From Bdellovibrionota bacterium (GTDB lineage Bacteria > Bdellovibrionota > UBA2394), in contig JBILFF010000001.1 in the NCBI GenBank assembly GCA_044351695.1, forward strand, positions 66,722-130,721: DNA of 64,000 bases. Direction: 5' to 3'. Below the pieces are notes generated by a model. That model worked only from the letters and a program-made list of their open reading frames with translations, had not been told where the DNA came from and searched no databases. Positions 1-64,000 of this stretch are shown here, piece by piece. The translations under genes and the position numbers were made by a program. Within the stretch, counting starts at the first letter, position 1. Each line of letters begins with the position of its first letter.

Positions 1-581
1 ATGCTCAGTCGGGCGTGATCGCCGAGGTGGGTCTTGAGCTCTATAATGAAATGCTTCATGAGTGCCTCACTGAAATTAGAAACGAGGTACGTGCAGAGCC
101 ACTACCAGACTTACAATCTGGATACAGCGCTTACATTCCCGCAGATTATATTTCAGATGCAGGCGTAAGAATTTCGACCTACCGACGATTCAATCAAATC
201 CGCAGCGATCAGGAGCTTTTGGATTTTGAAAGTGAGCTTTTGGACCGCTTTGGTTTGTACCCAGAAGAGGTGGATCTTTTGTGTCAAATCGCCAGCCTTC
301 GAAGTCGGGCCGCTAAACTTCGGGCCAAAGCAGTGGAGATACGGCCTGGTCGTATGCTTCTTGAGTTTAAGCCCAACACCCCGCTTGATCCGCAGCGAGT
401 ATTAAAAGACTACTCCCCCCAGGTCAGCCTAGACCCCAAGGGACGGCTTAATTTTAACTTTAAGTCTGCCATGCTCGACGCTCAGATCCTCAGCACCTCC
501 TCCTTTCGCTCGCCCGCGCTCCACGATCTCTTTGAGTGTCGCCAGTTTCTGAAAAAATTGACTGAAGACGTTAGCTCATAA
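1..581 (+). CDS. mfd: Transcription-repair coupling factor Mfd, C-terminal fragment. The gene begins upstream of the window and the reading frame is open from nt 1
   Basis: The translation (…ELLDRFGLYPEEV…IRPGRMLLEF…) matches the conserved Mfd C-terminal D7 region. The frame is open to the window edge. Confidence 0.7.
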   Translation, partial: AQSGVIAEVGLELYNEMLHECLTEIRNEVRAEPLPDLQSGYSAYIPADYISDAGVRISTYRRFNQIRSDQELLDFESELLDRFGLYPEEVDLLCQIASLRSRAAKLRAKAVEIRPGRMLLEFKPNTPLDPQRVLKDYSPQVSLDPKGRLNFNFKSAMLDAQILSTSSFRSPALHDLFECRQFLKKLTEDVSS

Positions 582-599
582 GCTTGTCATAATGCGCTC

Positions 600-1502
600 A
601 TGAGACTCTTCACTCTCTTGATGCTTGGCTTTTCTTGTGTAGCCTGTGAGAGGCGCCCACAAGCGCCCGTGCAGAATTCGGGCTTGGTCATTGCTGAGAT
701 CGATCAAAAGAAGATTGTAGATCGTGATTTTCTTTCGCTCATCGAGATCATCGAACAAAGAACCCCCCTTCAGCTCGAGTCCTATCCCCAGAGACGCGAG
801 CTTTTGGACCAACTCATTCATGTCGAGCTTCTCTACCAAGAGGCGCTCGCTCAGGGCCTTGCTGAATCCGTGCAGTTTAAAACGCGGCTGGCAGATGCTT
901 ATGTCGAAGAGCTCGCACGTCGCGCTCGTCAAGCCATCACCGAGCTCGATGTCAAAAATGAATACGCACGAAATCCAGCCGCCTACGATCAGATATCGGC
1001 TCGACATATTTTGCTGGCCCTGCCCGAGGGGCGATCGACATCGGAGTCTGTGCGAGAAGAAAAGCGTCGGCGGGCTCAGCAACTCCGTGAAGAGCTCGTC
1101 CAAGACCCCAATCTATTTGTTCAATACGCTCGTCAGTATTCTGAAGATCGCAGTGGTCGACAGGGCGGAGAGCTTGGTTTTTTTATTCGAGAACAAATGG
1201 ATGCCGAATTTTCAAAGGCCGCTTTTGCTCTCAAAAAAGTCGGCGATATCAGCCCGGTCGTTCGCTCCAATTTTGGTTATCATATCATCCAGCTCACCGG
1301 CGATCGGCGTGGCCTTCAAAACCACCAAGAGACTATTCGCAGCTATCTTGTTCAAAAAAATCAGCGGGCGATTCTTCAAAGAGAGCTTGATCGTCTTAAA
1401 GAAAATCGATCGATACAGGTCTACGAAGAAAATCTTTCAAAAATTAGTCCTCTCCCCGCGCTTATTAAAAAGGACCCCCTTCCATTGATCGAGGAAAAGT
1501 AA
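600..1502 (+). CDS. SurA/PrsA-family parvulin-type peptidyl-prolyl isomerase, lipoprotein (paralog 1 of 3)
   Basis: N-terminal signal with lipobox Cys (LGFSCVAC). C-terminal parvulin domain (…ARHILL…GGELGFF…FGYHIIQL…). Position upstream of pdxA as in the E. coli surA-pdxA arrangement. Confidence 0.75.
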   Translation: MRLFTLLMLGFSCVACERRPQAPVQNSGLVIAEIDQKKIVDRDFLSLIEIIEQRTPLQLESYPQRRELLDQLIHVELLYQEALAQGLAESVQFKTRLADAYVEELARRARQAITELDVKNEYARNPAAYDQISARHILLALPEGRSTSESVREEKRRRAQQLREELVQDPNLFVQYARQYSEDRSGRQGGELGFFIREQMDAEFSKAAFALKKVGDISPVVRSNFGYHIIQLTGDRRGLQNHQETIRSYLVQKNQRAILQRELDRLKENRSIQVYEENLSKISPLPALIKKDPLPLIEEK

Positions 1503-2434
1503 TGCGACTTTTAAGTAATCACCCACTCCTTCTCTTGCCCCTCCTTTTTAGCTTTTGGTCCTGCACCTCCGCGCCGAGCGAGTCTGATCCTGTAGCGCGC
1601 GTCAATGGCGTGGTCATCACCGTGCGCGATTATGTGGATCTTTTTGAAAGCTTAAAACCCAGAGACACAAACCTCACCGATCAAGAGCGCCCACAGATTA
1701 GAAATTTGGTTCTCCAAACGCTGGTCAGACGCGCGGTGATTACTACTGCCGCTGAATCCAGAAATGTTTCTGTCACCGATATCGAGCTTCAAAAAGGAAT
1801 TAATAAAGTGAAGGCCGGATATCCCGATCAGCAATTCAACGAAAGTCTTTTAGAGGGAATGGTGGATGAGTCTGTTTGGAAAGAGCGGGTGAAAGAAAGT
1901 CTTTTGATTCAAAAACTTTTTGAACAAAACCGGCCGCAAATTCAAAAGCCCACCCTTCAAGAGGCGCTCGAATTTTTTGAAAAAAACGCCGATAGCTTTC
2001 GCCGAAACGCGCAGGCCAAAGCACTTCATATTGTTGTGGGCGACGAGAGTGTCGCCAAAGATGTGCGGCAAAAAATCGCAGGTGGCCGACTCCGATTTGT
2101 CGAGGCCGCCAGAAATTACAGCACCGGACCCGAAGCGCAGGATTCCGCCGTGATCACGGTCGATCGTGGCGTTCTGCCCCCCCCTCTCGATGATTTTCTT
2201 TTTGAAGGCCCCCTCGACCAGCTCTCGCCGGTTTTAAAAAGCAGTTATGGATATCACCTCCTTCAGGTCCTCTCTCGAAGTGCAGCCATCAACCAAGACT
2301 TCAAGGCGGTAAAAAATCAAATTCTGGATCGCCTGTTTGAGGAGCGCCGACAAGAGTGGCTCTCTCGCTTTGAAGAAGAGCTCATTCGTTCGGCTGAAAT
2401 CGAATACAATCGAGAGCTCATTTCAAAGCTATAA
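1502..2434 (+). CDS. SurA/PrsA-family parvulin-type PPIase, lipoprotein (paralog 2)
   Basis: Signal peptide plus Cys (FWSCTSA). Parvulin-like C-terminus (…KALHIVV…YGYHLLQV…). TAATG overlap with the previous gene. Confidence 0.7.
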   Translation: MRLLSNHPLLLLPLLFSFWSCTSAPSESDPVARVNGVVITVRDYVDLFESLKPRDTNLTDQERPQIRNLVLQTLVRRAVITTAAESRNVSVTDIELQKGINKVKAGYPDQQFNESLLEGMVDESVWKERVKESLLIQKLFEQNRPQIQKPTLQEALEFFEKNADSFRRNAQAKALHIVVGDESVAKDVRQKIAGGRLRFVEAARNYSTGPEAQDSAVITVDRGVLPPPLDDFLFEGPLDQLSPVLKSSYGYHLLQVLSRSAAINQDFKAVKNQILDRLFEERRQEWLSRFEEELIRSAEIEYNRELISKL

Positions 2435-2501
2435 GCGCTGTGATTTCGAGCACTTAAATATCTTTCCCGAGTGGTGGCCAAATCTGATATAAAAGGGGCC
2501 T

Positions 2502-3446
2502 ATGTTTTTTAGCCTGATTGTTTGGTCTTCTGTGTCTGCCGCACCCGCACCCGCACCCACGCTCGAACGGGTTGCGACCCCTCCCTCAGGATCCAAAACG
2601 ATTGAAAGAATTGAAGCCCGAGTGGGAACGCAAATCATCACCACCTCAGAGCTGCGAGCGATGGAGGCCTTGCTCAAATCAGTAGAAGTTCGTGGTAGCT
2701 CCGAAACAACACTTCGCCAGCGAGCACTCGATTTACTGATCGAGCAAGCTTTGATTCGAGACTTTTTAGCAAAGCGAGAGATGACGATTAGTGAGCAAGA
2801 CGTTGAGCGCCGCGTTCAGGGCTTACGATCAAGCCAGGGCCTTTCTAGTTATGAAGAGCTTCAACAGCTTTTAGCCTCAAAAGGCGGAAGCCTTGAGCAA
2901 CTGAGAACCGACCTCAGAATGCAACTCGAGAGCCAGGCTTTTTTTGCAGCCATTAAACGAGAGGGTTTGCAGAGCATTCAAGAGTCGGACCTAAAAAATT
3001 ATTATCAACAAAATCGGGATCAGTTTGATCAGAACATTGAGCTGACTGTTCAGGAGTGCATGATTGATGCGGCCGCCGAAAAAGCCGATGCGCTAGTATC
3101 AAAATATGTATCGCAGCCCAGCTTGTTTGACGAATGTGTTCGCCTTCACAGCATAAGCCCCTCAAAAGCTCGGCAGGGAATGTTGGGCTCGATCACCCGT
3201 GGCATTTTGCGAGAAGAGGTGGAGAGCGTTTTATTTAGCACCGCGGTAGGAAGGGTCGCCCGGGTGAGCCTGCCCAACGCCACTCAGCTTTTAAAAGTGT
3301 TAGGCAAAAAGAATTTGGGAGCTCAGAGCTTTGATCAGGCTCGCTCTCAAATCGAGAGCATTCTAGAAGCGCAGCAAATGAATAAAGCCAAAGAAAGAGT
3401 GCTGAACGAGCTTCGGAGTTCCACTTTTATCAAAGTCGAATCTTAA
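2502..3446 (+). CDS. SurA N-terminal-domain chaperone / PPIase-like periplasmic protein (paralog 3)
   Basis: Signal peptide. SurA_N-like region and degenerate parvulin-like C-terminal domain. Same operon context upstream of pdxA. Confidence 0.6.
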   Translation: MFFSLIVWSSVSAAPAPAPTLERVATPPSGSKTIERIEARVGTQIITTSELRAMEALLKSVEVRGSSETTLRQRALDLLIEQALIRDFLAKREMTISEQDVERRVQGLRSSQGLSSYEELQQLLASKGGSLEQLRTDLRMQLESQAFFAAIKREGLQSIQESDLKNYYQQNRDQFDQNIELTVQECMIDAAAEKADALVSKYVSQPSLFDECVRLHSISPSKARQGMLGSITRGILREEVESVLFSTAVGRVARVSLPNATQLLKVLGKKNLGAQSFDQARSQIESILEAQQMNKAKERVLNELRSSTFIKVES

Positions 3447-3449
3447 AAA

Positions 3450-4379
3450 ATGTCAGAAGTCGTCCTCGCTTTAAGTGTAGGTGACCCCTGCTCGATTGGC
3501 CCCGAGATTGTTGCCGCTGCCCTGCCCGAATTTGTGGGCCGATACCCCGATGTAAGGGTGCGAGTTTTTGGTCAACTCCCGCACCATCTCCATAAAAGTC
3601 TCGAAGGCCTCGCCCGATTAGAGCTCGAAAATGTCGGCGATTCTCGCTTTGAACCGGGCCGACCCTCCGCTCTGTCTGGCCAATCGGCGATTGAATCTCT
3701 TCGTGCAGCGGCTCTTTATTGTCTTCACAGAAAGGCCCAGGCTCTGGTGACCGGTCCCGTAGACAAATATTTTTGTGCGCTCAACGATCAGAGCTTTGTA
3801 GGTCAAACGGAGTTTCTCAAAAAGCTAACACAAAGTAATTCCGTCACGATGATGCTTGCGAACTCACAGCTCCGAGTGGCTTTGGTGACGACGCATCTAG
3901 CTCTTCGCGACGTCTCTCGGGCCGTGACAAGCCAGGGCATTTTGCAGACCACGAGAAACCTCCATCTCTATTTGCGTCGATCTATTTCAAATCCCCAAAT
4001 TGCCGTCTGTGCCTTAAACCCTCACGCTTCTGACCATGGTCTTTTTGGAGACGAAGAGGAGCGCATTTTAAAGCCCGCTATCGATGTATTAAAAGAAGAG
4101 GGCCTCAGCGTATCGGGCCCACTGCCGGCAGATACTGCCTTTTGTCCGCCCCGCAAATTCGATGCGTACGTCTGCATGTACCACGATCAAGCTCTGATTC
4201 CGCTTAAGATGTCGGGTTTTTTTGAAGCGATCAATGTTTCGCTCGGACTGCCCTTCTTGCGCACCAGTGTGGATCATGGAACCGCTTTTGATATTGCGGG
4301 ACGTGGTCAGGCCTCTCCCTTAAGTCTGAAAAACGCACTTGAGGCCGCACGGGAGTGGGCTAAATCTGCTGGTCATTGA
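3450..4379 (+). CDS. pdxA: 4-hydroxythreonine-4-phosphate dehydrogenase
   Basis: Motifs GDPCSIGPEI and …SVDHGTAFDIAGRG… are typical of PdxA. 309 aa. Confidence 0.9.
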   Translation: MSEVVLALSVGDPCSIGPEIVAAALPEFVGRYPDVRVRVFGQLPHHLHKSLEGLARLELENVGDSRFEPGRPSALSGQSAIESLRAAALYCLHRKAQALVTGPVDKYFCALNDQSFVGQTEFLKKLTQSNSVTMMLANSQLRVALVTTHLALRDVSRAVTSQGILQTTRNLHLYLRRSISNPQIAVCALNPHASDHGLFGDEEERILKPAIDVLKEEGLSVSGPLPADTAFCPPRKFDAYVCMYHDQALIPLKMSGFFEAINVSLGLPFLRTSVDHGTAFDIAGRGQASPLSLKNALEAAREWAKSAGH

Positions 4380-4416
4380 TTAGACCGCCGTCTAACTTGG
4401 GGACGCTTAAAACCCT

Positions 4417-6987
4417 ATGGCAAACCCAACGTCCATCGTCAAAAAGAATGCGGCCGAAAGCGCTCAGCTGCGCCAAAGAATTAGCTCAAGCATTCATATC
4501 CAAGGAGCTCGCGAGAATAATCTTAAAAACCTGAGCCTCTCGATTCCAAAAAATAAGCTGATCGTTATTACTGGTCCGAGTGGTAGTGGTAAGTCGACCC
4601 TTGCTTTTGACACCATCTTTGCCGAGGGTCAGCGTCGATACATCGAAAGCTTATCGGCCTATGCTCGGCAGTTCGTCGAACAACTCAAAAAACCCGAGGT
4701 CGATTCGATCACCGGACTTTGCCCCTCCATTGCCATTCAGCAAAAAACGATTTCTAAAAATCCTCGCTCCACCGTTGGGACCATCACTGAAATTTATGAT
4801 TTCATGCGAGTTCTCTTTAGTCGCGTCGGTGATGCGTTTTGTCCTAAGTGTGATAGTCCCATCGCCTCTCAATCTCTCAGCCAGATTGCTGATCAAATCC
4901 TTCATTTTCAAGAGGGCACAAAAATCAATATTTTGGCAGTGATCGCTCAGCGAAAAAAGGGCGAGTTTGCCAAAGAAATCAATCAGCTCATCCGACAGGG
5001 TCATGTACGCGCTCGAATTGATGGACGAGACTATCAAATTGAACTCGGACAAAAATTAGACAAAAGCAAACCCCACGACTTCTATGTCTATCTCGACCGC
5101 CTCGCCATCAAGGCCTCAGCGAGAGATCGAATTTTGCAGGCTGTTGAGACCGCCGCTCAAATTGGGGAGGGGCGGATTTTGGTGGAGCGCTTTGAAGAGG
5201 GCGATTCGGTTTTATTTTCGCAGAGTCTAAGTTGTGCCAAGTGTGGCTTTAGCCTTCCCGAAATGACGCCCCGACTTTTTTCTTTTAATTCGCCCATCGG
5301 AGCTTGTACGAGCTGTCGTGGCCTGGGCAGCCTTTCTTCTGAAGAAGAGCTTGAGTCGGCGGAAGACGAGATCGACGAAGAAGAGTTTACACACGACACC
5401 CAGACCTGTCCCGATTGCCGGGGCGCGCGACTCAAGCCCGAATCTCTGTCGGTTTTCATTCAAGAGACCAACATTTCAACGATCTCAAAAATGAGTGTTC
5501 AAAAAGCTCTCACGTTTTTCAAAGGCCTAGAATTCACAGGAAATCGAAAGATTATCTCTGAAAAAATCCTACACGAAATCGTAGAGCGACTCCGGTTTTT
5601 AGATCAGGTGGGCCTCGACTATCTGAGTCTCGATCGTTTAGCAGCAAGCCTAAGTGGCGGAGAAGAGCAGCGAGTTCGTCTCGCCACTCAAATGGGAGTA
5701 CAGTTGACTGGTGTGCTCTATATTTTGGATGAGCCGAGCATTGGGCTGCACCAAGTGGACAATCAGAAGCTCATTGAGTCATTAAAAAAACTGAGAGATC
5801 AGGGCAATACCGTGATTGTTGTTGAACACGATGTCGACACCATGCTCGCTTCAGACTGGTTGATCGACCTCGGTCCCGGCGCGGGCCGTCACGGAGGCTC
5901 GATTGTCGAGGCGGGAGAGCCCGGGGCGCTTTCTCAGGGAATCACCGCCAAGTTCCTACAAGGGACCGAACGAATTGACCGCCCTCAAAAGGGCTCTGAG
6001 GGTAGTGGCAAATCGCTTTGGATTCGCGGCGCGAATCTACACAATCTCAAAAATGTGGATGTTGAAATTCCGCTGGGCAAGTTTGTGGCCGTCTCAGGAG
6101 TGTCTGGTAGCGGCAAGTCGAGTTTGATTATGGATGTTCTTGCAACGAGCATCCATGATGGCAAAGCCTATCATTGCAAAAAAATAGAGGGGCTACAGCA
6201 CATCGAAAAAATGATTCGCGTCACTCAAAGCCCGATTGGTCGCTCTCCCCGAAGCAACCCCTCAACTTATGTAGGAATTTTTTCAAGTATTCGCGAGCTC
6301 TTTGCTCAAACTCCCGTAGCGCGCCAGCGTGGCTACAGCATTTCTAGATTTAGCTTTAACACTAAGGGGGGGCGCTGTGAGGAGTGTCAGGGCGCTGGTG
6401 TCAAAAAAATTGAAATGCACTTTTTGCCCAACGTCAGCGTCACCTGCGATCGTTGTTACGGCCGGCGCTATAATTCTCAGACGCTCGAGGTTCTTTTTAA
6501 AGGCAAAAATATTTTTGAAGTTCTGGATATGAGCTTCGAAGAGGCTCTCGGTTTTTTTGAAAACATTTCTTTTCTTCATCGTAAAATGAAGAGCTTTTGC
6601 GATGTGGGCTTAGGTTATTTAAAGCTGGGCCAGCCCGCCACCACACTCTCTGGCGGAGAGGCCCAGCGTGTAAAGCTCGTCAAAGAGCTGGTCAAAACGC
6701 ACAGCGGCCAAAGCCTCTATATTTTGGACGAGCCCACCACCGGCCTGCACTTGGTTGACATTCGACAACTGATTCGCGTTTGTCAGGAATTGGTCAAACT
6801 TGGCAACACCGTAGTGGTGATTGAACATCAACTCGATGTGATTAAGGTGGCCGATCACGTGATTGATCTTGGGCCTGCAGGAGGAGAGGGCGGGGGTGTG
6901 ATCGTCGCTCAAGGAAGCCCTGAAGAAGTGGCTAAGAACTCCAAGTCGGCGACCGGCAGGTTTTTAAAGCAAGTTCTCGCTGCATAA
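4417..6987 (+). CDS. uvrA: Excinuclease ABC subunit A (UvrA), insertion domain absent
   Basis: Two ABC ATPase modules (GPSGSGKST; GVSGSGKSS), signature motifs LSGGE(E/A)QR, zinc-finger CxxC pairs. At 856 aa it is about 90-110 aa shorter than E. coli UvrA. Confidence 0.9.
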
Positions 6988-6989
6988 AA

Positions 6990-7018
6990 AAAGCCCAGCC
7001 AATTTCTTGGCCGGGCTT
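6990..7018. terminator. Bidirectional stem-loop between convergent uvrA and atpE
   Basis: agcccagcc-aatttctt-ggccgggct forms an 8/9 bp stem immediately after the uvrA stop, between convergent genes. Confidence 0.4.
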
Positions 7019-7046
7019 AAACAGACTCTCTACTTTCTGAAAGAGA

Positions 7047-7433
7047 TTATCCCAGAACAGTAAGCTTAAATACGAAAGCGAAAATCAAAGTAAAGATCAC
7101 CAGGGCCTCCATGAACGCAAGACCAAGAATCAACGGTGCCAACATAGGACCAGCTGCCTGAGGATTTCTTGAAATCCCTTCCATCGCTGAGCTGACCGCT
7201 TTACCTTGACCAAGGCCCACGCCCAAAACCGCGATACCCATCGCAAAAGCAGCGGCCAAAGCCAGATATTTCAACACTTCAGTCGACCCATCAGCAGCAC
7301 CTGTTGCGGCAACGGCTTCTTCAGCAGTAAGTCCTGCTGCGCTCACCATCAAACATGCTCCGGCGAGTCCGCCAAATCGAATCATTGAGTTTACAAGTTT
7401 CATTCTGAGATTCTCCTTCTTTAAAATTACCAA
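7047..7433 (-). CDS. atpE: F0F1 ATP synthase subunit c. The true start is probably the internal Met (MKLVN…)
   Basis: Two-TM hairpin with the conserved GIAVLGVGLGQGKAV…AMEGISRNPQ…MEALVIF motif of c subunits. Confidence 0.85.
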   Translation of the reverse strand: MVILKKENLRMKLVNSMIRFGGLAGACLMVSAAGLTAEEAVAATGAADGSTEVLKYLALAAAFAMGIAVLGVGLGQGKAVSSAMEGISRNPQAAGPMLAPLILGLAFMEALVIFTLIFAFVFKLTVLG

Positions 7434-8165
7434 TTAATGATCGTGAGATACCGCCATCTGGATGTACACCGTCGACAACAAGGTGAACACCAACGCCTGG
7501 ACCACACAAACGATTAATCCCAAAGCCATTGCCACAATGGGCAAGAAGAGAGGAACCAAACCAGAAACCACACCTTCAAATGTATGATCTCCATTCACAA
7601 CCCCCCAGAGACGGAGACTGAGAGTCATGGGTCGAATGAAGTGACTAAACAATTCTAAGAAAAAGAGGCCCACTCCGATAAACAAGGTGAATACCATCAT
7701 CACCGATCCATAGCCCTTCAGTGGCATCCCACCCATAAAGTGCTTGAGGTATCCAATTCCATTCGCTCTGAATCCAAAAAATTGATAGGCCGCAAAAACA
7801 AACAAACCCATCGCTAGATTGTTATTAAAATCCGCCGTGGGAGACAGCAGGCCCGGAATAAGTCCCATAAAGTTAGAGATAAAAATCAAAACAAAAGTGG
7901 TCGCGATGATTCCCAAATATTGATCTGAGCCGTGGCCAATCATGCCCTTGAGTAGGTTTCTAAAATAATTCATCACCTCAACGAGAGCATTGAAGAGATT
8001 GAACTTCGCTTCGGGCAGCGCATCACCGTCGGCTTGCGCCAGTGCTTTTTTTCGAACCAGCAAGCCCACCGCGACAAGGCCTCCACTGGCCAGCACTGAA
8101 GCCGCAAAATATTTGAGATCTTTTGCGACTCCTACTGCTTCAAAAAGATTAACACCCGATGCCAT
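7434..8165 (-). CDS. atpB: F0F1 ATP synthase subunit a
   Basis: Polytopic membrane protein with LSLRLWGV… and the conserved subunit-a C-terminal region. Adjacent to atpE. Confidence 0.85.
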   Translation of the reverse strand: MASGVNLFEAVGVAKDLKYFAASVLASGGLVAVGLLVRKKALAQADGDALPEAKFNLFNALVEVMNYFRNLLKGMIGHGSDQYLGIIATTFVLIFISNFMGLIPGLLSPTADFNNNLAMGLFVFAAYQFFGFRANGIGYLKHFMGGMPLKGYGSVMMVFTLFIGVGLFFLELFSHFIRPMTLSLRLWGVVNGDHTFEGVVSGLVPLFLPIVAMALGLIVCVVQALVFTLLSTVYIQMAVSHDH

Positions 8166-8175
8166 TTAACAACCT

Positions 8176-8547
8176 TTAAGCTTCGCTTACTTGCCTTTTG
8201 GATCCAAGACTTTCTCGAATCGCCCAAACAATCAGGGAGAAAATAACGATCCCCACACCCATCGTAAAGGGCAAAAGAAGCGGCTTTGCGAACATCAAGA
8301 CTGCCGCAATCATAGCAATGAAGCTAAGGCTTTTCAAAAAAAGGAGGCCCAGAAATACTAATTTGTTTTTCCAGCGGGGAAGCCCTTGCGTCACCAAGTA
8401 GCTGGCCGCCATCAAGTTCATCAGGGCAAAGCCGCCCCCAACTAAAAACCACAGGCAGGCCTCGATCGACATAAAAAGGGCCGTGGCCAGCCCGCCAAAA
8501 AGATAAAGTCCCAAGCCGATCAAGAAGGATTGTTTAATTACTGCCAT
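8176..8547 (-). CDS. ATP synthase protein I (AtpI)-like membrane protein
   Basis: Small 4-TM hydrophobic protein immediately upstream of atpB, the usual position of atpI. Confidence 0.55.
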   Translation of the reverse strand: MAVIKQSFLIGLGLYLFGGLATALFMSIEACLWFLVGGGFALMNLMAASYLVTQGLPRWKNKLVFLGLLFLKSLSFIAMIAAVLMFAKPLLLPFTMGVGIVIFSLIVWAIRESLGSKRQVSEA

Positions 8548-8551
8548 AAGC

Positions 8552-8755
8552 TTAGTCCAATTTATTGGATGATTTTGCTACCTGGAGCAAGACCCGGATG
8601 CCAGCAAATAGCCCCAAAAAAAGCCCCGTCAAGGTAAGGGCGGGTGCAATTCCCCACTCGCGATCTAAATAGGCCCCCCCAACGATTCCGATGACCGTGT
8701 AGAAACCAAACTGAGATGCGGCCCAACCCAGGGCCAAAAGCTTTGACTGGGCCAT
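8552..8755 (-). CDS. AtpZ/AtpR-like small 2-TM membrane protein
   Basis: 67 aa, two TM helices, located between hemL and atpI. Confidence 0.45.
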   Translation of the reverse strand: MAQSKLLALGWAASQFGFYTVIGIVGGAYLDREWGIAPALTLTGLFLGLFAGIRVLLQVAKSSNKLD

Positions 8756-10065
8756 TACGGCACCTTCTCAAAGGCTCGATCGATCGCATCAATACTGGCC
8801 TCAGCCACCGCCTCCATGACGTGAGCTTGGTGCTGAGACGATAAAAAGCAGGACTCGTACTGACTCGGAGGATAATAAACCCCTCGCTCCATCAGTGACC
8901 AAAAGAATGTTTTGAACCTCTCAAGATGCGATTTTTTCGCGTCGGTAAAGTTTTGTGGGAGTTCCCCGCAAAAAAAGACGGTCAACATGCTTCCTACTTG
9001 AGCGACACAAGCCTCATAACCCTTAAACTCAATATGAGAGCGCAAATAGTTGGCCCACTGGCTCGCCGAGTGATCTAGGCTCTGAAAAAAGTACTTCTCG
9101 TCTTCTTCCATCAACTCAATCGAAGCCAGGCCCGCAGCGGCTCCCAAAGGATTGCCCGACAAAGTACCCGCTTGATACATGGGTCCGAGAGGGGCCACGC
9201 ATTGCATGATCTCTTTTTTTCCGCCGTAGGCCCCCACTGGAAGCCCGCCCCCAATCACCTTTCCAAAGCAATTGAGGTCGGGGGATATCGAATACAGTCC
9301 CTGTGCGCCCGCCTTGCTGAGTCGAAAGCCCGTCATCACCTCATCAAAAATCAAAACGCTCTTTTGCTCTGTGCAAAGCCGCCTGAGTTCTTGCACAAAC
9401 CTCAGCTGTGGCGCGACGACGCCCATGTTTCCAGAGACCAGCTCTAAGATGACGCCGGCAATTTGCCCTTCAAAGGTTTTGAAGAGTTGTTGAATCGATT
9501 CGACCGAATTGAATTCGGCCACCTGAGTCATGCTAATTGTTTTCTCGCTCACTCCAGCCGAGTCGGCCATTCCCAAAGTGGCAACCCCGCTGCCCGCAGC
9601 GACCAAAAAACTGTCGGCATGCCCATGGTAGTGACCGCTGAACTTGATAATTAAATCTCTACCCGTGTAAGCGCGCGCCAATCGAATCGCCGATAAACAA
9701 GCCTCGGTTCCTGAATTTACGAGACGCAGCATTTCTACGCTCGGCACGCACTTGGTGATCTTTTCGCAAAGCTGGTACTCGAGCTCACAGCTGATTCCAA
9801 AACTAGCGCCTTTTGCCAGAGCCTTCTCGATGGCAGCTTGAATTCTTGGATGACAATGCCCATGGATCAAGGGCCCCCAACTACAAACGAGATCGACAAA
9901 TCGATTTCCATCGACGTCAAAGAGATAGGGTCCCTTTCCGTGACTGGCAACAAAAGGCCGCCCACCCACCGATCTGAAAGAGCGAACCGGAGAATTTACT
10001 CCACCAGGGATGAATGCTTGGGCCTGAGTATAAAGTTTTTCAGAGCGATTAAAATTAAGTGCCAT
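8755..10065 (-). CDS. hemL: Glutamate-1-semialdehyde 2,1-aminomutase
   Basis: Class-III aminotransferase motifs (…FIPGGVNSPVRSF…, …LIFDEVMTGFR…, …GKVIGGGLPVGAYGG…). Confidence 0.9.
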   Translation of the reverse strand: MALNFNRSEKLYTQAQAFIPGGVNSPVRSFRSVGGRPFVASHGKGPYLFDVDGNRFVDLVCSWGPLIHGHCHPRIQAAIEKALAKGASFGISCELEYQLCEKITKCVPSVEMLRLVNSGTEACLSAIRLARAYTGRDLIIKFSGHYHGHADSFLVAAGSGVATLGMADSAGVSEKTISMTQVAEFNSVESIQQLFKTFEGQIAGVILELVSGNMGVVAPQLRFVQELRRLCTEQKSVLIFDEVMTGFRLSKAGAQGLYSISPDLNCFGKVIGGGLPVGAYGGKKEIMQCVAPLGPMYQAGTLSGNPLGAAAGLASIELMEEDEKYFFQSLDHSASQWANYLRSHIEFKGYEACVAQVGSMLTVFFCGELPQNFTDAKKSHLERFKTFFWSLMERGVYYPPSQYESCFLSSQHQAHVMEAVAEASIDAIDRAFEKVP

Positions 10066-10075
10066 GGCATCCTTT

Positions 10076-10876
10076 TTATCGGGTCAGTTTTTGGCGTTGT
10101 CTTTTTTTGAGATTCTCGAGCAAAAAATGTGCCCTTAGATTTTTGGGGTCTTTTCGAATCATTTCTTCGAAAATCGCGGTTGCTTTTGCAACCTCTCCCG
10201 TCATTTCAAAGCAACTGGCTTTTTCAACCAGAATTCCAATTTCATCTCGCCCACAGTTTTTAGGAAACTGCATTTCTGCCAAATCAAAAACCTCTTTGCA
10301 CTTATCTTGAACCGAATAAACCTGAAGAAGATCTAACTGCAAGCTTCGCAACTCCTCGCAATTCTCTACCTTTCTCGCCATCTCGAGACTCTGACGAAAC
10401 CAATGGGAGGCTTGCTCATAATCGTTATTGGCCAAATAAACGCGGGCCAGCTCCTCACAAAACTCCAAAGTGAAGGGCCCAGCCTGAACCATGGGTGACA
10501 GGGCATCCAGAGCCCGCTCTGGATTCTCTAAATTAATTCTCCAAATCTTTGAGGCCATCAATCTCAAAGCTCGGATCTCTGCCTGATACTCAGAAACCTG
10601 CGAGTACTCTTCAAACAATCTTGAGAGGGCCGCCGTGGCTTCACGATACTCGTTAAGTTGCATCGCCGAAACCATCGCCAAGCCTTTGAGCGCTCGATAG
10701 CGAACGGCATCTCTTTCTTTTCGTTTTTCGAGAACTTGCAAATAGAGATACTTTGCAAGCTGGGCCTTTTGATCGAGAGCCTCACGATCCGCTTTCTCTA
10801 CCAGCCTCACATGATCCGGAGTGCAGGCTCCCAAGATCCAAAAAAAGCTGGCTACGACCAATGCTCTCGCAGTCAT
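10076..10876 (-). CDS. TPR-repeat lipoprotein
   Basis: Signal peptide with lipobox (LGAC), then multiple TPR-like helical repeats. Confidence 0.6.
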   Translation of the reverse strand: MTARALVVASFFWILGACTPDHVRLVEKADREALDQKAQLAKYLYLQVLEKRKERDAVRYRALKGLAMVSAMQLNEYREATAALSRLFEEYSQVSEYQAEIRALRLMASKIWRINLENPERALDALSPMVQAGPFTLEFCEELARVYLANNDYEQASHWFRQSLEMARKVENCEELRSLQLDLLQVYSVQDKCKEVFDLAEMQFPKNCGRDEIGILVEKASCFEMTGEVAKATAIFEEMIRKDPKNLRAHFLLENLKKRQRQKLTR

Positions 10877-10879
10877 TTT

Positions 10880-13321
10880 TTACTCCGCTGAGTCCTCATC
10901 TCCTGCCACACGAGCCACTGAAGAAACTTTTTCTCCGTCATCCAGGCTGATCAATCGCATGCCCTGAGTATTTCGTCCGATCACTGAAATCTCCTCTACT
11001 TTCATGCGAATCAGCTTTCCTCCGTCGGTGACGATCATGACTTCGACTTTGTCTTTCACTTGCAGAACAGCAACGACCGGACCATTTCGCTCTGAGGTTT
11101 TAATCGTGATCACCCCCTTACCGCCCCGACTTTGAACACGATATTCCTCAGCCTCTGTCCGCTTTCCATAGCCGAGTGAGCTCACACTTAAGAGCTTAGA
11201 GTCGCCTTCAATCACGTCCAAACTAACGACTCGATCATTCTTTTCGAGATCGATTCCTCTCACCCCGCGCGCTGATCTTCCCATGGGCCGGCAGTCTTCT
11301 TCAGAGAATCGGATACTCATTCCCTCCGCGGTACAAAGCAGCACATCGTCTTTACCGTTTGTAATTGTCGCACTCACCAATGAATCACCATCATCAAAAG
11401 AAATCGCGATGATTCCCGACGCTCGAACATTGGAGAATGCTTTCAGCTCGGTCTTTTTAACCGTGCCTTGCTCAGTGACCATGAAAACGAATCGACCTTC
11501 TTCTTCTAGGTTTTTAACAGGCAAAATAGAGCAGAGCTTCTCATCGGGCGCCATTTTGACGAGATTCACTAGGGGTCGTCCCTTCGCTGTTCTTCCCGCC
11601 TCTGGCACCTCATGTACCCTCAACCAAAGAAGGCGTCCCTTGTTCGTAAAGATCAACAGGTAAGAATGCGTCGATGCCACAAATAAGTGCTGAACAAAAT
11701 CATCTTCTTTGGTGGTCATGCCGATCTTGCCGCTGCCGCCTCGGCGCTGCGCACGGTAGGCAGAGGTTGGACTGCGCTTCACGTAACCCGCATGAGAAAT
11801 CGTAACCACGACCTCTTCTTCTTCAATCAGATCTTCGGCAACAAACTTTCCGATCTCAGGCAAGAGCTTGGTTCGTCGCTCATCACCAAATGAATCTCGA
11901 ATCGCTACAGACTCATCTCGAATCACTTTCATCAGTTTTTCTTTAGAGCTTAGCAACTCTTTGAGTCCCTGAATTTTGAGCGCCAGCTCTTTGAGTTCAG
12001 CACGAATCTTCTCGCGCTCAAGTCCCGTGAGTCTCTGGAGCCTCATCTCCAAAATGGCGTTAGCCTGCTCAATTGAAAAATCAAACCTTTTCACTAGCCC
12101 GGCTTTAGCTTCTTCAGCCGTCTGACTTTTTCGAATGAGCTCGATCACGGCATCAATTTTATCCAAGGCTTTTTCGTAGCCCTCAAGAATGTGTGCTCGT
12201 TGTTGGGCCTTTCGTAGCTCAAAAATGGATCGACGAATAACGACGTCTTTTCGATGGTCGATAAAATTCTTTAAAATCTCCGCCAGCGAAAAAACTTTAG
12301 GTCGCTTATTGGAAATAGCGAGATTAATAATTCCAAAATTCGATTGAAGTTGGGTGTGTTGATAAAGCTGATTGAGAACAATTTCAGCTTGAGCATCTTT
12401 TTTTAGCTCAACCACCACACGAATACCTTCGCGATTACTCTCGTCACGAAGATCGCTAATACCATCTACTTTTTTATCTCTAACCAAATTTGCGATTTCT
12501 TCGATCATCACCGACTTATTCACTTGGTAAGGGACTTCAGTAATGATGATGGCCTCGCGATTGCCGAGCTCTTCGACTTTCGCCACTCCACGCATGGTGA
12601 TCGAACCACGGCCCGTTTCGTACGCCTTGCGAATCCCAGAGGTACCACAAATGGTAGCTCCTGTGGGCAAGTCCGGACCCGGAATGATTTTAATGAGCTC
12701 GTCCAGACCCAAATCGGGCTGATCGATGAGAGCAATGACCGCGTTCATCACCTCTGTGAGATTGTGCGGCAACATATTGGTCGCCATTCCCACAGCGATT
12801 CCTGTGGTTCCGTTCACTAAGAGATTAGGAATGGGGCTCGGTAAAATAATTGGTTCTGTGGTCGCTCCATCAAAGTTTGGCTGAAAATCCACAGTTTCTT
12901 GATCGATCTCTGCTAAGAAAGTTTCGGCAATTTTTTGAAGTCGTGCTTCTGTGTAACGGTAAGCGGCTGCGCTATCGCCATCGATCGAACCAAAGTTTCC
13001 TTGGCCCTCAACCAAAACATATCTCATGTTCCAGTCTTGAGCCATTCGCACCATACTCTCGTAAACAGCAGAGTCTCCGTGGGGATGGTATTTTTTAAGC
13101 ACCTCTCCAACAACCCCAGCAGACTTGGCAAATCTTTTCGAGGAGAGCAGGCCCTCACGAAACATCGCGTAAAGTATTCGTCGGTGAACCGGTTTTAAGC
13201 CGTCTCGAATATCCGGGATCGCGCGTCCTATGATCACGCTCATCGCATAATCGAGATAAGAATTTCTCATCTCGTCTTCGATTGTGATGGGCGTTATTCC
13301 TGGCTTTAAATTTTCAGACAT
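10880..13321 (-). CDS. gyrA: DNA gyrase subunit A
   Basis: N-terminal …[28 protein letters not shown]… and C-terminal beta-pinwheel repeats. 813 aa. Confidence 0.95.
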
Positions 13322-13353
13322 AAATCACCGTCTCTCTTAAAATTCTATCGGAC

Positions 13354-15738
<2,385 letters not shown>

Positions 15739-15762
15739 CTAGAGCGAAGATTAGCCTGAGGC

Positions 15763-16908
15763 TTAGGAGAGAAGCAAGCCAGCATCCGCCGCTAATTCGG
15801 CATTTATACGGCTTTTTGGAGCATTTGAACTGAGTTCATACGACTGAAAATTAGCAAAGTTTTCCCTCAAATTTTCAATCTTAGTTTTCTCAACAGTGGT
15901 TAAAAACATCTGGCCTGGATAGTGGCTGAGGTAACTTAAAAGCGCCCGTACTCGATCCTCATCAAGCTCTGAAATAATATCATCTAAGAGAAGCAGAGGG
16001 GCTACTTTTTGTGCTTCTCGAGTTAGCTCCAACTGGGCCACTTTTAAGGCAATCACAAGGCTGCGGCACTGGCCCTGACTGGCAAAAGAGCGACTAGCAA
16101 GCCCGTTGATTTTGATCTCCAGATCATCGCGATGCGGCCCAATCAGAGAGTAGCCCACTGCGATTTCAGCTATCCGACGAGACTGAAGGCGCTTTAAAAA
16201 TTCTTCGGCACTGGGAATTTGATCGTTAAATTGGTTTAGGTAATGAAGGCTCAGCTCTTCAGCGACCCCAAAAAGACGATTGTAGATGCGGGGCAGAACC
16301 GGTGACAATTTACTCACCACGGATTCACGAATTTCATACACTCGTATCGCCTCTCGAATAAAAGCTTCATCCCATAAATCAAGTGACGACTGCGAGTGAC
16401 CCTCTTGAAGTTGCTTAAGGAGCCGATTTCGCTGCGTCAGTGTCTTTGCGAATTGGGCGAAGATTGTCGCTATTGAAGGATCTATGTTGATGGCTAAATC
16501 ATCTAAAAAATCGCGCCTTTCGTCCGGCCCGGCTTTAATTAGGCTTAAGTCATCGGGACTAAAAGACACGCTTGTACCTAAAAACTCATATCGTGATCGA
16601 TGATTAATCGCCTTTCCGTCGATCTGTACCCGCTTTCGCTTTTGATCAAAGCCAAACAAAATTTTTGTTGGATAGGGCTTTGTCAGTTCACATGAAATCG
16701 AGGCTTCTTGCTGACCGTAAAGAATCAAATCCTGATTCTTTGAGCTTCTAAAGCTTTTAAATTGAGTAATTAAATAAAGTGATTCGAGGATTGAAGTTTT
16801 ACCCTGTGCATTATGACCAACAATCACATTGAGTTGCGGGCCAAATCCCATGACTTCAAAGAAGCTAAACTTTCGAAACTGAATCAGCTTAAGGGAGTGA
16901 ACTTGAAT
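15763..16908 (-). CDS. recF: DNA replication/repair protein RecF. Proposed AUU start at 16908; the first canonical ATG is at 16851
   Basis: Walker A GHNAQGKTS and the conserved RecF body. The conserved N-terminal beta-strands (IQVHSLKLIQFRKFSFFEV) are encoded in frame upstream of the first ATG, directly after the dnaN stop. Confidence 0.8.
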   Translation of the reverse strand: MQVHSLKLIQFRKFSFFEVMGFGPQLNVIVGHNAQGKTSILESLYLITQFKSFRSSKNQDLILYGQQEASISCELTKPYPTKILFGFDQKRKRVQIDGKAINHRSRYEFLGTSVSFSPDDLSLIKAGPDERRDFLDDLAINIDPSIATIFAQFAKTLTQRNRLLKQLQEGHSQSSLDLWDEAFIREAIRVYEIRESVVSKLSPVLPRIYNRLFGVAEELSLHYLNQFNDQIPSAEEFLKRLQSRRIAEIAVGYSLIGPHRDDLEIKINGLASRSFASQGQCRSLVIALKVAQLELTREAQKVAPLLLLDDIISELDEDRVRALLSYLSHYPGQMFLTTVEKTKIENLRENFANFQSYELSSNAPKSRINAELAADAGLLLS

Positions 16909-16920
16909 ATGCCACCCACT

Positions 16921-18081
16921 TTAATTGGCTTCGCTACCCAATTGCATGGGCATCACAATATTGAGTGAGCCGTCGCTCTTCATTCCTTTAATAAGACTGG
17001 GAGAAAGAACATCGCTCAGTTCAATCACCACATTCTCTTGGTTGTTCATCGCATTCAAAATATCGATAAAGTATCCGGCATTAAAACCGATTTCGATATC
17101 ACTGCCTTGATAATCAATATCTAGATCTTCTTTCGCTTCTCCCAACTTAGGATTGCTTGAAGATAAATGCAGTCGTCCATTCTTCAGTTCAAATCTCACC
17201 GAGCGCGAATGCTCCATCGATAAGACTGAAATTCTTTTTAGAGAATTGAGCAGCTGCTCTCTCTTGATGATTACCCTCTTATCGTTGCTGTCTGGAATGA
17301 CGGGTGTGTAATCAGGAAACTCACCATCCAAGAGACGCATAAATAACTGAATCTGTTGGTTATCTGTCCAAAAAACTGCGTTTGAATTCATCAAACAACA
17401 ATAAAAAGAATCTTCTTCACTCAAAAGACGGCGAAGTTCTGAGAGCCCTTTACGAGGTAAAATGACTCCCTTTTCAAGATCTACTTCGCCTCCGGCCTCA
17501 ACCATTTGATCCATCATCGATAGACGATGCCCATCGGTAGCCACCATTCGAAGATAGTCTTTTCCTTTTTCTTTGAGTCGCTCTAAAAATACGCCGCTCA
17601 AATCATAACGACTTTGATCGTTTGAAACCGCAAAGATCGTATGATCAATCATTTGAGCAAATTGGGATGATGTCAGTTTGAAGGATTTCTCAGAATCGAT
17701 TTGTGGAAGCTGAGGAAACTCATCTGCATCTTGGCCAACTAATTTAAAGACACTCTTGCCCGAGATCAGCTCGATCCAAAAATTATCAAAAATATGAAAC
17801 TGACATTCGCTATCAAGAGGAAGCTCTCGAACTATTTCATAAAGACTTTTTGCAGGCACAGCCACTTTACCAGCTTTACTCACCTTCGCCGGAAAGCTAA
17901 GGCGCAGCCCGACTTCTAAATCTGTGGCACTAAAGATCACGCGATCTTCACCGGCTTCTATGAGTAAATGGCTCAGAATCGGAATCGTATTCTTTTTGTC
18001 CACGACAGACTGAACCCTTTGCAAAGCTTTCAACAAGCTTTCTCGTCCAATCTCAAAGCCGGCTTTTTGATGGCTCTTCAT
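16921..18081 (-). CDS. dnaN: DNA polymerase III beta sliding clamp
   Basis: Three-domain beta-clamp. Classical dnaA-dnaN-recF-gyrB order. Confidence 0.9.
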   Translation of the reverse strand: MKSHQKAGFEIGRESLLKALQRVQSVVDKKNTIPILSHLLIEAGEDRVIFSATDLEVGLRLSFPAKVSKAGKVAVPAKSLYEIVRELPLDSECQFHIFDNFWIELISGKSVFKLVGQDADEFPQLPQIDSEKSFKLTSSQFAQMIDHTIFAVSNDQSRYDLSGVFLERLKEKGKDYLRMVATDGHRLSMMDQMVEAGGEVDLEKGVILPRKGLSELRRLLSEEDSFYCCLMNSNAVFWTDNQQIQLFMRLLDGEFPDYTPVIPDSNDKRVIIKREQLLNSLKRISVLSMEHSRSVRFELKNGRLHLSSSNPKLGEAKEDLDIDYQGSDIEIGFNAGYFIDILNAMNNQENVVIELSDVLSPSLIKGMKSDGSLNIVMPMQLGSEAN

Positions 18082-18150
18082 ATTGATAGGCTCTAGGAAT
18101 ATGTTTCTGTAAACCCTTTGTAAATTCGTTTTTGATGGGCCTAAAAGATT

Positions 18151-18226
18151 TGGTGGACCGGATCGGGGTCGAACCGACGACCTCTACAATGCCATTGTAG
18201 CGCTCTACCAACTGAGCTACCGGCCC
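18151..18226 (-). tRNA. tRNA-Ala(GGC), CCA encoded
   Basis: Cloverleaf folded by hand: acceptor GGGCCGG/CCGGTCC with the G3:U70 Ala identity pair, anticodon loop AT-GGC-AT, T-loop TTCGACC, 3' CCA. Confidence 0.85.
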
Positions 18227-18834
18227 ACTGAAAGACTCTTCTTCTTACGTGAAAGATTTTCAGATCTCAAATGAGATTCGCTCTGACGCTGTGCGTAATT
18301 ATGCACAAGCTCGCCAGATTCTACTAAGAGGGGCCTTTTAGTTTTAATTTTTTCTAATAGTAGTCGTAGTAGGTACCCCACTTCCCTGTGGAAATGTACT
18401 AACATACTGTAATTATTGACTAATTTATTCACAGCGCCTGTGGAGATTTTATACACAATTTTGGATTTTCAAAAATTTATCCACAATTTCTAAAAATCTC
18501 ACACAGAATTCACAGGCTACACACAGGAGTTATGCACAGGTCTGACAATTTCATGCACAGCTGTGCATAAATACCTGTGCATAAGTCTCTTTTTCCTTCA
18601 TTTATGCACAGCTTTGTCTTCTTGCGGCGCGAGAGCCTGTGCATAACTCCTAATAAATTAAAAAAAATGAGTAATTTCAATAGGATATTATCCACAGGCC
18701 TGTGCATAAATCTGTGCATAAAGTGTGCATAACTGCCAAAATCTGTGCATAAATAATGACAAGCTTTGCTGAGACCAGCAAAAGTGACGACTATAAGTCA
18801 CCTTTAAAAATTGAAAGATTAAAAAAAATAGAAC
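18227..18834. promoter_or_regulatory. Chromosomal origin of replication (oriC) with DnaA-box cluster and AT-rich unwinding element
   Basis: At least 14 copies of TTAT(C/G/A)CACA or TGTGCATAA. Starts: 18299, 18425, 18449, 18477, 18530, 18562, 18576, 18602, 18638, 18688, 18701, 18713, 18724, 18744. AT-rich stretch about 18650-18690. Lies between dnaA and dnaN. Confidence 0.85.
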
Positions 18835-20358
18835 TTAAACGCCTAGATCTCGAATCTGAGTTTCAATTCGACCGAGAGATTCTTTCAGAAAAGGATCCGA
18901 ATCTTGCAATCGTCCAATTCGTCGAACGGCATGCAGAACCGTCGTGTGATTCTTCCCACCAAATAGGGTTCCAATATCGGGCAATGAGAGATTGGTGTAC
19001 TTGCGACACAAAAACATCGCTAACTGTCTGGGAGTAGCGAGTTCACGGGTCTTCTTTTCACCCTTCAGATCGCCGATGCTCAAGCGGTACTGACGAGCGA
19101 CCAGCTTCATGATCTCTTCAGGATCACGAAATACTGGAGAGCCGTCTTGCGACTCCGGTTTTAAAACATTTTTGGCTAATTCTACAGTGATCTCTGATCC
19201 TGAGAGCGAGGCGAAGGCACTCAATTTTAAAAGAGCTCCCTCAAGCTCTCGAATGTTGGACCGATACATTTTAGCTAGAAGAAAAGCCACATCCTCGGAC
19301 AAATTGATTCCATCGGATTCTGCTTTCTTAAAAATAATCGCTACACGAGTCTCCATTTCGGGAGGCTGAATATCCACCAACAATCCCATCTCAAAACGAC
19401 TACGCATACGGTCCTCAAGGCCTTCGATGTCTTTCGGGGGTCGGTCGGAGGAGAGAACAATCTGTTTTTGATGTTCGTAGAGGGCATTAAAGGTATGAAA
19501 AAACTCTTCTTGGGTTCGCTCTTTGCCCTTCACAAATTGAATATCGTCGATAATCAAAACGTCGCAGTTTTTACGATATCGATCTCTAAATTCTTCCATT
19601 TTCTCGAAGCGAATGCTTTCGATCATGTGATTGGTGAACTTTTCAAAGGTCGTATAATGCACGCGCAAAGAGGGGTATCGCTCTTGGATTTTAAGACCAA
19701 TCGCATTTAAGAGATGTGTCTTACCGAGACCAACATCTCCATAGATAAAAAGCGGATTGTAATGTTTACCCGGGGCTTCAGTGACCGTGTAAGCCGCTGC
19801 GTGAGCAAATTGATTACTGGCACCGACCACAAAAGTTTCGAAACCATACTTAGTGTTGAGCACTGTTTCAGAAGAAAGAGTGGAGGGTCCCGTCTTTGAT
19901 GGTCCCGTTGGAGGAACAGCGGACACATTTTTTTTGAGAGTCTGAGCCGAAACCGCCGTGCTTGGTCGAGCCACAGCTCTACCGGGGCTAGAAACCCGCT
20001 TTTGTTCAATCGAGAACTCCAAACGATATTTGGCATTTGAGGCCAAACTAAACTGCTCTTCAATTAAGCCTGAATAGTGGTCGTAGACCCAGTCTCTTGA
20101 AAAACCATTAGGAAATCCTAAAACTAAGGTGTTTTCTTTAGCGCCGAGAAGTCGAATGGTAAGGATAAACGATTGAAAATATTGAGGTCTTACAACTGAC
20201 TCGATCGCCTTGAGGGTCCGATCCCAAGCGACCGCCATGTCCTCTGGGACATTTGATTCCTCGCCTTGATTCTCCTCCTCAGTTCTCATATACCTCACAT
20301 CGATCTTTGGGATACCACCTCGGTGGATCTGCAGTAGGTAGTAACTTGTACTCAGCAT
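18835..20358 (-). CDS. dnaA: Chromosomal replication initiator DnaA. Likely start at an internal Met, about 20238 or 20289
   Basis: AAA+ Walker A GDVGLGKTHLL, sensor motifs, and the C-terminal DnaA-box-binding helix-turn-helix (…ATPRQLAMFLCRKYTNLSLPDIGTLFGGKNHTTVLHAVRRI…). Confidence 0.95.
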   Translation of the reverse strand: MLSTSYYLLQIHRGGIPKIDVRYMRTEEENQGEESNVPEDMAVAWDRTLKAIESVVRPQYFQSFILTIRLLGAKENTLVLGFPNGFSRDWVYDHYSGLIEEQFSLASNAKYRLEFSIEQKRVSSPGRAVARPSTAVSAQTLKKNVSAVPPTGPSKTGPSTLSSETVLNTKYGFETFVVGASNQFAHAAAYTVTEAPGKHYNPLFIYGDVGLGKTHLLNAIGLKIQERYPSLRVHYTTFEKFTNHMIESIRFEKMEEFRDRYRKNCDVLIIDDIQFVKGKERTQEEFFHTFNALYEHQKQIVLSSDRPPKDIEGLEDRMRSRFEMGLLVDIQPPEMETRVAIIFKKAESDGINLSEDVAFLLAKMYRSNIRELEGALLKLSAFASLSGSEITVELAKNVLKPESQDGSPVFRDPEEIMKLVARQYRLSIGDLKGEKKTRELATPRQLAMFLCRKYTNLSLPDIGTLFGGKNHTTVLHAVRRIGRLQDSDPFLKESLGRIETQIRDLGV

Positions 20359-20427
20359 TGATCGTCAAAGCTTTTTTCGAGGCAAGCCCTTGACTTGGTT
20401 TTCGATGTTATTGAGATTGGAGAGCTT

Positions 20428-20577
20428 ATGAAAAGAACCTTTCAACCCAGCAAGATTCGGCGAAAGCGATCGCACGGTTTTTTGACTAGAATGGCTACAC
20501 CAGGTGGTCGTCGTATTTTATCAAACCGTCGAGCAAAGGGCCGTGCACGCCTTATCCCCACAGTCTACGAAAAGTAA
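20428..20577 (+). CDS. rpmH: 50S ribosomal protein L34
   Basis: [42 protein letters not shown] matches L34 almost residue for residue. Confidence 0.9.
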
Positions 20578-20959
20578 GCCTCAGACGCTTTCTTACCCGA
20601 AAGCACTTAGGCTGAAATCTCGAGCAGATTTTTTATCTGTATTTGCTGATTCTCGGTCCGAGAACGGAAGGATTTTTCGCGGCCAGATTTTTAGCTTTTT
20701 TGTATCGAGAGCAAAAAAATTGGCCGATCATCCGAAATTCGGAATTAGTGTTTCTAAAAAAAATCTTCGTAAGGCTCATGATCGAAATCAACTAAAACGC
20801 TGGCTTCGAGAGTGGTTTCGACATCATCAACATGAACTGAACGTTTCTTGTGTGGTTCGATGGGATGGTAAGCGAGAGGATCTGAGTCGAGAACAGATCT
20901 TGAAAGAGCTTGAGAGATTTTTGAATAAGCAAAAATCATGGGCCAACAAATTCTCTTAA
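20504..20959 (+). CDS. rnpA: RNase P protein component. The GTG start overlaps rpmH by about 74 nt
   Basis: RnpA motif …[23 protein letters not shown]…. No in-frame canonical start lies downstream of the rpmH stop. Confidence 0.8.
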
Positions 20960-21213
20960 TCCTCTACAAAGCCCTGCTGCCCATCAATCTGGTTATTCAT
21001 CATTTTTGTCATTTTTTTGGGATTCGACTGGTCTGCAAGTTCTCGAGATCTTGCTCGCAATTTACTCTCGAAGAGTTGAGGGCCGCGGGTGTCACGTCAA
21101 AAAATCGTCAGTCTTTGTTGCGAAGTCTCAGTCGTATCGTGCTAAGACTGATCGCTTGCTCGCCGCTCTTTGGGTGTTTTGAAAAAGCGGGCATTGTAAA
21201 AAATTTATACTGA
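20938..21213 (+). CDS. yidD: Membrane protein insertion efficiency factor YidD
   Basis: CxFxPSCSQ(F/Y) motif. Position between rnpA and yidC. Confidence 0.7.
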   Translation: MGQQILLILYKALLPINLVIHHFCHFFGIRLVCKFSRSCSQFTLEELRAAGVTSKNRQSLLRSLSRIVLRLIACSPLFGCFEKAGIVKNLY

Positions 21214-21301
21214 GCTGTTTGTTTTCGTTGCATGCCACACCGGGCTGACATCGAGAGTCGTCAGAAGAAGTAGGTATAAACAAATTTAGTTGAGGTGATT
21301 T

Positions 21302-22963
21302 TTGGACTGGAAGACTTTTTTAGCAATCGCACTAATGATGGTCGTTTACTTTTTGACCTTTCCACCCACACCCCCGCCCGCCCCCGCTCCGGCGGTGAAT
21401 GCAGTAACGCAAAGCGGCGGGCGCGATGCGTTAACTACAACTTCTGCTGCAGCCTCTCGAAAACCTGTTGCCGAGCTTAAAGTAGACCATCAACTCAAGC
21501 AGCTCGCCGATTGGAGATCGGAGCGAAAGTTTTTTGAAACAAAAGATCTTAAGGTCGAGATGAATGGGCTGGGAGAGGTCACAGGGGTTGGGTTTCTGAA
21601 GTATCCTCAAGAGCCCAAAGCGAAAGAAGTGGTGGGCCGAGAGTTCGCCGCTGCAAAAAATTTGAATCGAAGCACTTTAAGAGTGGGAGCTGAGGAAGTT
21701 GTTTGGACAAAACAGGAGTGGGGTTCAAACGAGCTTAGGCTCTTTGCTCAGAGAGAGGGTGTAGAGATTCAAAGGCGTGTTTGGCTTGAAGAGGGCGACT
21801 ACTTTTTGAGAATTAGCGACACTGTTCAAAATAACAGCGCTCAAAGCTTAGAGGCGGCGGTTGAATTAAGCCTTGGAGAGTCGATTGATCCGAAAAAGCA
21901 AAGCGGATTTTGGATGAGGCTCTTCAAGCCCCAAACGGACTTTCAAAAGTCGGCCTGGGTAAAAAAAGACTCTCTCGACTATCAGATGTTTGACCAATCG
22001 GGTCGCCTGGAGGTCGAGGAGGCAGCCGCCCTAAGCTGGTCGGGTTTTGCAGATAAGTATTTTCTTTATGCAGCCTTTCCCAAAAACATGTCTTTTGAAA
22101 GTCTGGAGGCTGTACGCGAGGGCAATACCGTTCAACAGAAGATGAAGTGGTCGTCTAAGCAAAGCCCCCCAGGCGAGAGGCTGAGCTTAGATTATGCGAT
22201 CTATATGGGCCCAAAAAAAATCAGCGATCTTGAAAAGCTAAGCCCCAGCCTGAGTCTCTCAATTGAATACGGCAACTGGGTGGGACCTATTGCCCGCTTT
22301 CTTTTGAGTGTTCTTATGTTCTTTCAGGGACTGGTGAGTAATTTTGGCGTCGCTATTTTCTTGCTAACCCTGATTGTGAAGGTCGTTCTCTTTCCTTTGT
22401 CTTATAAAGCGGCTGTCTCAATGCGAAAGCTCTCCCTCATTCAACCCAAGATGATTGAGATTCGAGAAAAGTATAAAAAAGACCCCCATCGAATGAACTC
22501 AGAGATGATGAGTCTTTATAAAACAGAGAAAGTGAACCCTGTGGGTGGTTGCTTGCCCATGCTTCTTCAGATGCCGATCTTTTTTGCGCTCTATAGAGTG
22601 TTCTTTGCTTCTATTGAAATGAGGCACGCTCCTTTTGTGGGTTGGATCAACGATCTCTCTCACTACGACCCCTTCTTTGTTCTTCCGGTGAGCATGACAA
22701 TTCTCATGGTTCTTCAGCAGAAGCTCACTCCTATGCCTGAAACGGGCCAGGATTCAGAGGCTGTGAGGATACAAAAAGCCATGTTTAAGTGGATGCCCTG
22801 GTTTTTTGGCGCCATCATGCTTTTTCTGCCTGCCGGACTCTCCTTTTATATGTTTGTGAATGCTGGAATTTCGATTGCCCAGCAGCTTTTCATCAACAAA
22901 CGGATGGATAAGCTCTATCCACGAAATACAGCTCCCAAGCTTCAAGTTGTGAATGGTGGATAA
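21302..22963 (+). CDS. yidC: Membrane protein insertase YidC
   Basis: N-terminal TM, large periplasmic domain, C-terminal 5-TM core with conserved …MYKTEKVNPVGGCLPMLLQMPIFFALY…. Confidence 0.9.
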   Translation: MDWKTFLAIALMMVVYFLTFPPTPPPAPAPAVNAVTQSGGRDALTTTSAAASRKPVAELKVDHQLKQLADWRSERKFFETKDLKVEMNGLGEVTGVGFLKYPQEPKAKEVVGREFAAAKNLNRSTLRVGAEEVVWTKQEWGSNELRLFAQREGVEIQRRVWLEEGDYFLRISDTVQNNSAQSLEAAVELSLGESIDPKKQSGFWMRLFKPQTDFQKSAWVKKDSLDYQMFDQSGRLEVEEAAALSWSGFADKYFLYAAFPKNMSFESLEAVREGNTVQQKMKWSSKQSPPGERLSLDYAIYMGPKKISDLEKLSPSLSLSIEYGNWVGPIARFLLSVLMFFQGLVSNFGVAIFLLTLIVKVVLFPLSYKAAVSMRKLSLIQPKMIEIREKYKKDPHRMNSEMMSLYKTEKVNPVGGCLPMLLQMPIFFALYRVFFASIEMRHAPFVGWINDLSHYDPFFVLPVSMTILMVLQQKLTPMPETGQDSEAVRIQKAMFKWMPWFFGAIMLFLPAGLSFYMFVNAGISIAQQLFINKRMDKLYPRNTAPKLQVVNGG

Positions 22964-24275
22964 TCCTGAAACCATTGTTGCATTATCGACCCCCCCGGGC
23001 CGCTCGGCCCTTGCGATAGTTCGGGTCTCGGGGCCAGAGGCCTTTGCGGTGATTCAGGGGATGACTTCGATGCAGGATCTTCCGAAGGCCCGCTTTGCCG
23101 CCCTAAGGCACTTGAGGCGCAAGGATGGGGAGCTTCTGGACGAGTCCTTGGTGCTTTTGTTTCCGGGACCTGGGTCTTATACTGGCGAGGACTTGGTAGA
23201 AATTCATTGTCACGGAAACCCTCTCATTTATGAGGCTATTCTTGCTGAGATTGTTTCACGTGGAACGCGCCTAGCCCGACCCGGAGAGTTTAGTTTGCGG
23301 GCGGCCCTGAACCAGAAGCTCAGCCTTCACGAGCTTGAGGGCTTAGATTTGATACTGAACGGTCAGAGTGAGGCGGTGGTTCGGATGGGCCTCAGGGCAA
23401 AAATGGGAGATTTCTCTCAAAGAGCCCAAGAATTAAAAGAAAAAATACTCAATTTAAGTGCAGAGCTTGAGGCCCGACTCGATTTTCTTGAAGAAGATCT
23501 CGATGATGGCCTAAAAAGCAGGATTCAAGGCGAGCTTTTGGGGGTGGAGCGATCTCTCTCGGAGTGGTTAGCAAGCTATCAGAGATCAAGGCGCTTTATT
23601 GCTCGCCAATCGGCTTGCTTAGTGGGCAGGCCTAATGTGGGAAAGTCCTCTCTTTTTAATGCTCTGATTGGCGAAGAAAGGGCCTTGGTGCACGAGTTGG
23701 CGGGCACCACTCGAGACTACCTTGAGGTAGAGCTTCGCCTGGGCGATCGATATATTCTTTTATTCGATACCGCCGGTCTAAGAGAAGCACAGGACCCGAT
23801 CGAACAGATGGGAATTGAAAAGAGCAAAGAAGCCATTGCTCGATCGGATACGGTGATTTGGGTGTCTGATACAGGCGAGGAGCCGCCCGAGGCCCTGACT
23901 CTTGGGCTCGGAGATCGTCGCCTTATTAGGGTTCTATCGAAATCAGAAGGAGACAGGCCGGCTGCCCAGGGATTTTTGTCTGTATCTGCTAAAGAAGGTG
24001 TAGGGCTTGAGGCTCTAAAAGCGGCTATTTTGGGCCCCAAAGAGGATTCAATCGGAGATCTTTCTTATATTTTATCAGATCGAGAGGCAAAGGTCTTGGA
24101 GCGAGCTATGCAAATTGGCGCCCAAATGCGTGAGGGTTTAAGTTCTGGAGAGCCCCTTGAGTTGGGAGCAGAGAGGCTTAGGGCTTTGGCCGCCCAGCTA
24201 GAGGACTTGATTGGCAAAAAAGCACACGAAGACGTTTTGAAAAGAATTCTGGGGCGGTTCTGTATCGGAAAGTGA
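22953..24275 (+). CDS. mnmE: tRNA modification GTPase MnmE
   Basis: G domain GRPNVGKSSLFNAL, DTAGLRE, and C-terminal CIGK motif. Confidence 0.9.
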   Translation: MVDNPETIVALSTPPGRSALAIVRVSGPEAFAVIQGMTSMQDLPKARFAALRHLRRKDGELLDESLVLLFPGPGSYTGEDLVEIHCHGNPLIYEAILAEIVSRGTRLARPGEFSLRAALNQKLSLHELEGLDLILNGQSEAVVRMGLRAKMGDFSQRAQELKEKILNLSAELEARLDFLEEDLDDGLKSRIQGELLGVERSLSEWLASYQRSRRFIARQSACLVGRPNVGKSSLFNALIGEERALVHELAGTTRDYLEVELRLGDRYILLFDTAGLREAQDPIEQMGIEKSKEAIARSDTVIWVSDTGEEPPEALTLGLGDRRLIRVLSKSEGDRPAAQGFLSVSAKEGVGLEALKAAILGPKEDSIGDLSYILSDREAKVLERAMQIGAQMREGLSSGEPLELGAERLRALAAQLEDLIGKKAHEDVLKRILGRFCIGK

Positions 24276-24279
24276 GTAT

Positions 24280-24325
24280 TGTTTCACATGAAACATTTGA
24301 TCCATTCAATGTTTCATGTGAAACA
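24280..24325. promoter_or_regulatory. Pair of 16-bp sites (TGTTTCA-NN-TGAAACA) that are exact reverse complements of each other, separated by 14 bp, in the 61-bp mnmE-mnmG intergenic region
   Basis: Site 1 at 24280-24295 is tgtttcacatgaaaca. Site 2 at 24310-24325 is tgtttcatgtgaaaca, its exact reverse complement. Each site is itself a 7-2-7 palindrome. Confidence 0.5.
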
Positions 24326-24336
24326 GTGGCGGTTTA

Positions 24337-26229
24337 ATGGTGGATTTTGATGTCATTGTCGTTGGCTCAGGACATGCGGGAGTAGAAGCAGCCCTGGCCG
24401 CTGCTCGCATGGGGGCAAAGACTCTTTGTATGACCATGAGCGCCGACCAGATTGGCACCATGTCTTGTAATCCAGCGATAGGCGGATTAGGAAAATCGCA
24501 TTTGGCCAAAGAAATCGACCTTCTTGGTGGGTGGATGTGTAGGGCCGCGGACTTCTCGGCGATGCAATACCGGGTTTTGAACGAAAAAAAAGGCGCGGCC
24601 GTTCGCTCAACCCGGGTACAAACGGATAGACATCAGTATCGAGAGCATTTGAAGTGGGTTTTAGAGACTCAGCCGAATCTGCGACTTATGCAGGCCCAGG
24701 TTGAGAGCTTAATTTTAAGCTCGGGAAGGGTGTCGGGCGTTCAGACCACATTGGGAATTCGCGTTTCTGCTTCAAAAGTTATTATCACCACCGGAACCTT
24801 TATGAACGGGCGGGCTCATGTAGGAAAGCAAAGCTTTTCTTCGGGCCGAGCGGGTGAGCCGCCCTCTTTGGGTTTATCCGAGTTTTTGAAAGCACAGGGG
24901 GTTAGGCTGGGCAGATTCAAAACAGGAACTGTTCCGCGCGTGGATGGTCGAAGCATTGATTTTTCAAAGCTAGAGGCCCAGGGCTCGCATGAATTTGCTC
25001 GTCCCATGTCGTATTTCACTGTCGAGAAGCGAAAAGACCTCGAGCCTGCCTTTATTGGGCACACTAACCCGCGCACGCACGAGATTATTCGAGGCGATCT
25101 CGATAAATCGCCGCTCTACTCGGGCATTATCGAGAGTCGAGGCCCCCGCTATTGTCCGTCTGTAGAGGACAAGATAGTTCGTTTTGCAGACAAAGAGAGA
25201 CATCAGATCTTTGTGGAGCGAGAGGGCCGCAAAACCAATGAGCATTATGTGGGCGGGCTAAGCACGAGTCTTCCTTACGAAACTCAATTGGAGTTTCTTC
25301 GAAGCATCGTGGGCTTGGAGCGAGTTGAGATTGTGCGTCCGGGATACGCGATTGAGTACGATTATATAGACGCCACCCAACTAAACAGTCGGCTAGAAAT
25401 GAAAGAAATGCCGGGGCTCTACTTTGCGGGCCAGGTGAACGGGACTTCGGGTTATGAAGAAGCTGCGGCCCAGGGGATTGTGGCGGGGATCAATGCTGCA
25501 GCATCGAGTTTGGGCCACGAAGCTTTAGAGCTTGATCGATCAGAGTCTTATATTGGGATTCTTATCGACGACCTTACTCGCATCGTGGGCACCGAACCCT
25601 ATCGAATGATGACCTCACGAGCTGAACATCGCCTGGCTTTGCGTGAAGACAATGTTGACGAGCGCTTAATCTCTCACTCAAAGCGGCTACGCTTGCTGAG
25701 CGATCGGGAGCTTCAGAGGCTTGAGAGCAATTTAAAAAAGAAGGCCCAAATAAAAGAAGAGCTCGAATCTAAAAAGCTAAAACCAGACGCCGCAACTCAA
25801 GAGCTTTTTCGGTTATTAGGAGAGGGCGAGTTGAAAAGTCAGATAAGTCTTTTAGATTTTTCAAGAAGGCCGAACATTTCGGCTCAAGATTTGATGAGGC
25901 TCTTTTGTTTTGAATATCCTTCGGATGTGTTTGAGACGGTAATTACAGATATTAAATATGAGGGCTACATCAAGCAGGCCCACTCTCAACTGCGGCAGCT
26001 CGAAAAAATGAGAAGCTTAAAAATTCCCGAAGGGCTTCGTTATGAGTTTATCAAGGGCTTAAGTCGAGAGGCGATCGATCGGCTTAATCAATCTAAGCCC
26101 AAGGATCTGGCAGAGGCTTCTCGACTAGAAGGTGTGAGCTCTGCCGCGCTCACTGTTCTTTCTATTTTTCTTTCAAAGAGAGAATCGAGAAGTTCTTATA
26201 AAGATTCTTGCGCTGCAGAATCAGCATAA
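24337..26229 (+). CDS. mnmG: tRNA uridine 5-carboxymethylaminomethyl modification enzyme MnmG (GidA)
   Basis: FAD-binding N-terminus VVGSGHAGVEAALAAARMG and the conserved GidA body. 630 aa. Confidence 0.95.
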   Translation: MVDFDVIVVGSGHAGVEAALAAARMGAKTLCMTMSADQIGTMSCNPAIGGLGKSHLAKEIDLLGGWMCRAADFSAMQYRVLNEKKGAAVRSTRVQTDRHQYREHLKWVLETQPNLRLMQAQVESLILSSGRVSGVQTTLGIRVSASKVIITTGTFMNGRAHVGKQSFSSGRAGEPPSLGLSEFLKAQGVRLGRFKTGTVPRVDGRSIDFSKLEAQGSHEFARPMSYFTVEKRKDLEPAFIGHTNPRTHEIIRGDLDKSPLYSGIIESRGPRYCPSVEDKIVRFADKERHQIFVEREGRKTNEHYVGGLSTSLPYETQLEFLRSIVGLERVEIVRPGYAIEYDYIDATQLNSRLEMKEMPGLYFAGQVNGTSGYEEAAAQGIVAGINAAASSLGHEALELDRSESYIGILIDDLTRIVGTEPYRMMTSRAEHRLALREDNVDERLISHSKRLRLLSDRELQRLESNLKKKAQIKEELESKKLKPDAATQELFRLLGEGELKSQISLLDFSRRPNISAQDLMRLFCFEYPSDVFETVITDIKYEGYIKQAHSQLRQLEKMRSLKIPEGLRYEFIKGLSREAIDRLNQSKPKDLAEASRLEGVSSAALTVLSIFLSKRESRSSYKDSCAAESA

Positions 26230-26256
26230 GTTTTAATAGTACTGGGAGGGCTGCAA

Positions 26257-27486
26257 GTGGAGACAGATGCGCCGATGATAAGCGGACAGTTGAAGATTAT
26301 TTCTGTGGCGAACCAAAAAGGTGGCGTGGGCAAAACAACATCTTCAGTAAACTTTGCAGCTTCTCTTGCCGCGGCGGGCCATAAAACTCTTTTGATCGAT
26401 TTAGATCCTCAGGGCAATGCGAGTTCGGGTTTGGGGGTTGATCGTTATGCGTCTTCGACCATTTACGATGTCTTGATTGGCCGCACCGAGCTAACGCAAA
26501 GCATTCAAAAAAGTGTTTTGGACGACCTGTACGTTATTCCTGCTAATCAGAACTTAATTGGGGCTGAGGTAGAGTTAATTAATGCGATTTCTCGGGAGCG
26601 CAAGCTTAAGACCGCGCTCAAGAAGCTTCCCGAGGATTTTAGGTTCGTTGTTTTTGATTGTCCGCCCAGTTTGGGTCTTTTGACGATCAACGCTTTCACG
26701 GCAAGTCACAGCCTATTGATTCCAATTCAGTGCGAGTACTATGCGATGGAGGGTTTGGGGCAGTTGCTGAACACCTTTCAGATTGTGAAGGAAGACCTAA
26801 ATCAAGACCTGCGTATCGAAGGGATTGTTTTAACGATGTATGACCCCCGCAACAAATTGACGCACGAGGTCGTAAAAGAAATGCGAACGCATTTTCCAAA
26901 TGAGCTTTACGAGACCCATGTGCCCAGGAACGTCAAGCTTTCGGAGGCCCCCAGTTTTGGTAAGCCAGTCTTATTATATGATTGGGATTCGAAGGGCTGT
27001 CAGGCCTACTTGCAGTTGGCGGGAGAGTTTTTAAAAAGAAACTCTCTTCCGGAGCCAAACTGGAAGCTGATTCAGAAAAAATATCTGCCCCTTGTGGAAC
27101 AAGAGGCGGTTGAGGTGGTTGCCGCAGAGCAGGCGCCGACTGAGATGATTGCCCTAGAGCAGGCACCGACTGAGATGATTGCCTTAGAGCAGGCACCGGG
27201 TGAGCATGAGCAAATGGACCTCGCTCCGGTTGAGCTAGAACTCTCGAGCTTAGATCTATCTGGCGCGGCGCCCAATCTTTCTGAGGCGGGCGAGGATGGC
27301 CGGGCCTCTTTTATAACGCAGCAAGTCGAGTTTTTTGATAAGAGCCTTGACTTAAATGAAACGAAGGAGCCTGAATTGGTCGAATTGTCGTCTCAGGCCA
27401 ACGAAGGTCAGGTTTTAGAGCCCATAGACCAGGCTCCAGCCCTTCAGATAACAGAAGAGCTGTCGGCTCAAGAATTAAGGAACTAG
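26257..27486 (+). CDS. parA: Chromosome partitioning ATPase ParA/Soj with an approximately 140-aa acidic C-terminal extension containing tandem repeats
   Basis: Deviant Walker A NQKGGVGKTT. The ParA fold spans about 270 aa. It is followed by a Glu/Ala/Pro-rich tail (AEQAPTEMIALEQAPTEMIALEQAPGEHEQ…). Confidence 0.85.
   Translation: METDAPMISGQLKIISVANQKGGVGKTTSSVNFAASLAAAGHKTLLIDLDPQGNASSGLGVDRYASSTIYDVLIGRTELTQSIQKSVLDDLYVIPANQNLIGAEVELINAISRERKLKTALKKLPEDFRFVVFDCPPSLGLLTINAFTASHSLLIPIQCEYYAMEGLGQLLNTFQIVKEDLNQDLRIEGIVLTMYDPRNKLTHEVVKEMRTHFPNELYETHVPRNVKLSEAPSFGKPVLLYDWDSKGCQAYLQLAGEFLKRNSLPEPNWKLIQKKYLPLVEQEAVEVVAAEQAPTEMIALEQAPTEMIALEQAPGEHEQMDLAPVELELSSLDLSGAAPNLSEAGEDGRASFITQQVEFFDKSLDLNETKEPELVELSSQANEGQVLEPIDQAPALQITEELSAQELRN
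27122..27203 (+). repeat. 30-nt tandem repeat, about 2.6 copies, inside the parA 3' extension
   Basis: gagcaggc(g/a)ccgactgagatgattgcc(c/t)tag repeated at 27125, 27155 and partially at 27185. It encodes EQAPTEMIAL repeats. Confidence 0.8.
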
Positions 27487-27504
27487 TTTTCGGCGGAGGA
27501 AATT

Positions 27505-28425
27505 ATGGAAACAACACAGGGGACAGGAAATCAGCAAGCAAATCGGAGCGTTTTGGGTCGAGGTATTGGCAGTCTTTTGCCCGAGACCAATAAGCGCGGC
27601 TATATTTTGTGTGCCGTAGGAGAGCTCTATCCAAACCCCGCGCAACCGCGGAAACATTTTGATCCTGCCAAGCTCGATGAGCTCGCACAAAGTATTCGCG
27701 AAAAGGGTGTCCTACAGCCGATTTTGGCCAAAAAGACTGAGCGCGGGTACATGATTATTGCGGGAGAGCGTCGCTGGAGAGCTTCTCAAATCGCGGGCAA
27801 GAAAGAGGTGCCCGTCATTATTAAAGAACTTTCTGATCATGAAATCCTAGAGCTGGCGCTCATCGAGAATATTCAGAGAGAGGATCTTAACCCGATTGAG
27901 GAGGCTGAATCCTATCAGCGTCTCATTATTGATCTTGGTCTCACTCAGGATGAAATCTCCAAGCGGGTCGGAAAGGATCGATCCACGATTGCCAACGCGC
28001 TTCGGCTTCTAAAGCTTTCTAAAGAGGTTCGTGAGAAAATTTCGTCTGGGGAGCTCAGTGTTGGCCATGCGCGCTGTCTGATTACGCTGGAAGATAAGAA
28101 GGTTCAGAATCAAATCATGGAGGAGATTCTGACGAAGCAGTATTCGGTGCGCCAGGTCGAAGCCCTGGTAAAGCGGTTCCGCGGAGCCGGCGCTTCGGAC
28201 GAGCCCGGCGCCGAGGGCGCAGAAACCAGCATCGAAACCGAGCTGGCCGGGTATGGAGAAATCACGAATTCCTTGCGCAAGCTCTTGGACACCAAAGTGG
28301 AGATCCGGTCTCAAAAGGCGGGACGGGGCCAGCTCGTTCTTCATTTTTTGACGCCTGCCGACTTAAACAAGATTCTTGGTAGACTAGGCTATGGCAGCGA
28401 TCGGCAAGAAGATGCAACAGCCTGA
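27505..28425 (+). CDS. parB: Chromosome partitioning protein ParB/Spo0J
   Basis: ParB box …IIAGERRWRAS… and helix-turn-helix …STIANALRLLKL…. Confidence 0.9.
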   Translation: METTQGTGNQQANRSVLGRGIGSLLPETNKRGYILCAVGELYPNPAQPRKHFDPAKLDELAQSIREKGVLQPILAKKTERGYMIIAGERRWRASQIAGKKEVPVIIKELSDHEILELALIENIQREDLNPIEEAESYQRLIIDLGLTQDEISKRVGKDRSTIANALRLLKLSKEVREKISSGELSVGHARCLITLEDKKVQNQIMEEILTKQYSVRQVEALVKRFRGAGASDEPGAEGAETSIETELAGYGEITNSLRKLLDTKVEIRSQKAGRGQLVLHFLTPADLNKILGRLGYGSDRQEDATA

Positions 28426-28785
28426 AACAATCACCCTCCTCGATAAGGGATGTGAGTTTCAAGGAAAGCTTTCCTTTGAGGGTGTGGTTCGTATTGATGG
28501 GGGCTTTGAGGGAGAAATTTTTTCTCAAGACCACCTCATTATTGGAGAAGGTGCTCGGGTTGAGGCCACAATCCATGTGGGCCGACTTGAGGTTGGCGGC
28601 TTTTTTAAGGGGACTCTACGGGCCGCATTGAGGGGCATATTCAGGCAAAAGATATTGAGGCTCATCATGGAGCTGTGATCGATGGCCAGCTGGACATGAG
28701 TGCGCTCCGGCAGACGAGTATAGACGCTCAGTCGATGAACTCTGCCCTCAGTGTGCTGACCGCGGAAGTCCGTTCTCACAGCTAA
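28391..28785 (+). pseudogene. Bactofilin (DUF583) gene interrupted by a -1 frameshift at a GGGG run near 28609-28612. This is either a sequencing error or a genuinely disrupted gene
   Basis: Frame 1 encodes …GEGARVEATIHVGRLEVGGFFKG. The frame offset by one nucleotide continues DSTGRIEGHIQAKDIEAHHGAVIDGQLDM… to the stop at 28783-28785. Both halves are bactofilin beta-helix repeats. A fifth G would restore one ORF of about 130 aa. Confidence 0.6.
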
Positions 28786-28859
28786 AATCCGCTCAAACGC
28801 TTAGTTGAATTCTTTGACGGCAGCCCCACGTATCCGTTAAGTAGGGGAATCGTCATTCT

Positions 28860-29300
28860 ATGGATTTAAGTATAAAACCTTTAAACCTTTTGTTGCACCT
28901 GGGTCTCTACATCTCGGTGCTTTTAGTGATGAAATTTCTTTATGTGGACCCTGTTTTGCGTCTTCTGCGAAAACGTGAAGCGCTCACAGAGGGTCGCACA
29001 AAGTCCTCGCAAGAAATGCAGCTCAAGATTGCGGAGTTGCAATCGCAGTATGATACGCAGATATCAAGCGTGAAGGCAGAGCTTGAGCTTCGCCGATCAG
29101 GCGAGCTTCGCTCCGCCCAAAAAGAAGTTGGCGAGAAGGTGAAGCGAGCTCAAAAAGAGTTAGATTTGAAACTTCAAGCAAAGCAGGCCCAGCTTGAGGC
29201 GATGGCGAGTGATCTTAAGAAACAAATTCCTGTCTTGGGTGATCAGGTGGGGCGGGAAATGGCCGAAGCTATTATGAGTGGAAGGGTCGTGAGATCATGA
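28860..29300 (+). CDS. atpF: ATP synthase F0 subunit b' (b-type stator subunit)
   Basis: Single N-terminal TM, then a long coiled-coil. First of two b-type genes before atpH. Confidence 0.7.
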   Translation: MDLSIKPLNLLLHLGLYISVLLVMKFLYVDPVLRLLRKREALTEGRTKSSQEMQLKIAELQSQYDTQISSVKAELELRRSGELRSAQKEVGEKVKRAQKELDLKLQAKQAQLEAMASDLKKQIPVLGDQVGREMAEAIMSGRVVRS

Positions 29301-29797
29301 GCCTTTTGTTTAAAGGGATCAATATTGCCATTCTTCTGTTGATCCTCTTTTGGTTTTTAAAGAAAAAGATGGAAACCTACTTTCAACAGCAGCGTGACGA
29401 GCTTGATGGTCATATGAGGCGCGCCGCTGCAGAGTTAGAGAAGATCGAACAAGACTATCAGCAAGTATCAGACAAAATGGCGGGTCTCGACGCCCAGCTT
29501 TCTGAAATGCAAAAACAGAGTGAAGAGTCGATTCAAAAAGATGTGCAGCGACTCAAGAAGGATGCCGACGCCCTCATTCAAAAAATGTCGATGGAGGCAG
29601 AGCAGCGAATGGATAATGAGCTTGGAAAAGCGAAAGCTGAGTTCACGAACGAGCTCATTGATGCCGCTCTCGCTGGAGCGCGTGCTGAGCTTAACAGCAA
29701 GATGTCAAAGATGGACGAGTCTTGGACGGTCAAAATGGTTTCAGATGGAATGAGCGCTGAAAAAGGATCAAGAGAGAGGGCGAACTATGCCTCGTAA
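29297..29797 (+). CDS. atpF: ATP synthase F0 subunit b
   Basis: N-terminal TM plus coiled-coil. Overlaps the previous gene by 4 nt. Confidence 0.75.
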   Translation: MSLLFKGINIAILLLILFWFLKKKMETYFQQQRDELDGHMRRAAAELEKIEQDYQQVSDKMAGLDAQLSEMQKQSEESIQKDVQRLKKDADALIQKMSMEAEQRMDNELGKAKAEFTNELIDAALAGARAELNSKMSKMDESWTVKMVSDGMSAEKGSRERANYAS

Positions 29798-30332
29798 TTC
29801 CGAAGCAGCTCGTCGCTATGCCCGAGCTTTGTATCAGCTCAGCGAGTCCGGCGATCATGGCTCTCGCCCTCAGCAGGTAGTGCAGGAGCTTCGAGCTTTT
29901 GAGCAGGCCTTCACCAAGACCGCAGAGGTTCGGGTGTTTTTAGAATCCCCCATTGTTCAGGTCGCAGAGAAGAGGGAGGCGCTACAGGCGCTTGAGCCGA
30001 GCCTTCCAGCGGCGACAAGATTTCTGATTGTTTTGATGGAGGCTGGTCGCATTTCTCTAATCAAAGAGGTTCGTCGTGAATTCGAATTGCTGATGGAGCA
30101 TGCGTCTGGAGAGGTTTCGGTCACGCTAGAAACCGCGCGCAGCTTTTCAGAGAGAGGGATCGAAGAGATCAAAAGACTCTTAGAGTCTGAGTGGAACAAG
30201 AAAGTGAAGATTGAGCCGGTAGTGAATCCCGAACTTATTGGTGGGTTTGTGGCAAGCTCGGCCGGAAAAAGTTTAAACGCGAGCGCGTTGGGGCAGTTGG
30301 AGCTCCTCAGCGAAAAGCTTGCGTCTGTGTAG
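29787..30332 (+). CDS. atpH: ATP synthase F1 delta subunit
   Basis: OSCP-family size and position. Conserved C-terminal …ELIGGFV…. Confidence 0.8.
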   Translation: MPRNSEAARRYARALYQLSESGDHGSRPQQVVQELRAFEQAFTKTAEVRVFLESPIVQVAEKREALQALEPSLPAATRFLIVLMEAGRISLIKEVRREFELLMEHASGEVSVTLETARSFSERGIEEIKRLLESEWNKKVKIEPVVNPELIGGFVASSAGKSLNASALGQLELLSEKLASV

Positions 30333-30350
30333 ATTAAGGAGAAGCAGCTC

Positions 30351-31871
30351 ATGTCAGTTCGCGCAGAAGAAGTGAGTGAAATTTTAAAGTCAAAGATTAG
30401 AAAGTTCGAGCGTGTCCTTGAGGCCAAAGACTCTGGAACAGTCATCAGTGCCAGTGATGGGATTGCGAGAATTTACGGGCTTGATTCGGCCATCGCCGGT
30501 GAGTTGGTTGAGTTTCCCGGTGGAATTCGAGGTTTGGTTTTGAATCTCGAGTCTTCAGAGGTGGGCGTGGCGATTTTGGGCCGCTACGAGAAAATTAAAG
30601 AGGGCGACACGGTAAAGCGAACGGGTGAAATTGCTTCGGTTCCTGTGGGCGAGGCGCTTTTGGGCCGCGTCGTTGATGCTCTAGGAAATCCTATTGATGG
30701 GAAGGGCCCGATCGATACGAAGCATCGCCGCCCAATTGAAATGAAGGCGCCGGGAATTGTTCCTCGGCAATCGGTGAAAGAGCCCCTTCAAACGGGTATC
30801 AAGGCTATCGATGGAATGATTCCGATTGGCCGTGGTCAGAGGGAGTTGATCATTGGGGATCGTCAAACCGGCAAGACGGCTATCGCGATCGATACGATCA
30901 TTAATCAAAAAGGCCAGGATGTTCATTGCTTCTATGTGGCGATCGGCCAAAAGCAATCTTCTGTGGCACAGGTTGTCTCAAAGCTCGATCGTGCCGGAGC
31001 GATGGAGTACACTACAGTTATTACGGCATCTGCAAATGAGCCTGCCCCTCTTCAGTTTTTGGCTCCATACGCTGGATGCGCGATGGCTGAATATTTTCGA
31101 GACACCAAGAGACATGCTTTGATTGTCTATGACGATCTTTCAAAACAAGCTGTGGCCTATCGTCAGCTTTCGTTGCTTTTGAGACGACCTCCGGGTCGAG
31201 AGGCTTATCCTGGAGATGTTTTTTACGTACATAGCCGACTCTTGGAGCGGGCGTGCAAAAGAAACGACGCTACCGGTGGCGGCTCGCTCACGGCTCTTCC
31301 TATTATTGAAACTCAGGCGGGAGATGTTTCTGCTTATGTTCCGACGAATGTGATTTCAATCACGGATGGGCAGATCTTTTTAGAGAGCGACCTTTTTTAC
31401 TCGGGCGTTCGACCCGCAATCAACGTAGGAATTTCGGTTTCTCGAGTGGGCGGCTCCGCTCAGATCAAGGCGATGAAGTCTGTTGCGGGTAGCTTGCGAC
31501 TGAATTTAGCACAATACCGAGAGCTGGAGTCCTTTGCGCAGTTTGGAAGTGATTTGGATGCAGCGACTCAGCAGCAGCTGACGCGAGGAAGCCGATTAGT
31601 TGAGCTGCTCAAGCAGGGCCAGTACCAGCCGCTGTCTGTAGAAAAGCAGGTCATCTCGATTTACATGGGAGTCAGTGGATTCCTCGATGACATCCAAGTC
31701 AGTGATGTTCGTCGATTTGAGTCGGAGTTTTTAGGATATCTCACGAATCATCATCAAGGAATTCTAGAAGAGATCCGATTGAAAAAGGTGATCGATGATA
31801 ACCATAAGGCCCAGCTCAACCAGATCATCAAAGATTTTAAAGCCAATCAGTTCGTGGGGACTAAAAAGTAG
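30351..31871 (+). CDS. atpA: ATP synthase F1 alpha subunit
   Basis: GDRQTGKT P-loop and the canonical alpha sequence. 506 aa. Confidence 0.97.
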
Positions 31872-31876
31872 AGCTT

Positions 31877-32740
31877 ATGCCTTCTTTAAAGCAAATTCGA
31901 AAACGGATCACGAGCGTTAAGAATACGCGAAAGATCACGAAGGCGATGAAGATGGTCTCTGCGGCCAAGCTGCGTCGGGCAACTGAAAAAGCAGAGTCGT
32001 CGCGACCATATGAGGCCGAGCTTTTAAGGATCTGCTCGACGGTGTTGAAGGATCTAGAGTGGCACTCGCCTCTCTCGGAAAATCGTGAATCTAAAAAAGT
32101 GGTCCTCGTTTTGGTGTCCACGGATCGCGGATTGTGCGGGAGCCTTAACACCAACCTATTTAAGGCCGTGAGTCGCTATGTTGAAGCTCACCCACAGGTG
32201 GATTTTGAGGCGGTATGTTTTGGAAAAAAGGCTCGGATATTTTGCAACAAGAGAGGAATTAAGATCCGAGAAGCGCATATCGATCTTCTGCGGAACGGAA
32301 GATACGCACTCTTCGAATCGGTGGCGCAAAAGCTGAGAGACGCGTTTCTGAACAAACAAATCGATCGAGTTGAGCTTTTCTTTATGCAGTTTAGATCGGC
32401 GCTGATTCAGATGCCCATTCGCAGCACATGGCTTCCTTTTGAGCTGCCGACCGATGTGGAGGCGCTGGAAGGGGCGAGTAGCTATTTGTTTGAGCCCAAG
32501 GGGGCAGAGCTTTTGGATCGCCTAGTTCCTTTGCTGATTAATTTTAAACTATATCGAGCTTATTTGGAGTCTGTGGCTTCGGAGCACGGGGCGCGCATGA
32601 CAGCGATGGATGCGGCCTCCAACAACTGCCGAGACATGATCTCGAGACTGACCTTGCAGATGAACCGTGCGCGACAAGCAGCGATCACCAAAGAGCTAAT
32701 GGAGATTATTGGTGGAGCAGAGGCGATCTCTGCGGCCTAA
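31877..32740 (+). CDS. atpG: ATP synthase F1 gamma subunit
   Basis: MPSLKQIRKRITSVKNT…KITKAMKMVSAAKLRRA N-terminus and conserved C-terminus. Confidence 0.95.
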   Translation: MPSLKQIRKRITSVKNTRKITKAMKMVSAAKLRRATEKAESSRPYEAELLRICSTVLKDLEWHSPLSENRESKKVVLVLVSTDRGLCGSLNTNLFKAVSRYVEAHPQVDFEAVCFGKKARIFCNKRGIKIREAHIDLLRNGRYALFESVAQKLRDAFLNKQIDRVELFFMQFRSALIQMPIRSTWLPFELPTDVEALEGASSYLFEPKGAELLDRLVPLLINFKLYRAYLESVASEHGARMTAMDAASNNCRDMISRLTLQMNRARQAAITKELMEIIGGAEAISAA

Positions 32741-34203
<1,463 letters not shown>

Positions 34204-34204
<1 letters not shown>

Positions 34205-34446
34205 TGAAAGTAAGAATTTCAACACCCGAGCAGGTTGTCTATGCGGGTGAAGCGGATTCTTTAGTGATCGAGGGAGATCAAGGACAGCTCGAGATTCTCC
34301 CTCAGCACGCTCGACTAGTCACTTTTGTGAGGGCAGGTTTGGCGCGGGTTCGCAAGGGCACTCAAGTTCAAGAGTTTAATTTGAACGAGGGAGTGATGAG
34401 GATTCAGAATGATGAAATCAGCATTCTCTCCTCAAGGCTTGCTTAA
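34204..34446 (+). CDS. atpC: ATP synthase F1 epsilon subunit, beta-sandwich domain only, 80 aa
   Basis: Matches the N-terminal domain of epsilon. There is no C-terminal two-helix domain. The stop abuts a convergent gene. Confidence 0.8.
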
Positions 34447-35036
34447 GATTTAGGGCTTTCTTTAGCAGAGAGCTTGATTTGAAGTTTGCCGCGCTCGTCT
34501 TTGCCGAGTTTTAGGGCCAGACCCTTTCCGGGGTGTTTTTCTTTAAAATGAAGGATTTGCTTTTCGAGCTTAAGTTCAAATGAAGCCCGGTCGGGTAGCT
34601 TTGCGGTTGGCCCCGAGCTTTCGGCCAACTTTTTATAGAGAGCATCGATAGCCTTTTTTTCTTTGGGCGAAATTTTGAGCTCGTTTGCTGGGGCGGATGA
34701 GGACTGGGTTTGCCGCGGAGCCGCTCTTTCTCGCTCGTGTACTTTCGCAATAAACTTATCGCGCCTATAAACTCCCTCCTCGATTTGCTGACAAATCTTT
34801 GCCCAGTGAACATGAAGTTGATTGTATCGAGCCTTCAAATTGACGAAGCGGAACTTTTGAGAAGTGGAGTTCATGTCCGCAGGATTGACTCCCAGAAGTT
34901 GGCGTCGCCAATCCGTATGCTGATCTCGAGGTTCAATGCGGGCTTGACCCGAGAAGTAGAGTTCATAAGCGTGCTTAAGATCTTCAAGACCAGATTCAAG
35001 CGATTGAAGCTTCGCGTCTGTCGCGACTGCACTCAT
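34443..35036 (-). CDS. Conserved hypothetical cytoplasmic protein, 197 aa
   Basis: Long ORF with a good coding look. No family recognised. Lys-rich C-terminus. Confidence 0.5.
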   Translation of the reverse strand: MSAVATDAKLQSLESGLEDLKHAYELYFSGQARIEPRDQHTDWRRQLLGVNPADMNSTSQKFRFVNLKARYNQLHVHWAKICQQIEEGVYRRDKFIAKVHERERAAPRQTQSSSAPANELKISPKEKKAIDALYKKLAESSGPTAKLPDRASFELKLEKQILHFKEKHPGKGLALKLGKDERGKLQIKLSAKESPKS

Positions 35037-35197
35037 GAGTGGGCCCTCACCTCTCTATTGTACTCCGAGTGACCTGGGGCGCGAGTGTCGCGAGGTGTGC
35101 GGGCCCTGCGGCCCTAGCCTCCCGGAATCCTTGTGGTTTCGCGCCCCCCCGGGATCGCATAGAAATTGCAAATCTGAAGGGCTGGGGAGGATTCTAG

Positions 35198-36712
35198 TTG
35201 GTGGGCCGAATATTTCGCGGGCTTCTTTTTTTTCTAGCGAGCCTTGTGATGGTGGAATTTGGAGAGGGCCTGAGGGCTTCGGCCAGACACGCACTCCTTT
35301 TTTCTCCTTCGGGTCAGCGGATTAACGAATCGCCAGCGCCAGCCAATTCGCGCGCTATTTTTCATCGATTGAGTACTGCGTGCGACTTGGATCCACAAAG
35401 AATCTGCATTAACTATCAGTTACAACTCCCCTCAAACATTCAAGAGGTTGAGGTTCTTACTCAGGCCGCAAGCAGCGTCCAGCTATGGACCACATCATCT
35501 GGAGCTCATTTGGGATCGCAGTATCAAGGCTTGTTTGCCGGCTCGGGCCTTCCTTTTGAACGAGACGGGGCTGGGTCTATTTTGCTGGACGAGTTTGGAA
35601 ATCAAAAACTTTCGGGTCCTATTCTGATCTCACTCGCACCGCCACCAGAACTGATTGAGGATTTTGCTGCAAACGAAGTGGCTCGAAACATCTACTACGT
35701 TCTGCCGGATCTCCAAAATTCTCAAGGGGAGCTGCTGTGGGCAGGAATTTACATTAATCCAAAGTTTAATCCCTTGATGGATTGCCAAGCGCCGGCCGCC
35801 AGCTGCTTTTCTATGACGGGCTTTGGTAGCTTTTCTTTGCGGTCTATCATCATTTATCAGTTGGGCTTAATCTTGGGAATCGCAGCTTCCGCTCTTCCAG
35901 ACTCTGTCATGTTTCCAGTGCAAAATCCGAGCTGGCCCAAGAACTACTCTAATCTCAGAGAGCATGAAAAAAATCTCGTGAGAAAGATTTATCAGGGCCC
36001 AGAACCAGAAGATCTCGGAAGCTTGAGGGGCCGGGTCACAAGCGGCGATGGGGGCGCGGGGCGCCCCGGGGCCAGCGTTTTTGCGTTGGCCGCAGATCGG
36101 ATGGATGCCGTGATTCGCACCCAAAGCTTAGATTTGTTTTCAGCATCTACGACGACCAGGCAAGGTGGCGAGTTCGTCTTTGAGGCGCTGATTCCTGGAG
36201 AGTATCTCATTTTTGTAGAATCTCCATTGGCACGGGGGCTTTCAAAAAATAAATTTGATGAATGGGTGAAGCGGTTTGGCGCGGATGAGTATTTTGCGCC
36301 CGAGCTCTATGATGGTCGAGATCGAGAGTCAAACAATGAGCCCGCAGATTTTTCTCCGCAGCTTTTTCGCGTGGCCGCGCGGGTCGTGGTGACAGCCGGA
36401 GAAGAGACCTCGGGTGTTCATGTCATTACCCAGCGAAGTCAATCTGGGTCGGCTCAATTAGTGGCCGGAGGCTCCACCAACGAAATTCTTTCGGATTACG
36501 AATTCAAAGACTTGAAGAATTTGATTCGGGATGAAATTCGATCTCAGCTCGATCGGCCCGAGAAGGCCAAGGGATCCTCAGGTTGTGCCGTCGGCACGCG
36601 GCCAGAAAAGTCTGGCTGGGGTTTTATTTTTGTTTTTTGGATTGCACTATGCCTGTGGTTTCGATTCCGATGGGGTCAGAAAGCAAAATTACACCCTGCT
36701 GGATGCCGGTGA
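35198..36712 (+). CDS. Secreted protein carrying a degenerate (catalytically dead) metzincin-like motif, a CarboxypepD_reg-like beta-sandwich, and a C-terminal TM plus basic tail
   Basis: Signal peptide. IIYQLGLILGI…SVMFP resembles HExxHxxGxxH plus Met-turn with all His/Glu replaced. …GRVTSGDG…GASVFALAADRMD…GEFVFEALIPGEYLIFVESPLARG is CarbopepD_reg-like. Ends …GSSGCAVGTRPEKSGWGFIFVFWIALCLWFRFRWGQK. Confidence 0.55.
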   Translation: MVGRIFRGLLFFLASLVMVEFGEGLRASARHALLFSPSGQRINESPAPANSRAIFHRLSTACDLDPQRICINYQLQLPSNIQEVEVLTQAASSVQLWTTSSGAHLGSQYQGLFAGSGLPFERDGAGSILLDEFGNQKLSGPILISLAPPPELIEDFAANEVARNIYYVLPDLQNSQGELLWAGIYINPKFNPLMDCQAPAASCFSMTGFGSFSLRSIIIYQLGLILGIAASALPDSVMFPVQNPSWPKNYSNLREHEKNLVRKIYQGPEPEDLGSLRGRVTSGDGGAGRPGASVFALAADRMDAVIRTQSLDLFSASTTTRQGGEFVFEALIPGEYLIFVESPLARGLSKNKFDEWVKRFGADEYFAPELYDGRDRESNNEPADFSPQLFRVAARVVVTAGEETSGVHVITQRSQSGSAQLVAGGSTNEILSDYEFKDLKNLIRDEIRSQLDRPEKAKGSSGCAVGTRPEKSGWGFIFVFWIALCLWFRFRWGQKAKLHPAGCR

Positions 36713-37907
36713 TTCTTTGGATGCTTTCGATTTTGCGGTGGCCGGAACTGTCTCGGCTTAACTGAACAAGAATGTCTAAAGCGCTGGCGATTTGAGATCG
36801 AATATAGGCAGGATCCACAGACCAGCCCGATCCCAACACGAGAGTTTCAACGCGGGTAATAGCATCTCGGGGGCTGTTCGCATGAATTGTGGTGATGCAG
36901 CCCGAATGCCCGGTGTTGATACACTGAAGAAAATCCTGCGCTTCATCGCCACGAATCTCGCTGACGATGAGGCGATTGGGGCGAAACCGAAGACTTTCTC
37001 GGATTCCTTCTTTCAGGCCTCCGCGGCCTGTTTCAACGAGGATGGCGTGAGGATGCGGCCAGGTCGTTTCGGCCTCTTCTTCAAGAATAACGAGCCGCTC
37101 TTCTGAGGGAACGGATTCGACAAGACTTCTCATGAGCACTGTTTTTCCGGTAGAGGTCGGGCCGCTGATCAGAATACTTTCTCGTCTTTCGATAACATCT
37201 TTTAGAAATTGGATCTGCTCTTCGCTTCCAAATTTTCTTGCTAAAAGTTCGTTCAAACTAAAAACATGCGGGCGTCCTTTGCGAATACAAATGTGCGGGC
37301 TTTCGACCAGAGGCGGTAGCGCAGCGTGAATGCGTAAGTGTTTTTTGAGGCGCCATGAGGCCCAGCCAGATGATTTTTGAGAGCCAGCCTGGATGAGCTG
37401 AGCGACAAAGTCATCGCTCGAAAAGCGCCAGGGCGAAGCATGGAGGCTTCCTTGATAGTCCACGTAAATGCGGCCTGAGCCGTTGATCATGACCTCATCA
37501 AATTGATCTTCTTCAACTAAATAATTCCACAGCGCTTCATCGCCTGCCGGCTGCGGTCGAAATGGAAATTTTGGTTTTGCCCGAGGAGCGGCCTCATAAG
37601 AAAAGCGAAGCCGGTGTTGGTCTAAAAGAATCTCATCACCCGATTGAAGAGGATGTTGATGAGAGATCAAGAGACCATTCTGCCGAACGAGAGAAGACTG
37701 AGAGCTGTTGATGAGCCACCATTGACCCTCTTCAAACCGTATCTCTACCGAAAAGTTTTTGGAGCTGAGGGTCAGATCAATATCATTAAGGGTGCTCGTG
37801 CCGATTTTGACGCTCTTTGAGCTGATTCGAACACTGCGGAGATTTTTTTTGTTTCCCGCGATCTTTTCTTCGATCTCTAAGTGGATGGGTGGAATATAGC
37901 TCGACAT
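36624..37907 (-). CDS. FHA-domain fused to a TadA/CpaF/VirB11-family secretion ATPase
   Basis: N-terminal FHA (…VKIGTS…NGLLISHQ…GDEILLDQHRLRF). ATPase Walker A GPTSTGKT, Walker B/Asp box RLIVSEIRGDEA, His box TGHSGCITTIHANS. Confidence 0.8.
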   Translation of the reverse strand: MSSYIPPIHLEIEEKIAGNKKNLRSVRISSKSVKIGTSTLNDIDLTLSSKNFSVEIRFEEGQWWLINSSQSSLVRQNGLLISHQHPLQSGDEILLDQHRLRFSYEAAPRAKPKFPFRPQPAGDEALWNYLVEEDQFDEVMINGSGRIYVDYQGSLHASPWRFSSDDFVAQLIQAGSQKSSGWASWRLKKHLRIHAALPPLVESPHICIRKGRPHVFSLNELLARKFGSEEQIQFLKDVIERRESILISGPTSTGKTVLMRSLVESVPSEERLVILEEEAETTWPHPHAILVETGRGGLKEGIRESLRFRPNRLIVSEIRGDEAQDFLQCINTGHSGCITTIHANSPRDAITRVETLVLGSGWSVDPAYIRSQIASALDILVQLSRDSSGHRKIESIQRITGIQQGVILLSDPIGIETTGIVQSKKQK

Positions 37908-37916
37908 TTCATAGAC

Positions 37917-38171
37917 CTATCGAAAGTCGGCCGTTTGCTCATCTCGTTGCTCTTCGGAGAGCGGCGTCCCGCCACTGCGCAGATACTCCTCGTAGTCAAA
38001 TTTGCCGCCGCTTTGGCAGTCGGGGGTAAAGGCAGCCTCATTGACCGGCCGATCGGTAACATCATTTGCATCGAGGACACACAGATTTTCGGTCCCACAG
38101 GCGCTCAAAACCCCTAAAAGCATTAGAAAACTGAAGAGCTTCCAATATTGCATGCCGGAACTTAGTAGCAA
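37917..38171 (-). CDS. Small Cys-containing lipoprotein (84 aa), probably co-transcribed with the FHA-ATPase
   Basis: Signal peptide with lipobox LSAC. Ends 10 nt upstream of the ATPase start. Four Cys. Confidence 0.5.
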   Translation of the reverse strand: MLLSSGMQYWKLFSFLMLLGVLSACGTENLCVLDANDVTDRPVNEAAFTPDCQSGGKFDYEEYLRSGGTPLSEEQRDEQTADFR

Positions 38172-38278
38172 TTCCGATGCCTGCTTTTGTTGCGTATCTT
38201 TGGGGGCTTAGCGGCATTTATGCAACTTCTGCGGGGATTCCTGACTTTAGGTCAAAGCCTCGATAGGATAGAAATACA

Positions 38279-39142
38279 GTGTTAGGTGCTTTGGTGAATT
38301 TTTCTTCGAGGTCCGGAGGAGCGTTTAGAGATCCAGTTTGGCTGGGGGCCTGGCTTATGGTTTCGCTTCTCATTCATGCCATGATCATGAGTTTTGTGGT
38401 TTTTTGGGCGCCTCAGATGGGCGGCACGAAGAGCCATGTGAGTTCGCCGATTCCGGTAGAGATTGTTCAGCGACCTAGCGAGCTCATCAAGACCCTACAG
38501 CCCGAAGCCACCGAGAAGCCCGATGATGCCAATTTTGTGAGTGATCGGGATTTGAAAGCAGATGAAGAAACAAGCCCAGAACTGGCCGCTCTCGATATGC
38601 CGAGCGCGGGCACGGCAGGAGCCGCTAAGGGGCGATCTGTACGTGAATCAAAGCCCAAGACCCGCGAGAGCTTTGGTTTGAGCTCCGCTGATAAAGAAGC
38701 GCTCGAAGATCCACTGCAGGGCGGGCAAGCGAGAGAGTTTCGTCAGTTTTCTCCGGGCTTTCAAAAGCGTCTCAAGCGAGGTGAGCAACTGAAGGTCAAC
38801 GCCTTTGGCCTTGATTACGGCCAGTATTATTTACGCATGAAAGAGAGGCTCGCGCAGCGCTGGAGGCCGCTTTCAGTGATCAGTCCGGCCATGTACAATT
38901 ACGATGAAGTTCAGGTTCTAGTGGCGATTGTTTTAAACTCAGCGGGTGAGCTGGTGGACCTCGAAATTCTTCGACCCTCTTTCTTTTCGCGCTACGATCA
39001 GGTGGCGATCGATGCCATAAAGGCAGCCGCTCCATTTCCGAATCCACCCAAGTCGATCATTCAGGACGACGGACGAGTCTATGTGACCTGGGGATTTGTT
39101 TTAAACATTGGCCGTTCAGGACTTCAGCGCGGGATCCAGTGA
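38279..39142 (+). CDS. TonB C-terminal-domain protein (TonB-family energy transducer-like)
   Basis: N-terminal TM anchor, charged linker, C-terminal TonB_C-like domain (…VLVAIVLNSAGELVDLEILRPS…AIDAIKAAAPFPNPP…). Confidence 0.6.
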   Translation: MLGALVNFSSRSGGAFRDPVWLGAWLMVSLLIHAMIMSFVVFWAPQMGGTKSHVSSPIPVEIVQRPSELIKTLQPEATEKPDDANFVSDRDLKADEETSPELAALDMPSAGTAGAAKGRSVRESKPKTRESFGLSSADKEALEDPLQGGQAREFRQFSPGFQKRLKRGEQLKVNAFGLDYGQYYLRMKERLAQRWRPLSVISPAMYNYDEVQVLVAIVLNSAGELVDLEILRPSFFSRYDQVAIDAIKAAAPFPNPPKSIIQDDGRVYVTWGFVLNIGRSGLQRGIQ

Positions 39143-40666
39143 TCACAACCATCTGAGGCGCGCTTGTTTTTGAGCGCGCAACTCATCGACACGACGACGA
39201 AAAGTTCGCGTCGGAGCGTGAGCCACGAGTTCGCGATCCGTCTTTACCTCGTTGGCGATTTGAATCATGGCATCACAAAACTCGTCTAGGGCTTCTTTCG
39301 TTTCACTCTCTGTGGGCTCGATAAGCATCGCTCCAGAGACCACCAGCGGAAAGTAAACCGTCATCGGATGATAGCCGTAGTCCATCAGGCGCTTAGCAAT
39401 ATCGAGCGTCTTGATGCCGTACTCTTCTTGAAATCGGTCTGAGATGAGGCACTCGTGCATACAAATTCTTTTAAATGGAATGTCGTAATGATCCTGTAGT
39501 CGAACTCGAATATAATTTGCATTCAGCACAGCTGCTTCGGCTATCTTTCGAAGATAACTCGACTCTCCATCTTCAGTGGTTCCGATCGACAGCATATAGG
39601 TGAGCGCTCGAATATGAATGGCAAAATTACCAAAGTAGCCGCCAATTCGCCCGATGCTATACGGAGCATGATAGTCATATCGAAAGCTTGAACCCTCTCT
39701 GACCACTCGGGGGTTCGGCAAAAACTCTCGAAGATGTTCTCGAACCGCCACTGCGCCCGCGCCAGGACCACCACCTCCGTGGGGGGTTGAGAATGTTTTG
39801 TGTAGGTTGATGTGCATGACATCGACGCCCAAATCTCCCGGTCGAACGATTCCTAAGATCGCGTTAAAGTTTGCCCCGTCCATATAAAAGACGCCGTCAA
39901 CGGCATGAATCAGTTCGGCAATTTCATGAATATGATCTTCAAACAGCCCCAAGGTGTTTGGGTTGGTCATCATGATGCCGGCAACAGACTCATCAATCAG
40001 CGGCTTGATGTCGGCAATCTCAACAACACCCTTAGGATTTGTGGGAATAGAAACAATCTCATATCCCACCATGCTACAGGTAGCGGGGTTCGTGCCATGC
40101 GCTGACTCAGGAATCAGCACTTTTGTTTTTCTGTGATCTTGATTCTTCTTTCGATGATAGGCCTGAATAATTTTGATGCCCGCGTATTCCCCGTGAGCCC
40201 CTGCACTTGGCTGAAGCGTGACTCCGGGTAGGCCGGTGACTCGTGCTAAAAGATCTTCAAGCTCATGCTGAATTTTCATGCCCACTTGCAAAAAACTCTC
40301 ATCCCAAAAGGGGTGCAGCTCAGCAAGCGCGGGCAAGCGCGCAATCTCTTCGTTGATTTTAGGATTATACTTCATGGTGCAGCTGCCGAGAGGATAGAGT
40401 CCCAAATCAATCGCGTAATTTTTTTGCGAAAGGCGGGTGTAGTGTCGGACTACTTCATTTTCGCTGATCTCTGGAAAGCCTGCGACTTCGCTTCTCACTA
40501 AAGAAGCCTTCCATTGCTTGCTGGCCTCTGCTTGCGGAACATCTAGCGGTGCAAAGCTAAATCCTCGTCTGCCCGTCACGCTTTTGTCAAAGAGGGTAGG
40601 CTCTTCGAAGGTGGTAACCTGACCAAGCCTTGGATGACTTTCGAGTTTAGGATTGTCTTTTGTCAT
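39143..40666 (-). CDS. gcvPB: Glycine dehydrogenase (decarboxylating) subunit 2. Start taken as the Met overlapping the gcvPA stop
   Basis: PLP-dependent GcvP C-terminal half (…NLHKTFSTPHGGGGPG…). Confidence 0.9.
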   Translation of the reverse strand: MTKDNPKLESHPRLGQVTTFEEPTLFDKSVTGRRGFSFAPLDVPQAEASKQWKASLVRSEVAGFPEISENEVVRHYTRLSQKNYAIDLGLYPLGSCTMKYNPKINEEIARLPALAELHPFWDESFLQVGMKIQHELEDLLARVTGLPGVTLQPSAGAHGEYAGIKIIQAYHRKKNQDHRKTKVLIPESAHGTNPATCSMVGYEIVSIPTNPKGVVEIADIKPLIDESVAGIMMTNPNTLGLFEDHIHEIAELIHAVDGVFYMDGANFNAILGIVRPGDLGVDVMHINLHKTFSTPHGGGGPGAGAVAVREHLREFLPNPRVVREGSSFRYDYHAPYSIGRIGGYFGNFAIHIRALTYMLSIGTTEDGESSYLRKIAEAAVLNANYIRVRLQDHYDIPFKRICMHECLISDRFQEEYGIKTLDIAKRLMDYGYHPMTVYFPLVVSGAMLIEPTESETKEALDEFCDAMIQIANEVKTDRELVAHAPTRTFRRRVDELRAQKQARLRWL

Positions 40667-42000
40667 TTGGACATCGCCCCCACGAAGGCGGCCATTTTTT
40701 GAATGTCCTCTTTGCTGTGCATCTCGCTCACGTGAATCAATAGTCGATGTTTCCATGAATCCTTAAACCTCCCGAGGTCAACGCCCACCACCCACGACTC
40801 TTCGGCGGCTTTTCGAACGACTTGTGCCGCGGGGATGGAGAGCTCGCATGTGAACTCATTAAAAGTGGGGCCCTCAAGAACACCAACGCCCGCTTTCTTA
40901 AGAGTGGACTTGGCAAACTCCGCTTTCGAAAAATTAATTTGTGCCAACTCGCGCATGCCCACTTTGCCCAAGCTTGCTAAATGAAACAATCCAGCCAGCA
41001 TGTTGAGATTGTTATTGGTACAAATGTTAGAGGTTGCTCGTCCCCGACGAATAAACTGCTCGCGGGTGGCGAAGGTGAGCGTGTAGCTGCGGCGGCCCTC
41101 TTCATCTAAGGTTTCACCCACCAATCGGCCCGGCAGGTTTCTCAGATATTCGTTTCTCGTGCAAAAAATTCCAAAACTAGATCCGCCCAAGTAGGGGCCG
41201 TTACCAAAAGAGGAGCCCTCACCCGTCACAATATGAGCACCAAAAGCTCCAGGCCCTCGGAGCAGTCCCCAAACCAAGGGCTCCATGGTGGAGCTAATCC
41301 AAAAAGCCCCGCGCTCTTTGACGATGCGACCAATCTCTTCATCGTCTTCAATGAGACCAAAAACATTCGGGCTTTGCGTGATAAGAATATCACCCTCTTC
41401 TAAGCGGCCCCGCAAGTCCTTCGCATCGATTCGACCCGAGCTTGAGGCAAAATCTGCAAGCCTTTCTTTAAAGGGATCGGAGTAAGATCGAACCACCTCT
41501 TGATAGTTGGGGTGTACATTGTCGGGCATCCAGATCTTGCTCGTTGTTTTCTTTTGAATTCTCACAGCCATCAGCACGGCCTCGCCGAGCGAGGTGGCGC
41601 CGTCGTAGAGCGAAGCATTTGAAAGCTCTGTCTCGGTGAGCTGACACGCCAGCGTTTGATACTCAAAAATACACTGAAGGGTGCCTTGAGAAATCTCGGG
41701 CTGGTAGGGCGTATAAGAGGTGGCGAACTCTGATCGCATCTGAAGAGTCGGAACAATGCTCGGCACGTCGTGTTGATAAATTCCGCAGCCCGCAAAACTG
41801 ATCGTGGGACGGGGGTGTGCTGCGAGCAGCTCTTTAAACTTCTTTCGCAACTCAAACTCAGAGTGTGCACGGGGATAATCGATTTTTTTGGGAAGCCGAT
41901 GCTGTTTGGGAATGGCCTCAAAGAGCTCGTCGACGGACTGCACACCGACCTTGGACAGCAGAGCTGTCTGATCGCTTGAGGACTGCGGAATGTACTTCAT
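40663..42000 (-). CDS. gcvPA: Glycine dehydrogenase (decarboxylating) subunit 1
   Basis: GcvP N-terminal half. Operon position. Confidence 0.9.
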   Translation of the reverse strand: MKYIPQSSSDQTALLSKVGVQSVDELFEAIPKQHRLPKKIDYPRAHSEFELRKKFKELLAAHPRPTISFAGCGIYQHDVPSIVPTLQMRSEFATSYTPYQPEISQGTLQCIFEYQTLACQLTETELSNASLYDGATSLGEAVLMAVRIQKKTTSKIWMPDNVHPNYQEVVRSYSDPFKERLADFASSSGRIDAKDLRGRLEEGDILITQSPNVFGLIEDDEEIGRIVKERGAFWISSTMEPLVWGLLRGPGAFGAHIVTGEGSSFGNGPYLGGSSFGIFCTRNEYLRNLPGRLVGETLDEEGRRSYTLTFATREQFIRRGRATSNICTNNNLNMLAGLFHLASLGKVGMRELAQINFSKAEFAKSTLKKAGVGVLEGPTFNEFTCELSIPAAQVVRKAAEESWVVGVDLGRFKDSWKHRLLIHVSEMHSKEDIQKMAAFVGAMSK

Positions 42001-42032
42001 AAAACCTTCCCCGGGACGGGGCTCGGATTCTA

Positions 42033-42455
42033 TTACTTTTTCTTGGCGAGCTTTGAAACCAGCTTCAAATACTCAGCGGCAGGAAGAAGCTCTTCCAACT
42101 GCTTTTCATCTTCAATTTCTAACTTCACCATCCAGCCACGATTGTAAGGATCTTCATTCACCAATTCTGCATTGTTAGGCAGATCAGAATTGATTTCTAA
42201 AACCTCACCCGCAACTGGAGCGTAAAGCTCAGCCACTGTCTTTAGCGAATCAACCGTCCCAAAAACTTTTTCTTTTCCAAAGGCAGCCCCCTCTTCTGGA
42301 AGCTCTACGTAGGTAATGTCACCAAGTTGGTTTTGTGCATAGTCTGTAATTCCAACGACGATAGAGCCGTCTTCAACACGCACCCACTCATGATTTTTAG
42401 TGTAGAGAAGATCTTGGGGAACGTTAAAACCGGGTTCAGCTTTCTCAAGTGCCAT
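42033..42455 (-). CDS. gcvH: Glycine cleavage system H protein
   Basis: Lipoyl-lysine motif …SLKTVAELYAPV… (ESVKAASD-like). Confidence 0.9.
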   Translation of the reverse strand: MALEKAEPGFNVPQDLLYTKNHEWVRVEDGSIVVGITDYAQNQLGDITYVELPEEGAAFGKEKVFGTVDSLKTVAELYAPVAGEVLEINSDLPNNAELVNEDPYNRGWMVKLEIEDEKQLEELLPAAEYLKLVSKLAKKK

Positions 42456-42466
42456 TTTTTTCTTCC

Positions 42467-43636
42467 TTATTGAACCTGTGCCGCCTTTGAAGGTCCTGCC
42501 GAAGCCGGAACCCTGCGCTTAACTCTCGAAGTCTCAACAAACGGTGCCAGAACCATTCGGGCTTCCCGTTGCCGTCCTCCGCTATCAACTAAACATATGA
42601 TTCCGTCAGGTGATGGATCTAAGTCAAGCGAAGCGAGTATCAAACCCACGCCCATACCCTTCTTTAAAACGGGCGAATAAGAGCCGCTAGTGAGCGCGCC
42701 TATTTCTTTGCCGCGAACCCAAATTCGTTCTCCTGCGCGCATGGGTTTTGGGCTGTCAGCCAGCAAACAAATGGGGCGCCAGCGAGCCGGGCCTTGAGCA
42801 GCATTTTTGCCCAAAAAATCTGACTTCGCGCTTACCGCAAAATGCGCCAGAGTTTCGCCAGGATGAAGCTCATCCGAAAGCTCGTGGCCATAAAGCGGAA
42901 AGCAAACCTCAAGGCGCAAAGTATCTCGCGCACCCAAACCAATCGGCACCACTCCTTGCGAAAAAAGCCATTCCCAAAGTTCAAGAGCCTTTGAGGGGGG
43001 CAAAAAGATCTCCAGCCCGTCTTCACCTGTGTAGCCTGTATGGCTTAAAATCGCTTCTTCATGCTTTTTAAAGGCATAGTAGCGTAGCGATTGGAGGCTT
43101 CCGTATCGACGCTCCAAAATCTCAAGTGCTGTGGGCCCCTGAACGGCAATCAAAGCCCATCGATCACTTTCATCGACCAATTGAACGCTAAAGCCCTTGG
43201 CCTGCTGAGAGAGGTGTAAAAAGTCCTTTTGAATATTGGCGGCATTTACCACCATGAAGAACTCTTTATCGCTTAAGCGATAAACAATCACATCATCCAC
43301 AATGCCGCCGTGTTCGTGAAGAAGTAGGCAGTATTGGGCTCGGCCAGGCTCCATTGAGTCCACCGGCCTCGTGCAGACGCGATTCAGAAACTTACTTGCC
43401 CCATCGCCATGAATGCGAAACTCGCCCATGTGGGACACATCAAACATGCCCGCCGATTCGCGGACTTTCAGGTGTTCATTCTTCATGCCGCCCGATACGG
43501 GGTCGTAAGAAATCGGCATATCAAAGCCGGCAAACTCAGCCATCCGAGCGCCTGAGCGCAAATGCCATTCATGCAAAACGGTTTTTTTAAGCACCACCAC
43601 CTTTTTAGGGCTTCGAAAGCTTAGCGTCAACAGCAT
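42467..43636 (-). CDS. gcvT: Glycine cleavage system aminomethyltransferase T
   Basis: …LKKTVLHEWHLRSGARMAEFAGFDMPISY… N-terminus and fold-specific motifs. Confidence 0.9.
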   Translation of the reverse strand: MLLTLSFRSPKKVVVLKKTVLHEWHLRSGARMAEFAGFDMPISYDPVSGGMKNEHLKVRESAGMFDVSHMGEFRIHGDGASKFLNRVCTRPVDSMEPGRAQYCLLLHEHGGIVDDVIVYRLSDKEFFMVVNAANIQKDFLHLSQQAKGFSVQLVDESDRWALIAVQGPTALEILERRYGSLQSLRYYAFKKHEEAILSHTGYTGEDGLEIFLPPSKALELWEWLFSQGVVPIGLGARDTLRLEVCFPLYGHELSDELHPGETLAHFAVSAKSDFLGKNAAQGPARWRPICLLADSPKPMRAGERIWVRGKEIGALTSGSYSPVLKKGMGVGLILASLDLDPSPDGIICLVDSGGRQREARMVLAPFVETSRVKRRVPASAGPSKAAQVQ

Positions 43637-43730
43637 CCCCAGGGATTGGTGAAGCCAAAGATTGGCAGCCTATGCGCTTGCAAAGTAAAGTGGAAACCAG
43701 ATTAAAAGAGGGTTTAAGGAGACAATCGTC

Positions 43731-44846
43731 ATGGGCGTTCCAATTTCGCAAATGTACACAGTGGCCTCTTACGTTCTGAAGCAAAAAATTTCGGGGCGAA
43801 AACGATACCCGTTGGTTTTAATGCTCGAGCCCTTGTTTCGCTGCAACTTATCTTGTGCTGGCTGCGGAAAGATTCAGTACCCTGAACATATTCTGAAAAA
43901 GCGCTTATCGCCGGAGGAGTGTTTTAGGGCGGCCGACGAGTGCGGTGCTCCGATTGTGAGCATTCCGGGTGGTGAGCCCCTCCTTCACCCCGAGATCAAA
44001 GAGATCGTCGAGGGTTTGGTCGCTCGTAAAAAATATATTTATCTTTGCACCAATGCGATTTTGCTGAAGTCGAAAATCGATCTCTTTAAGCCGACCAAAT
44101 ATCTGAGTTTTTCTGTTCATATGGATGGTCTCAAGCACGAGCATGATGAGGCGGTTTGTCGCGAGGGGGTTTACGACAAGGCGATTGAGGGCATCAAAGA
44201 AGCCCTCTCCAGAGGCTTTCGAGTCACCACCAACACCACGTTGTTTGATGGGGCCAAATCAGAGCGCGTGCGCGAGTTTTTTGATGAGATGATGCGCCTC
44301 GGTGTTGAGGGAATGATGGTTTCACCGGGCTATAGTTATCCAAAGGCTCCCGACCAAGATAACTTTTTAGAGCGCAAAAAAACCTATGAGCTTTTTAGGA
44401 AAATTCTTTTCAAGGCAAAGCGCAGCTGGAGGTTTAATCAGTCACCGCTGTTCCTCGAGTATTTGGCGGGCTCAAGACATTTTGAGTGTACTCCTTGGGG
44501 GAATCCGACCTTCAATGTGTTTGGCTGGCAAAAGCCCTGCTACCTTTTGCAAGAGGGGTACGCCAAAGGATTTCAAGAAATGATGGATACGACGGATTGG
44601 GATCAGTACGGCCAAAAAAGCGGAAACCCCTCTTGTGCCAATTGCATGGTTCACTGCGGCCACGAGCCGACGGCGGTCGACTACACTTTTGGATCGTGGA
44701 GAGGGTTTTTTGATACCGTTCGCGCGACACTATCGGGACTTCAGATCAAATCACCGCATTCTAAGGAGATGCCTATTCTTCCGAAGCGCGCACATTTTGA
44801 AAAAAACAAATCGATGATTGAAGAAAAGAGAGTCGCCAATGGCTGA
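43731..44846 (+). CDS. HpnH-like radical SAM protein (adenosylhopane-synthase family homolog)
   Basis: CNLSCAGC radical-SAM cluster within …RYPLVLMLEPLFRCNLSCAGCGKIQYP…, plus …CTPWGNPTFNVFGWQKPCYLL… and …CANCMVHCGHE…. From memory these closely match HpnH (TIGR03470-type). Confidence 0.7.
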   Translation: MGVPISQMYTVASYVLKQKISGRKRYPLVLMLEPLFRCNLSCAGCGKIQYPEHILKKRLSPEECFRAADECGAPIVSIPGGEPLLHPEIKEIVEGLVARKKYIYLCTNAILLKSKIDLFKPTKYLSFSVHMDGLKHEHDEAVCREGVYDKAIEGIKEALSRGFRVTTNTTLFDGAKSERVREFFDEMMRLGVEGMMVSPGYSYPKAPDQDNFLERKKTYELFRKILFKAKRSWRFNQSPLFLEYLAGSRHFECTPWGNPTFNVFGWQKPCYLLQEGYAKGFQEMMDTTDWDQYGQKSGNPSCANCMVHCGHEPTAVDYTFGSWRGFFDTVRATLSGLQIKSPHSKEMPILPKRAHFEKNKSMIEEKRVANG

Positions 44847-45177
44847 GCAACAGCAAAAGTTTAAGCAGGGTGTAGAGATTCGTCCTACAGACAAAGATTT
44901 TGAAGAGGGAATGCGGGCGGCCGTTGACTATCGTGGAGATGTCAGCGTGACCCTCAAAGACGGAAGTGTGGTCGAGGGCTTTTTGTTTAATTTCTTCAAT
45001 CGCGTGATGGATTTGTTTCCTAAAAACTCACCCCAGAAGCTAAGCGTTTCAATGGATGATGTGACGAGCATTGTTTTTTCGGGCAAGGATGAGGCTCTGG
45101 GGAAGAGCTGGGAAGATTATATGAAAAAGCGTGCTCAAGCGGCACGCTCCCACGGCTCTTCGAATTTGATCCACTGA
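44818..45177 (+). CDS. Hypothetical protein, 119 aa
   Basis: ORF overlapping the 3' end of the radical-SAM gene by 29 nt. No motif recognised. Confidence 0.35.
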   Translation: MKKRESPMAEQQQKFKQGVEIRPTDKDFEEGMRAAVDYRGDVSVTLKDGSVVEGFLFNFFNRVMDLFPKNSPQKLSVSMDDVTSIVFSGKDEALGKSWEDYMKKRAQAARSHGSSNLIH

Positions 45178-45232
45178 TCTTTGGCTCTCATCGTTGGCTC
45201 TTTACCAAAGCGTAAAAAACGAGCTCAAAAAA

Positions 45233-45306
45233 CGAGCCCAGAGGGATTCGAACCCCCGACCCACAGATTAGAAATCTGTTGCTCTATCCGGCTGAGCTAT
45301 GGGCTC
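45233..45306 (-). tRNA. tRNA-Arg(TCT)
   Basis: Cloverleaf: acceptor GAGCCCA/TGGGCTC, anticodon loop TT-TCT-AA, T-loop TTCGAAT. No encoded CCA. Confidence 0.85.
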
Positions 45307-45424
45307 TCGATTAAACCAAGGTCACCAGAGCGCGAGGGCGCCGGCAAGTGAGTTTTCTTGAAAATATTCTCAGCTTCAAAGGCCCAGGAGTTGCTAAAGA
45401 TTCGGGCATTTAGGAAGGTGGCTC

Positions 45425-46600
45425 ATGCTCCATGATCAGCCGCAAATCGGAATTTTGGGCGCGGGCCAGTTATCACGCTATTTGGCTGAGGCCGCAACTC
45501 GTTATGGCTATGAAGTGCGCGTGCTTTGTCAGAGCCTCGAAGAGCCGGCCGCACAGCTCAGCGTAGCCCGAAGTGTTGATCGACAGACTGAAGAGTCCCG
45601 AGATTTTTTTTTGTCGGGTCTTAAGCTTGTGTTGTTCGAAAACGAGTTCATAAACGGAGATCGATTTCGTGCGTCGAGATTTCAACCCGAAGCCTTTCCC
45701 TCCTGGGAGAGTGTTTCGGCGCTTTCGTGGAAGAACAATCAAAAAAAACTTTTAGACCGATTAAAAATTCCCACCGCGCGCTGGCTGGAAATGAATGATG
45801 CGGATCCCGAAGACTGGCTCGTGCTGGTCTTGCAAGAGTTTTCGGGTCGGGCCGTGATCAAGTGGGGTCGCTTGGGCTACGATGGATACGGAAATTTTGT
45901 AATTCAAGATGTCTCTCAGTTGGCGGCGGCAAAAGAATTTATTTTGCGAGCGCGCGAGCTCTCGGTGCCCGTTTTTGCCGAGGAGTTCATCGATTTTGAA
46001 AAAGAGTTTTCGTTGGTCAGCTGCCGCTCGCGTGAGGGGACACTGAGTTTTTTTCCGGTGGTGCTGAGTGAGCAAAAATCGGCGGCTTGTTTTAAAGTTC
46101 TCGGACCCGCAAAAGAGTTTGGTTTTTCAGAAGCTCAAGAAGAGCGCGCCCGATCTTGGGCTCAGCAAATTTCAGAAAGTTCGGGGCTAATGGGTGTTTT
46201 TGCGGTCGAGCTGTTTTGGAGCGCCCGCCGCGGACTCTTGGTGAATGAGATTGCGCCTCGCGTTCACAACACTGGGCACTTCTCACTTTCTTCAGCGAAC
46301 CTGAGTCAATTTGATCTTCAGATTTTGAGTGCGATGAATCAGCCGCTGCCCGATCTTGAGACCCGAGCTTTTTTTGGAATGTTGAATTTACTGGGGCCGC
46401 GAGAGAAGCCGTCCTGCCCCCCGATCGAGGGACCACCTTTGGAGCAGACAGAGTTTTTTTGGTACGGCAAGAGAGACCTTAAGCCTGGCAGAAAAATGGG
46501 CCACATTAATTTTTGGGCAAAAACGAAGACAGAGCTTTTGGATCTTGAAGCGAAGCTAATGAAGTGGGAGAGAGAAGTATGGCAAAACTTCGGAAGATAA
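45425..46600 (+). CDS. purK: N5-carboxyaminoimidazole ribonucleotide synthase
   Basis: ATP-grasp. N-terminus …[17 protein letters not shown]… typical of PurK. Confidence 0.8.
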
Positions 46601-47091
46601 GCCGAGACCGAATCAGTGCGCCGCGTGTCGCCATCATTATGGGAAGTGACTCCGATTGGCCGACGATGAAGTTGGCTAGCGAGACTCTAAAGGAATTTGG
46701 TGTAACCCATGAGAAGCGAGTGGTTTCGGCGCACCGAACCCCCCATGAAATGTTTGAATTTGCGCTTCAGGCTAGAGATCGTGGAATTGAAATCATTATT
46801 GCGGGAGCTGGCGGAGCTGCTCACTTGCCGGGAATGGTGGCGTCCATGACAAGTCTTCCTGTGATTGGGGTCCCCATTGAAACCAAAGCCCTCAAGGGGC
46901 TCGACTCACTTCTTTCTATCGCTCAAATGCCAGCGGGAGTTCCTGTTTCGTGTATGGCCATTGGCGGGGCCGTGAATGCGGCTTTGCAGGCCGTCAAGAT
47001 TCTATCAATTAATGATGTGCGGCTGGCGCAGCGGCTGGATGCGCATCGAGCAAATCTTCGATCGAAGGTTCGCAAGATGAAGTTACGTTAG
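46564..47091 (+). CDS. purE: N5-carboxyaminoimidazole ribonucleotide mutase
   Basis: …[15 protein letters not shown]… and …[17 protein letters not shown]…[10 protein letters not shown]… motifs. Confidence 0.9.
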
Positions 47092-47121
47092 AGCGCCATC
47101 GTGGCAGCGGCGCTCCCAGAT

Positions 47122-48135
47122 CTAGCGCGACTCTGATCGAATATAATCGAGCTGTTCGGCCGCCCCGATTTTTGCGGCATCATCGATGAGCTGCTTAAGT
47201 GGCCCGTAGTGACTGTTTAGATCTCGCTCCATATCTAAAAGCTTGGTGACTACGATGCGTTTACGAATTTCTTCTTTGGCTTTTGGACGAATATCAACAA
47301 AACACATGAGGCTGTTAAGGCCCGACAGGAGGCCGATCACATCAGTAATGATTCCTCCCCAGCGCTGCAGCTCCTTGCCCTCATTGGTGCTGGCTCCAAA
47401 AGTTTTTGAGCCATTAATAATTTTTCCGAGTGCAGCCCAGCGGGTACCAACCACATAGGCGCTATTGGGTTGGCGCGGCAGGAGATTTCCCATCAAGGCC
47501 CATGCCATATCGTATTTAAAGCGGAGACCAATTTCTTCGGTAGGAACTTGGCTGAGGGCTTTATAAAAATTATCCATGGATGGATCGTTGCAGAGGTGCG
47601 CTGCAAAAAATCGCGAGAACTCACGAAGCCCAAAAGCCACATCGAGTCGGTTTAGTTTAGTAAAAAAGCCCGACTTCGATTCAATGATCTTGAAATCCAC
47701 AGACGCGGGAGTCCTCTCAAGGTAGTGTTTGACACCATAAAAATTCAAAGTTTGATACAGAGCCTCCATCGCCATTAAAAAAGAGGCGCCCTGCCGCGAG
47801 CTGCTGCTCGGAAAAAATCCCGGGCCCGGATCAAAAGAGGGAACAGCGGGTCGGTTAACAGGGTCTTCTCCAAACAAGTCATCAAGATCTGTGCCCGGAG
47901 GAGGATCGAGCGGAATTTTTTGTGCGTCTTCGCGTGCGGCTGAGCCCGCGAGGAGTCTCTCTCTTGCTGAGACGTAGTTTGCAAAGCTCGATAAAATCAA
48001 ATCAAGTTCGCCCCGCTCAAACGAATCTTCGCGAATGAGATCCTCTGCGTGGATATCTCGAACCTGTGCTTGAAAACCCACCAAACCAATGATGCTCGAA
48101 AGCAAGAGCGACCAAAAAGATCGACGTCCCTTCAT
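47122..48135 (-). CDS. Hypothetical secreted protein, 337 aa
   Basis: Signal peptide (MKGRRSFWSLLLSSIIGLVGFQA). No recognised domain. Confidence 0.45.
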   Translation of the reverse strand: MKGRRSFWSLLLSSIIGLVGFQAQVRDIHAEDLIREDSFERGELDLILSSFANYVSARERLLAGSAAREDAQKIPLDPPPGTDLDDLFGEDPVNRPAVPSFDPGPGFFPSSSSRQGASFLMAMEALYQTLNFYGVKHYLERTPASVDFKIIESKSGFFTKLNRLDVAFGLREFSRFFAAHLCNDPSMDNFYKALSQVPTEEIGLRFKYDMAWALMGNLLPRQPNSAYVVGTRWAALGKIINGSKTFGASTNEGKELQRWGGIITDVIGLLSGLNSLMCFVDIRPKAKEEIRKRIVVTKLLDMERDLNSHYGPLKQLIDDAAKIGAAEQLDYIRSESR

Positions 48136-48209
48136 AGAATATTCTCCCCCTCAGCCAATGTACGTGACGCGTTGCCGAGCGAGCAAGGTCTATGACGTGA
48201 TGCGACGCC

Positions 48210-48692
48210 CTAGCGCTTTGCGCTAAGCCTGCTTTTAAATTTCTTTTTTGGTTTGCTTGGATTCGTTGCTTTCATTTTGACTTGATAGTCAGTCGTTAAG
48301 GGGCTGATTCTTTGTAGCGGGGCGCGAGTGCTTTGACTTTGGAGTTCGTCGGTGAGCCGGCCCTCCATCATCTTGAGCGAAAGATCGCCCGCATGAGCCT
48401 CTTTTTTCACAGAACAACTAGAGAGCGCTTTTGCAGTGTAGATCACTTGTTGAGAGGGGGATTGAAGGGCGATAGAAATTTCGGTGTTGTCTCTGGTTAG
48501 ACAAAGCAGCTCAAGATTGATGGAGTGTGAGCTTTCAAAATAAAAGACACTCTTAATTTTGACTGGAATTTTTGCGCCTTGCAGGGGTGCGGTGAAAACA
48601 GAGGCGACGAAGCAAACAAAACCCACCACGAAGCTTGCCCAGAAGGCCTGACTCGAATTTTCGTTGCAGCTGAAAACTTGACTCATAGGCAA
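48210..48692 (-). CDS. Hypothetical membrane-anchored protein, 160 aa
   Basis: N-terminal TM. No recognised domain. Tandem with the downstream secreted hypothetical. Confidence 0.4.
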   Translation of the reverse strand: MPMSQVFSCNENSSQAFWASFVVGFVCFVASVFTAPLQGAKIPVKIKSVFYFESSHSINLELLCLTRDNTEISIALQSPSQQVIYTAKALSSCSVKKEAHAGDLSLKMMEGRLTDELQSQSTRAPLQRISPLTTDYQVKMKATNPSKPKKKFKSRLSAKR

Positions 48693-49065
48693 CGAGCTGT
48701 AGCAGAAGGCCTTGTTCTTGAGAGCCCCCCAGCGCCCCGGGCTCGCAAGCGCCTAATACAACTCGACTTTTTTGATGACAAAAATAACAGCTGTCGCCCC
48801 GTTTACAGCGACGCAACGCCGTGGTAGTTTTCGGTTGCCGAATCTTTTGCCGGCGAGGCTACCGAGCCTCCCGCCCTGGTGGAATCAGGCAGCAAGATGA
48901 GGTTTTTAGATTAAGAGTAACAAGGTATTTGGGACGAGTAGAGTAAGTAGGATCTCAGGGGAAATTTAGTTTTTTGTGAGAGTTTCTTTGGGCCAGAAAT
49001 CGGGGCTGGCGACAGAGAGAAGAGCAGAACGAGTAAGTTTCTTTTGTTCCTTGGGGGTATGAGTA

Positions 49066-49707
49066 ATGAGCATTCAACGAAGCGCGCTTCGCACTTCTTT
49101 AACCAATAAGACTAATTCTTCAAAATCGGCGGTACGCTCGATTAAGCCTAAGGCAGGTAAGCCCATGGCATCGAAGGCTGTGGTAAAAAAGCCTGCTTCC
49201 TCAGCGGAGCAGACAACAGCTTCTTCATTCAATGAGGGCCAGAAAGTAGTTTATCCAGGCCACGGCGTTGGTCAAATCCAGGCGATTGAGACCAAAGAGA
49301 TCTCGGGCGTTCAGATTTCTTTTTATATGATTCGCGTTCTTGAGAATGACATCACGGTGATGGTTCCTGTGAATAAAGTTCAAAGCGTGGGCGTCCGCGC
49401 CATCAGCAGCGAAAAAGAGGTGAAGAAAGTCTACGAGATGCTGAAAGACAAAAAAATTGTTGTTGAGCAGACCACCTGGAACCGGCGCTACCGAGAATAT
49501 ATGGAAAAGATTAAATCGGGGTCGATTTTTGAGATCACTGAGGTTCTGCGGGATTTGTGCGTTCTGCGCGCAGAGAAGGTTCTTTCTTTTGGTGAGCGAA
49601 AAATGCTCGAGCTGGCAAAGACTCATTTGATCAAAGAGCTGGCGATTGCCGAAGATACCGATGAGCCGACCGTTGAGGCTCAAATCGAAGAGCTTTTTGC
49701 AGCTTAA
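49066..49707 (+). CDS. carD: CarD/CdnL-family RNA-polymerase-binding transcription factor with a Lys/Ser-rich N-terminal extension. An internal start is possible
   Basis: …QKVVYPGHGVGQIQAIE… Tudor-like RNAP-interaction domain plus C-terminal helical domain. Confidence 0.8.
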   Translation: MSIQRSALRTSLTNKTNSSKSAVRSIKPKAGKPMASKAVVKKPASSAEQTTASSFNEGQKVVYPGHGVGQIQAIETKEISGVQISFYMIRVLENDITVMVPVNKVQSVGVRAISSEKEVKKVYEMLKDKKIVVEQTTWNRRYREYMEKIKSGSIFEITEVLRDLCVLRAEKVLSFGERKMLELAKTHLIKELAIAEDTDEPTVEAQIEELFAA

Positions 49708-49710
49708 GTT

Positions 49711-50421
49711 ATGTTCGAGCTTTCCGCAGTGCTGGTCGCGGCGGGGAGAAGCCGGCGATTCATTGAGAAGTCGGGAGATCGGGGCCTAGCCTCCAAAGTC
49801 TTTTTGGAGTGGAATGGTCAACCCGTTTTTTTGAAGAGCTTAGAGAATCTTTTGGCGTGGGTCGACGGGTCGGTGGCGCTTGTGCTTCAGAGAGAACATG
49901 AAGAATTTGCGCGTGCCTGGGTCGAAAAGCTTTCACAGAAGGAGCGAGTGATTTTTGCGAGGGGCGGCGATCGGCGCCAAGACTCGGTTCGAAGCGGGAT
50001 CGAGCTTCTGAGCCCATGCCGATTTGTGGCGATTCATGATGCGGCTCGCCCTGTTTTGTCGGCGCAGATGTTGCAAAGCTTAAAAGAGAAGCTTCAAAGC
50101 CATGAGGCAGTCGTGCCTGCGATTCGAGTGACAGAAACCCTCAAAGAAATCGATGCGCAGGGGCGCATTTTGCGAACGGTAGATCGTTCAAAGATTGTGC
50201 GTGTGCAAACACCTCAGGTGTTCAGATTCGATCTCATCCATAGCGTGCATCAACGATTGATGAACTCTCCCGTAGAGTTTACTGACGATGCTATGATGTG
50301 TGAGCATTTCGATATTCCTGTTCATATGACAGAGGGTTGTCTGACCAACGTGAAGATCACCACTCCAGAGGATCTTCCGCTGCTTGAAAAAGAGCTTTTG
50401 CGCGCGGGGACAGCGCGATGA
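49711..50421 (+). CDS. ispD: 2-C-methyl-D-erythritol 4-phosphate cytidylyltransferase
   Basis: VLVAAGRSRRF motif. IspD size. Confidence 0.85.
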   Translation: MFELSAVLVAAGRSRRFIEKSGDRGLASKVFLEWNGQPVFLKSLENLLAWVDGSVALVLQREHEEFARAWVEKLSQKERVIFARGGDRRQDSVRSGIELLSPCRFVAIHDAARPVLSAQMLQSLKEKLQSHEAVVPAIRVTETLKEIDAQGRILRTVDRSKIVRVQTPQVFRFDLIHSVHQRLMNSPVEFTDDAMMCEHFDIPVHMTEGCLTNVKITTPEDLPLLEKELLRAGTAR

Positions 50422-50906
50422 GTTTGGGTTTGCGCATAGGAATTGGTAGTGATGTGCATGGCTTTGAAGAGAATCGCCCCTTGATGATTGGCGGCATTGA
50501 AGTTCCGCACGCTAAGGGCTTGGCCGGCCATTCTGATGCCGACGTTCTTTTGCACGCGGTGGTCGATGCTCTTTTGGGAGCGGCGGGGCTTGGTGATATT
50601 GGCATGCACTTTCCTTCAAGCGACCCGCGTTGGAAAAACAAGCCCAGTTCAGAGTTTCTTTTGTGGACCTGTGAGCGGCTTCGTCAGGACGGTTTTAAGA
50701 TTCTTTCGGTGGACTCGGTCATTATTGCTCAAGAGCCGGTGATGAGACCTCATATTCCGCAAATGGAGGCCTCTCTGAGGGCTTTGATCCGAGATCCAGA
50801 GGCGCATATTCATGTGAAAGCAACGACCACAGATCATTTGGGTTTTGTGGGCCGTCGAGAGGGAATTGCTTGTCAGGCGGTGGCCCTTTTGTCGCGCGGA
50901 GCCTGA
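50418..50906 (+). CDS. ispF: 2-C-methyl-D-erythritol 2,4-cyclodiphosphate synthase
   Basis: …RIGIGSDVHGF… and …GHSDADVLLHA… zinc-binding motifs. Confidence 0.9.
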   Translation: MSLGLRIGIGSDVHGFEENRPLMIGGIEVPHAKGLAGHSDADVLLHAVVDALLGAAGLGDIGMHFPSSDPRWKNKPSSEFLLWTCERLRQDGFKILSVDSVIIAQEPVMRPHIPQMEASLRALIRDPEAHIHVKATTTDHLGFVGRREGIACQAVALLSRGA

Positions 50907-50943
50907 TTGATGATTGTCAATTGAAGCGCTAGGCTGCGCTTCT

Positions 50944-52389
50944 ATGTCTACTCTTGTTAGAACACGCTTTGCTCCGTCGCCGACGGGATTCATGCACTTA
51001 GGAAACGCCCGCACCGCCTTGTTTAGCTATCTTTACGCGAAACACAGGGGGGGGCGTTTTCTCTTAAGAATCGAGGATACCGATATGGAGCGACTCGTTG
51101 AGGGCGCTGAGGCGGCCATCTATCGAGATCTGAGGTGGCTGGGTATCGAATGGGATGAGGGCCCCGATGTGGGCGGTCCGGTAGGACCCTACCGCTGCTC
51201 TGAGCGCTCTCAGATTTACAGCGAGTATTTAAAGAAGCTGCAAAAAGTGACTCGAGTATATCGCTGCTTTGCGACTCCAGAGGAGCTCGAGCAAGATCGA
51301 AAACTTCAAATGGCCCAAGGGAAGCCCATCAAGTATTCGGGACGATACCGCAATCTCAGCGATGCAGAATCTCAAAAGCGTGCGGACGCCGGTGAGAAGT
51401 TTGTTTGGCGAATGTATGTCGATGAGAAGTCGGCGCCTATCCAGATTCAGGATCTGATACGCGATGATGTCACCATGGAGTCCGAAGTGATCGGAGATTT
51501 TGTTCTCTGTCGATCTAATGGAGTGCCGGTGTTTCTTTTTGCAAACGCGATCGATGACGCTTTGATGGAAATTACTCACGTGACCCGCGGAGAAGACCAT
51601 CTCTCAAACACCTTTCGACAGGTTTTGATTTTTAAAGCCTTGGGATTTCCTGAGCCAAAATATGCTCACTTGCCGATGATTGGAGATAGTGATGGCGGAA
51701 AGTTTTCGAAGCGAGCGGGTAGCCTCTCGATTGAAAATCTGAGAGACCAGGGTTATCTGAAAGAGGGAATCATCAATTATATGTGCTTGCTGGGTTGGTC
51801 GCCAGGCAACACAGAGGAGACGGGCGAAAAATTTACTAAAGAACAACTCATACAGTTGTTTGACTTGGAGCGGGTTCATAAGGGCCGAGCTCTTTTTGAT
51901 TTTAAGAAGCTAGACTTTTTGAACTCCCAACACCTTCAAGATAAAAGCCTAGAAGAATTGGCCCGGCTCAGGCCCGCCCCAAAACCAGACTGGGAGAGTA
52001 TTTGGCCGCAAGCCATTGCGCTTGTTAAACCTCAGGCCAATACCTTGCTCGATTTAGATCAAGTGGCGAAGTATTTAGAAAGCCCCGATTATTCAGCGTC
52101 GGAGATTGCAAAAGAAGTGTTGAGTCGGCCCAGCACAAAGCCGCTTTTAGAAAAGGCCCTCAGTGGTCTTCGAGCAGAGCTGAATCTGCCGATTGAGCAG
52201 GCGTTGCCTGAGAATATTAAAAAGCTGGGCAAGGAGCTTAATCTCAAGGGTAAGGATTTATACTTTCCTTTTCGAATTGCGCTGACGGGTTCCGAGTCTG
52301 GGCCTGAGCTGGTTCCGATGTCTAAGGTCTTAGGTCGAGATTCGGTTTTGGGTCGAATTGAGCAAGCGCTTCGATTTGCGAGTGAGTGA
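50944..52389 (+). CDS. gltX: Glutamyl-tRNA synthetase (start taken at MSTLVRTRF…)
   Basis: HIGH-type motif …RFAPSPTGFMHLGNART… and KMSKS-type motif KFSKR. Confidence 0.9.
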   Translation: MSTLVRTRFAPSPTGFMHLGNARTALFSYLYAKHRGGRFLLRIEDTDMERLVEGAEAAIYRDLRWLGIEWDEGPDVGGPVGPYRCSERSQIYSEYLKKLQKVTRVYRCFATPEELEQDRKLQMAQGKPIKYSGRYRNLSDAESQKRADAGEKFVWRMYVDEKSAPIQIQDLIRDDVTMESEVIGDFVLCRSNGVPVFLFANAIDDALMEITHVTRGEDHLSNTFRQVLIFKALGFPEPKYAHLPMIGDSDGGKFSKRAGSLSIENLRDQGYLKEGIINYMCLLGWSPGNTEETGEKFTKEQLIQLFDLERVHKGRALFDFKKLDFLNSQHLQDKSLEELARLRPAPKPDWESIWPQAIALVKPQANTLLDLDQVAKYLESPDYSASEIAKEVLSRPSTKPLLEKALSGLRAELNLPIEQALPENIKKLGKELNLKGKDLYFPFRIALTGSESGPELVPMSKVLGRDSVLGRIEQALRFASE

Positions 52390-54392
52390 TGCTGCAGCGA
52401 TCGGGTGGCGACGAAAAATTTTCGCTTCGAAGCCCGCTTACGCCTAAAGGGAGCCAGCCCGAGGCCATTGATCGACTGCTGAAAGGCCTTCGGTCTGGGA
52501 TCAAGGATCAGGTTTTGCTGGGGATCACGGGGTCTGGAAAGACCTTCACGATTGCAAACGTGGTTCATCAAATCAATCGGCCCACGCTGGTGATGGCCCA
52601 CAACAAAACCTTGGCCGCACAGCTTTTTATGGAGTTTCGAGAACTCTTTCCTGAGAATGCCGTGGAGTATTTTGTAAGCTTTTACGATTACTACCAGCCC
52701 GAAGCCTACGTGCCCTCCAGCGACACCTATATTGAAAAAGATTCTACGATCAACGAGACCATCGATAAAATGCGGCACTCCGCAACGCAGTCTTTGCTCG
52801 AGCGAAATGATGTTCTTATTGTGAGTTCGGTATCTTGCATTTACGGCCTTGGATCGCCCGAGGCCTACTATGGATTGCTTTTGCATCTACATGCGGATCA
52901 GTCGATTAAGCGCGAAGAGATTATTCAGAAGCTGGTGGAGATCCGTTACTCTCGTCGAGACCAAGATTTTTCAAGGGGCTGCTTTCGAGTTCGAGGAGAT
53001 GTGATTGAGGTTTTTCCTGCCTCAGAGGAGCGGCTAGCGATTCGAATCGAGCTGTTCGGAGATTATATTGAGTCCCTATCTGAAATTGACCCGCTGACGG
53101 GTACAAAAATTCGCAAACTCTCAAAGGCCTCTATTTATCCAACCTCTCACTACATTACTTGGCCTGATACGCTTAAAAAAGCGCGCGAGACTATTCGCGA
53201 GGAGTTAGAGGCCTGTGTCGTTGATCTTCGCAATCGCGAAAAAATTTTAGAGGCTAAGCGATTAGAGCAAAGAACGCGCTTTGATTTAGAGATGATGGAG
53301 CAGGTCGGTTTTTGTGCAGGCATTGAGAATTACTCGCGGCATCTCACGGGCCGAAAAACGGGAGAGCCCCCCTACACCTTGCTCGACTACTTTCCGAAAG
53401 ATTTTTTGCTGGTAGTCGATGAAAGCCATCAAACCATACCGCAGATCGGTGGCATGTATCATGGCGACCGCTCTCGCAAAATGACCCTGGTGGATCATGG
53501 ATTTCGTTTGCCCTCGGCCTTAGATAACCGCCCCCTAACCTTTGAAGAGTTTAAAGAAAGAACAGGACAAACAATTTATGTTTCTGCAACGCCGGCAGCT
53601 TATGAGCTTAAGTTGGCGGGGCCCAATGTGGCAGAACAAGTCATTCGACCGACTGGTTTGTTAGACCCCGAAATCGAGATAAAGCCCGCGACCAACCAGG
53701 TCGATCATTTAATGGCGCATTTGCGCGATCAAGTGAAGCGGGCCGAGAGAACGCTGATCACGACGCTCACTAAAAATAGTGCTGAGAATCTCTGCGAGTA
53801 TCTTCAAAAGCTGAATTTTCGGGTTCGCTACATGCACGCCGATGTCGAAACCATGGAGCGCTCTCAACTCATTAAGGATTTACGGCTTGGACTTTTTGAT
53901 ATTCTGATCGGAATCAATCTTTTGCGAGAGGGTCTGGATATTCCAGAAGTGAGTTTGGTGGCAGTGCTGGACGCCGACAAAGAGGGTTTCTTGCGATCTG
54001 AAACGGCGCTGCTTCAAATTTGTGGTCGAGCCGCGCGTAATGTGCGGGGCCGGGTCATTATGTTTGCCGACGAGGTGACCGAATCGATGAGGCGGTGTAT
54101 CGAAATCACGCAAAAGAGACGCAAACTCCAAGAGGACTATAATCTAAAACATGGAGTGAAGCCCGGCACCATCAAGCGGGAGATTCAAAAAAGTCTGCAA
54201 GAGGTGGCTAAAGAAGTTGGGCTTGTGGTCGAAGAGACCGCTGCGATTGAAGATTTGGGTAGTGATATTGCGCAACTTGAGGCGCAGAAAAAAGAGGCCG
54301 TTAAGAATTTAGACTTTGAGTCGGCGGCAAAAATTCGAGACCGAATCGCGGAGCTCAAAAAGGCTATCGTCTTAGAGGGCAATCGTGCCTGA
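52386..54392 (+). CDS. uvrB: Excinuclease ABC subunit B
   Basis: Helicase motifs (GITGSGKT, DESH), beta-hairpin region, C-terminal UVR domain (…NLDFESAAKIRDRIAELK…). Confidence 0.95.
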   Translation: MMLQRSGGDEKFSLRSPLTPKGSQPEAIDRLLKGLRSGIKDQVLLGITGSGKTFTIANVVHQINRPTLVMAHNKTLAAQLFMEFRELFPENAVEYFVSFYDYYQPEAYVPSSDTYIEKDSTINETIDKMRHSATQSLLERNDVLIVSSVSCIYGLGSPEAYYGLLLHLHADQSIKREEIIQKLVEIRYSRRDQDFSRGCFRVRGDVIEVFPASEERLAIRIELFGDYIESLSEIDPLTGTKIRKLSKASIYPTSHYITWPDTLKKARETIREELEACVVDLRNREKILEAKRLEQRTRFDLEMMEQVGFCAGIENYSRHLTGRKTGEPPYTLLDYFPKDFLLVVDESHQTIPQIGGMYHGDRSRKMTLVDHGFRLPSALDNRPLTFEEFKERTGQTIYVSATPAAYELKLAGPNVAEQVIRPTGLLDPEIEIKPATNQVDHLMAHLRDQVKRAERTLITTLTKNSAENLCEYLQKLNFRVRYMHADVETMERSQLIKDLRLGLFDILIGINLLREGLDIPEVSLVAVLDADKEGFLRSETALLQICGRAARNVRGRVIMFADEVTESMRRCIEITQKRRKLQEDYNLKHGVKPGTIKREIQKSLQEVAKEVGLVVEETAAIEDLGSDIAQLEAQKKEAVKNLDFESAAKIRDRIAELKKAIVLEGNRA

Positions 54393-56244
54393 AATTTCTT
54401 ATCAGGCTTACAGCGATCTTGAGCAGCTTCCGACGGGTACAGGATGTTATATTTTTAAGAGCCAAGAAGGCGGAGTTGTTCTTTATGTGGGTAAGGCTAA
54501 AAACCTTCGGGCCCGGGTCCGACAATATTTTATTCATGAAGAAGGGGATGGCCGTGCTTTTTCTAGGATCATCGGAGAGCGTACTCGCTTTATTGAGTTT
54601 ATTCTCGTTCAGACCGAGCAAGACGCTTTTGTCTTAGAGAACGAGCTCATCAAAAAACACCACCCTCTCTACAATATTCACTTAAAGGACGACAAAAGAT
54701 ATCTCAGCCTTCGTTTGGATCTGCAGCACGAGTGGCCCCGAGTCGATGTGGTGAGAAAAATTAAAAAAGACGGAGCGGTCTACTTTGGACCGTTTTCGTC
54801 AGCCACTCGTTTGCGTGAAACACTGAATACGATGCAGCAGGTCTTTCCGCTTCGTTCATGTCCTGACTCAAAGCTCTATAACCGGTCTCGGCCCTGTATC
54901 GAATACGATATCAAACGATGTGTGGCCCCGTGTGTAGGCAAGGTGACCCGAGAAGACTACCGCGCGCTGGTGGACCAAGCTGTAAAATTTTTAAAAGGAG
55001 ACAGTGAGCCGCTGATGACTGAGCTAGAGAGTCAGATGAATGAGGCCGCACACTCAGAGAAGTACGAAGAAGCCGCCCTGCTTCGAGATCGCTTAAAAGC
55101 CATCGCTGAAATCACGCAATCCAAGCAACAGGTGATATCGCAAGATCAATATCAAAAAGGATTCGATTGTGATGCGCTCGGCCTCGCGCGAGACGAGGAG
55201 CGGTTGATTGTTGTTCTCCTGTTTGTGAGGAGCGGGGTGATCTTGGATCAGCGAAGCTTTGATATCCGACATAAAAATCTCGAAGAAGCGGAGCTCCTCG
55301 CGCAGTTCATTGATCGCTACTACAACAGTGAGGTCTATGTGCCTCATGAGGTTTTGGTTCGGCGAACTTTGGACTCGGATCAAGAGCTTTTGCCGGTGCG
55401 ACTGGTGATTCCTCGGGCCGAGGAGAAGAAGAACTTTTTACAGATCGCCGAAAAAAATGCCGAAGCTCAGCTGACGGCGCGGCGCGAGAGAAAAGAAAAG
55501 GTTTCGGCCATCTTGGATGCTCTTCAAAAGCACTTGGGCCTGAGCAAGCGCCCCACGACCATGGACTGTCTGGATATTTCGCACCACCAGGGAGAAGAGG
55601 TGGTGGCTTCGGTCGTGCGATTTCGCGATGGCGTGCCGGAGAAGGATTTTTATCGTCGAATTCGGCTCGAGGTGCAGCGGGTAGATGATTTTGCCTCCAT
55701 GAGAGAGGTGATCCGAAGGCGATACAAGAAACAAGAGGATCTGCCTGATCTCGTGGTGATTGATGGGGGCCGAGGACAACTAAGCTCTGCGGAGGAGGCC
55801 TTTCGCGAGAATGGATTTTTAGAGCATATCGATTTGGTTTCGCTGGCCAAGGCGCGCGAGACCCATGAGCCCATCGACCCCTTTAATCCGATGAATCGAG
55901 AGCGCATTTTTAAGTTGGGGCAAAAAAATCCAATTTTGTTAGCAAAAGATTCGTCAGAAGAATTGCTTTTGAGCTTTTTGCGAGATGAGGCCCATCGTTT
56001 TGCGATCACTTATCATCGCAAGCGGCGTTTAGATTCGATTTCGACCTCTATTTTAGATCAGATTCCGGGAATGAGCTCGAAACAGAAAATTAGACTTTTA
56101 AAAGAGTTTGGCTCGGTGAAGGGGATACGGGGAGCCAGCGATTTTGATTTGCTTAAACTGGTGAAGCCAAGACTGCTCGAAAAAATTCGAGAACATCTTT
56201 CGGCGGAGCTCGACGTCGAAGAGGATTTTTCAGAAGAAGAATAA
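54385..56244 (+). CDS. uvrC: Excinuclease ABC subunit C
   Basis: GIY-YIG N-terminus (GCYIFKS…LYVGKAKNLRARV), UVR domain, Endo V-like domain and HhH. Confidence 0.95.
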   Translation: MPEISYQAYSDLEQLPTGTGCYIFKSQEGGVVLYVGKAKNLRARVRQYFIHEEGDGRAFSRIIGERTRFIEFILVQTEQDAFVLENELIKKHHPLYNIHLKDDKRYLSLRLDLQHEWPRVDVVRKIKKDGAVYFGPFSSATRLRETLNTMQQVFPLRSCPDSKLYNRSRPCIEYDIKRCVAPCVGKVTREDYRALVDQAVKFLKGDSEPLMTELESQMNEAAHSEKYEEAALLRDRLKAIAEITQSKQQVISQDQYQKGFDCDALGLARDEERLIVVLLFVRSGVILDQRSFDIRHKNLEEAELLAQFIDRYYNSEVYVPHEVLVRRTLDSDQELLPVRLVIPRAEEKKNFLQIAEKNAEAQLTARRERKEKVSAILDALQKHLGLSKRPTTMDCLDISHHQGEEVVASVVRFRDGVPEKDFYRRIRLEVQRVDDFASMREVIRRRYKKQEDLPDLVVIDGGRGQLSSAEEAFRENGFLEHIDLVSLAKARETHEPIDPFNPMNRERIFKLGQKNPILLAKDSSEELLLSFLRDEAHRFAITYHRKRRLDSISTSILDQIPGMSSKQKIRLLKEFGSVKGIRGASDFDLLKLVKPRLLEKIREHLSAELDVEEDFSEEE

Positions 56245-56314
56245 GCGCCGAAACCACTTCATGACGGAGGTTTCTTCGGGCCGAGTGTAAACGGAGGCTG
56301 GCGCAAAGGCCTCT

Positions 56315-58411
56315 GTGGGCCCGGGCTGCGCAGGATGCATTTTGCCTGTGCGAAACTTTCCGTTTCTTGTTTTGTTTTTGGGTGTCGTGGCGGGGGCCAG
56401 TTTTTTTTGGATGGATGAGCGGTGGTCGATGGGTCTTGTCTTGGGGCTCAGCTTGCTTTTCGGCCGCTCCTTTTATTTTTTCTTAGGACTTGTGGGCGGC
56501 GGGTTTTCTCAGTTTTTGAGTGCTGTATTTTTGCCCGTGCAAAGCACTCCTCCCGATTGGGAGAGCTACTTGACTCAGCAAAGCATTCGAGTAAGTGAGC
56601 GCGGGCCGTATGGTTCCTTGGTCGAGTGGCGCGGCGGCATGTGGAGGAGCTCGTTGCATTTAGCTCGCGGGCAAGAATGCATCGCTGACTTTTCTATTCA
56701 TCCCAGGACGACTGAGGAGGGCTTGGCTTTTCCTTCGGTAGAGCGGCTCAGGAGGGCTCGCGAAGATGAGGGCCGGCTAAAGATTTACACGAGCAATTGT
56801 GAGGTCGAAAAATCGAGTTCTGAGGGGGGAGTGGCCCATCGCCTTTTTAGGGCCCTTTGGTTGGGAGATCAGTCGGCTCTGGCACAGTCGTGGTGGAGAG
56901 ATCTCAATCACTTGAGCATGAGTCATTTGATCGTTGTCTCGGGCTCTCACTTGGCCATGATTGTGGGTTTTTGGGTTTTTTCGTTGAGTTGGGTGGTTCG
57001 TCGCTTTGCGCTTCCTGCACATTATCTTTTTTTTCGCGCCAGTGTAGCGACCGTGGTTTTGGGTCTATGCTTTCTTTGGCCGCCTGAAGTTCCGATTCTG
57101 CGCGCAGCCGCGGCTTATCTCTCGCGAAGTTTCTTGGGCTATTGGTGGCCAGCGGTGTTTCGGTTTCGACTGAGTGAGTGGACGATGATGGTGGCGATCT
57201 TGTTTGCGTTGATCTTTCCAGCCGAGCTACACACTAAATCTTTTCTGTTTAGTTTTGGGGCGGCCTGGTCTTTAGCGGCAGCCCACGAGTCTCGCGCAAC
57301 TCAATCTTGGATGGTTTTGCTGGTACCCAGCTTTTTTGTCGCCGGACTGGCTTCTTTTTGGGCGCTCGATCAAAGCGGTCTCAGCGTTCTGTTGAGTCTG
57401 CCGATGATTGCTTTTTTCGGGTTCATTCTTATGCCTGGTGTGGCGGTGGCAGAGATTTTTGGGGGCCTCTCAGCGATAGAGCGGATCGCCCAGACTTTTA
57501 TTGAAAGCACTCATCAGATCGCAGAGTTCTCGCGCAGCTCGGTGATACAGCCCTCATCACCTGCCTGGCTAGGGCTGGGGTTATTTTTCTTGATGGTGGT
57601 GGTTTTGTGCAAAGAGCGGGCGCCTCTTTTTAAAAAGCTGTGTTTGCTCATCCCTCTTTATGGAGCCCTGTTTATTCCCGTGCATTTACGACCCACGGCT
57701 AACCAACTAGAGATGATTGATGTGGGGCAGGGTGATGGCTTTATTCTGAGTCTTGATGGTCGTCGAATGGTGATCGATGGAGGAGATCGCCCGCACCTGG
57801 TCGACAGCCTTCTGCGCTCGGGCAGGGCTCATGTGGATCTCTGGGTGCTTTCACATTTTGATCAGGACCACTCCAAAGCGGTTCTTGAAAATCTTCATCG
57901 CCTTTCGATTGAGCAAATTTGGGTCCCACGTCTTGATCGATCGAAGCTATCAAAATCTTTGCGATCAAGGGCCGTGATCGAGCTGGGCTCGTCTTGGCGC
58001 GAATGGACTTTGGGGGACTGGCGAGTGGTGGGTGTTGTGCCGACGCCGGGTCGAAGAGGTAAGATAAGAAATAAAAACAGTCTTTGTTTGTTTGTTTTTA
58101 AAAAACAGCGCTTGATCGCTCTTTTCTTGGGCGATCTGGATGCTCAAGGGGAGCGCCGACTCATGGAGCTCTGGAATTTTAGTGACGCGCGGCTTCCGAT
58201 TCTTAAGGTGGCGCATCATGGATCCAGGTCGAGTTCATCCCAAGAGCTATTAAGTCAAAGCCGGCCTCAGTCGGCACTGGTGTCGTCGGGTCGAGTCAAT
58301 CAGTATGGTCACCCGCATTATGACGTGATCGATAGATTGGAACGCACCGGCTCTTTTATTATGTCCACCTCAGCCCAAGGCTCGGTGATTTTAGATCTGG
58401 ACCGAATATAA
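56315..58411 (+). CDS. comEC: DNA internalization competence protein ComEC/Rec2
   Basis: Polytopic competence domain plus C-terminal metallo-beta-lactamase domain (…IDVGQGDGFIL…, …HFDQDH…, …KVAHHGS…). Confidence 0.8.
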   Translation: MGPGCAGCILPVRNFPFLVLFLGVVAGASFFWMDERWSMGLVLGLSLLFGRSFYFFLGLVGGGFSQFLSAVFLPVQSTPPDWESYLTQQSIRVSERGPYGSLVEWRGGMWRSSLHLARGQECIADFSIHPRTTEEGLAFPSVERLRRAREDEGRLKIYTSNCEVEKSSSEGGVAHRLFRALWLGDQSALAQSWWRDLNHLSMSHLIVVSGSHLAMIVGFWVFSLSWVVRRFALPAHYLFFRASVATVVLGLCFLWPPEVPILRAAAAYLSRSFLGYWWPAVFRFRLSEWTMMVAILFALIFPAELHTKSFLFSFGAAWSLAAAHESRATQSWMVLLVPSFFVAGLASFWALDQSGLSVLLSLPMIAFFGFILMPGVAVAEIFGGLSAIERIAQTFIESTHQIAEFSRSSVIQPSSPAWLGLGLFFLMVVVLCKERAPLFKKLCLLIPLYGALFIPVHLRPTANQLEMIDVGQGDGFILSLDGRRMVIDGGDRPHLVDSLLRSGRAHVDLWVLSHFDQDHSKAVLENLHRLSIEQIWVPRLDRSKLSKSLRSRAVIELGSSWREWTLGDWRVVGVVPTPGRRGKIRNKNSLCLFVFKKQRLIALFLGDLDAQGERRLMELWNFSDARLPILKVAHHGSRSSSSQELLSQSRPQSALVSSGRVNQYGHPHYDVIDRLERTGSFIMSTSAQGSVILDLDRI

Positions 58412-58524
58412 AAAGGGATTAAGAATAAAGAAGTAAAAATTCGAACAAGTTTGGCGATTTAGACCGCTTGTTTAAAAATCAGTAAGTGAGTGAAATAGAA
58501 AGTTAAAAGGAGCTTAGGATTACA

Positions 58525-59034
58525 ATGAAAAGATTGGTTTCTACTTGGGGAGTATTGGGTCTGGCCTTAGCGGCTATGGCATTTACGTCGGGTTGCGCAT
58601 CTAAAAAGTCACGCGCAACAACTGGTGCGGGCAGTGAAAATAATGTGACTTATGGAACTTCTGCCGATGGCTCTTCAGACAATGGCGGCATTGGTTTGGG
58701 AACTTTGGCTCGCGTGTATTTTGATTACGACAGCTCAAATCTCTCGAGCGATTCTCGAGAGACGCTTGAGAAAAACGCTAAGGCGATCAAAGATAATCGT
58801 AAAATGCGAGTGCTGGTCGAGGGACACTGCGATGAGCGCGGATCGAATGAATACAACATCGCTTTGGGCGAAAGACGTTCTCGCGCTGTGATCGATTATT
58901 TGGTGAATTTGGGAGTGCAGAGAAGCCGCCTCGAGATGAAGAGCTGGGGAGAAGAACGACCTCTCAATGCTCAGTCCAGCGAATCTGCTTGGAAGATGAA
59001 TCGGCGAGCCGAATTCGTTATTCTTGCTAAGTAA
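58525..59034 (+). CDS. pal: Peptidoglycan-associated lipoprotein (OmpA-family)
   Basis: Lipobox TSGCAS. OmpA_C domain …VYFDYDSSNL…EGHCDERGSNEYNIALGERR…. Confidence 0.85.
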   Translation: MKRLVSTWGVLGLALAAMAFTSGCASKKSRATTGAGSENNVTYGTSADGSSDNGGIGLGTLARVYFDYDSSNLSSDSRETLEKNAKAIKDNRKMRVLVEGHCDERGSNEYNIALGERRSRAVIDYLVNLGVQRSRLEMKSWGEERPLNAQSSESAWKMNRRAEFVILAK

Positions 59035-59054
59035 TCATCATTTGGTTTTTCTTA

Positions 59055-59097
59055 AAGCCCGCATCAGCTAGATTAAGTTGATGCGGGCTTTTTATTT
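59055..59097 (+). terminator. Rho-independent terminator after pal
   Basis: aaagcccgcatcagc–tagattaa–gttgatgcgggcttttt: 11-bp GC-rich stem plus U-tract. Overlaps the annotated ybgF start. Confidence 0.7.
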
Positions 59098-59794
59098 TTA
59101 TCCCAGATTTTTTTTAGGGTTCTTTGTACTTTCTTTTGCCGTATCCGGCTGCGCTCAGCGAATCGATGAGTTTGAGATTCGAATGAAAGACATGGATGAG
59201 CGAATGAAGCTCATGGAGGGAAGATCGGGCGGTCCAGTGGGGAGCGATCGAGAGTTGTTAGAGGGTCGAAAGATTGCCGACGTCAGAACTCAACTCTCGG
59301 CCATGCGTAACGAGATCACCGTGATGAGTGGTAAGCTTGAGGCTCTCGAGCTAGAGCTGAAGAGCTTGCGAGAGCAAACCGATAACTCGCTCCGCGATCT
59401 CGATCGAAAAATCGGTCAGCAATCGTCTTCAGGCGGCGCCCCAAACGCGCCAGCGCCAGTGGCCGGGGGAGAGGCAAAGTATCGAGAAGCGTTGATGGCG
59501 CATCAGGCGGGAGATTTTGTGAAGTCTCGACGACTATTCGAGGAGTTTGTGAAGGAAAGTCCACGCTCCGCATTTGCTGACAACGCCGTTTATTGGATGG
59601 GGGAGTCCTATATGCTGGAGCGAGATCATCGCAAAGCGCTGATCCGTTTTGATGATCTGATTGCAAAGTTTCCGAATTCCGATAAAAGGTGCGATTCCCG
59701 CGATCGGCAGATCGAGGCGCTCAAAGCCCTCGGGATGGAGGATCAAGCAAAGACCTTCGCCGATCTCCGGAACTCGGAATGCAAGAAGCGCTAA
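59078..59794 (+). CDS. ybgF: Tol-Pal system protein YbgF/CpoB (coiled-coil plus TPR)
   Basis: Signal peptide, N-terminal coiled-coil, C-terminal TPR repeats (…AFADNAVYWMGESY…). Immediately downstream of pal. Confidence 0.75.
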   Translation: MMRAFYFYPRFFLGFFVLSFAVSGCAQRIDEFEIRMKDMDERMKLMEGRSGGPVGSDRELLEGRKIADVRTQLSAMRNEITVMSGKLEALELELKSLREQTDNSLRDLDRKIGQQSSSGGAPNAPAPVAGGEAKYREALMAHQAGDFVKSRRLFEEFVKESPRSAFADNAVYWMGESYMLERDHRKALIRFDDLIAKFPNSDKRCDSRDRQIEALKALGMEDQAKTFADLRNSECKKR

Positions 59795-60837
59795 AGACCA
59801 TTCGAATTCTTTCTTTTGAGTCGAGTTGTGATGACACATCGATTTGCTTAATCGAGGGGGCTCGTGGATCGAGACCGCGCGTTCTGGGCTTGGCAATTCA
59901 ATCTCAAAACGAAGTTCATGAGAAGTATGGAGGAGTCGTTCCTGAGCTGGCATCGCGGGCCCATCTCGATAATTTGATTCCCTGTCTCAAAAAAGTTCTT
60001 TCAGAGTCGGGCTTAAAAATTGAAGATCTTGATGCGATTGCGGCGACATCGCGGCCCGGCTTGGTCGGAAGCCTTTTGGTGGGCCATGCGGCTGCAAAAA
60101 CCTTGGCCTTTGTTTTCAAAAAGAAGTTCATTTCTTGCAATCATCTCGAGGGGCATCTTGCTTCGATTGAGCTGGAGGCTGAAGCTCTTCTTCCACAGAT
60201 TTGTCTCTTAGTGTCTGGGGGGCACAGCAGTATTTATTGGCGAGAGTCGCTCGATCATCATGAGGTCCTCGCACAAACATTAGATGATGCGTGTGGAGAG
60301 GCTTTTGACAAAGGGGCCAAGCTTTTGGGTTTGGGATTTCCGGGAGGAGCTGAGCTTGAGAAGCTGGCAAAAGGGGGCGACTCTCATGCCTTTGATTTTG
60401 GGGTGGTCCGGGTTCCGGGACTAGATTTAAGTTTTAGTGGTCTCAAGTCTCAACTCAATCGCTTTATTCAGAAGCGAGCTGATCAGGAGCGACTAGATCG
60501 AGATTCACAGGAGCTTAAGAACTTAGCAGCCTCTTATCAAAAAGCGCTTTTTGATCATCTCGTTGCAAAACTCAATCGGGCTCTTGAAGAAAAGAAGCCC
60601 CAGTCTCTCGCGGTCGTGGGTGGGGTTGCACGCAATCAAGAGTTGCGCTCAAGAATCGAGGCTCTGGTTCAAAAGCATCGCCTCAAGCAGCTTCTCATTC
60701 CTTCTCCCGCTTATTGTACTGACAACGCGGCGATGATTGCGGCTCTTGCTCTTCGAAAATTCTGGCGCTCAGAATTTTCGGATCTTTCAGACGATGTGGC
60801 GTCTACGACGAGACCACCGGTGAGACATGCCCGTTAA
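59779..60837 (+). CDS. tsaD: tRNA N6-adenosine threonylcarbamoyltransferase TsaD (start taken at MQEALKTIRIL…)
   Basis: …ILSFESSCDDTSI…, …GVVPELASRAH…, …VSGGHSS… motifs. Confidence 0.9.
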   Translation: MQEALKTIRILSFESSCDDTSICLIEGARGSRPRVLGLAIQSQNEVHEKYGGVVPELASRAHLDNLIPCLKKVLSESGLKIEDLDAIAATSRPGLVGSLLVGHAAAKTLAFVFKKKFISCNHLEGHLASIELEAEALLPQICLLVSGGHSSIYWRESLDHHEVLAQTLDDACGEAFDKGAKLLGLGFPGGAELEKLAKGGDSHAFDFGVVRVPGLDLSFSGLKSQLNRFIQKRADQERLDRDSQELKNLAASYQKALFDHLVAKLNRALEEKKPQSLAVVGGVARNQELRSRIEALVQKHRLKQLLIPSPAYCTDNAAMIAALALRKFWRSEFSDLSDDVASTTRPPVRHAR

Positions 60838-61597
60838 GTTTGGCCAAAATTTTTTAAATGATCCGAGTTGGCAAAAGCGAATTGTGGATTGGTTTAAGCC
60901 TGAGGGATTTGTAGTAGAGATCGGGCCGGGTCGGGGCGCCTTGACCCAGCACTTGAAAAAAAAATATCAGGATCTTCTCGCCATCGAAATTGATCGTCGC
61001 CTGACCGAGATTCATCAAAACCAGGGCTATGGCTTTATCAGTCAGGATTTTTTAGAATGGGATTTTCGATGGGCAGATCAAGAGCTCAAATCTTTTTCGG
61101 TGATTAGTAATCTTCCTTACGATGTAGGGACAAAGATCCTCGAGCGACTGGTGATCGAGCAGGCTCGTGTTCCGCATTTCGTGGTGATGCTGCAAAAAGA
61201 AGTGGCTGAACGTGTGGCCGCAAAGCCAAGGACGAAGTCCTTTGGAAGCTTGAGTGTGCTTGTTCAGGGGGCTTATGAGATTGAGCTGCTCGGAACGCTT
61301 CCGCCCGGGGCGTTTTCACCACCGCCAAAAGTTTACTCTTCAGTGATTCGTGGATTTCGGCGCGTGACAGCCGTGGTACCGCAAACCGAGGCTTTTCGTG
61401 CCTTTGTGAAGCGAGCCTTCTTGCACAAAAGAAAAACGATTTCTAACGCTCTTCGGGCGTTTTTAGATCGTGATCAGGTCGTCTCAGCACTGCTCAGCGC
61501 GCAGATTCTGCCCACCGCTCGAGCGGAGGAGCTTGATTTGTCGGACTGGAATCGGCTCTATAGTCAATTGAGCGAGGCCATGAAGTCGGGTGAATAA
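60827..61597 (+). CDS. rsmA: 16S rRNA (adenine1518/1519-N6)-dimethyltransferase
   Basis: …GQNFL.D… N-terminus, SAM-binding EIGPGRGALT, …NLPY…. Confidence 0.9.
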   Translation: MPVKFGQNFLNDPSWQKRIVDWFKPEGFVVEIGPGRGALTQHLKKKYQDLLAIEIDRRLTEIHQNQGYGFISQDFLEWDFRWADQELKSFSVISNLPYDVGTKILERLVIEQARVPHFVVMLQKEVAERVAAKPRTKSFGSLSVLVQGAYEIELLGTLPPGAFSPPPKVYSSVIRGFRRVTAVVPQTEAFRAFVKRAFLHKRKTISNALRAFLDRDQVVSALLSAQILPTARAEELDLSDWNRLYSQLSEAMKSGE

Positions 61598-62048
61598 GCG
61601 AGATCAAAAAGAGACCTTGATTGCAGAGAATCGCAAGGCTCGATTCAACTATAGCATTCAAGAAACTTACGAAGCGGGCATCGTTTTGAGGGGGACGGAG
61701 GTCAAATCTTGTCGTGCGCATAAGGTGAACCTCTCGGATGGATTTTGTAGTTTTAAGGGGCACGAACTTTTTTTGAACAATGTGCACATCAATGAGTTCA
61801 CGCACGGAAATCGTTTTAATCATGAGGTAAGAAGGGTTCGAAAGTTGCTTCTGAAGAAAAAAGACCTTCTTAAGTTGCTGCCATCGGTGCAGAAGTCTTT
61901 GAGCTTGATTCCTCTAAAAATGTACATCAAAGGAAGCTTTATTAAAGTTTTGATCGGATTGGGTAAGGGCAAAAAAGCTCACGACAAGAGAGAAGACATT
62001 AAAAAGAAAGATACAGATCGCGAGATTCAGCGACAAATGAGACGGTGA
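61590..62048 (+). CDS. smpB: SsrA-binding protein
   Basis: …IAENRKARFNY.I.E..EAGIVL.GTEVKS… canonical SmpB. Confidence 0.95.
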   Translation: MNKRDQKETLIAENRKARFNYSIQETYEAGIVLRGTEVKSCRAHKVNLSDGFCSFKGHELFLNNVHINEFTHGNRFNHEVRRVRKLLLKKKDLLKLLPSVQKSLSLIPLKMYIKGSFIKVLIGLGKGKKAHDKREDIKKKDTDREIQRQMRR

Positions 62049-62788
62049 TGAAGCAGAAAGATCGATTTTTAATTTTCGCAGATGGTGCCTGTCGTCGTAA
62101 TCCCGGTCCGGGAGGCTGGGCCTTTCTGATCGCCTCGCAAGATAGCGTGTGGGAGGCTTGTGGTTTTGAGGCCGACACGACGAATAATAAAATGGAGCTC
62201 AGGGCTCTCATCGAGGCGCTGAGGTTTGTTCAAAAGCAAAATCTCACTGGCCGCCTTGAGATTCATCTCGACTCACAGTATGTGCTCTCGGGCTGCATTG
62301 CTTGGATTTATGCCTGGAAGCGGCGGGGCTGGGTGACCACAGACAGTGAGCCCGTAAAAAACAGGGAGCTCTGGCAGCAAGTGGCAGATCTACTGGATGC
62401 TCTCAAAAGCAGCGCAGACTTCAATTGGTATTATGTGCCGGGCCATGCAGGAGTGCCGGGTAACGAGCGTGTCGATTCACTGGCCGCTTCGGAGGCCGAT
62501 GGAATCGAAGGGCCTGCCTATCAAGGACCGCGCTCCGCGTGGGCTCACGGAGATTTAGAGGGTGGGCTGAGTCGCGAGACTTATGATCCCAATCGAGTCA
62601 GTCGCCCACAACAAAAGACTCCAGTCTACTATTTGAGCCTCATTCAGGGCTCTGTTTTTCGTGACGCCACTTGGCCAGAATGTGAAGCGAGAGTTCGTGG
62701 GCGTGCTGGAGCGCGATACAAAAAAGTAAAGAGTCGAGAAGAAGAGCTACAAGTGCTCAAGAGCTGGGGTCATGTGTCCAAAGACTGA
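62045..62788 (+). CDS. rnhA: Ribonuclease HI with a C-terminal hybrid-binding (Cauli_VI-like) domain
   Basis: N-terminal RNase H fold (…FADGACRRNPGPGGWAFLI…, …TNNKMELRALIEAL…, …HLDSQYV…, …YYVPGHAGVPGNERVDSLA…). C-terminal …YYLSLIQGSVFRDATWPECEARVRGRAGARYKKVKSREEE… resembles the RNase H1 HBD. Confidence 0.8.
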   Translation: MMKQKDRFLIFADGACRRNPGPGGWAFLIASQDSVWEACGFEADTTNNKMELRALIEALRFVQKQNLTGRLEIHLDSQYVLSGCIAWIYAWKRRGWVTTDSEPVKNRELWQQVADLLDALKSSADFNWYYVPGHAGVPGNERVDSLAASEADGIEGPAYQGPRSAWAHGDLEGGLSRETYDPNRVSRPQQKTPVYYLSLIQGSVFRDATWPECEARVRGRAGARYKKVKSREEELQVLKSWGHVSKD

Positions 62789-62798
62789 GTGAACTCGA

Positions 62799-63797
62799 TC
62801 AAGACGGCATCGAGGCCAGAAGCTTTTTTATTCTTAATACAAATCGATGATTATGTCCGGAGTGGCGGCCCTGAAATTCAATCAGCTCGAATCGAGCACC
62901 AATCTCTTGCAAGGATTCTGCAAGTTGACGATGACCAAGTTGAGCGCCGTATTCATCAGATGTTCCAGCATCAAGAAGAATGTGCTGCAGTTTTAAAATA
63001 TTCTCTCGATAATCTTTTACTCTCCGAACGGGATCCTGGCCGAGGTAGCGATGCCAGATCTCGTGATCGATTTTTCCGCTCTTGAGATCAAAAAAAAGAT
63101 CACCAAAAAGAGGGGGCTTTTTCGGTTGCGGGGCATAGCAAGGCGCAAGCGAAAGACATAGCATCGCGAGCATTTTGGAGGGGCCGAAAGAGCTGGGGTT
63201 GGGGTGATTTAAAAATTCAGAGATAAAAGCTTCGATACTCCCCGACTTTTCAATCTCTAAAATGGTCGGAAGAATTAAGGGCATCAAATGAAATTCAAAA
63301 AAACTATCTCCTGAAGCGCTGGCGACATTTAAAAATCGATCGGGTCTTTCAAGGGCCAGTCGCAAAGCGCCAAACCCACCACTCGAATGTCCCATGACAG
63401 CTCGGTAGCGCGCTGCGGATTTCGTCGAAAATTTTTGATCAACCCAATCGACCAGCTCATCGGCTATAAAGTTTTGATAATTTCCGAGCGAAGGTGAATT
63501 TAAAAACTGGCTCGATCCCAATTTAGAACCCGCGTCGGGCGCGATCAAAATGCAGGCGGGCAGATCAGCCTGGCGGATGGCTTGATCCAGAAGTGTTTGC
63601 AGTGGACGTCCAAAAATCGAGTCCTCTGAAAAATACTTCATCGGTTGATTGCCCCAAGCACTCAAAAGATAAACGCTGGGGTAGGAGCGGCTCGAGTCGT
63701 AGTCGGGGGGAAGGTAGACTCCCACTCGGCGCTCGGCCGAGTCTCCCATCGGAAAGTTTTGGAGCTGCGAACTCTTTATCGAATGCCACTCAAGCAT
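62799..63797 (-). CDS. Putative esterase (alpha/beta hydrolase, esterase-D/enterochelin-esterase-like family)
   Basis: GHSSGG nucleophile elbow (…VMGHSSGGFGALRLAL…). Size and His near the C-terminus fit the family. Confidence 0.7.
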   Translation of the reverse strand: MLEWHSIKSSQLQNFPMGDSAERRVGVYLPPDYDSSRSYPSVYLLSAWGNQPMKYFSEDSIFGRPLQTLLDQAIRQADLPACILIAPDAGSKLGSSQFLNSPSLGNYQNFIADELVDWVDQKFSTKSAARYRAVMGHSSGGFGALRLALERPDRFLNVASASGDSFFEFHLMPLILPTILEIEKSGSIEAFISEFLNHPNPSSFGPSKMLAMLCLSLAPCYAPQPKKPPLFGDLFFDLKSGKIDHEIWHRYLGQDPVRRVKDYRENILKLQHILLDAGTSDEYGAQLGHRQLAESLQEIGARFELIEFQGRHSGHNHRFVLRIKKLLASMPS

Positions 63798-64000
63798 TCC
63801 TCAGTTTAGGCAGGACGCCAAAAATATCGAAGTGGTTTTTTGGCCCAAGAGCCTGCGTAATCAACTCCAATTCGAGGGGCGCGGTGAATCTCGGCCGGAG
63901 TAGGGGCGTCTAAGAAAAAAAGTTCGTCTCCACAAACATCCAGATTGTTGTGCCGCATTTCAATTCCTAGAGCAGCACTCAGCTTGCCCGGACCATTCAG

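Follow-up and report, generated by a model that had tools for sequence, protein, structure and literature searches.

Two questions are raised by one locus in a Bdellovibrionota contig: what purpose is served by an exported protein that folds like a metalloprotease and has none of the residues that would hold the metal, and why does the end of its gene lie across the end of a neighboring gene on the opposite strand? The open reading frame, here called the pseudo-matrixin gene, encodes 504 amino acids between a TTG start and a TGA stop and ends within the convergent gene for a T2SSE/TadA-VirB11-like ATPase (Table 1). All positions refer to the window, the 64,000-nucleotide stretch of DNA that was analyzed. 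Taken as a whole, the probable explanation is that the product of the gene is exported by Sec, descends from the M10 peptidases without their catalytic function, undergoes myxosortase-like processing, is displayed in the envelope and has a binding role, its overlap with the ATPase gene being inherited; export, processing at the Cys, surface display and binding are the parts of this account that we infer.

The gene belongs to an unnamed, apparently single-locus family so far confined to Bdellovibrionota/Bacteriovoracaceae-like MAGs. The family comprises 43 proteins at E ≤ 1e-10, about 35 of them full length, and 32 members were used for the counts below; related loci were found by searching with a 14-sequence family alignment. 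The finding is real and modestly novel. It does not overturn current understanding, and its value lies in the annotation of an orphan family and in a tidy test case.

Table 1. Features of the pseudo-matrixin locus, in window coordinates.
Feature	Position	Strand	Basis
Shine-Dalgarno-like GGGGAGGA	35184..35191	+	6 nt upstream of TTG; read from sequence
Pseudo-matrixin, complete coding sequence	35198..36712	+	ORF list; same protein on four contigs; ~35 full-length homologs
Predicted Sec signal peptide, residues 1 to ~29, MVGRIFRGLLFFLASLVMV..LRASA	35198..35284	+	Family-wide hydrophobic segment; near-invariant Ala27; modelled helix 3-20
Matrixin-like (M10) catalytic-domain fold, predicted catalytically dead, residues ~30-268	35285..36001	+	
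Degenerate zinc-binding motif and Met-turn, Y220-Q221-L-G-L224-I-L-G227-I-A-A230-S231 ... S-V-M238-F-P	35855..35917	+	Column-by-column table; aligned to MMP-13 AHEFGHSLGLDHS..ALMFP
Transthyretin-like / CarboxypepD_reg beta-sandwich with conserved ~45-aa insertion, residues ~272-415	36011..36442	+	
Family signature (F/L)YDGxxRESNxE, residues 370-381	36305..36340	+	Conservation across family alignment
A-x-G-S-x-N-E-x-L segment after the beta-sandwich, residues 423-431	36464..36490	+	A423, G425 and E429 near-invariant
Putative tripartite C-terminal sorting signal: GSSGC463, spacer, hydrophobic helix S472-F488, basic tail R489..R504	36572..36712	+	32-member comparison; modelled helix 474-497
Dual-coding segment, 89 nt: + strand, pseudo-matrixin residues 476-504; - strand, last ~29 ATPase codons and stop	36624..36712	both	
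Convergent T2SSE/TadA-VirB11-like ATPase with weak N-terminal FHA-like region, 427 aa	36624..37907	-	Pfam; TIGR03819

A matrixin fold with a degenerate zinc site

Searches with the window protein alone say little about its ancestry. It scores 13 bits against Peptidase_M10 (PF00413; E = 0.096, gathering threshold 24 bits), a single-sequence phmmer search of the PDB gave chance matches only (peptide deformylase, E = 1.5), and word-index searches with either the single sequence or the family alignment recovered nothing beyond the protein itself and unrelated repeat proteins of beta-sandwich type. Among the homologs, 28 of 32 match Peptidase_M10 at E ≤ 0.1, the best at 4.2e-14, and the family profile aligns its motif residue for residue with the PDB matrixins (MMP-13/8/12/3/1 and karilysin; best E = 2.7e-11). 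Because the family-level evidence is decisive, weak as the single-protein matches are, the relationship is taken to be above chance. The AF2 model (pLDDT 89.5, pTM 0.83; 36 pLDDT when AlphaFold was given the single sequence alone) contains the five-stranded sheet and three helices of a metzincin catalytic domain, with further helices at residues 3-20 and 474-497. The first-pass annotation of this DNA had proposed a zincin fold from the letters alone, and the homologs' motif, the family profile and the model all bear it out.

The former zinc site lies in SIIIYQLGLILGIAASALPDSVMFP (residues 214-240), where the register of HExxHxxGxxH falls on Y220, Q221, L224, G227 and A230, followed by the Met-turn residue M238. 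Only G227 of the motif is retained. The first-pass annotation had the Tyr, Gln and Leu replacements right and was wrong in placing Ile at the third His, which is Ala230; its observation that the spacing and the Met-turn are kept was correct, as G227 and M238 stand in register. M238 occurs within S-V-M-F-P, and S231, the matrixin subfamily marker that follows the third-His position, is also present. Across the family the Met-turn Met is found in 25 of 32 members and the matrixin-type Ser is near-invariant. At least two His ligands are missing in 31 of 32 members, P0046 alone being intact; the second-His position is occupied by R (19 members) or K (5) and the third by P (16), A (8) or S (5). Since the homologs align to the motif as HExGR..GL.PS..S.MYP and one member still has HEIGHVIGLAHS..AIMYP, the site is a degenerate metzincin site and, by this comparison, the zinc ligands were lost early in the family. 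HExxHxxGxxH persists in remoter relatives that share the layout of M10 and beta-sandwich, one of which (P0063) also carries a Gly-run-Cys CTERM. As its zinc ligands are missing, the window protein is predicted to have no zinc-dependent endopeptidase activity.

Matrixins proper (MEROPS M10A; PF00413; human MMP-12, -13, -8 and -7 and Tannerella forsythia karilysin) have the His ligands and the Glu, whereas all are replaced in the window protein. Unlike matrixins, the family has neither a cysteine-switch prodomain nor a hemopexin domain, and it adds an N-terminal hairpin with two conserved Cys, the transthyretin-like domain and the CTERM signal. The nearest curated family is NF041905, the 'myxosortase-dependent metalloprotease, MXAN_2677/MXAN_2678 family' of Myxococcus xanthus, which is likewise M10-like with a Cys-type signal. 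It differs in coming from another phylum, in being presumably active by its name and, as far as the matches show, in having no YDGxxRESNxE loop. NF041905 gave no match to the window protein and local matches over the motif region in 15 of 32 relatives, the best at 59.8 bits (P0046, profile positions 128-240) against an equivalog cutoff of 250 bits.

The second domain had been annotated as CarboxypepD_reg (PF13620). Of the homologs, 27 of 32 match that model, the window protein itself reaching 26.2 bits (E = 1e-5) under a cutoff of 32.3 bits. In contrast to PF13620, the domain is split by its insertion of about 45 residues, which carries an invariant acidic loop. The domain order would be a signal peptide, whose cleavage may be expected from the N-terminal sequence, an MMP-like fold without zinc ligands, a transthyretin/CarboxypepD_reg-like sandwich with the YDGxxRESNxE loop, a helical linker and a Cys-type signal.

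The C-terminal tail and its likely class

The protein ends in GSSGC(463)-AVGTRPEK-SGWGFIFVFWIALCLWF-RFRWGQKAKLHPAGCR. All 32 members have the Cys, preceded directly by Gly in 29, with Gly-Gly ahead of it in 20. A spacer of 6-17 residues, often charged, separates it from the helix; a run of 13-26 uncharged residues, then Arg, then at least two basic residues within the next 8 is likewise found in 32 of 32. This is the tripartite architecture of MYXO-CTERM with an invariant Cys at the extreme C-terminus, the window tail being RFRWGQKAK. In Cys-type tripartite signals a short motif containing the invariant Cys is followed by a TM helix and an Arg cluster; four such signals have been described (10.1101/2023.06.07.544157), and processing was shown experimentally for MrtX (PMC11980579).

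Curated models do not place the tail in a known member of this class. TIGR03901 (MYXO-CTERM; cutoff 20 bits) had no match to the window protein at E ≤ 10 and matched 2 of 32 relatives weakly, below threshold (P0006 at 13.8 bits); NF033191 (JDVT-CTERM) did not match the window protein and also matched 2 of 32 relatives below threshold. The family tail shares with both MYXO-CTERM and JDVT-CTERM the invariant-Cys motif, helix and Arg-rich cluster (10.1101/2023.06.07.544157; PMC11980579), and with JDVT-CTERM the single Cys and an occurrence of about once per locus. It differs from them in its often charged spacer. GCGC is missing, as is the helix DP (in JDVT-CTERM a near-invariant Asp-Pro placed nine residues beyond the Cys), and in 10 of 10 loci no CPBP gene lies next to it, where JDVT-CTERM would have the gene for the MrtJ protease. 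True MYXO-CTERM is limited to Myxococcota and Bradymonadales according to the Haft survey, which regards one-per-genome matches elsewhere as questionable (10.1101/2023.06.07.544157), and Bdellovibrionota lie outside the reported lineage range of both signals. The first-pass annotation had offered exosortase, rhombosortase or MYXO-CTERM-type sorting. A PEP-CTERM/exosortase or GlyGly-CTERM/rhombosortase signal was rejected, there being no PEP motif, no NCBIfam match among the 32 members at E ≤ 10, and an invariant Cys instead; the Gly-Gly is not read as GlyGly-CTERM because that Cys, typical of the Cys-type class, comes next. What stands of the proposal is the sorting-type architecture, without the curated MYXO-CTERM model, and assignment of the tail to the Cys-type (myxosortase/CPBP) class is supported by the comparison of homologs. 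It would extend such signals to a phylum of predatory bacteria, beyond their reported range.

The tail could instead be a plain, unprocessed type-I membrane anchor that leaves the protein in the inner membrane facing the periplasm, the Gly-Cys serving otherwise, for example in a disulfide. The annotation had suggested a search for a cognate sortase, and no sortase, exosortase, rhombosortase or CPBP protease is encoded in the 64-kb window, where the larger ORFs were scanned and the family matches were to housekeeping genes. A scan of some 200 kb, covering the window and related loci, likewise turned up no tail of this kind outside the family; the single further match, in a purE-like ORF, was a false positive. 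A true MYXO-CTERM system would have its cognate myxosortase (CPBP core, NF040914) and many clients in one genome. One substrate per sampled locus, the charged spacer and the failure of the curated models all suit such an anchor. Against it, the Cys holds a fixed place just outside the helix in 32 of 32 members amid unconserved surroundings, and Arg comes directly after the helix; together these are the signature of the four Cys-type signals (10.1101/2023.06.07.544157). Curators also list active M10 relatives as dependent on myxosortase. We consider the unprocessed anchor rather doubtful. In the favored route, Sec translocation would leave the protein anchored in the inner membrane through its C-terminal helix, the Arg cluster lying on the inner side, and a myxosortase-like CPBP intramembrane protease would then modify it at, or cleave it near, the Gly-Cys.

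The overlap with the ATPase gene

As first annotated, the two convergent genes share exactly 89 nt. The ATPase matches Pfam T2SSE (9e-34) and TIGR03819 (4e-57), its N-terminal region reaching 0.0058 against FHA, under the cutoff; the remaining convergent pairs of the window lie end to end or share at most 4 nt. Overlaps in seven distinct loci measure 89, 74, 71, 113, 62, 125 and 71 nt; every one is in phase 1 and free of indels. With all loci counted, overlaps span 4 to 125 nt, two of the loci having another phase. The proposal that the overlap constrains both sequences holds, and the conservation in relatives that had been named as a check is borne out. Both genes are convergent and adjacent in every locus that holds both, including the distant P0046 locus with different flanking genes, and on this sequence evidence the overlap is ancestral. 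The ATPase has been lost in two of the closest relatives, where the pseudo-matrixin is kept and overlaps the next gene, so the pairing is not obligatory, and an obligatory functional pairing was discarded.

Convergent transcription through the 89 nt might nevertheless couple the two genes or make them repress each other, by antisense effects or transcriptional interference, within a joint pathway. A precedent is the antisense crosstalk at the 3'-overlap of arfA and mscL (PMC10070815), and both the constant pairing and the phase kept in seven loci would fit. This is unlikely in view of the variable length and the two loci of differing phase, the relatives that do without the ATPase, and the tight packing of convergent genes genome-wide; scans of the overlap region for promoters and terminators scored no better than shuffled sequence, and Rfam gave no element near the locus. 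Expression coupling is not needed to explain the overlap.

The overlap can be understood as an inherited dual-coding segment with most of the constraint in the ATPase frame (ILLSDPxG...GIxQ). Within a 69-nt indel-free block, pairs of loci are on average 53% identical in the ATPase frame and 30% in the pseudo-matrixin frame, and the C-terminal ATPase motif GIQQGVILLSDPIG is conserved in orthologs; in the window, GQKAK on the + strand lies opposite LLSDP of the ATPase (motif ILLSDP). The sorting-signal frame would need just hydrophobicity followed by positive charge. Because that frame is under low constraint and probably discarded after processing, the overlap would be tolerable in a genome with end-to-end convergent genes. 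In phase and free of indels, it would be a natural case of dual coding in which a constrained enzyme tail stands opposite a probably disposable sorting signal.

Predicted role and the reading frame

Displayed in the cell envelope, the protein may act as a binding or scaffolding module, through its retained substrate cleft, the invariant acidic loop or both, and not as a protease. A binding role is suggested by analogy with other pseudopeptidases (PMC11266112). The eukaryotic metzincins ADAM11/22/23 have similarly kept the fold and lost the zinc site, and are membrane-anchored, extracellular and act by binding (PMC11266112). They belong to the adamalysin branch, whereas the window protein is bacterial and of the matrixin branch, and their sequences are unrelated beyond the fold. 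Reviews of pseudopeptidases cover almost only eukaryotic cases, and the family would give a clean bacterial pseudoenzyme derived from matrixins.

The most conserved stretch of the family is the signature (F/L)YDGxxRESNxE, in which Y371, G373, E377, N379 and E381 are invariant and F370, D372 and S378 nearly so; active M10 relatives at a greater distance lack it. A tentative and bolder reading, possible in our estimate, is that Bdellovibrionota have a fifth Cys-type sorting system, a CPBP-type sortase of its own serving a lineage-specific signal of G-G-C, charged spacer, helix and Arg cluster. The pseudo-matrixin, of ancient origin, would be the conserved client of this system and have its functional site in YDGxxRESNxE, perhaps for Ca2+-dependent ligand binding or prey-surface binding; its gene would have shared 60-125 nt with that of an orphan FHA-TadA-like ATPase since before the genera diverged. 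That the protein is still a hydrolase, by way of a non-canonical site in a remodelled cleft or at the acidic loop, perhaps aided by Ca2+ or some other metal, seems quite improbable. The loop is indeed better conserved than the old active site, 21 of 32 relatives keep Glu at the general-base position, and the cleft-edge strand W-A-G-I-x-x-N-P is conserved. In the window protein, however, Tyr, Gln, Leu and Ala occupy all four catalytic and ligand positions, the Arg or Lys at the second His of relatives would fill rather than bind a metal site, and profile searches tied the region to no other family of hydrolases.

Where annotated genes converge and overlap at length, the overlap is often an artefact, and a misplaced stop, a frameshift or an ORF extended into non-coding sequence could in principle have produced this tail and overlap; the idea is scarcely credible, given that the identical 504-aa protein occurs on four independent contigs from different samples, that relatives have homologous overlaps, that the helix and Arg tail are found in all 32 homologs, including those from loci without the overlap, and that every ATPase ortholog keeps the tail motif. 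The reading frame first annotated is accordingly real. A start at 35198/35201 is favored over the ATG at codon 18 because the Shine-Dalgarno-like GGGGAGGA precedes the TTG. Public gene calls place the start at that ATG.

A matrixin-like family with a degenerate zinc site

The 504-aa product of the ORF, here the pseudo-matrixin, is a predicted catalytically dead, matrixin-like, CTERM-sorted surface protein. The observation and interpretation of the first-pass annotation are supported, qualified by a correction at the third His, by assignment of the sorting signal to a Cys-type class, by the lack of a sortase among the ORFs scanned in the window and by the lack of any sign of coupled expression. 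A dead fold, a sorting tail and a gene overlap each have precedent when taken singly; the combination of the three with an invariant YDGxxRESNxE loop makes a tidy, testable case.

A word-indexed search with the pseudo-matrixin returned only the protein itself. An exhaustive HMMER search gave 80 matches, 43 at E <= 1e-10, and about 35 full-length homologs (450-520 aa, 24-42% identity). Genome and metagenome scans located relatives in MAGs labelled Bacteriovoracaceae, Bdellovibrionota and 'Deltaproteobacteria bacterium CG11', and none of the family members carries a functional name. The family is unannotated and confined to Bdellovibrionota-like MAGs.

The zincin fold proposed earlier agrees with family profile, structural model and structure search alike. 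Against Pfam, the protein alone gave sub-threshold matches to CarboxypepD_reg (26.2 bits, E = 1e-5) and Peptidase_M10 (13 bits, E = 0.096); among the 32 members of the family alignment, 28 matched Peptidase_M10 (best 4e-14) and 27 CarboxypepD_reg. In the PDB, the family profile matched over 60 distinct chains of MMPs and karilysin at E values between 2.7e-11 and roughly 1e-9, and its consensus AHEiGrlLGLapS..SvMYP..L..dD..lY aligns with MMP-13 AHEFGHSLGLDHS..ALMFP..LPDDDVQGIQSLY. An AlphaFold model built from the 32-sequence alignment (pLDDT 89.5, pTM 0.83) places the degenerate zinc motif in helix 214-225, and Foldseek retrieved MMP-7 and karilysin (TM ~0.62).

In the HExxHxxGxxH register the protein has Y220, Q221, L224, G227 and A230, followed by a Met-turn S-V-M238-F-P. 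Replacement of the first His, the catalytic Glu and the second His by Tyr, Gln and Leu stands as first described; the third His is replaced by Ala and not by Ile. The full HEIGHVIGLAHS..AIMYP is found in one of the 32 members, P0046, the most distant, a possible active reference against which to compare the others; this and the ligand counts in the table argue that the family is an old pseudo-matrixin clade. The window protein is among its most degenerate members. More distant matches, namely large multidomain proteins and the 423-aa P0063, have the same arrangement of M10 domain and beta-sandwich with HExxHxxGxxH intact, and P0063 also ends in a Gly-run-Cys CTERM, making an active, CTERM-anchored ancestor plausible.

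Coordinates and conservation of features in the window and the pseudo-matrixin (counts from the ligand table of the family alignment)
Feature	Position	Strand	Remarks
Pseudo-matrixin CDS	35198-36712	+	TTG start, 504 aa; ORF list
ATPase CDS	36624-37907	-	427 aa; convergent on the pseudo-matrixin gene
Small predicted lipoprotein	37917-38171	-	84 aa, LSACG lipobox
TonB_2-domain gene	38279-39142	+	
Glycine dehydrogenase subunit 2 gene	39143-40756	-	
197-aa protein gene	34443-35036	-	
atpF-H-A-G-D-C cluster	29297-34446	+	
ATP synthase A-chain gene	7434-8165	-	
Chromosomal origin region	18000-21300		
dnaA	18835-20358	-	
SurA-N/PpiC-type isomerase genes	600-3446	+	three paralogs
First His			retained 10/32
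Catalytic Glu			retained 21/32
Second His			Arg 19, Lys 5 of 32
Third His			Pro 16, Ala 8, Ser 5 of 32
Ser after third His			near-invariant in 32 members
Met-turn Met			retained 25/32
N-terminal Cys pair	C62, C70		family alignment
Cleft-edge strand W-A-G-I-x-x-N-P	residues 181-188		family alignment
Invariant loop (F/L)YDGxxRESNxE	residues 370-381		family alignment; most conserved stretch
Segment A-x-G-S-x-N-E-x-L	residues 423-431		family alignment

Conserved loop and C-terminal tail

The strongest conservation in the family lies outside the former active site. The YDGxxRESNxE loop sits in a ~45-residue insertion of the beta-sandwich and was not found in the active distant relatives; being rich in acidic and amide residues, it may be a metal- or ligand-binding site.

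The sorting-signal tail claimed in the first-pass annotation is present, and its class can be narrowed to the Cys type. An invariant Cys lines up in all 32 members, with Gly before it in 29 and GGC in 20; next come a spacer and 13-26 uncharged, mainly hydrophobic residues; a basic residue follows directly (Arg 29/32, Lys 3/32), with at least two basic residues in the first eight after the stretch in every member. Within the window only the pseudo-matrixin ORF has such a tripartite tail. Cys-type sorting signals have been assigned to CPBP-family myxosortases (Haft, 10.1101/2023.06.07.544157), and cleavage by MrtX with cell-surface sorting was demonstrated experimentally in M. xanthus (PMC11980579). 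TIGR03901 and NF033191 did not match the pseudo-matrixin and gave sub-threshold matches in 2/32 relatives. Unlike JDVT-CTERM, the tail has neither a DP motif nor an adjacent CPBP gene, and the Bdellovibrionota host is outside the reported MYXO-CTERM range. The nearest curated family, NF041905 ('myxosortase-dependent metalloprotease, MXAN_2677/MXAN_2678'), matched locally and far below cutoff. No sortase, exosortase, rhombosortase or CPBP protease was found among the ORFs scanned in the 64-kb window. From its layout, the tail is predicted to behave like a Cys-type sorting signal while belonging to no curated one.

Convergent overlap with the ATPase gene

The 89-nt overlap reported earlier agrees with the gene coordinates and recurs in relatives: the 3' ends of the pseudo-matrixin and ATPase genes overlap at 10 distinct loci in all. 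The synteny conserved in relatives runs from the atp operon through a ~195-aa gene (-), pseudo-matrixin (+) and ATPase (-) to the small lipoprotein (-), a TonB_2 protein (+) and gcvP (-). Seven overlaps are long and in the same phase (89, 74, 71, 113, 62, 125 and 71 nt), one of 14 nt shares that phase, and two (34 and 4 nt) are in another. A 69-nt block stacks the seven long overlaps with zero indels, its mean pairwise identity being 53% in the ATPase frame versus 30% in the pseudo-matrixin frame. In the two-frame display, ATPase I-L-L-S-D-P pairs antisense with W-G-Q-K-A-K after the pseudo-matrixin helix, and the ATPase end G-I-V-Q-S-K-K-Q-K with the hydrophobic helix itself. The [DG][QL][KR]x[KR] after the Arg cluster recurs in about half of the family and is missing where the register differs, and is therefore best read as an imprint of the ATPase frame. 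The homolog adjoining P0046 has a canonical CpaF-type C-terminus, and the ATPase tail aligns with it, which marks this tail as genuine protein.

The most closely related lineages, L008/P0005 and L010-L011, have both lost the ATPase gene, and their pseudo-matrixin gene instead overlaps the gene for the small lipoprotein, by 80 and 41 nt. Convergent pairs elsewhere in the window abut or share 0-4 nt. Terminator and promoter scans at the overlap remained at chance level. On these grounds the overlap is real, ancestral and dual-coding. It looks like something tolerated where genes are tightly packed and where the tail is under little constraint and probably disposable, and does not look like a device requiring both genes.

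The ATPase itself is an orphan T2SSE/TadA-VirB11-like protein whose N-terminus is weakly FHA-like, and further genes for pili or secretion are absent from the window. Compared with the homolog beside P0046 in locus L009, it is ~30 residues shorter at the C-terminus; the P0046 gene (L009 1584-3125) is also convergent with an FHA-T2SSE ATPase gene, overlapping by just 4 nt. The small lipoprotein gene lies upstream of the ATPase gene. At the closest related loci, L008 and L011, both missing the ATPase gene, a lipoprotein ortholog (42% identity) and a similar ORF, respectively, converge directly on the pseudo-matrixin gene. The TonB_2-domain and glycine dehydrogenase subunit 2 genes are convergent with zero intergenic bases, and convergent genes in this genome generally lie end to end.

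Start codon and chromosomal setting

A Shine-Dalgarno GGGGAGGA lies 6 nt upstream of the pseudo-matrixin TTG. Public gene calls (P0001, P0004) take as start either GTG 35201 or the ATG that forms codon 18, the latter removing the hydrophobic N-terminus (signal-peptide region) kept in homologs. Across 35198-35250, the TTG/GTG start (35198/35201) with its Shine-Dalgarno fits the family alignment better than the ATG. Four contigs, each from an independent sample, encode the identical protein, which rules out an assembly accident as the source of the reading frame.

The window represents the part of a bacterial chromosome around its replication origin, with dnaA, dnaN, recF, gyrB and gyrA on one side, yidC, mnmE and mnmG on the other, and the cumulative GC-skew minimum at ~18-20 kb. 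Further genes are parA, parB, the ATP synthase operon, glycine-cleavage genes, uvrB and uvrC; an Rfam scan of the window found just two tRNAs, both distant from the pseudo-matrixin locus. Upstream of the pseudo-matrixin and divergent from it is the gene for the 197-aa protein, whose stop overlaps atpC by 4 nt and which occupies the same position in L003, L004, L007 and L008 (194-200 aa); its product could be placed in none of the Pfam and NCBIfam families. About 21 kb separate the ATP synthase A-chain gene from the remaining cluster, which is on the opposite strand, and the atp operon is therefore split. Elsewhere in the window, the three peptidyl-prolyl isomerase paralogs stand in tandem.

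Follow-up and report, generated by a model that had tools for sequence, protein, structure and literature searches.

The ATPase gene and its neighbours

The window, by which the whole stretch of 64,000 nucleotides that was analysed is meant, carries on its minus strand an open reading frame of 427 codons that begins with ATG and represents a real gene (Table 1). A confident AlphaFold2 model was obtained for the whole protein (pLDDT 88.9). In the preliminary description of this DNA the product was taken for a fusion of an FHA-fold domain with a CpaF/TadA-type ATPase, and this was borne out by a Pfam T2SSE match and by the model of the FHA fold. The fusion is not unusual: KilF is an FHA-CpaF (PMC8460266), FHA-3HB-NTD-CAD is one of the three recognised classes of CpaF architecture (PMC12019362), and FHA-CpaF-type fusion proteins number in thousands.

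Table 1. Coordinates of the ATPase gene, of its domains and motifs, and of the adjoining genes (numbering of the window).
Feature	Position (nt)	Strand	Remarks
Whole ORF	36624..37907	-	FHA-fold domain and CpaF-derived ATPase, 427 aa; defines a narrow clade
FHA-fold domain, residues 1-105	37593..37907	-	all-beta; without canonical pThr-binding residues
Linker and one helix (123-132), residues 106-137	37497..37592	-	CpaF has a three-helix bundle here
ATPase NTD, residues 138-225	37233..37496	-	includes shortened Loop 8 region
Shortened Loop 8 region, residues 173-186	37350-37391	-	without GRRxD; carries clade-specific GWxSWR
Catalytic ATPase domain, residues 226-414	36666..37232	-	
Walker A, residues 249-256	37140-37163	-	GPTSTGKT
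Asp box	37065-37085	-	LEEEAET
Clade-specific motif	37047-37061	-	WPHPH
Truncated pore loop	37014-37034	-	ETGRGGL
Arg fingers	36978-36992	-	LRFRP
Walker B	36948-36971	-	
His box	36873-36914	-	
Small Cys-rich lipoprotein gene	37917..38171	-	lipobox ...LSAC-G-x3-C; 9-nt gap to the start codon of the ATPase
TonB/TolA-like bitopic protein	38279..39142	+	divergent; TonB_2 C-terminal domain; invariant S-x3-H in TM helix
Metzincin-like exported protein	35198..36712	+	convergent; zinc motif destroyed; CarboxypepD_reg; C-terminal Cys, TM and basic tail
Cytoplasmic protein of ~190 aa, family unassigned	34443..35036	-	conserved; adjacent in most loci; within 7 kb in L016

Given the short gap between them, the gene of this small periplasmic lipoprotein and the ATPase gene probably form one operon. 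The same pairing was seen in all 12 related loci that were read, the lipoprotein gene ending 3-54 nt before the ATPase start. Of the lipoprotein itself, the position of the gene and the lipobox/Cys pattern were the only features conserved, and BLAST gave no alignment across loci. The metzincin-like gene, which is adjacent in all loci, overlaps the 3' end of the ATPase gene with its own 3' end by 89 nt, and a convergent 3' overlap of 70-100 nt recurs in several loci. Judged by its zinc-binding motif, which is destroyed, its product is catalytically dead. A search for homologues of this protein returned the identical protein only, which we attribute to a divergence so rapid that the word index misses other members of the family. 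The TonB-like gene adjoins in all loci, including the rearranged locus L016. Its product keeps in the TM helix the S-x3-H typical of ExbBD/TolQR coupling and is therefore probably independent of the ATPase; that the ATPase energises it was considered and is unlikely, given the invariance of this motif.

In L016, where other genes stand in place of the gcv and atp flanks, the genes for the TonB-like protein, the lipoprotein, the ATPase and the metzincin-like protein were still found together. It is the only locus that separates this core from those flanks, and most of the conserved neighbourhood reflects an order of housekeeping genes that is shared near the replication origin. A scan for promoters and terminators between 34.3 and 39.3 kb yielded sites no more frequently than in shuffled sequence. 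With PADLOC the lipoprotein, the TonB-like protein and the metzincin-like protein matched nothing, the ~190-aa protein gave two marginal methyltransferase matches only (E = 0.006 and 0.01), and the sole match of the ATPase was at the level of the P-loop (mad8, 20.9 bits). An assignment to an anti-phage defence system was rejected because of the nature of this last match.

A search of the window, of the adjoining 10 kb on its left and of the ~6 kb that remain on its right before the contig ends turned up no tad, pilus or secretion genes. More particularly, tadB/tadC, flp, rcpA and tadZ, and likewise genes for T2SSF proteins, a secretin, an FHA partner or a Ser/Thr kinase, were absent from the window, from these flanks and from 18 related loci with 10 kb on either side. 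Kil-type neighbours (prepilin peptidase, secretin, FHA proteins, platform genes) were not present in the window or its flanks, and T4SS genes were not found near the ATPase gene. The claim that the apparatus which the ATPase would drive is not encoded locally thus stands for about 80 kb. Elsewhere in the genomes that carry such an ATPase, tad, kil or T2SSF genes may be present.

The FHA fold and the catalytic core

Homologues that align with the protein over its full length constitute the clade that is described further below, of which 31 members were compared. The AlphaFold2 model of the N-terminal domain (pLDDT 91) resembled FHA domains almost exclusively (TM 0.65-0.8), and a profile of this domain built from the clade matched the FHA domain of EmbR with E = 1e-5. 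The Pfam FHA model (PF00498) scored 17.5 bits on the protein itself, which is under its cutoff of 20.7, and reached E <= 0.01 in only 8 of the 31 members. A YscD-type Pfam model matched three of them, and both YscD and KIF13B were among the sequence and structural matches of the domain.

The residues R312, S326 and N348, with which EmbR contacts phosphothreonine, correspond to T37, N51 and S72. Throughout the clade the position of R312 is occupied by S, T or N, and the positions of S326 and N348 are variable. Gly36 is retained, Thr37 stands in for the arginine of the GR motif, and neither SxxH nor NG is conserved. The full signature for phosphothreonine binding (the GR arginine, the Ser and His of SxxH and the Asn of NG) was present in none of the 31 members. 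Of the canonical phosphothreonine-binding FHA domain that had been described, the fold consequently remains and the canonical pocket does not, its contact residues being unconserved in these members. The control by Ser/Thr phosphorylation that had been deduced from the domain is not supported, given the clade-wide loss of the same residues; as far as the proposed search for STPK genes concerned the neighbourhood, it also revealed neither a kinase nor an FHA partner in the window or the 18 related loci. This calls for caution: an FHA fold alone is no proof of control by a Ser/Thr kinase, and the residues of the pocket need to be checked.

The Pfam T2SSE model matched residues 190-386 with E = 9e-34. 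By this match and by the presence of all core motifs, the protein is placed in the PilT/VirB11-like secretion ATPase superfamily. Its closest solved structure is Caulobacter CpaF, which scored 148 bits in a phmmer search of the PDB vs 78 bits for VirB11, and the closest fold found by Foldseek was likewise Caulobacter CpaF (8rjf, E = 1.7e-30). All three NCBIfam models remained below their cutoffs: the TadA-family model TIGR03819 scored 194 bits (cutoff 373), and near full-length alignments with the TrbB model TIGR02782 and the VirB11 model TIGR02788 scored 155 bits (cutoff 305) and 149 bits (cutoff 250), respectively. In the ATPase tree, which is rooted with VirB11, the clade falls on the side of CpaF. 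Membership of VirB11/TrbB was rejected, as the scores are below the cutoffs and the similarity is far weaker than that to CpaF, which leaves a resemblance only. The preliminary assignment as a VirB11/CpaF ATPase can therefore be kept for the CpaF/TadA type, to which both the PDB score and the 8rjf fold point, and has to be given up for VirB11.

The Walker A lysine, the Asp-box glutamates, the Walker B glutamate, the His box and the arginine fingers are all kept in the clade, and none of the 31 members deviates at K287, E308, E312, R347, R349, E357 or R359 (Caulobacter numbering). The Walker A motif had been called slightly deviant. It does differ from the GGTGSGKT that is typical of CpaF, but it fits GxxxxGK[ST] and is functionally not deviant.

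A narrow clade and its platform-coupling elements

In the homologue search the full-length homologues, which are 43-67% identical to the protein, were followed by a fall in E from 1e-85 to 1e-54 at the ordinary CpaFs, which align over the ATPase part only. A scan of 185,579 reference genomes with the clade-specific motifs found the clade in 11, all of them uncultured Bdellovibrionota-like MAGs; the hosts of the clade are labelled Bdellovibrionota, Bacteriovoracaceae or Bradymonadales. That these hosts are uncultured is a practical limit. The clade was monophyletic in 48 of 50 bootstraps, on a long branch with no specific sister group, and the mean distance between its members and other CpaFs was 1.28 vs 0.54 within the other CpaFs. 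The preliminary description had put forward an ATPase phylogeny as a check, and had named an ordinary CpaF clade together with an adjoining tad locus as the outcome that would speak against it. The tree shows a separate clade on a long branch, not one within the ordinary CpaFs, and the flanks are free of tad genes.

The ORF was intact at every locus examined. Within the clade 59 alignment columns are invariant, including all catalytic residues as well as W182, W283, H285 and H287. Together with the confident model and the conserved operon partner, this indicates that the clade is under purifying selection. When the profile of the N-terminal domain was run exhaustively with HMMER, none of the 150 best matches other than members of the clade carried a CpaF part. 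A shared origin with the canonical FHA-CpaFs was rejected on this ground and for lack of affinity in the ATPase tree.

According to the current view, motor ATPases of the type IV filament superfamily work by turning a platform of the PilC/TadBC type. In recent structures of CpaF the three-helix bundle, Loop 8 and the pore loop were taken as the coupling elements (PMC11300603, PMC12019362), and 3HB + NTD + CAD was given as the minimum architecture of CpaF (PMC12019362). [quoted passage not shown] The extended pore loop, also named Central Loop, comprises 13 residues including E331 and G334 and is one of these predicted platform contacts.

All three elements are affected in the clade. Its pore loop measures 6 residues in 31/31 members vs 13 in 110/110 other CpaFs, a biased sample drawn from searches seeded with the protein of the window and with P0063. 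E/D331 is deleted in every clade member and present in all 110 of the others. Loop 8 is shortened from 12 residues to ~6, and its residues G204, R205, R206 and D208, kept in 108-110 of the 110 other CpaFs, are missing in all 31 members. The three-helix bundle is missing, and the model has just one helix (123-132) in the stretch that leads from the FHA fold to the NTD. The spacing between FHA domain and NTD is ~31 aa in the clade vs ~120 aa in canonical FHA-CpaFs, the NTD strand beginning at median residue 136 vs 222. The positions of the lost platform elements are occupied or adjoined by the invariant, clade-specific motifs GWxSWR and WPHPH. This loss of platform-coupling elements and the conserved operon with the small lipoprotein are the most distinctive features of the clade.

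Possible roles and relation to known systems

The engine has been kept and all three platform-coupling elements have been lost, which suggests that the protein probably performs another job in the cell envelope. We give an even chance to the reading that the gene encodes a hexameric ATPase derived from CpaF/TadA and since repurposed. Such a protein would still form an ATP-driven hexamer and would no longer drive a canonical TadB/C platform for pilus assembly. Its remodelled pore-side face and the FHA-like adaptor would bind another partner, independently of phosphorylation, in a process linked to the envelope. It speaks against repurposing that the analysis yielded no candidate for a partner that has a cytoplasmic domain. 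A more specific version is put forward only tentatively: a platform-independent motor of the type IV filament family, with a new conserved surface (GWxSWR, WPHPH) in place of the platform-binding face and a phosphorylation-independent FHA adaptor, might constitute an undescribed envelope machine together with the presumably co-transcribed lipoprotein and perhaps the TonB-like and dead-metzincin proteins. As the clade is under purifying selection and lacks the three coupling elements while retaining the engine, it can be regarded as a natural deletion experiment on the coupling model. If its members drive a platform via another interface, that model needs to be revised; if the engine was recruited to a different job, the known roles of the superfamily are widened.

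As the main alternative, the protein could be an accessory or alternative motor that acts in trans with a Tad- or Kil-type pilus machine encoded elsewhere in the genome, its FHA-like domain serving recruitment or regulation. We consider this possible but doubtful. In sequence as in structure no family is closer than CpaF, and there are precedents: the FHA-CpaF KilF cooperates with genes from two separate clusters (PMC8460266), and in Bdellovibrio bacteriovorus the tad genes are dispersed and tadA3 stands isolated (bioRxiv 10.64898/2026.07.08.737194). In addition, Bdellovibrionota, Bacteriovoracaceae and Bradymonadales, the labels of the hosts, are groups reported to have Kil-like systems. However, three predicted platform contacts are lost, of which Loop 8 and the pore loop are present in all other CpaFs sampled; neither the ATPase tree nor the FHA domain reveals a special affinity to FHA-CpaFs; and the phosphothreonine pocket is gone, with no kinase or FHA partner nearby.

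An improbable alternative is that the ATPase belongs to a small lineage-specific envelope module built from the conserved neighbours, where the effect of its ATP hydrolysis would be passed on across the envelope or would serve the export or anchoring of the metzincin-like protein. The parts at hand would be a lipoprotein that is VirB7-like in size, a TonB-like protein that is VirB10-like in topology, a surface-anchored dead metzincin and the ~190-aa protein. The constant pairing of lipoprotein and ATPase (12/12 loci), the block that is intact in L016, the recurring 3' overlap with the metzincin-like gene and the VirB11-type resemblance of a short pore loop without Loop 8 are in line with this. 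Such a module would, however, be without a polytopic membrane protein or channel, the S-x3-H of the TonB-like protein is what one expects of a protein coupled to a proton-motive-force motor, none of the neighbours resembles a known secretion family and T4SS genes are absent. Moreover, the linkage comes from one rearranged locus and could for the rest be inherited synteny near the replication origin. Least credible is a decaying or functionless tadA paralogue left after loss of a Tad locus: the gene is an orphan on a long branch that has lost its coupling elements, but its ORF is intact everywhere, 59 columns are invariant among proteins 42-67% identical to it, the AlphaFold2 model is confident and the operon partner is conserved.

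For the repurposed ATPase that we prefer, several known systems offer a comparison. The FHA-fold modules of YscD/EscD and of KIF13B are protein-protein adaptors that work independently of phosphorylation. The cytoplasmic domain of YscD/EscD (type III secretion) and the FHA domain of the kinesin-3 KIF13B likewise are FHA beta-sandwiches without a canonical phosphothreonine pocket; the likeness to the clade is limited to the fold and the loss of signature residues, and no specific relationship was seen. VirB11/TrbB of the same superfamily has a two-domain core without a three-helix bundle and a short loop on the pore side, and according to the alignment lacks Loop 8 as the clade does. Even so, H. 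pylori VirB11 is further from the clade than from ordinary CpaFs.

Caulobacter CpaF/TadA (8rjf, 8rkd, 9e24) shares with the protein the NTD and the catalytic fold, Walker A and B, the Asp and His boxes, the arginine fingers and the CpaF-type C-terminal beta-hairpin region, at an identity of about 31-36%. It differs in possessing the three-helix bundle, GRRxD, the extended pore loop and E331, and its N-terminal region is disordered where the protein has the FHA fold. The canonical FHA-CpaFs (Achromobacter E3HIW0, P0063 family) keep GR...SRxH...NGT as well as the three-helix bundle, Loop 8 and the pore loop, and in one of their loci (L019) the ATPase is accompanied by a secretin, two T2SSF genes, an FHA protein and a Ser/Thr kinase. 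Their ATPase domains do not group with those of the clade in the tree, and the FHA domain of the clade is as near to generic FHA domains as to theirs.

In B. bacteriovorus, also one of the Bdellovibrionota, tadA3 is likewise a tadA-like gene located apart from the remaining tad genes. The scan with the clade motifs hit no Bdellovibrio genome, so that tadA3, known here by description only, is probably not an orthologue. KilF of Myxococcus xanthus, compared by description and not by sequence, likewise combines an N-terminal FHA fold with a CpaF-type ATPase, and the host lineage of the clade is related to predatory 'delta-proteobacteria'.

ATPase domain and platform contacts

The open reading frame described previously and its domain assignment proved to be real. 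In Pfam, residues 190-386 matched T2SSE (E = 9e-34), and residues 34-95 scored 17.5 bits against FHA, below the cutoff of 20.7; the top NCBIfam scores (TadA-family 194 bits, TrbB 155 and VirB11 149) were all far under their cutoffs. The Walker A motif, GPTSTGKT (residues 249-256), had been called slightly deviant. It differs only from the CpaF-typical form GGTGSGKT and fits GxxxxGK[ST], and is therefore not functionally deviant. The full-length structural model was confident (pLDDT 88.9), and its best match was Caulobacter CpaF (E = 1.7e-30), with VirB11 and FlaI behind at about 1e-20.

Two cryo-EM studies described three elements by which CpaF contacts the platform proteins CpaG/CpaH (TadB/TadC): Helix 5 with Loop 8 (S201-P212, conserved G204, R205, R206 and D208), the extended pore loop or Central Loop (T325-T337, conserved E331 and G334), and a three-helix bundle (PMC11300603, PMC12019362). 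[quoted passage not shown] The bundle, the N-terminal domain (NTD) of the ATPase and the catalytic domain make up the minimum CpaF architecture (PMC12019362). PilT-PilC binding is predicted to proceed through a different motif.

These features were compared, in Caulobacter numbering, between the 31 members of the clade formed by the target and its close full-length homologues and 110 non-clade CpaFs, collected by searching with the target and with P0063, a canonical FHA-CpaF, as queries. The pore loop counts 13 residues in the 110 CpaFs and 6 (ET-GRGG-L) in the 31 clade members, all of which have deleted the E/D331 that is present in every one of the 110. Loop 8 is 12 residues long in the CpaFs and about 6 in the clade, where the motif of G204, R/K205, R206 and D208 (108-110 of 110 CpaFs) is absent. 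Two clade-specific motifs are invariant or nearly so: GWxSWR (residues 181-186), which occupies the place of Loop 8, and WPHPH (283-287), directly before the shortened pore loop. Nor is there a three-helix bundle; in the model the FHA fold and the NTD are joined through a single helix (123-132). In the clade the first NTD strand begins at residue 136 (median), in canonical FHA-CpaFs at 222. K287, E308, E312, R347, R349, E357 and R359, retained in the 110 CpaFs apart from a single R347H, are invariant in 31/31 clade members. The ATPase retains its catalytic engine but has lost the platform-coupling elements.

About 50 full-length homologues (43-67% identity) were found in a large protein database. 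The next matches are ordinary CpaFs, aligned over the ATPase two-thirds only (about 36% identity), and the E-value changes abruptly between the two groups, 1e-85 on one side and 1e-54 on the other. When 185,579 species-representative genomes were scanned for clade motifs, 11 loci came up, each in an uncultured MAG labelled as Bdellovibrionota, Bacteriovoracaceae (UBA2394 among them), Bradymonadales or Deltaproteobacteria. Exhaustive HMMER searching with the N-terminal profile, over 1.84 billion representatives, returned only four from the clade, and none of the other matches among the best 150 carried a CpaF-type ATPase. A phylogeny of ATPase domains, rooted on H. pylori VirB11, was built by neighbour-joining from the 31 clade members, 69 CpaFs, 41 FHA-CpaFs and Caulobacter CpaF. 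The clade was monophyletic in 48 of 50 bootstraps and stood apart on a long branch, on the CpaF side of the root and not inside the ordinary CpaF clade (mean distance to other CpaFs 1.28 versus 0.54 within those). No specific sister group was seen in this tree.

The N-terminal FHA fold

The clade N-terminal profile matched the FHA domains of EmbR (E = 1e-5), KIF13B, Ki-67 and GarA, and an AlphaFold2 model of residues 1-118 (pLDDT 91.3) found almost exclusively FHA domains (TM 0.65-0.8). This confirms that the N-terminal domain has an FHA fold. The phosphothreonine-contact residues of EmbR, R312, S326 and N348, align in the clade with S/T/N and two variable columns, and the target has T37, N51 and S72 at these positions. 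The histidine position of SxxH is hydrophobic. Of the FHA residues, the clade retains just Gly36 and, further on, the structural NG turn. The signature is intact in P0063 (GRSPDCDV...SRHH...SSNGT); canonical FHA-CpaFs have GR in 93/95 and NG[TS] in 90/95, and the full signature occurs in 0/31 clade members. Pfam FHA was matched at E <= 0.01 by only 8 of the 31, and a YscD-type FHA model by 3. The preliminary description was thus right about the fold and wrong about canonical phosphothreonine binding. Nor does control through Ser/Thr phosphorylation follow, since the binding signature is gone and no kinase was detected in the window or in 18 related loci.

Gene neighbourhood

The window covers the chromosomal replication-origin region, with its cumulative GC-skew minimum near 18-20 kb, at dnaA. 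It further holds the atp operon, gcvTHP, hpnH, purKE, carD, ispDF, gltX, uvrBC, comEC-like, tsaD, ksgA, smpB and rnhA genes. The F-type ATP synthase genes lie in two distant clusters (atpI-like/atpB/atpE and atpF/F'/H/A/G/D) and include two b-subunit genes. A stretch of strongly negative AT skew (-0.26) falls on the gene of the ComEC-like polytopic membrane protein, where the codon composition of a hydrophobic protein probably accounts for it.

Features of the window and their coordinates
Feature	Position	Strand	Remarks
ATPase ORF (target)	36624-37907	minus	427 aa, ATG start
Small Cys-rich lipoprotein gene	37917-38171	minus	9 nt upstream of ATPase start
Metzincin (M10)-like protein gene	35198-36712	plus	exported; orthologues in related loci L001, L002, L003, L005, L016
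ATPase/metzincin-like 3' overlap	36624-36712		89 nt
TonB/TolA-like protein gene	38279-39142	plus	TonB_2 domain; divergent from lipoprotein/ATPase
~190-aa cytoplasmic protein gene	34443-35036	minus	motifs YEQYFAG, QIEEGTY.RD, KNPGKK
dnaA	18835-20358	minus	origin region ~18000-20500; dnaN, recF, gyrBA on one side, rnpA, yidC, mnmEG, parAB on the other
ATP synthase cluster	7047-8547	minus	
ATP synthase cluster	28860-34204	plus	
ComEC-like gene	56315-58411		
Negative AT skew	56001-58000		

No pilin, T2SSF platform protein, secretin, TadZ, prepilin peptidase, Ser/Thr kinase or PP2C phosphatase gene was found in the 64-kb window, and tblastn with the secretin, two T2SSF proteins, FHA protein and Ser/Thr kinase of a genuine Tad-type locus gave nothing in the window or the 18 related loci. 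The flanks were read on the same 206,659-bp JGI/NCBI metagenome contig. The 10 kb to the left contain mfd, namZ, a sugar kinase, a DnaJ-like gene and a uvrA paralogue, and the ~6 kb to the right, up to the contig end, a DNA glycosylase, GTP cyclohydrolase I and a 2OG oxygenase. All are non-tad genes, so that no tad locus lies immediately outside the window, and the earlier remark that pilus or secretion partners are missing nearby holds for the window and both flanks.

The loci read share the order TonB_2 protein (divergent), lipoprotein, ATPase, convergent metzincin-like protein and ~190-aa protein. In 12/12 loci the lipoprotein gene keeps its position, on the strand of the ATPase and ending 3-54 nt ahead of its start. 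Its sequence is too divergent for BLAST; constant in all 12 is a lipobox with a second Cys after it (…[AG]C-G-x3-5-C…), and several copies have a CTENFFDGSC-like ending. The metzincin-like protein (390-500 aa across loci) has a CarboxypepD_reg domain and a C-terminal Cys, transmembrane segment and basic tail resembling a sorting signal, for which NCBIfam models gave no match. Its zinc-binding motif HExxHxxGxxH is destroyed in the six copies read, with the Met-turn intact, and it is probably inactive as a protease. In L001, L002, L003, L005, L016 and L018 its convergent overlaps with the ATPase gene likewise measure 70-100 nt, far more than is usual for convergent genes in bacteria. The transmembrane helix of the TonB-like protein contains an invariant S-x3-H, the motif that couples TonB and TolA to ExbBD/TolQR; no exbBD or tolQR genes adjoin its gene. 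About half of the orthologues of this protein have a DPYRIP-like cytoplasmic motif, and a periplasmic stretch, TLQ..A.F.S.RNL.A.E.TSP, is conserved. The ~190-aa protein matched no family.

Possible roles and known FHA-CpaF systems

The best-supported reading, with about even chances, is that the target is a CpaF-derived ATPase, predicted to be catalytically competent, that is no longer coupled canonically to a TadB/C platform. It would act through its remodelled face and a phospho-independent FHA adaptor. Probable co-transcription with the periplasmic lipoprotein gene suggests that the process it would serve is tied to the cell envelope.

A rather less likely reading makes it a motor that drives, in trans, a Tad/Kil machine whose genes lie elsewhere in the genome; Bdellovibrio tadA3 and the split Kil clusters are precedents. 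A small module formed by the ATPase and its conserved neighbours, held apart from the envelope-tied reading because it fixes these neighbours as specific partners, seems improbable. The housekeeping flanks, gcv and atp, share most of the synteny. In the rearranged locus L016 comEC, tsaD, ksgA, rnhA, a methyltransferase and an esterase stand in place of these flanks, yet the TonB-like, lipoprotein, ATPase and metzincin-like genes remain together, which gives one independent support for a core module; the ~190-aa gene, syntenic with it, is at most 7 kb away even there. In L001 and L012 (one lineage) a 1096-aa TPR/Trans_reg_C protein gene and a haem-oxygenase-like gene lie between gcvPB and the TonB-like gene (4107-8767), which shows that insertions are tolerated at this edge of the module. 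A decaying remnant, opposed by the conservation pattern, is very improbable.

The fusion of FHA and CpaF is already known. KilF of Myxococcus xanthus is a CpaF ATPase with an N-terminal FHA domain (PMC8460266), and the FHA-containing architecture is one of three classes among 292 CpaF orthologues surveyed (PMC12019362). With P0063 as query, at least 8000 relatives of CpaF were retrieved, and of the 120 listed most have both FHA and T2SSE Pfam domains. The target is an orphan CpaF-like ATPase stripped of coupling elements, neither a new class nor an ordinary tadA, and its interest would grow if whole-genome analysis showed the host organisms to be without a T2SSF platform. Its locus differs from L019, the Tad/Kil-like locus housing P0063 (ENA ERZ23495180 scaffold_977, 5970-18673), in lacking platform, secretin, FHA-partner and kinase genes, whereas in L019 the canonical FHA-CpaF is surrounded by a short secretin, two T2SSF proteins, an 899-aa RCC1/WD40-repeat protein, a 476-aa FHA protein and a Ser/Thr kinase with a PEGA domain.
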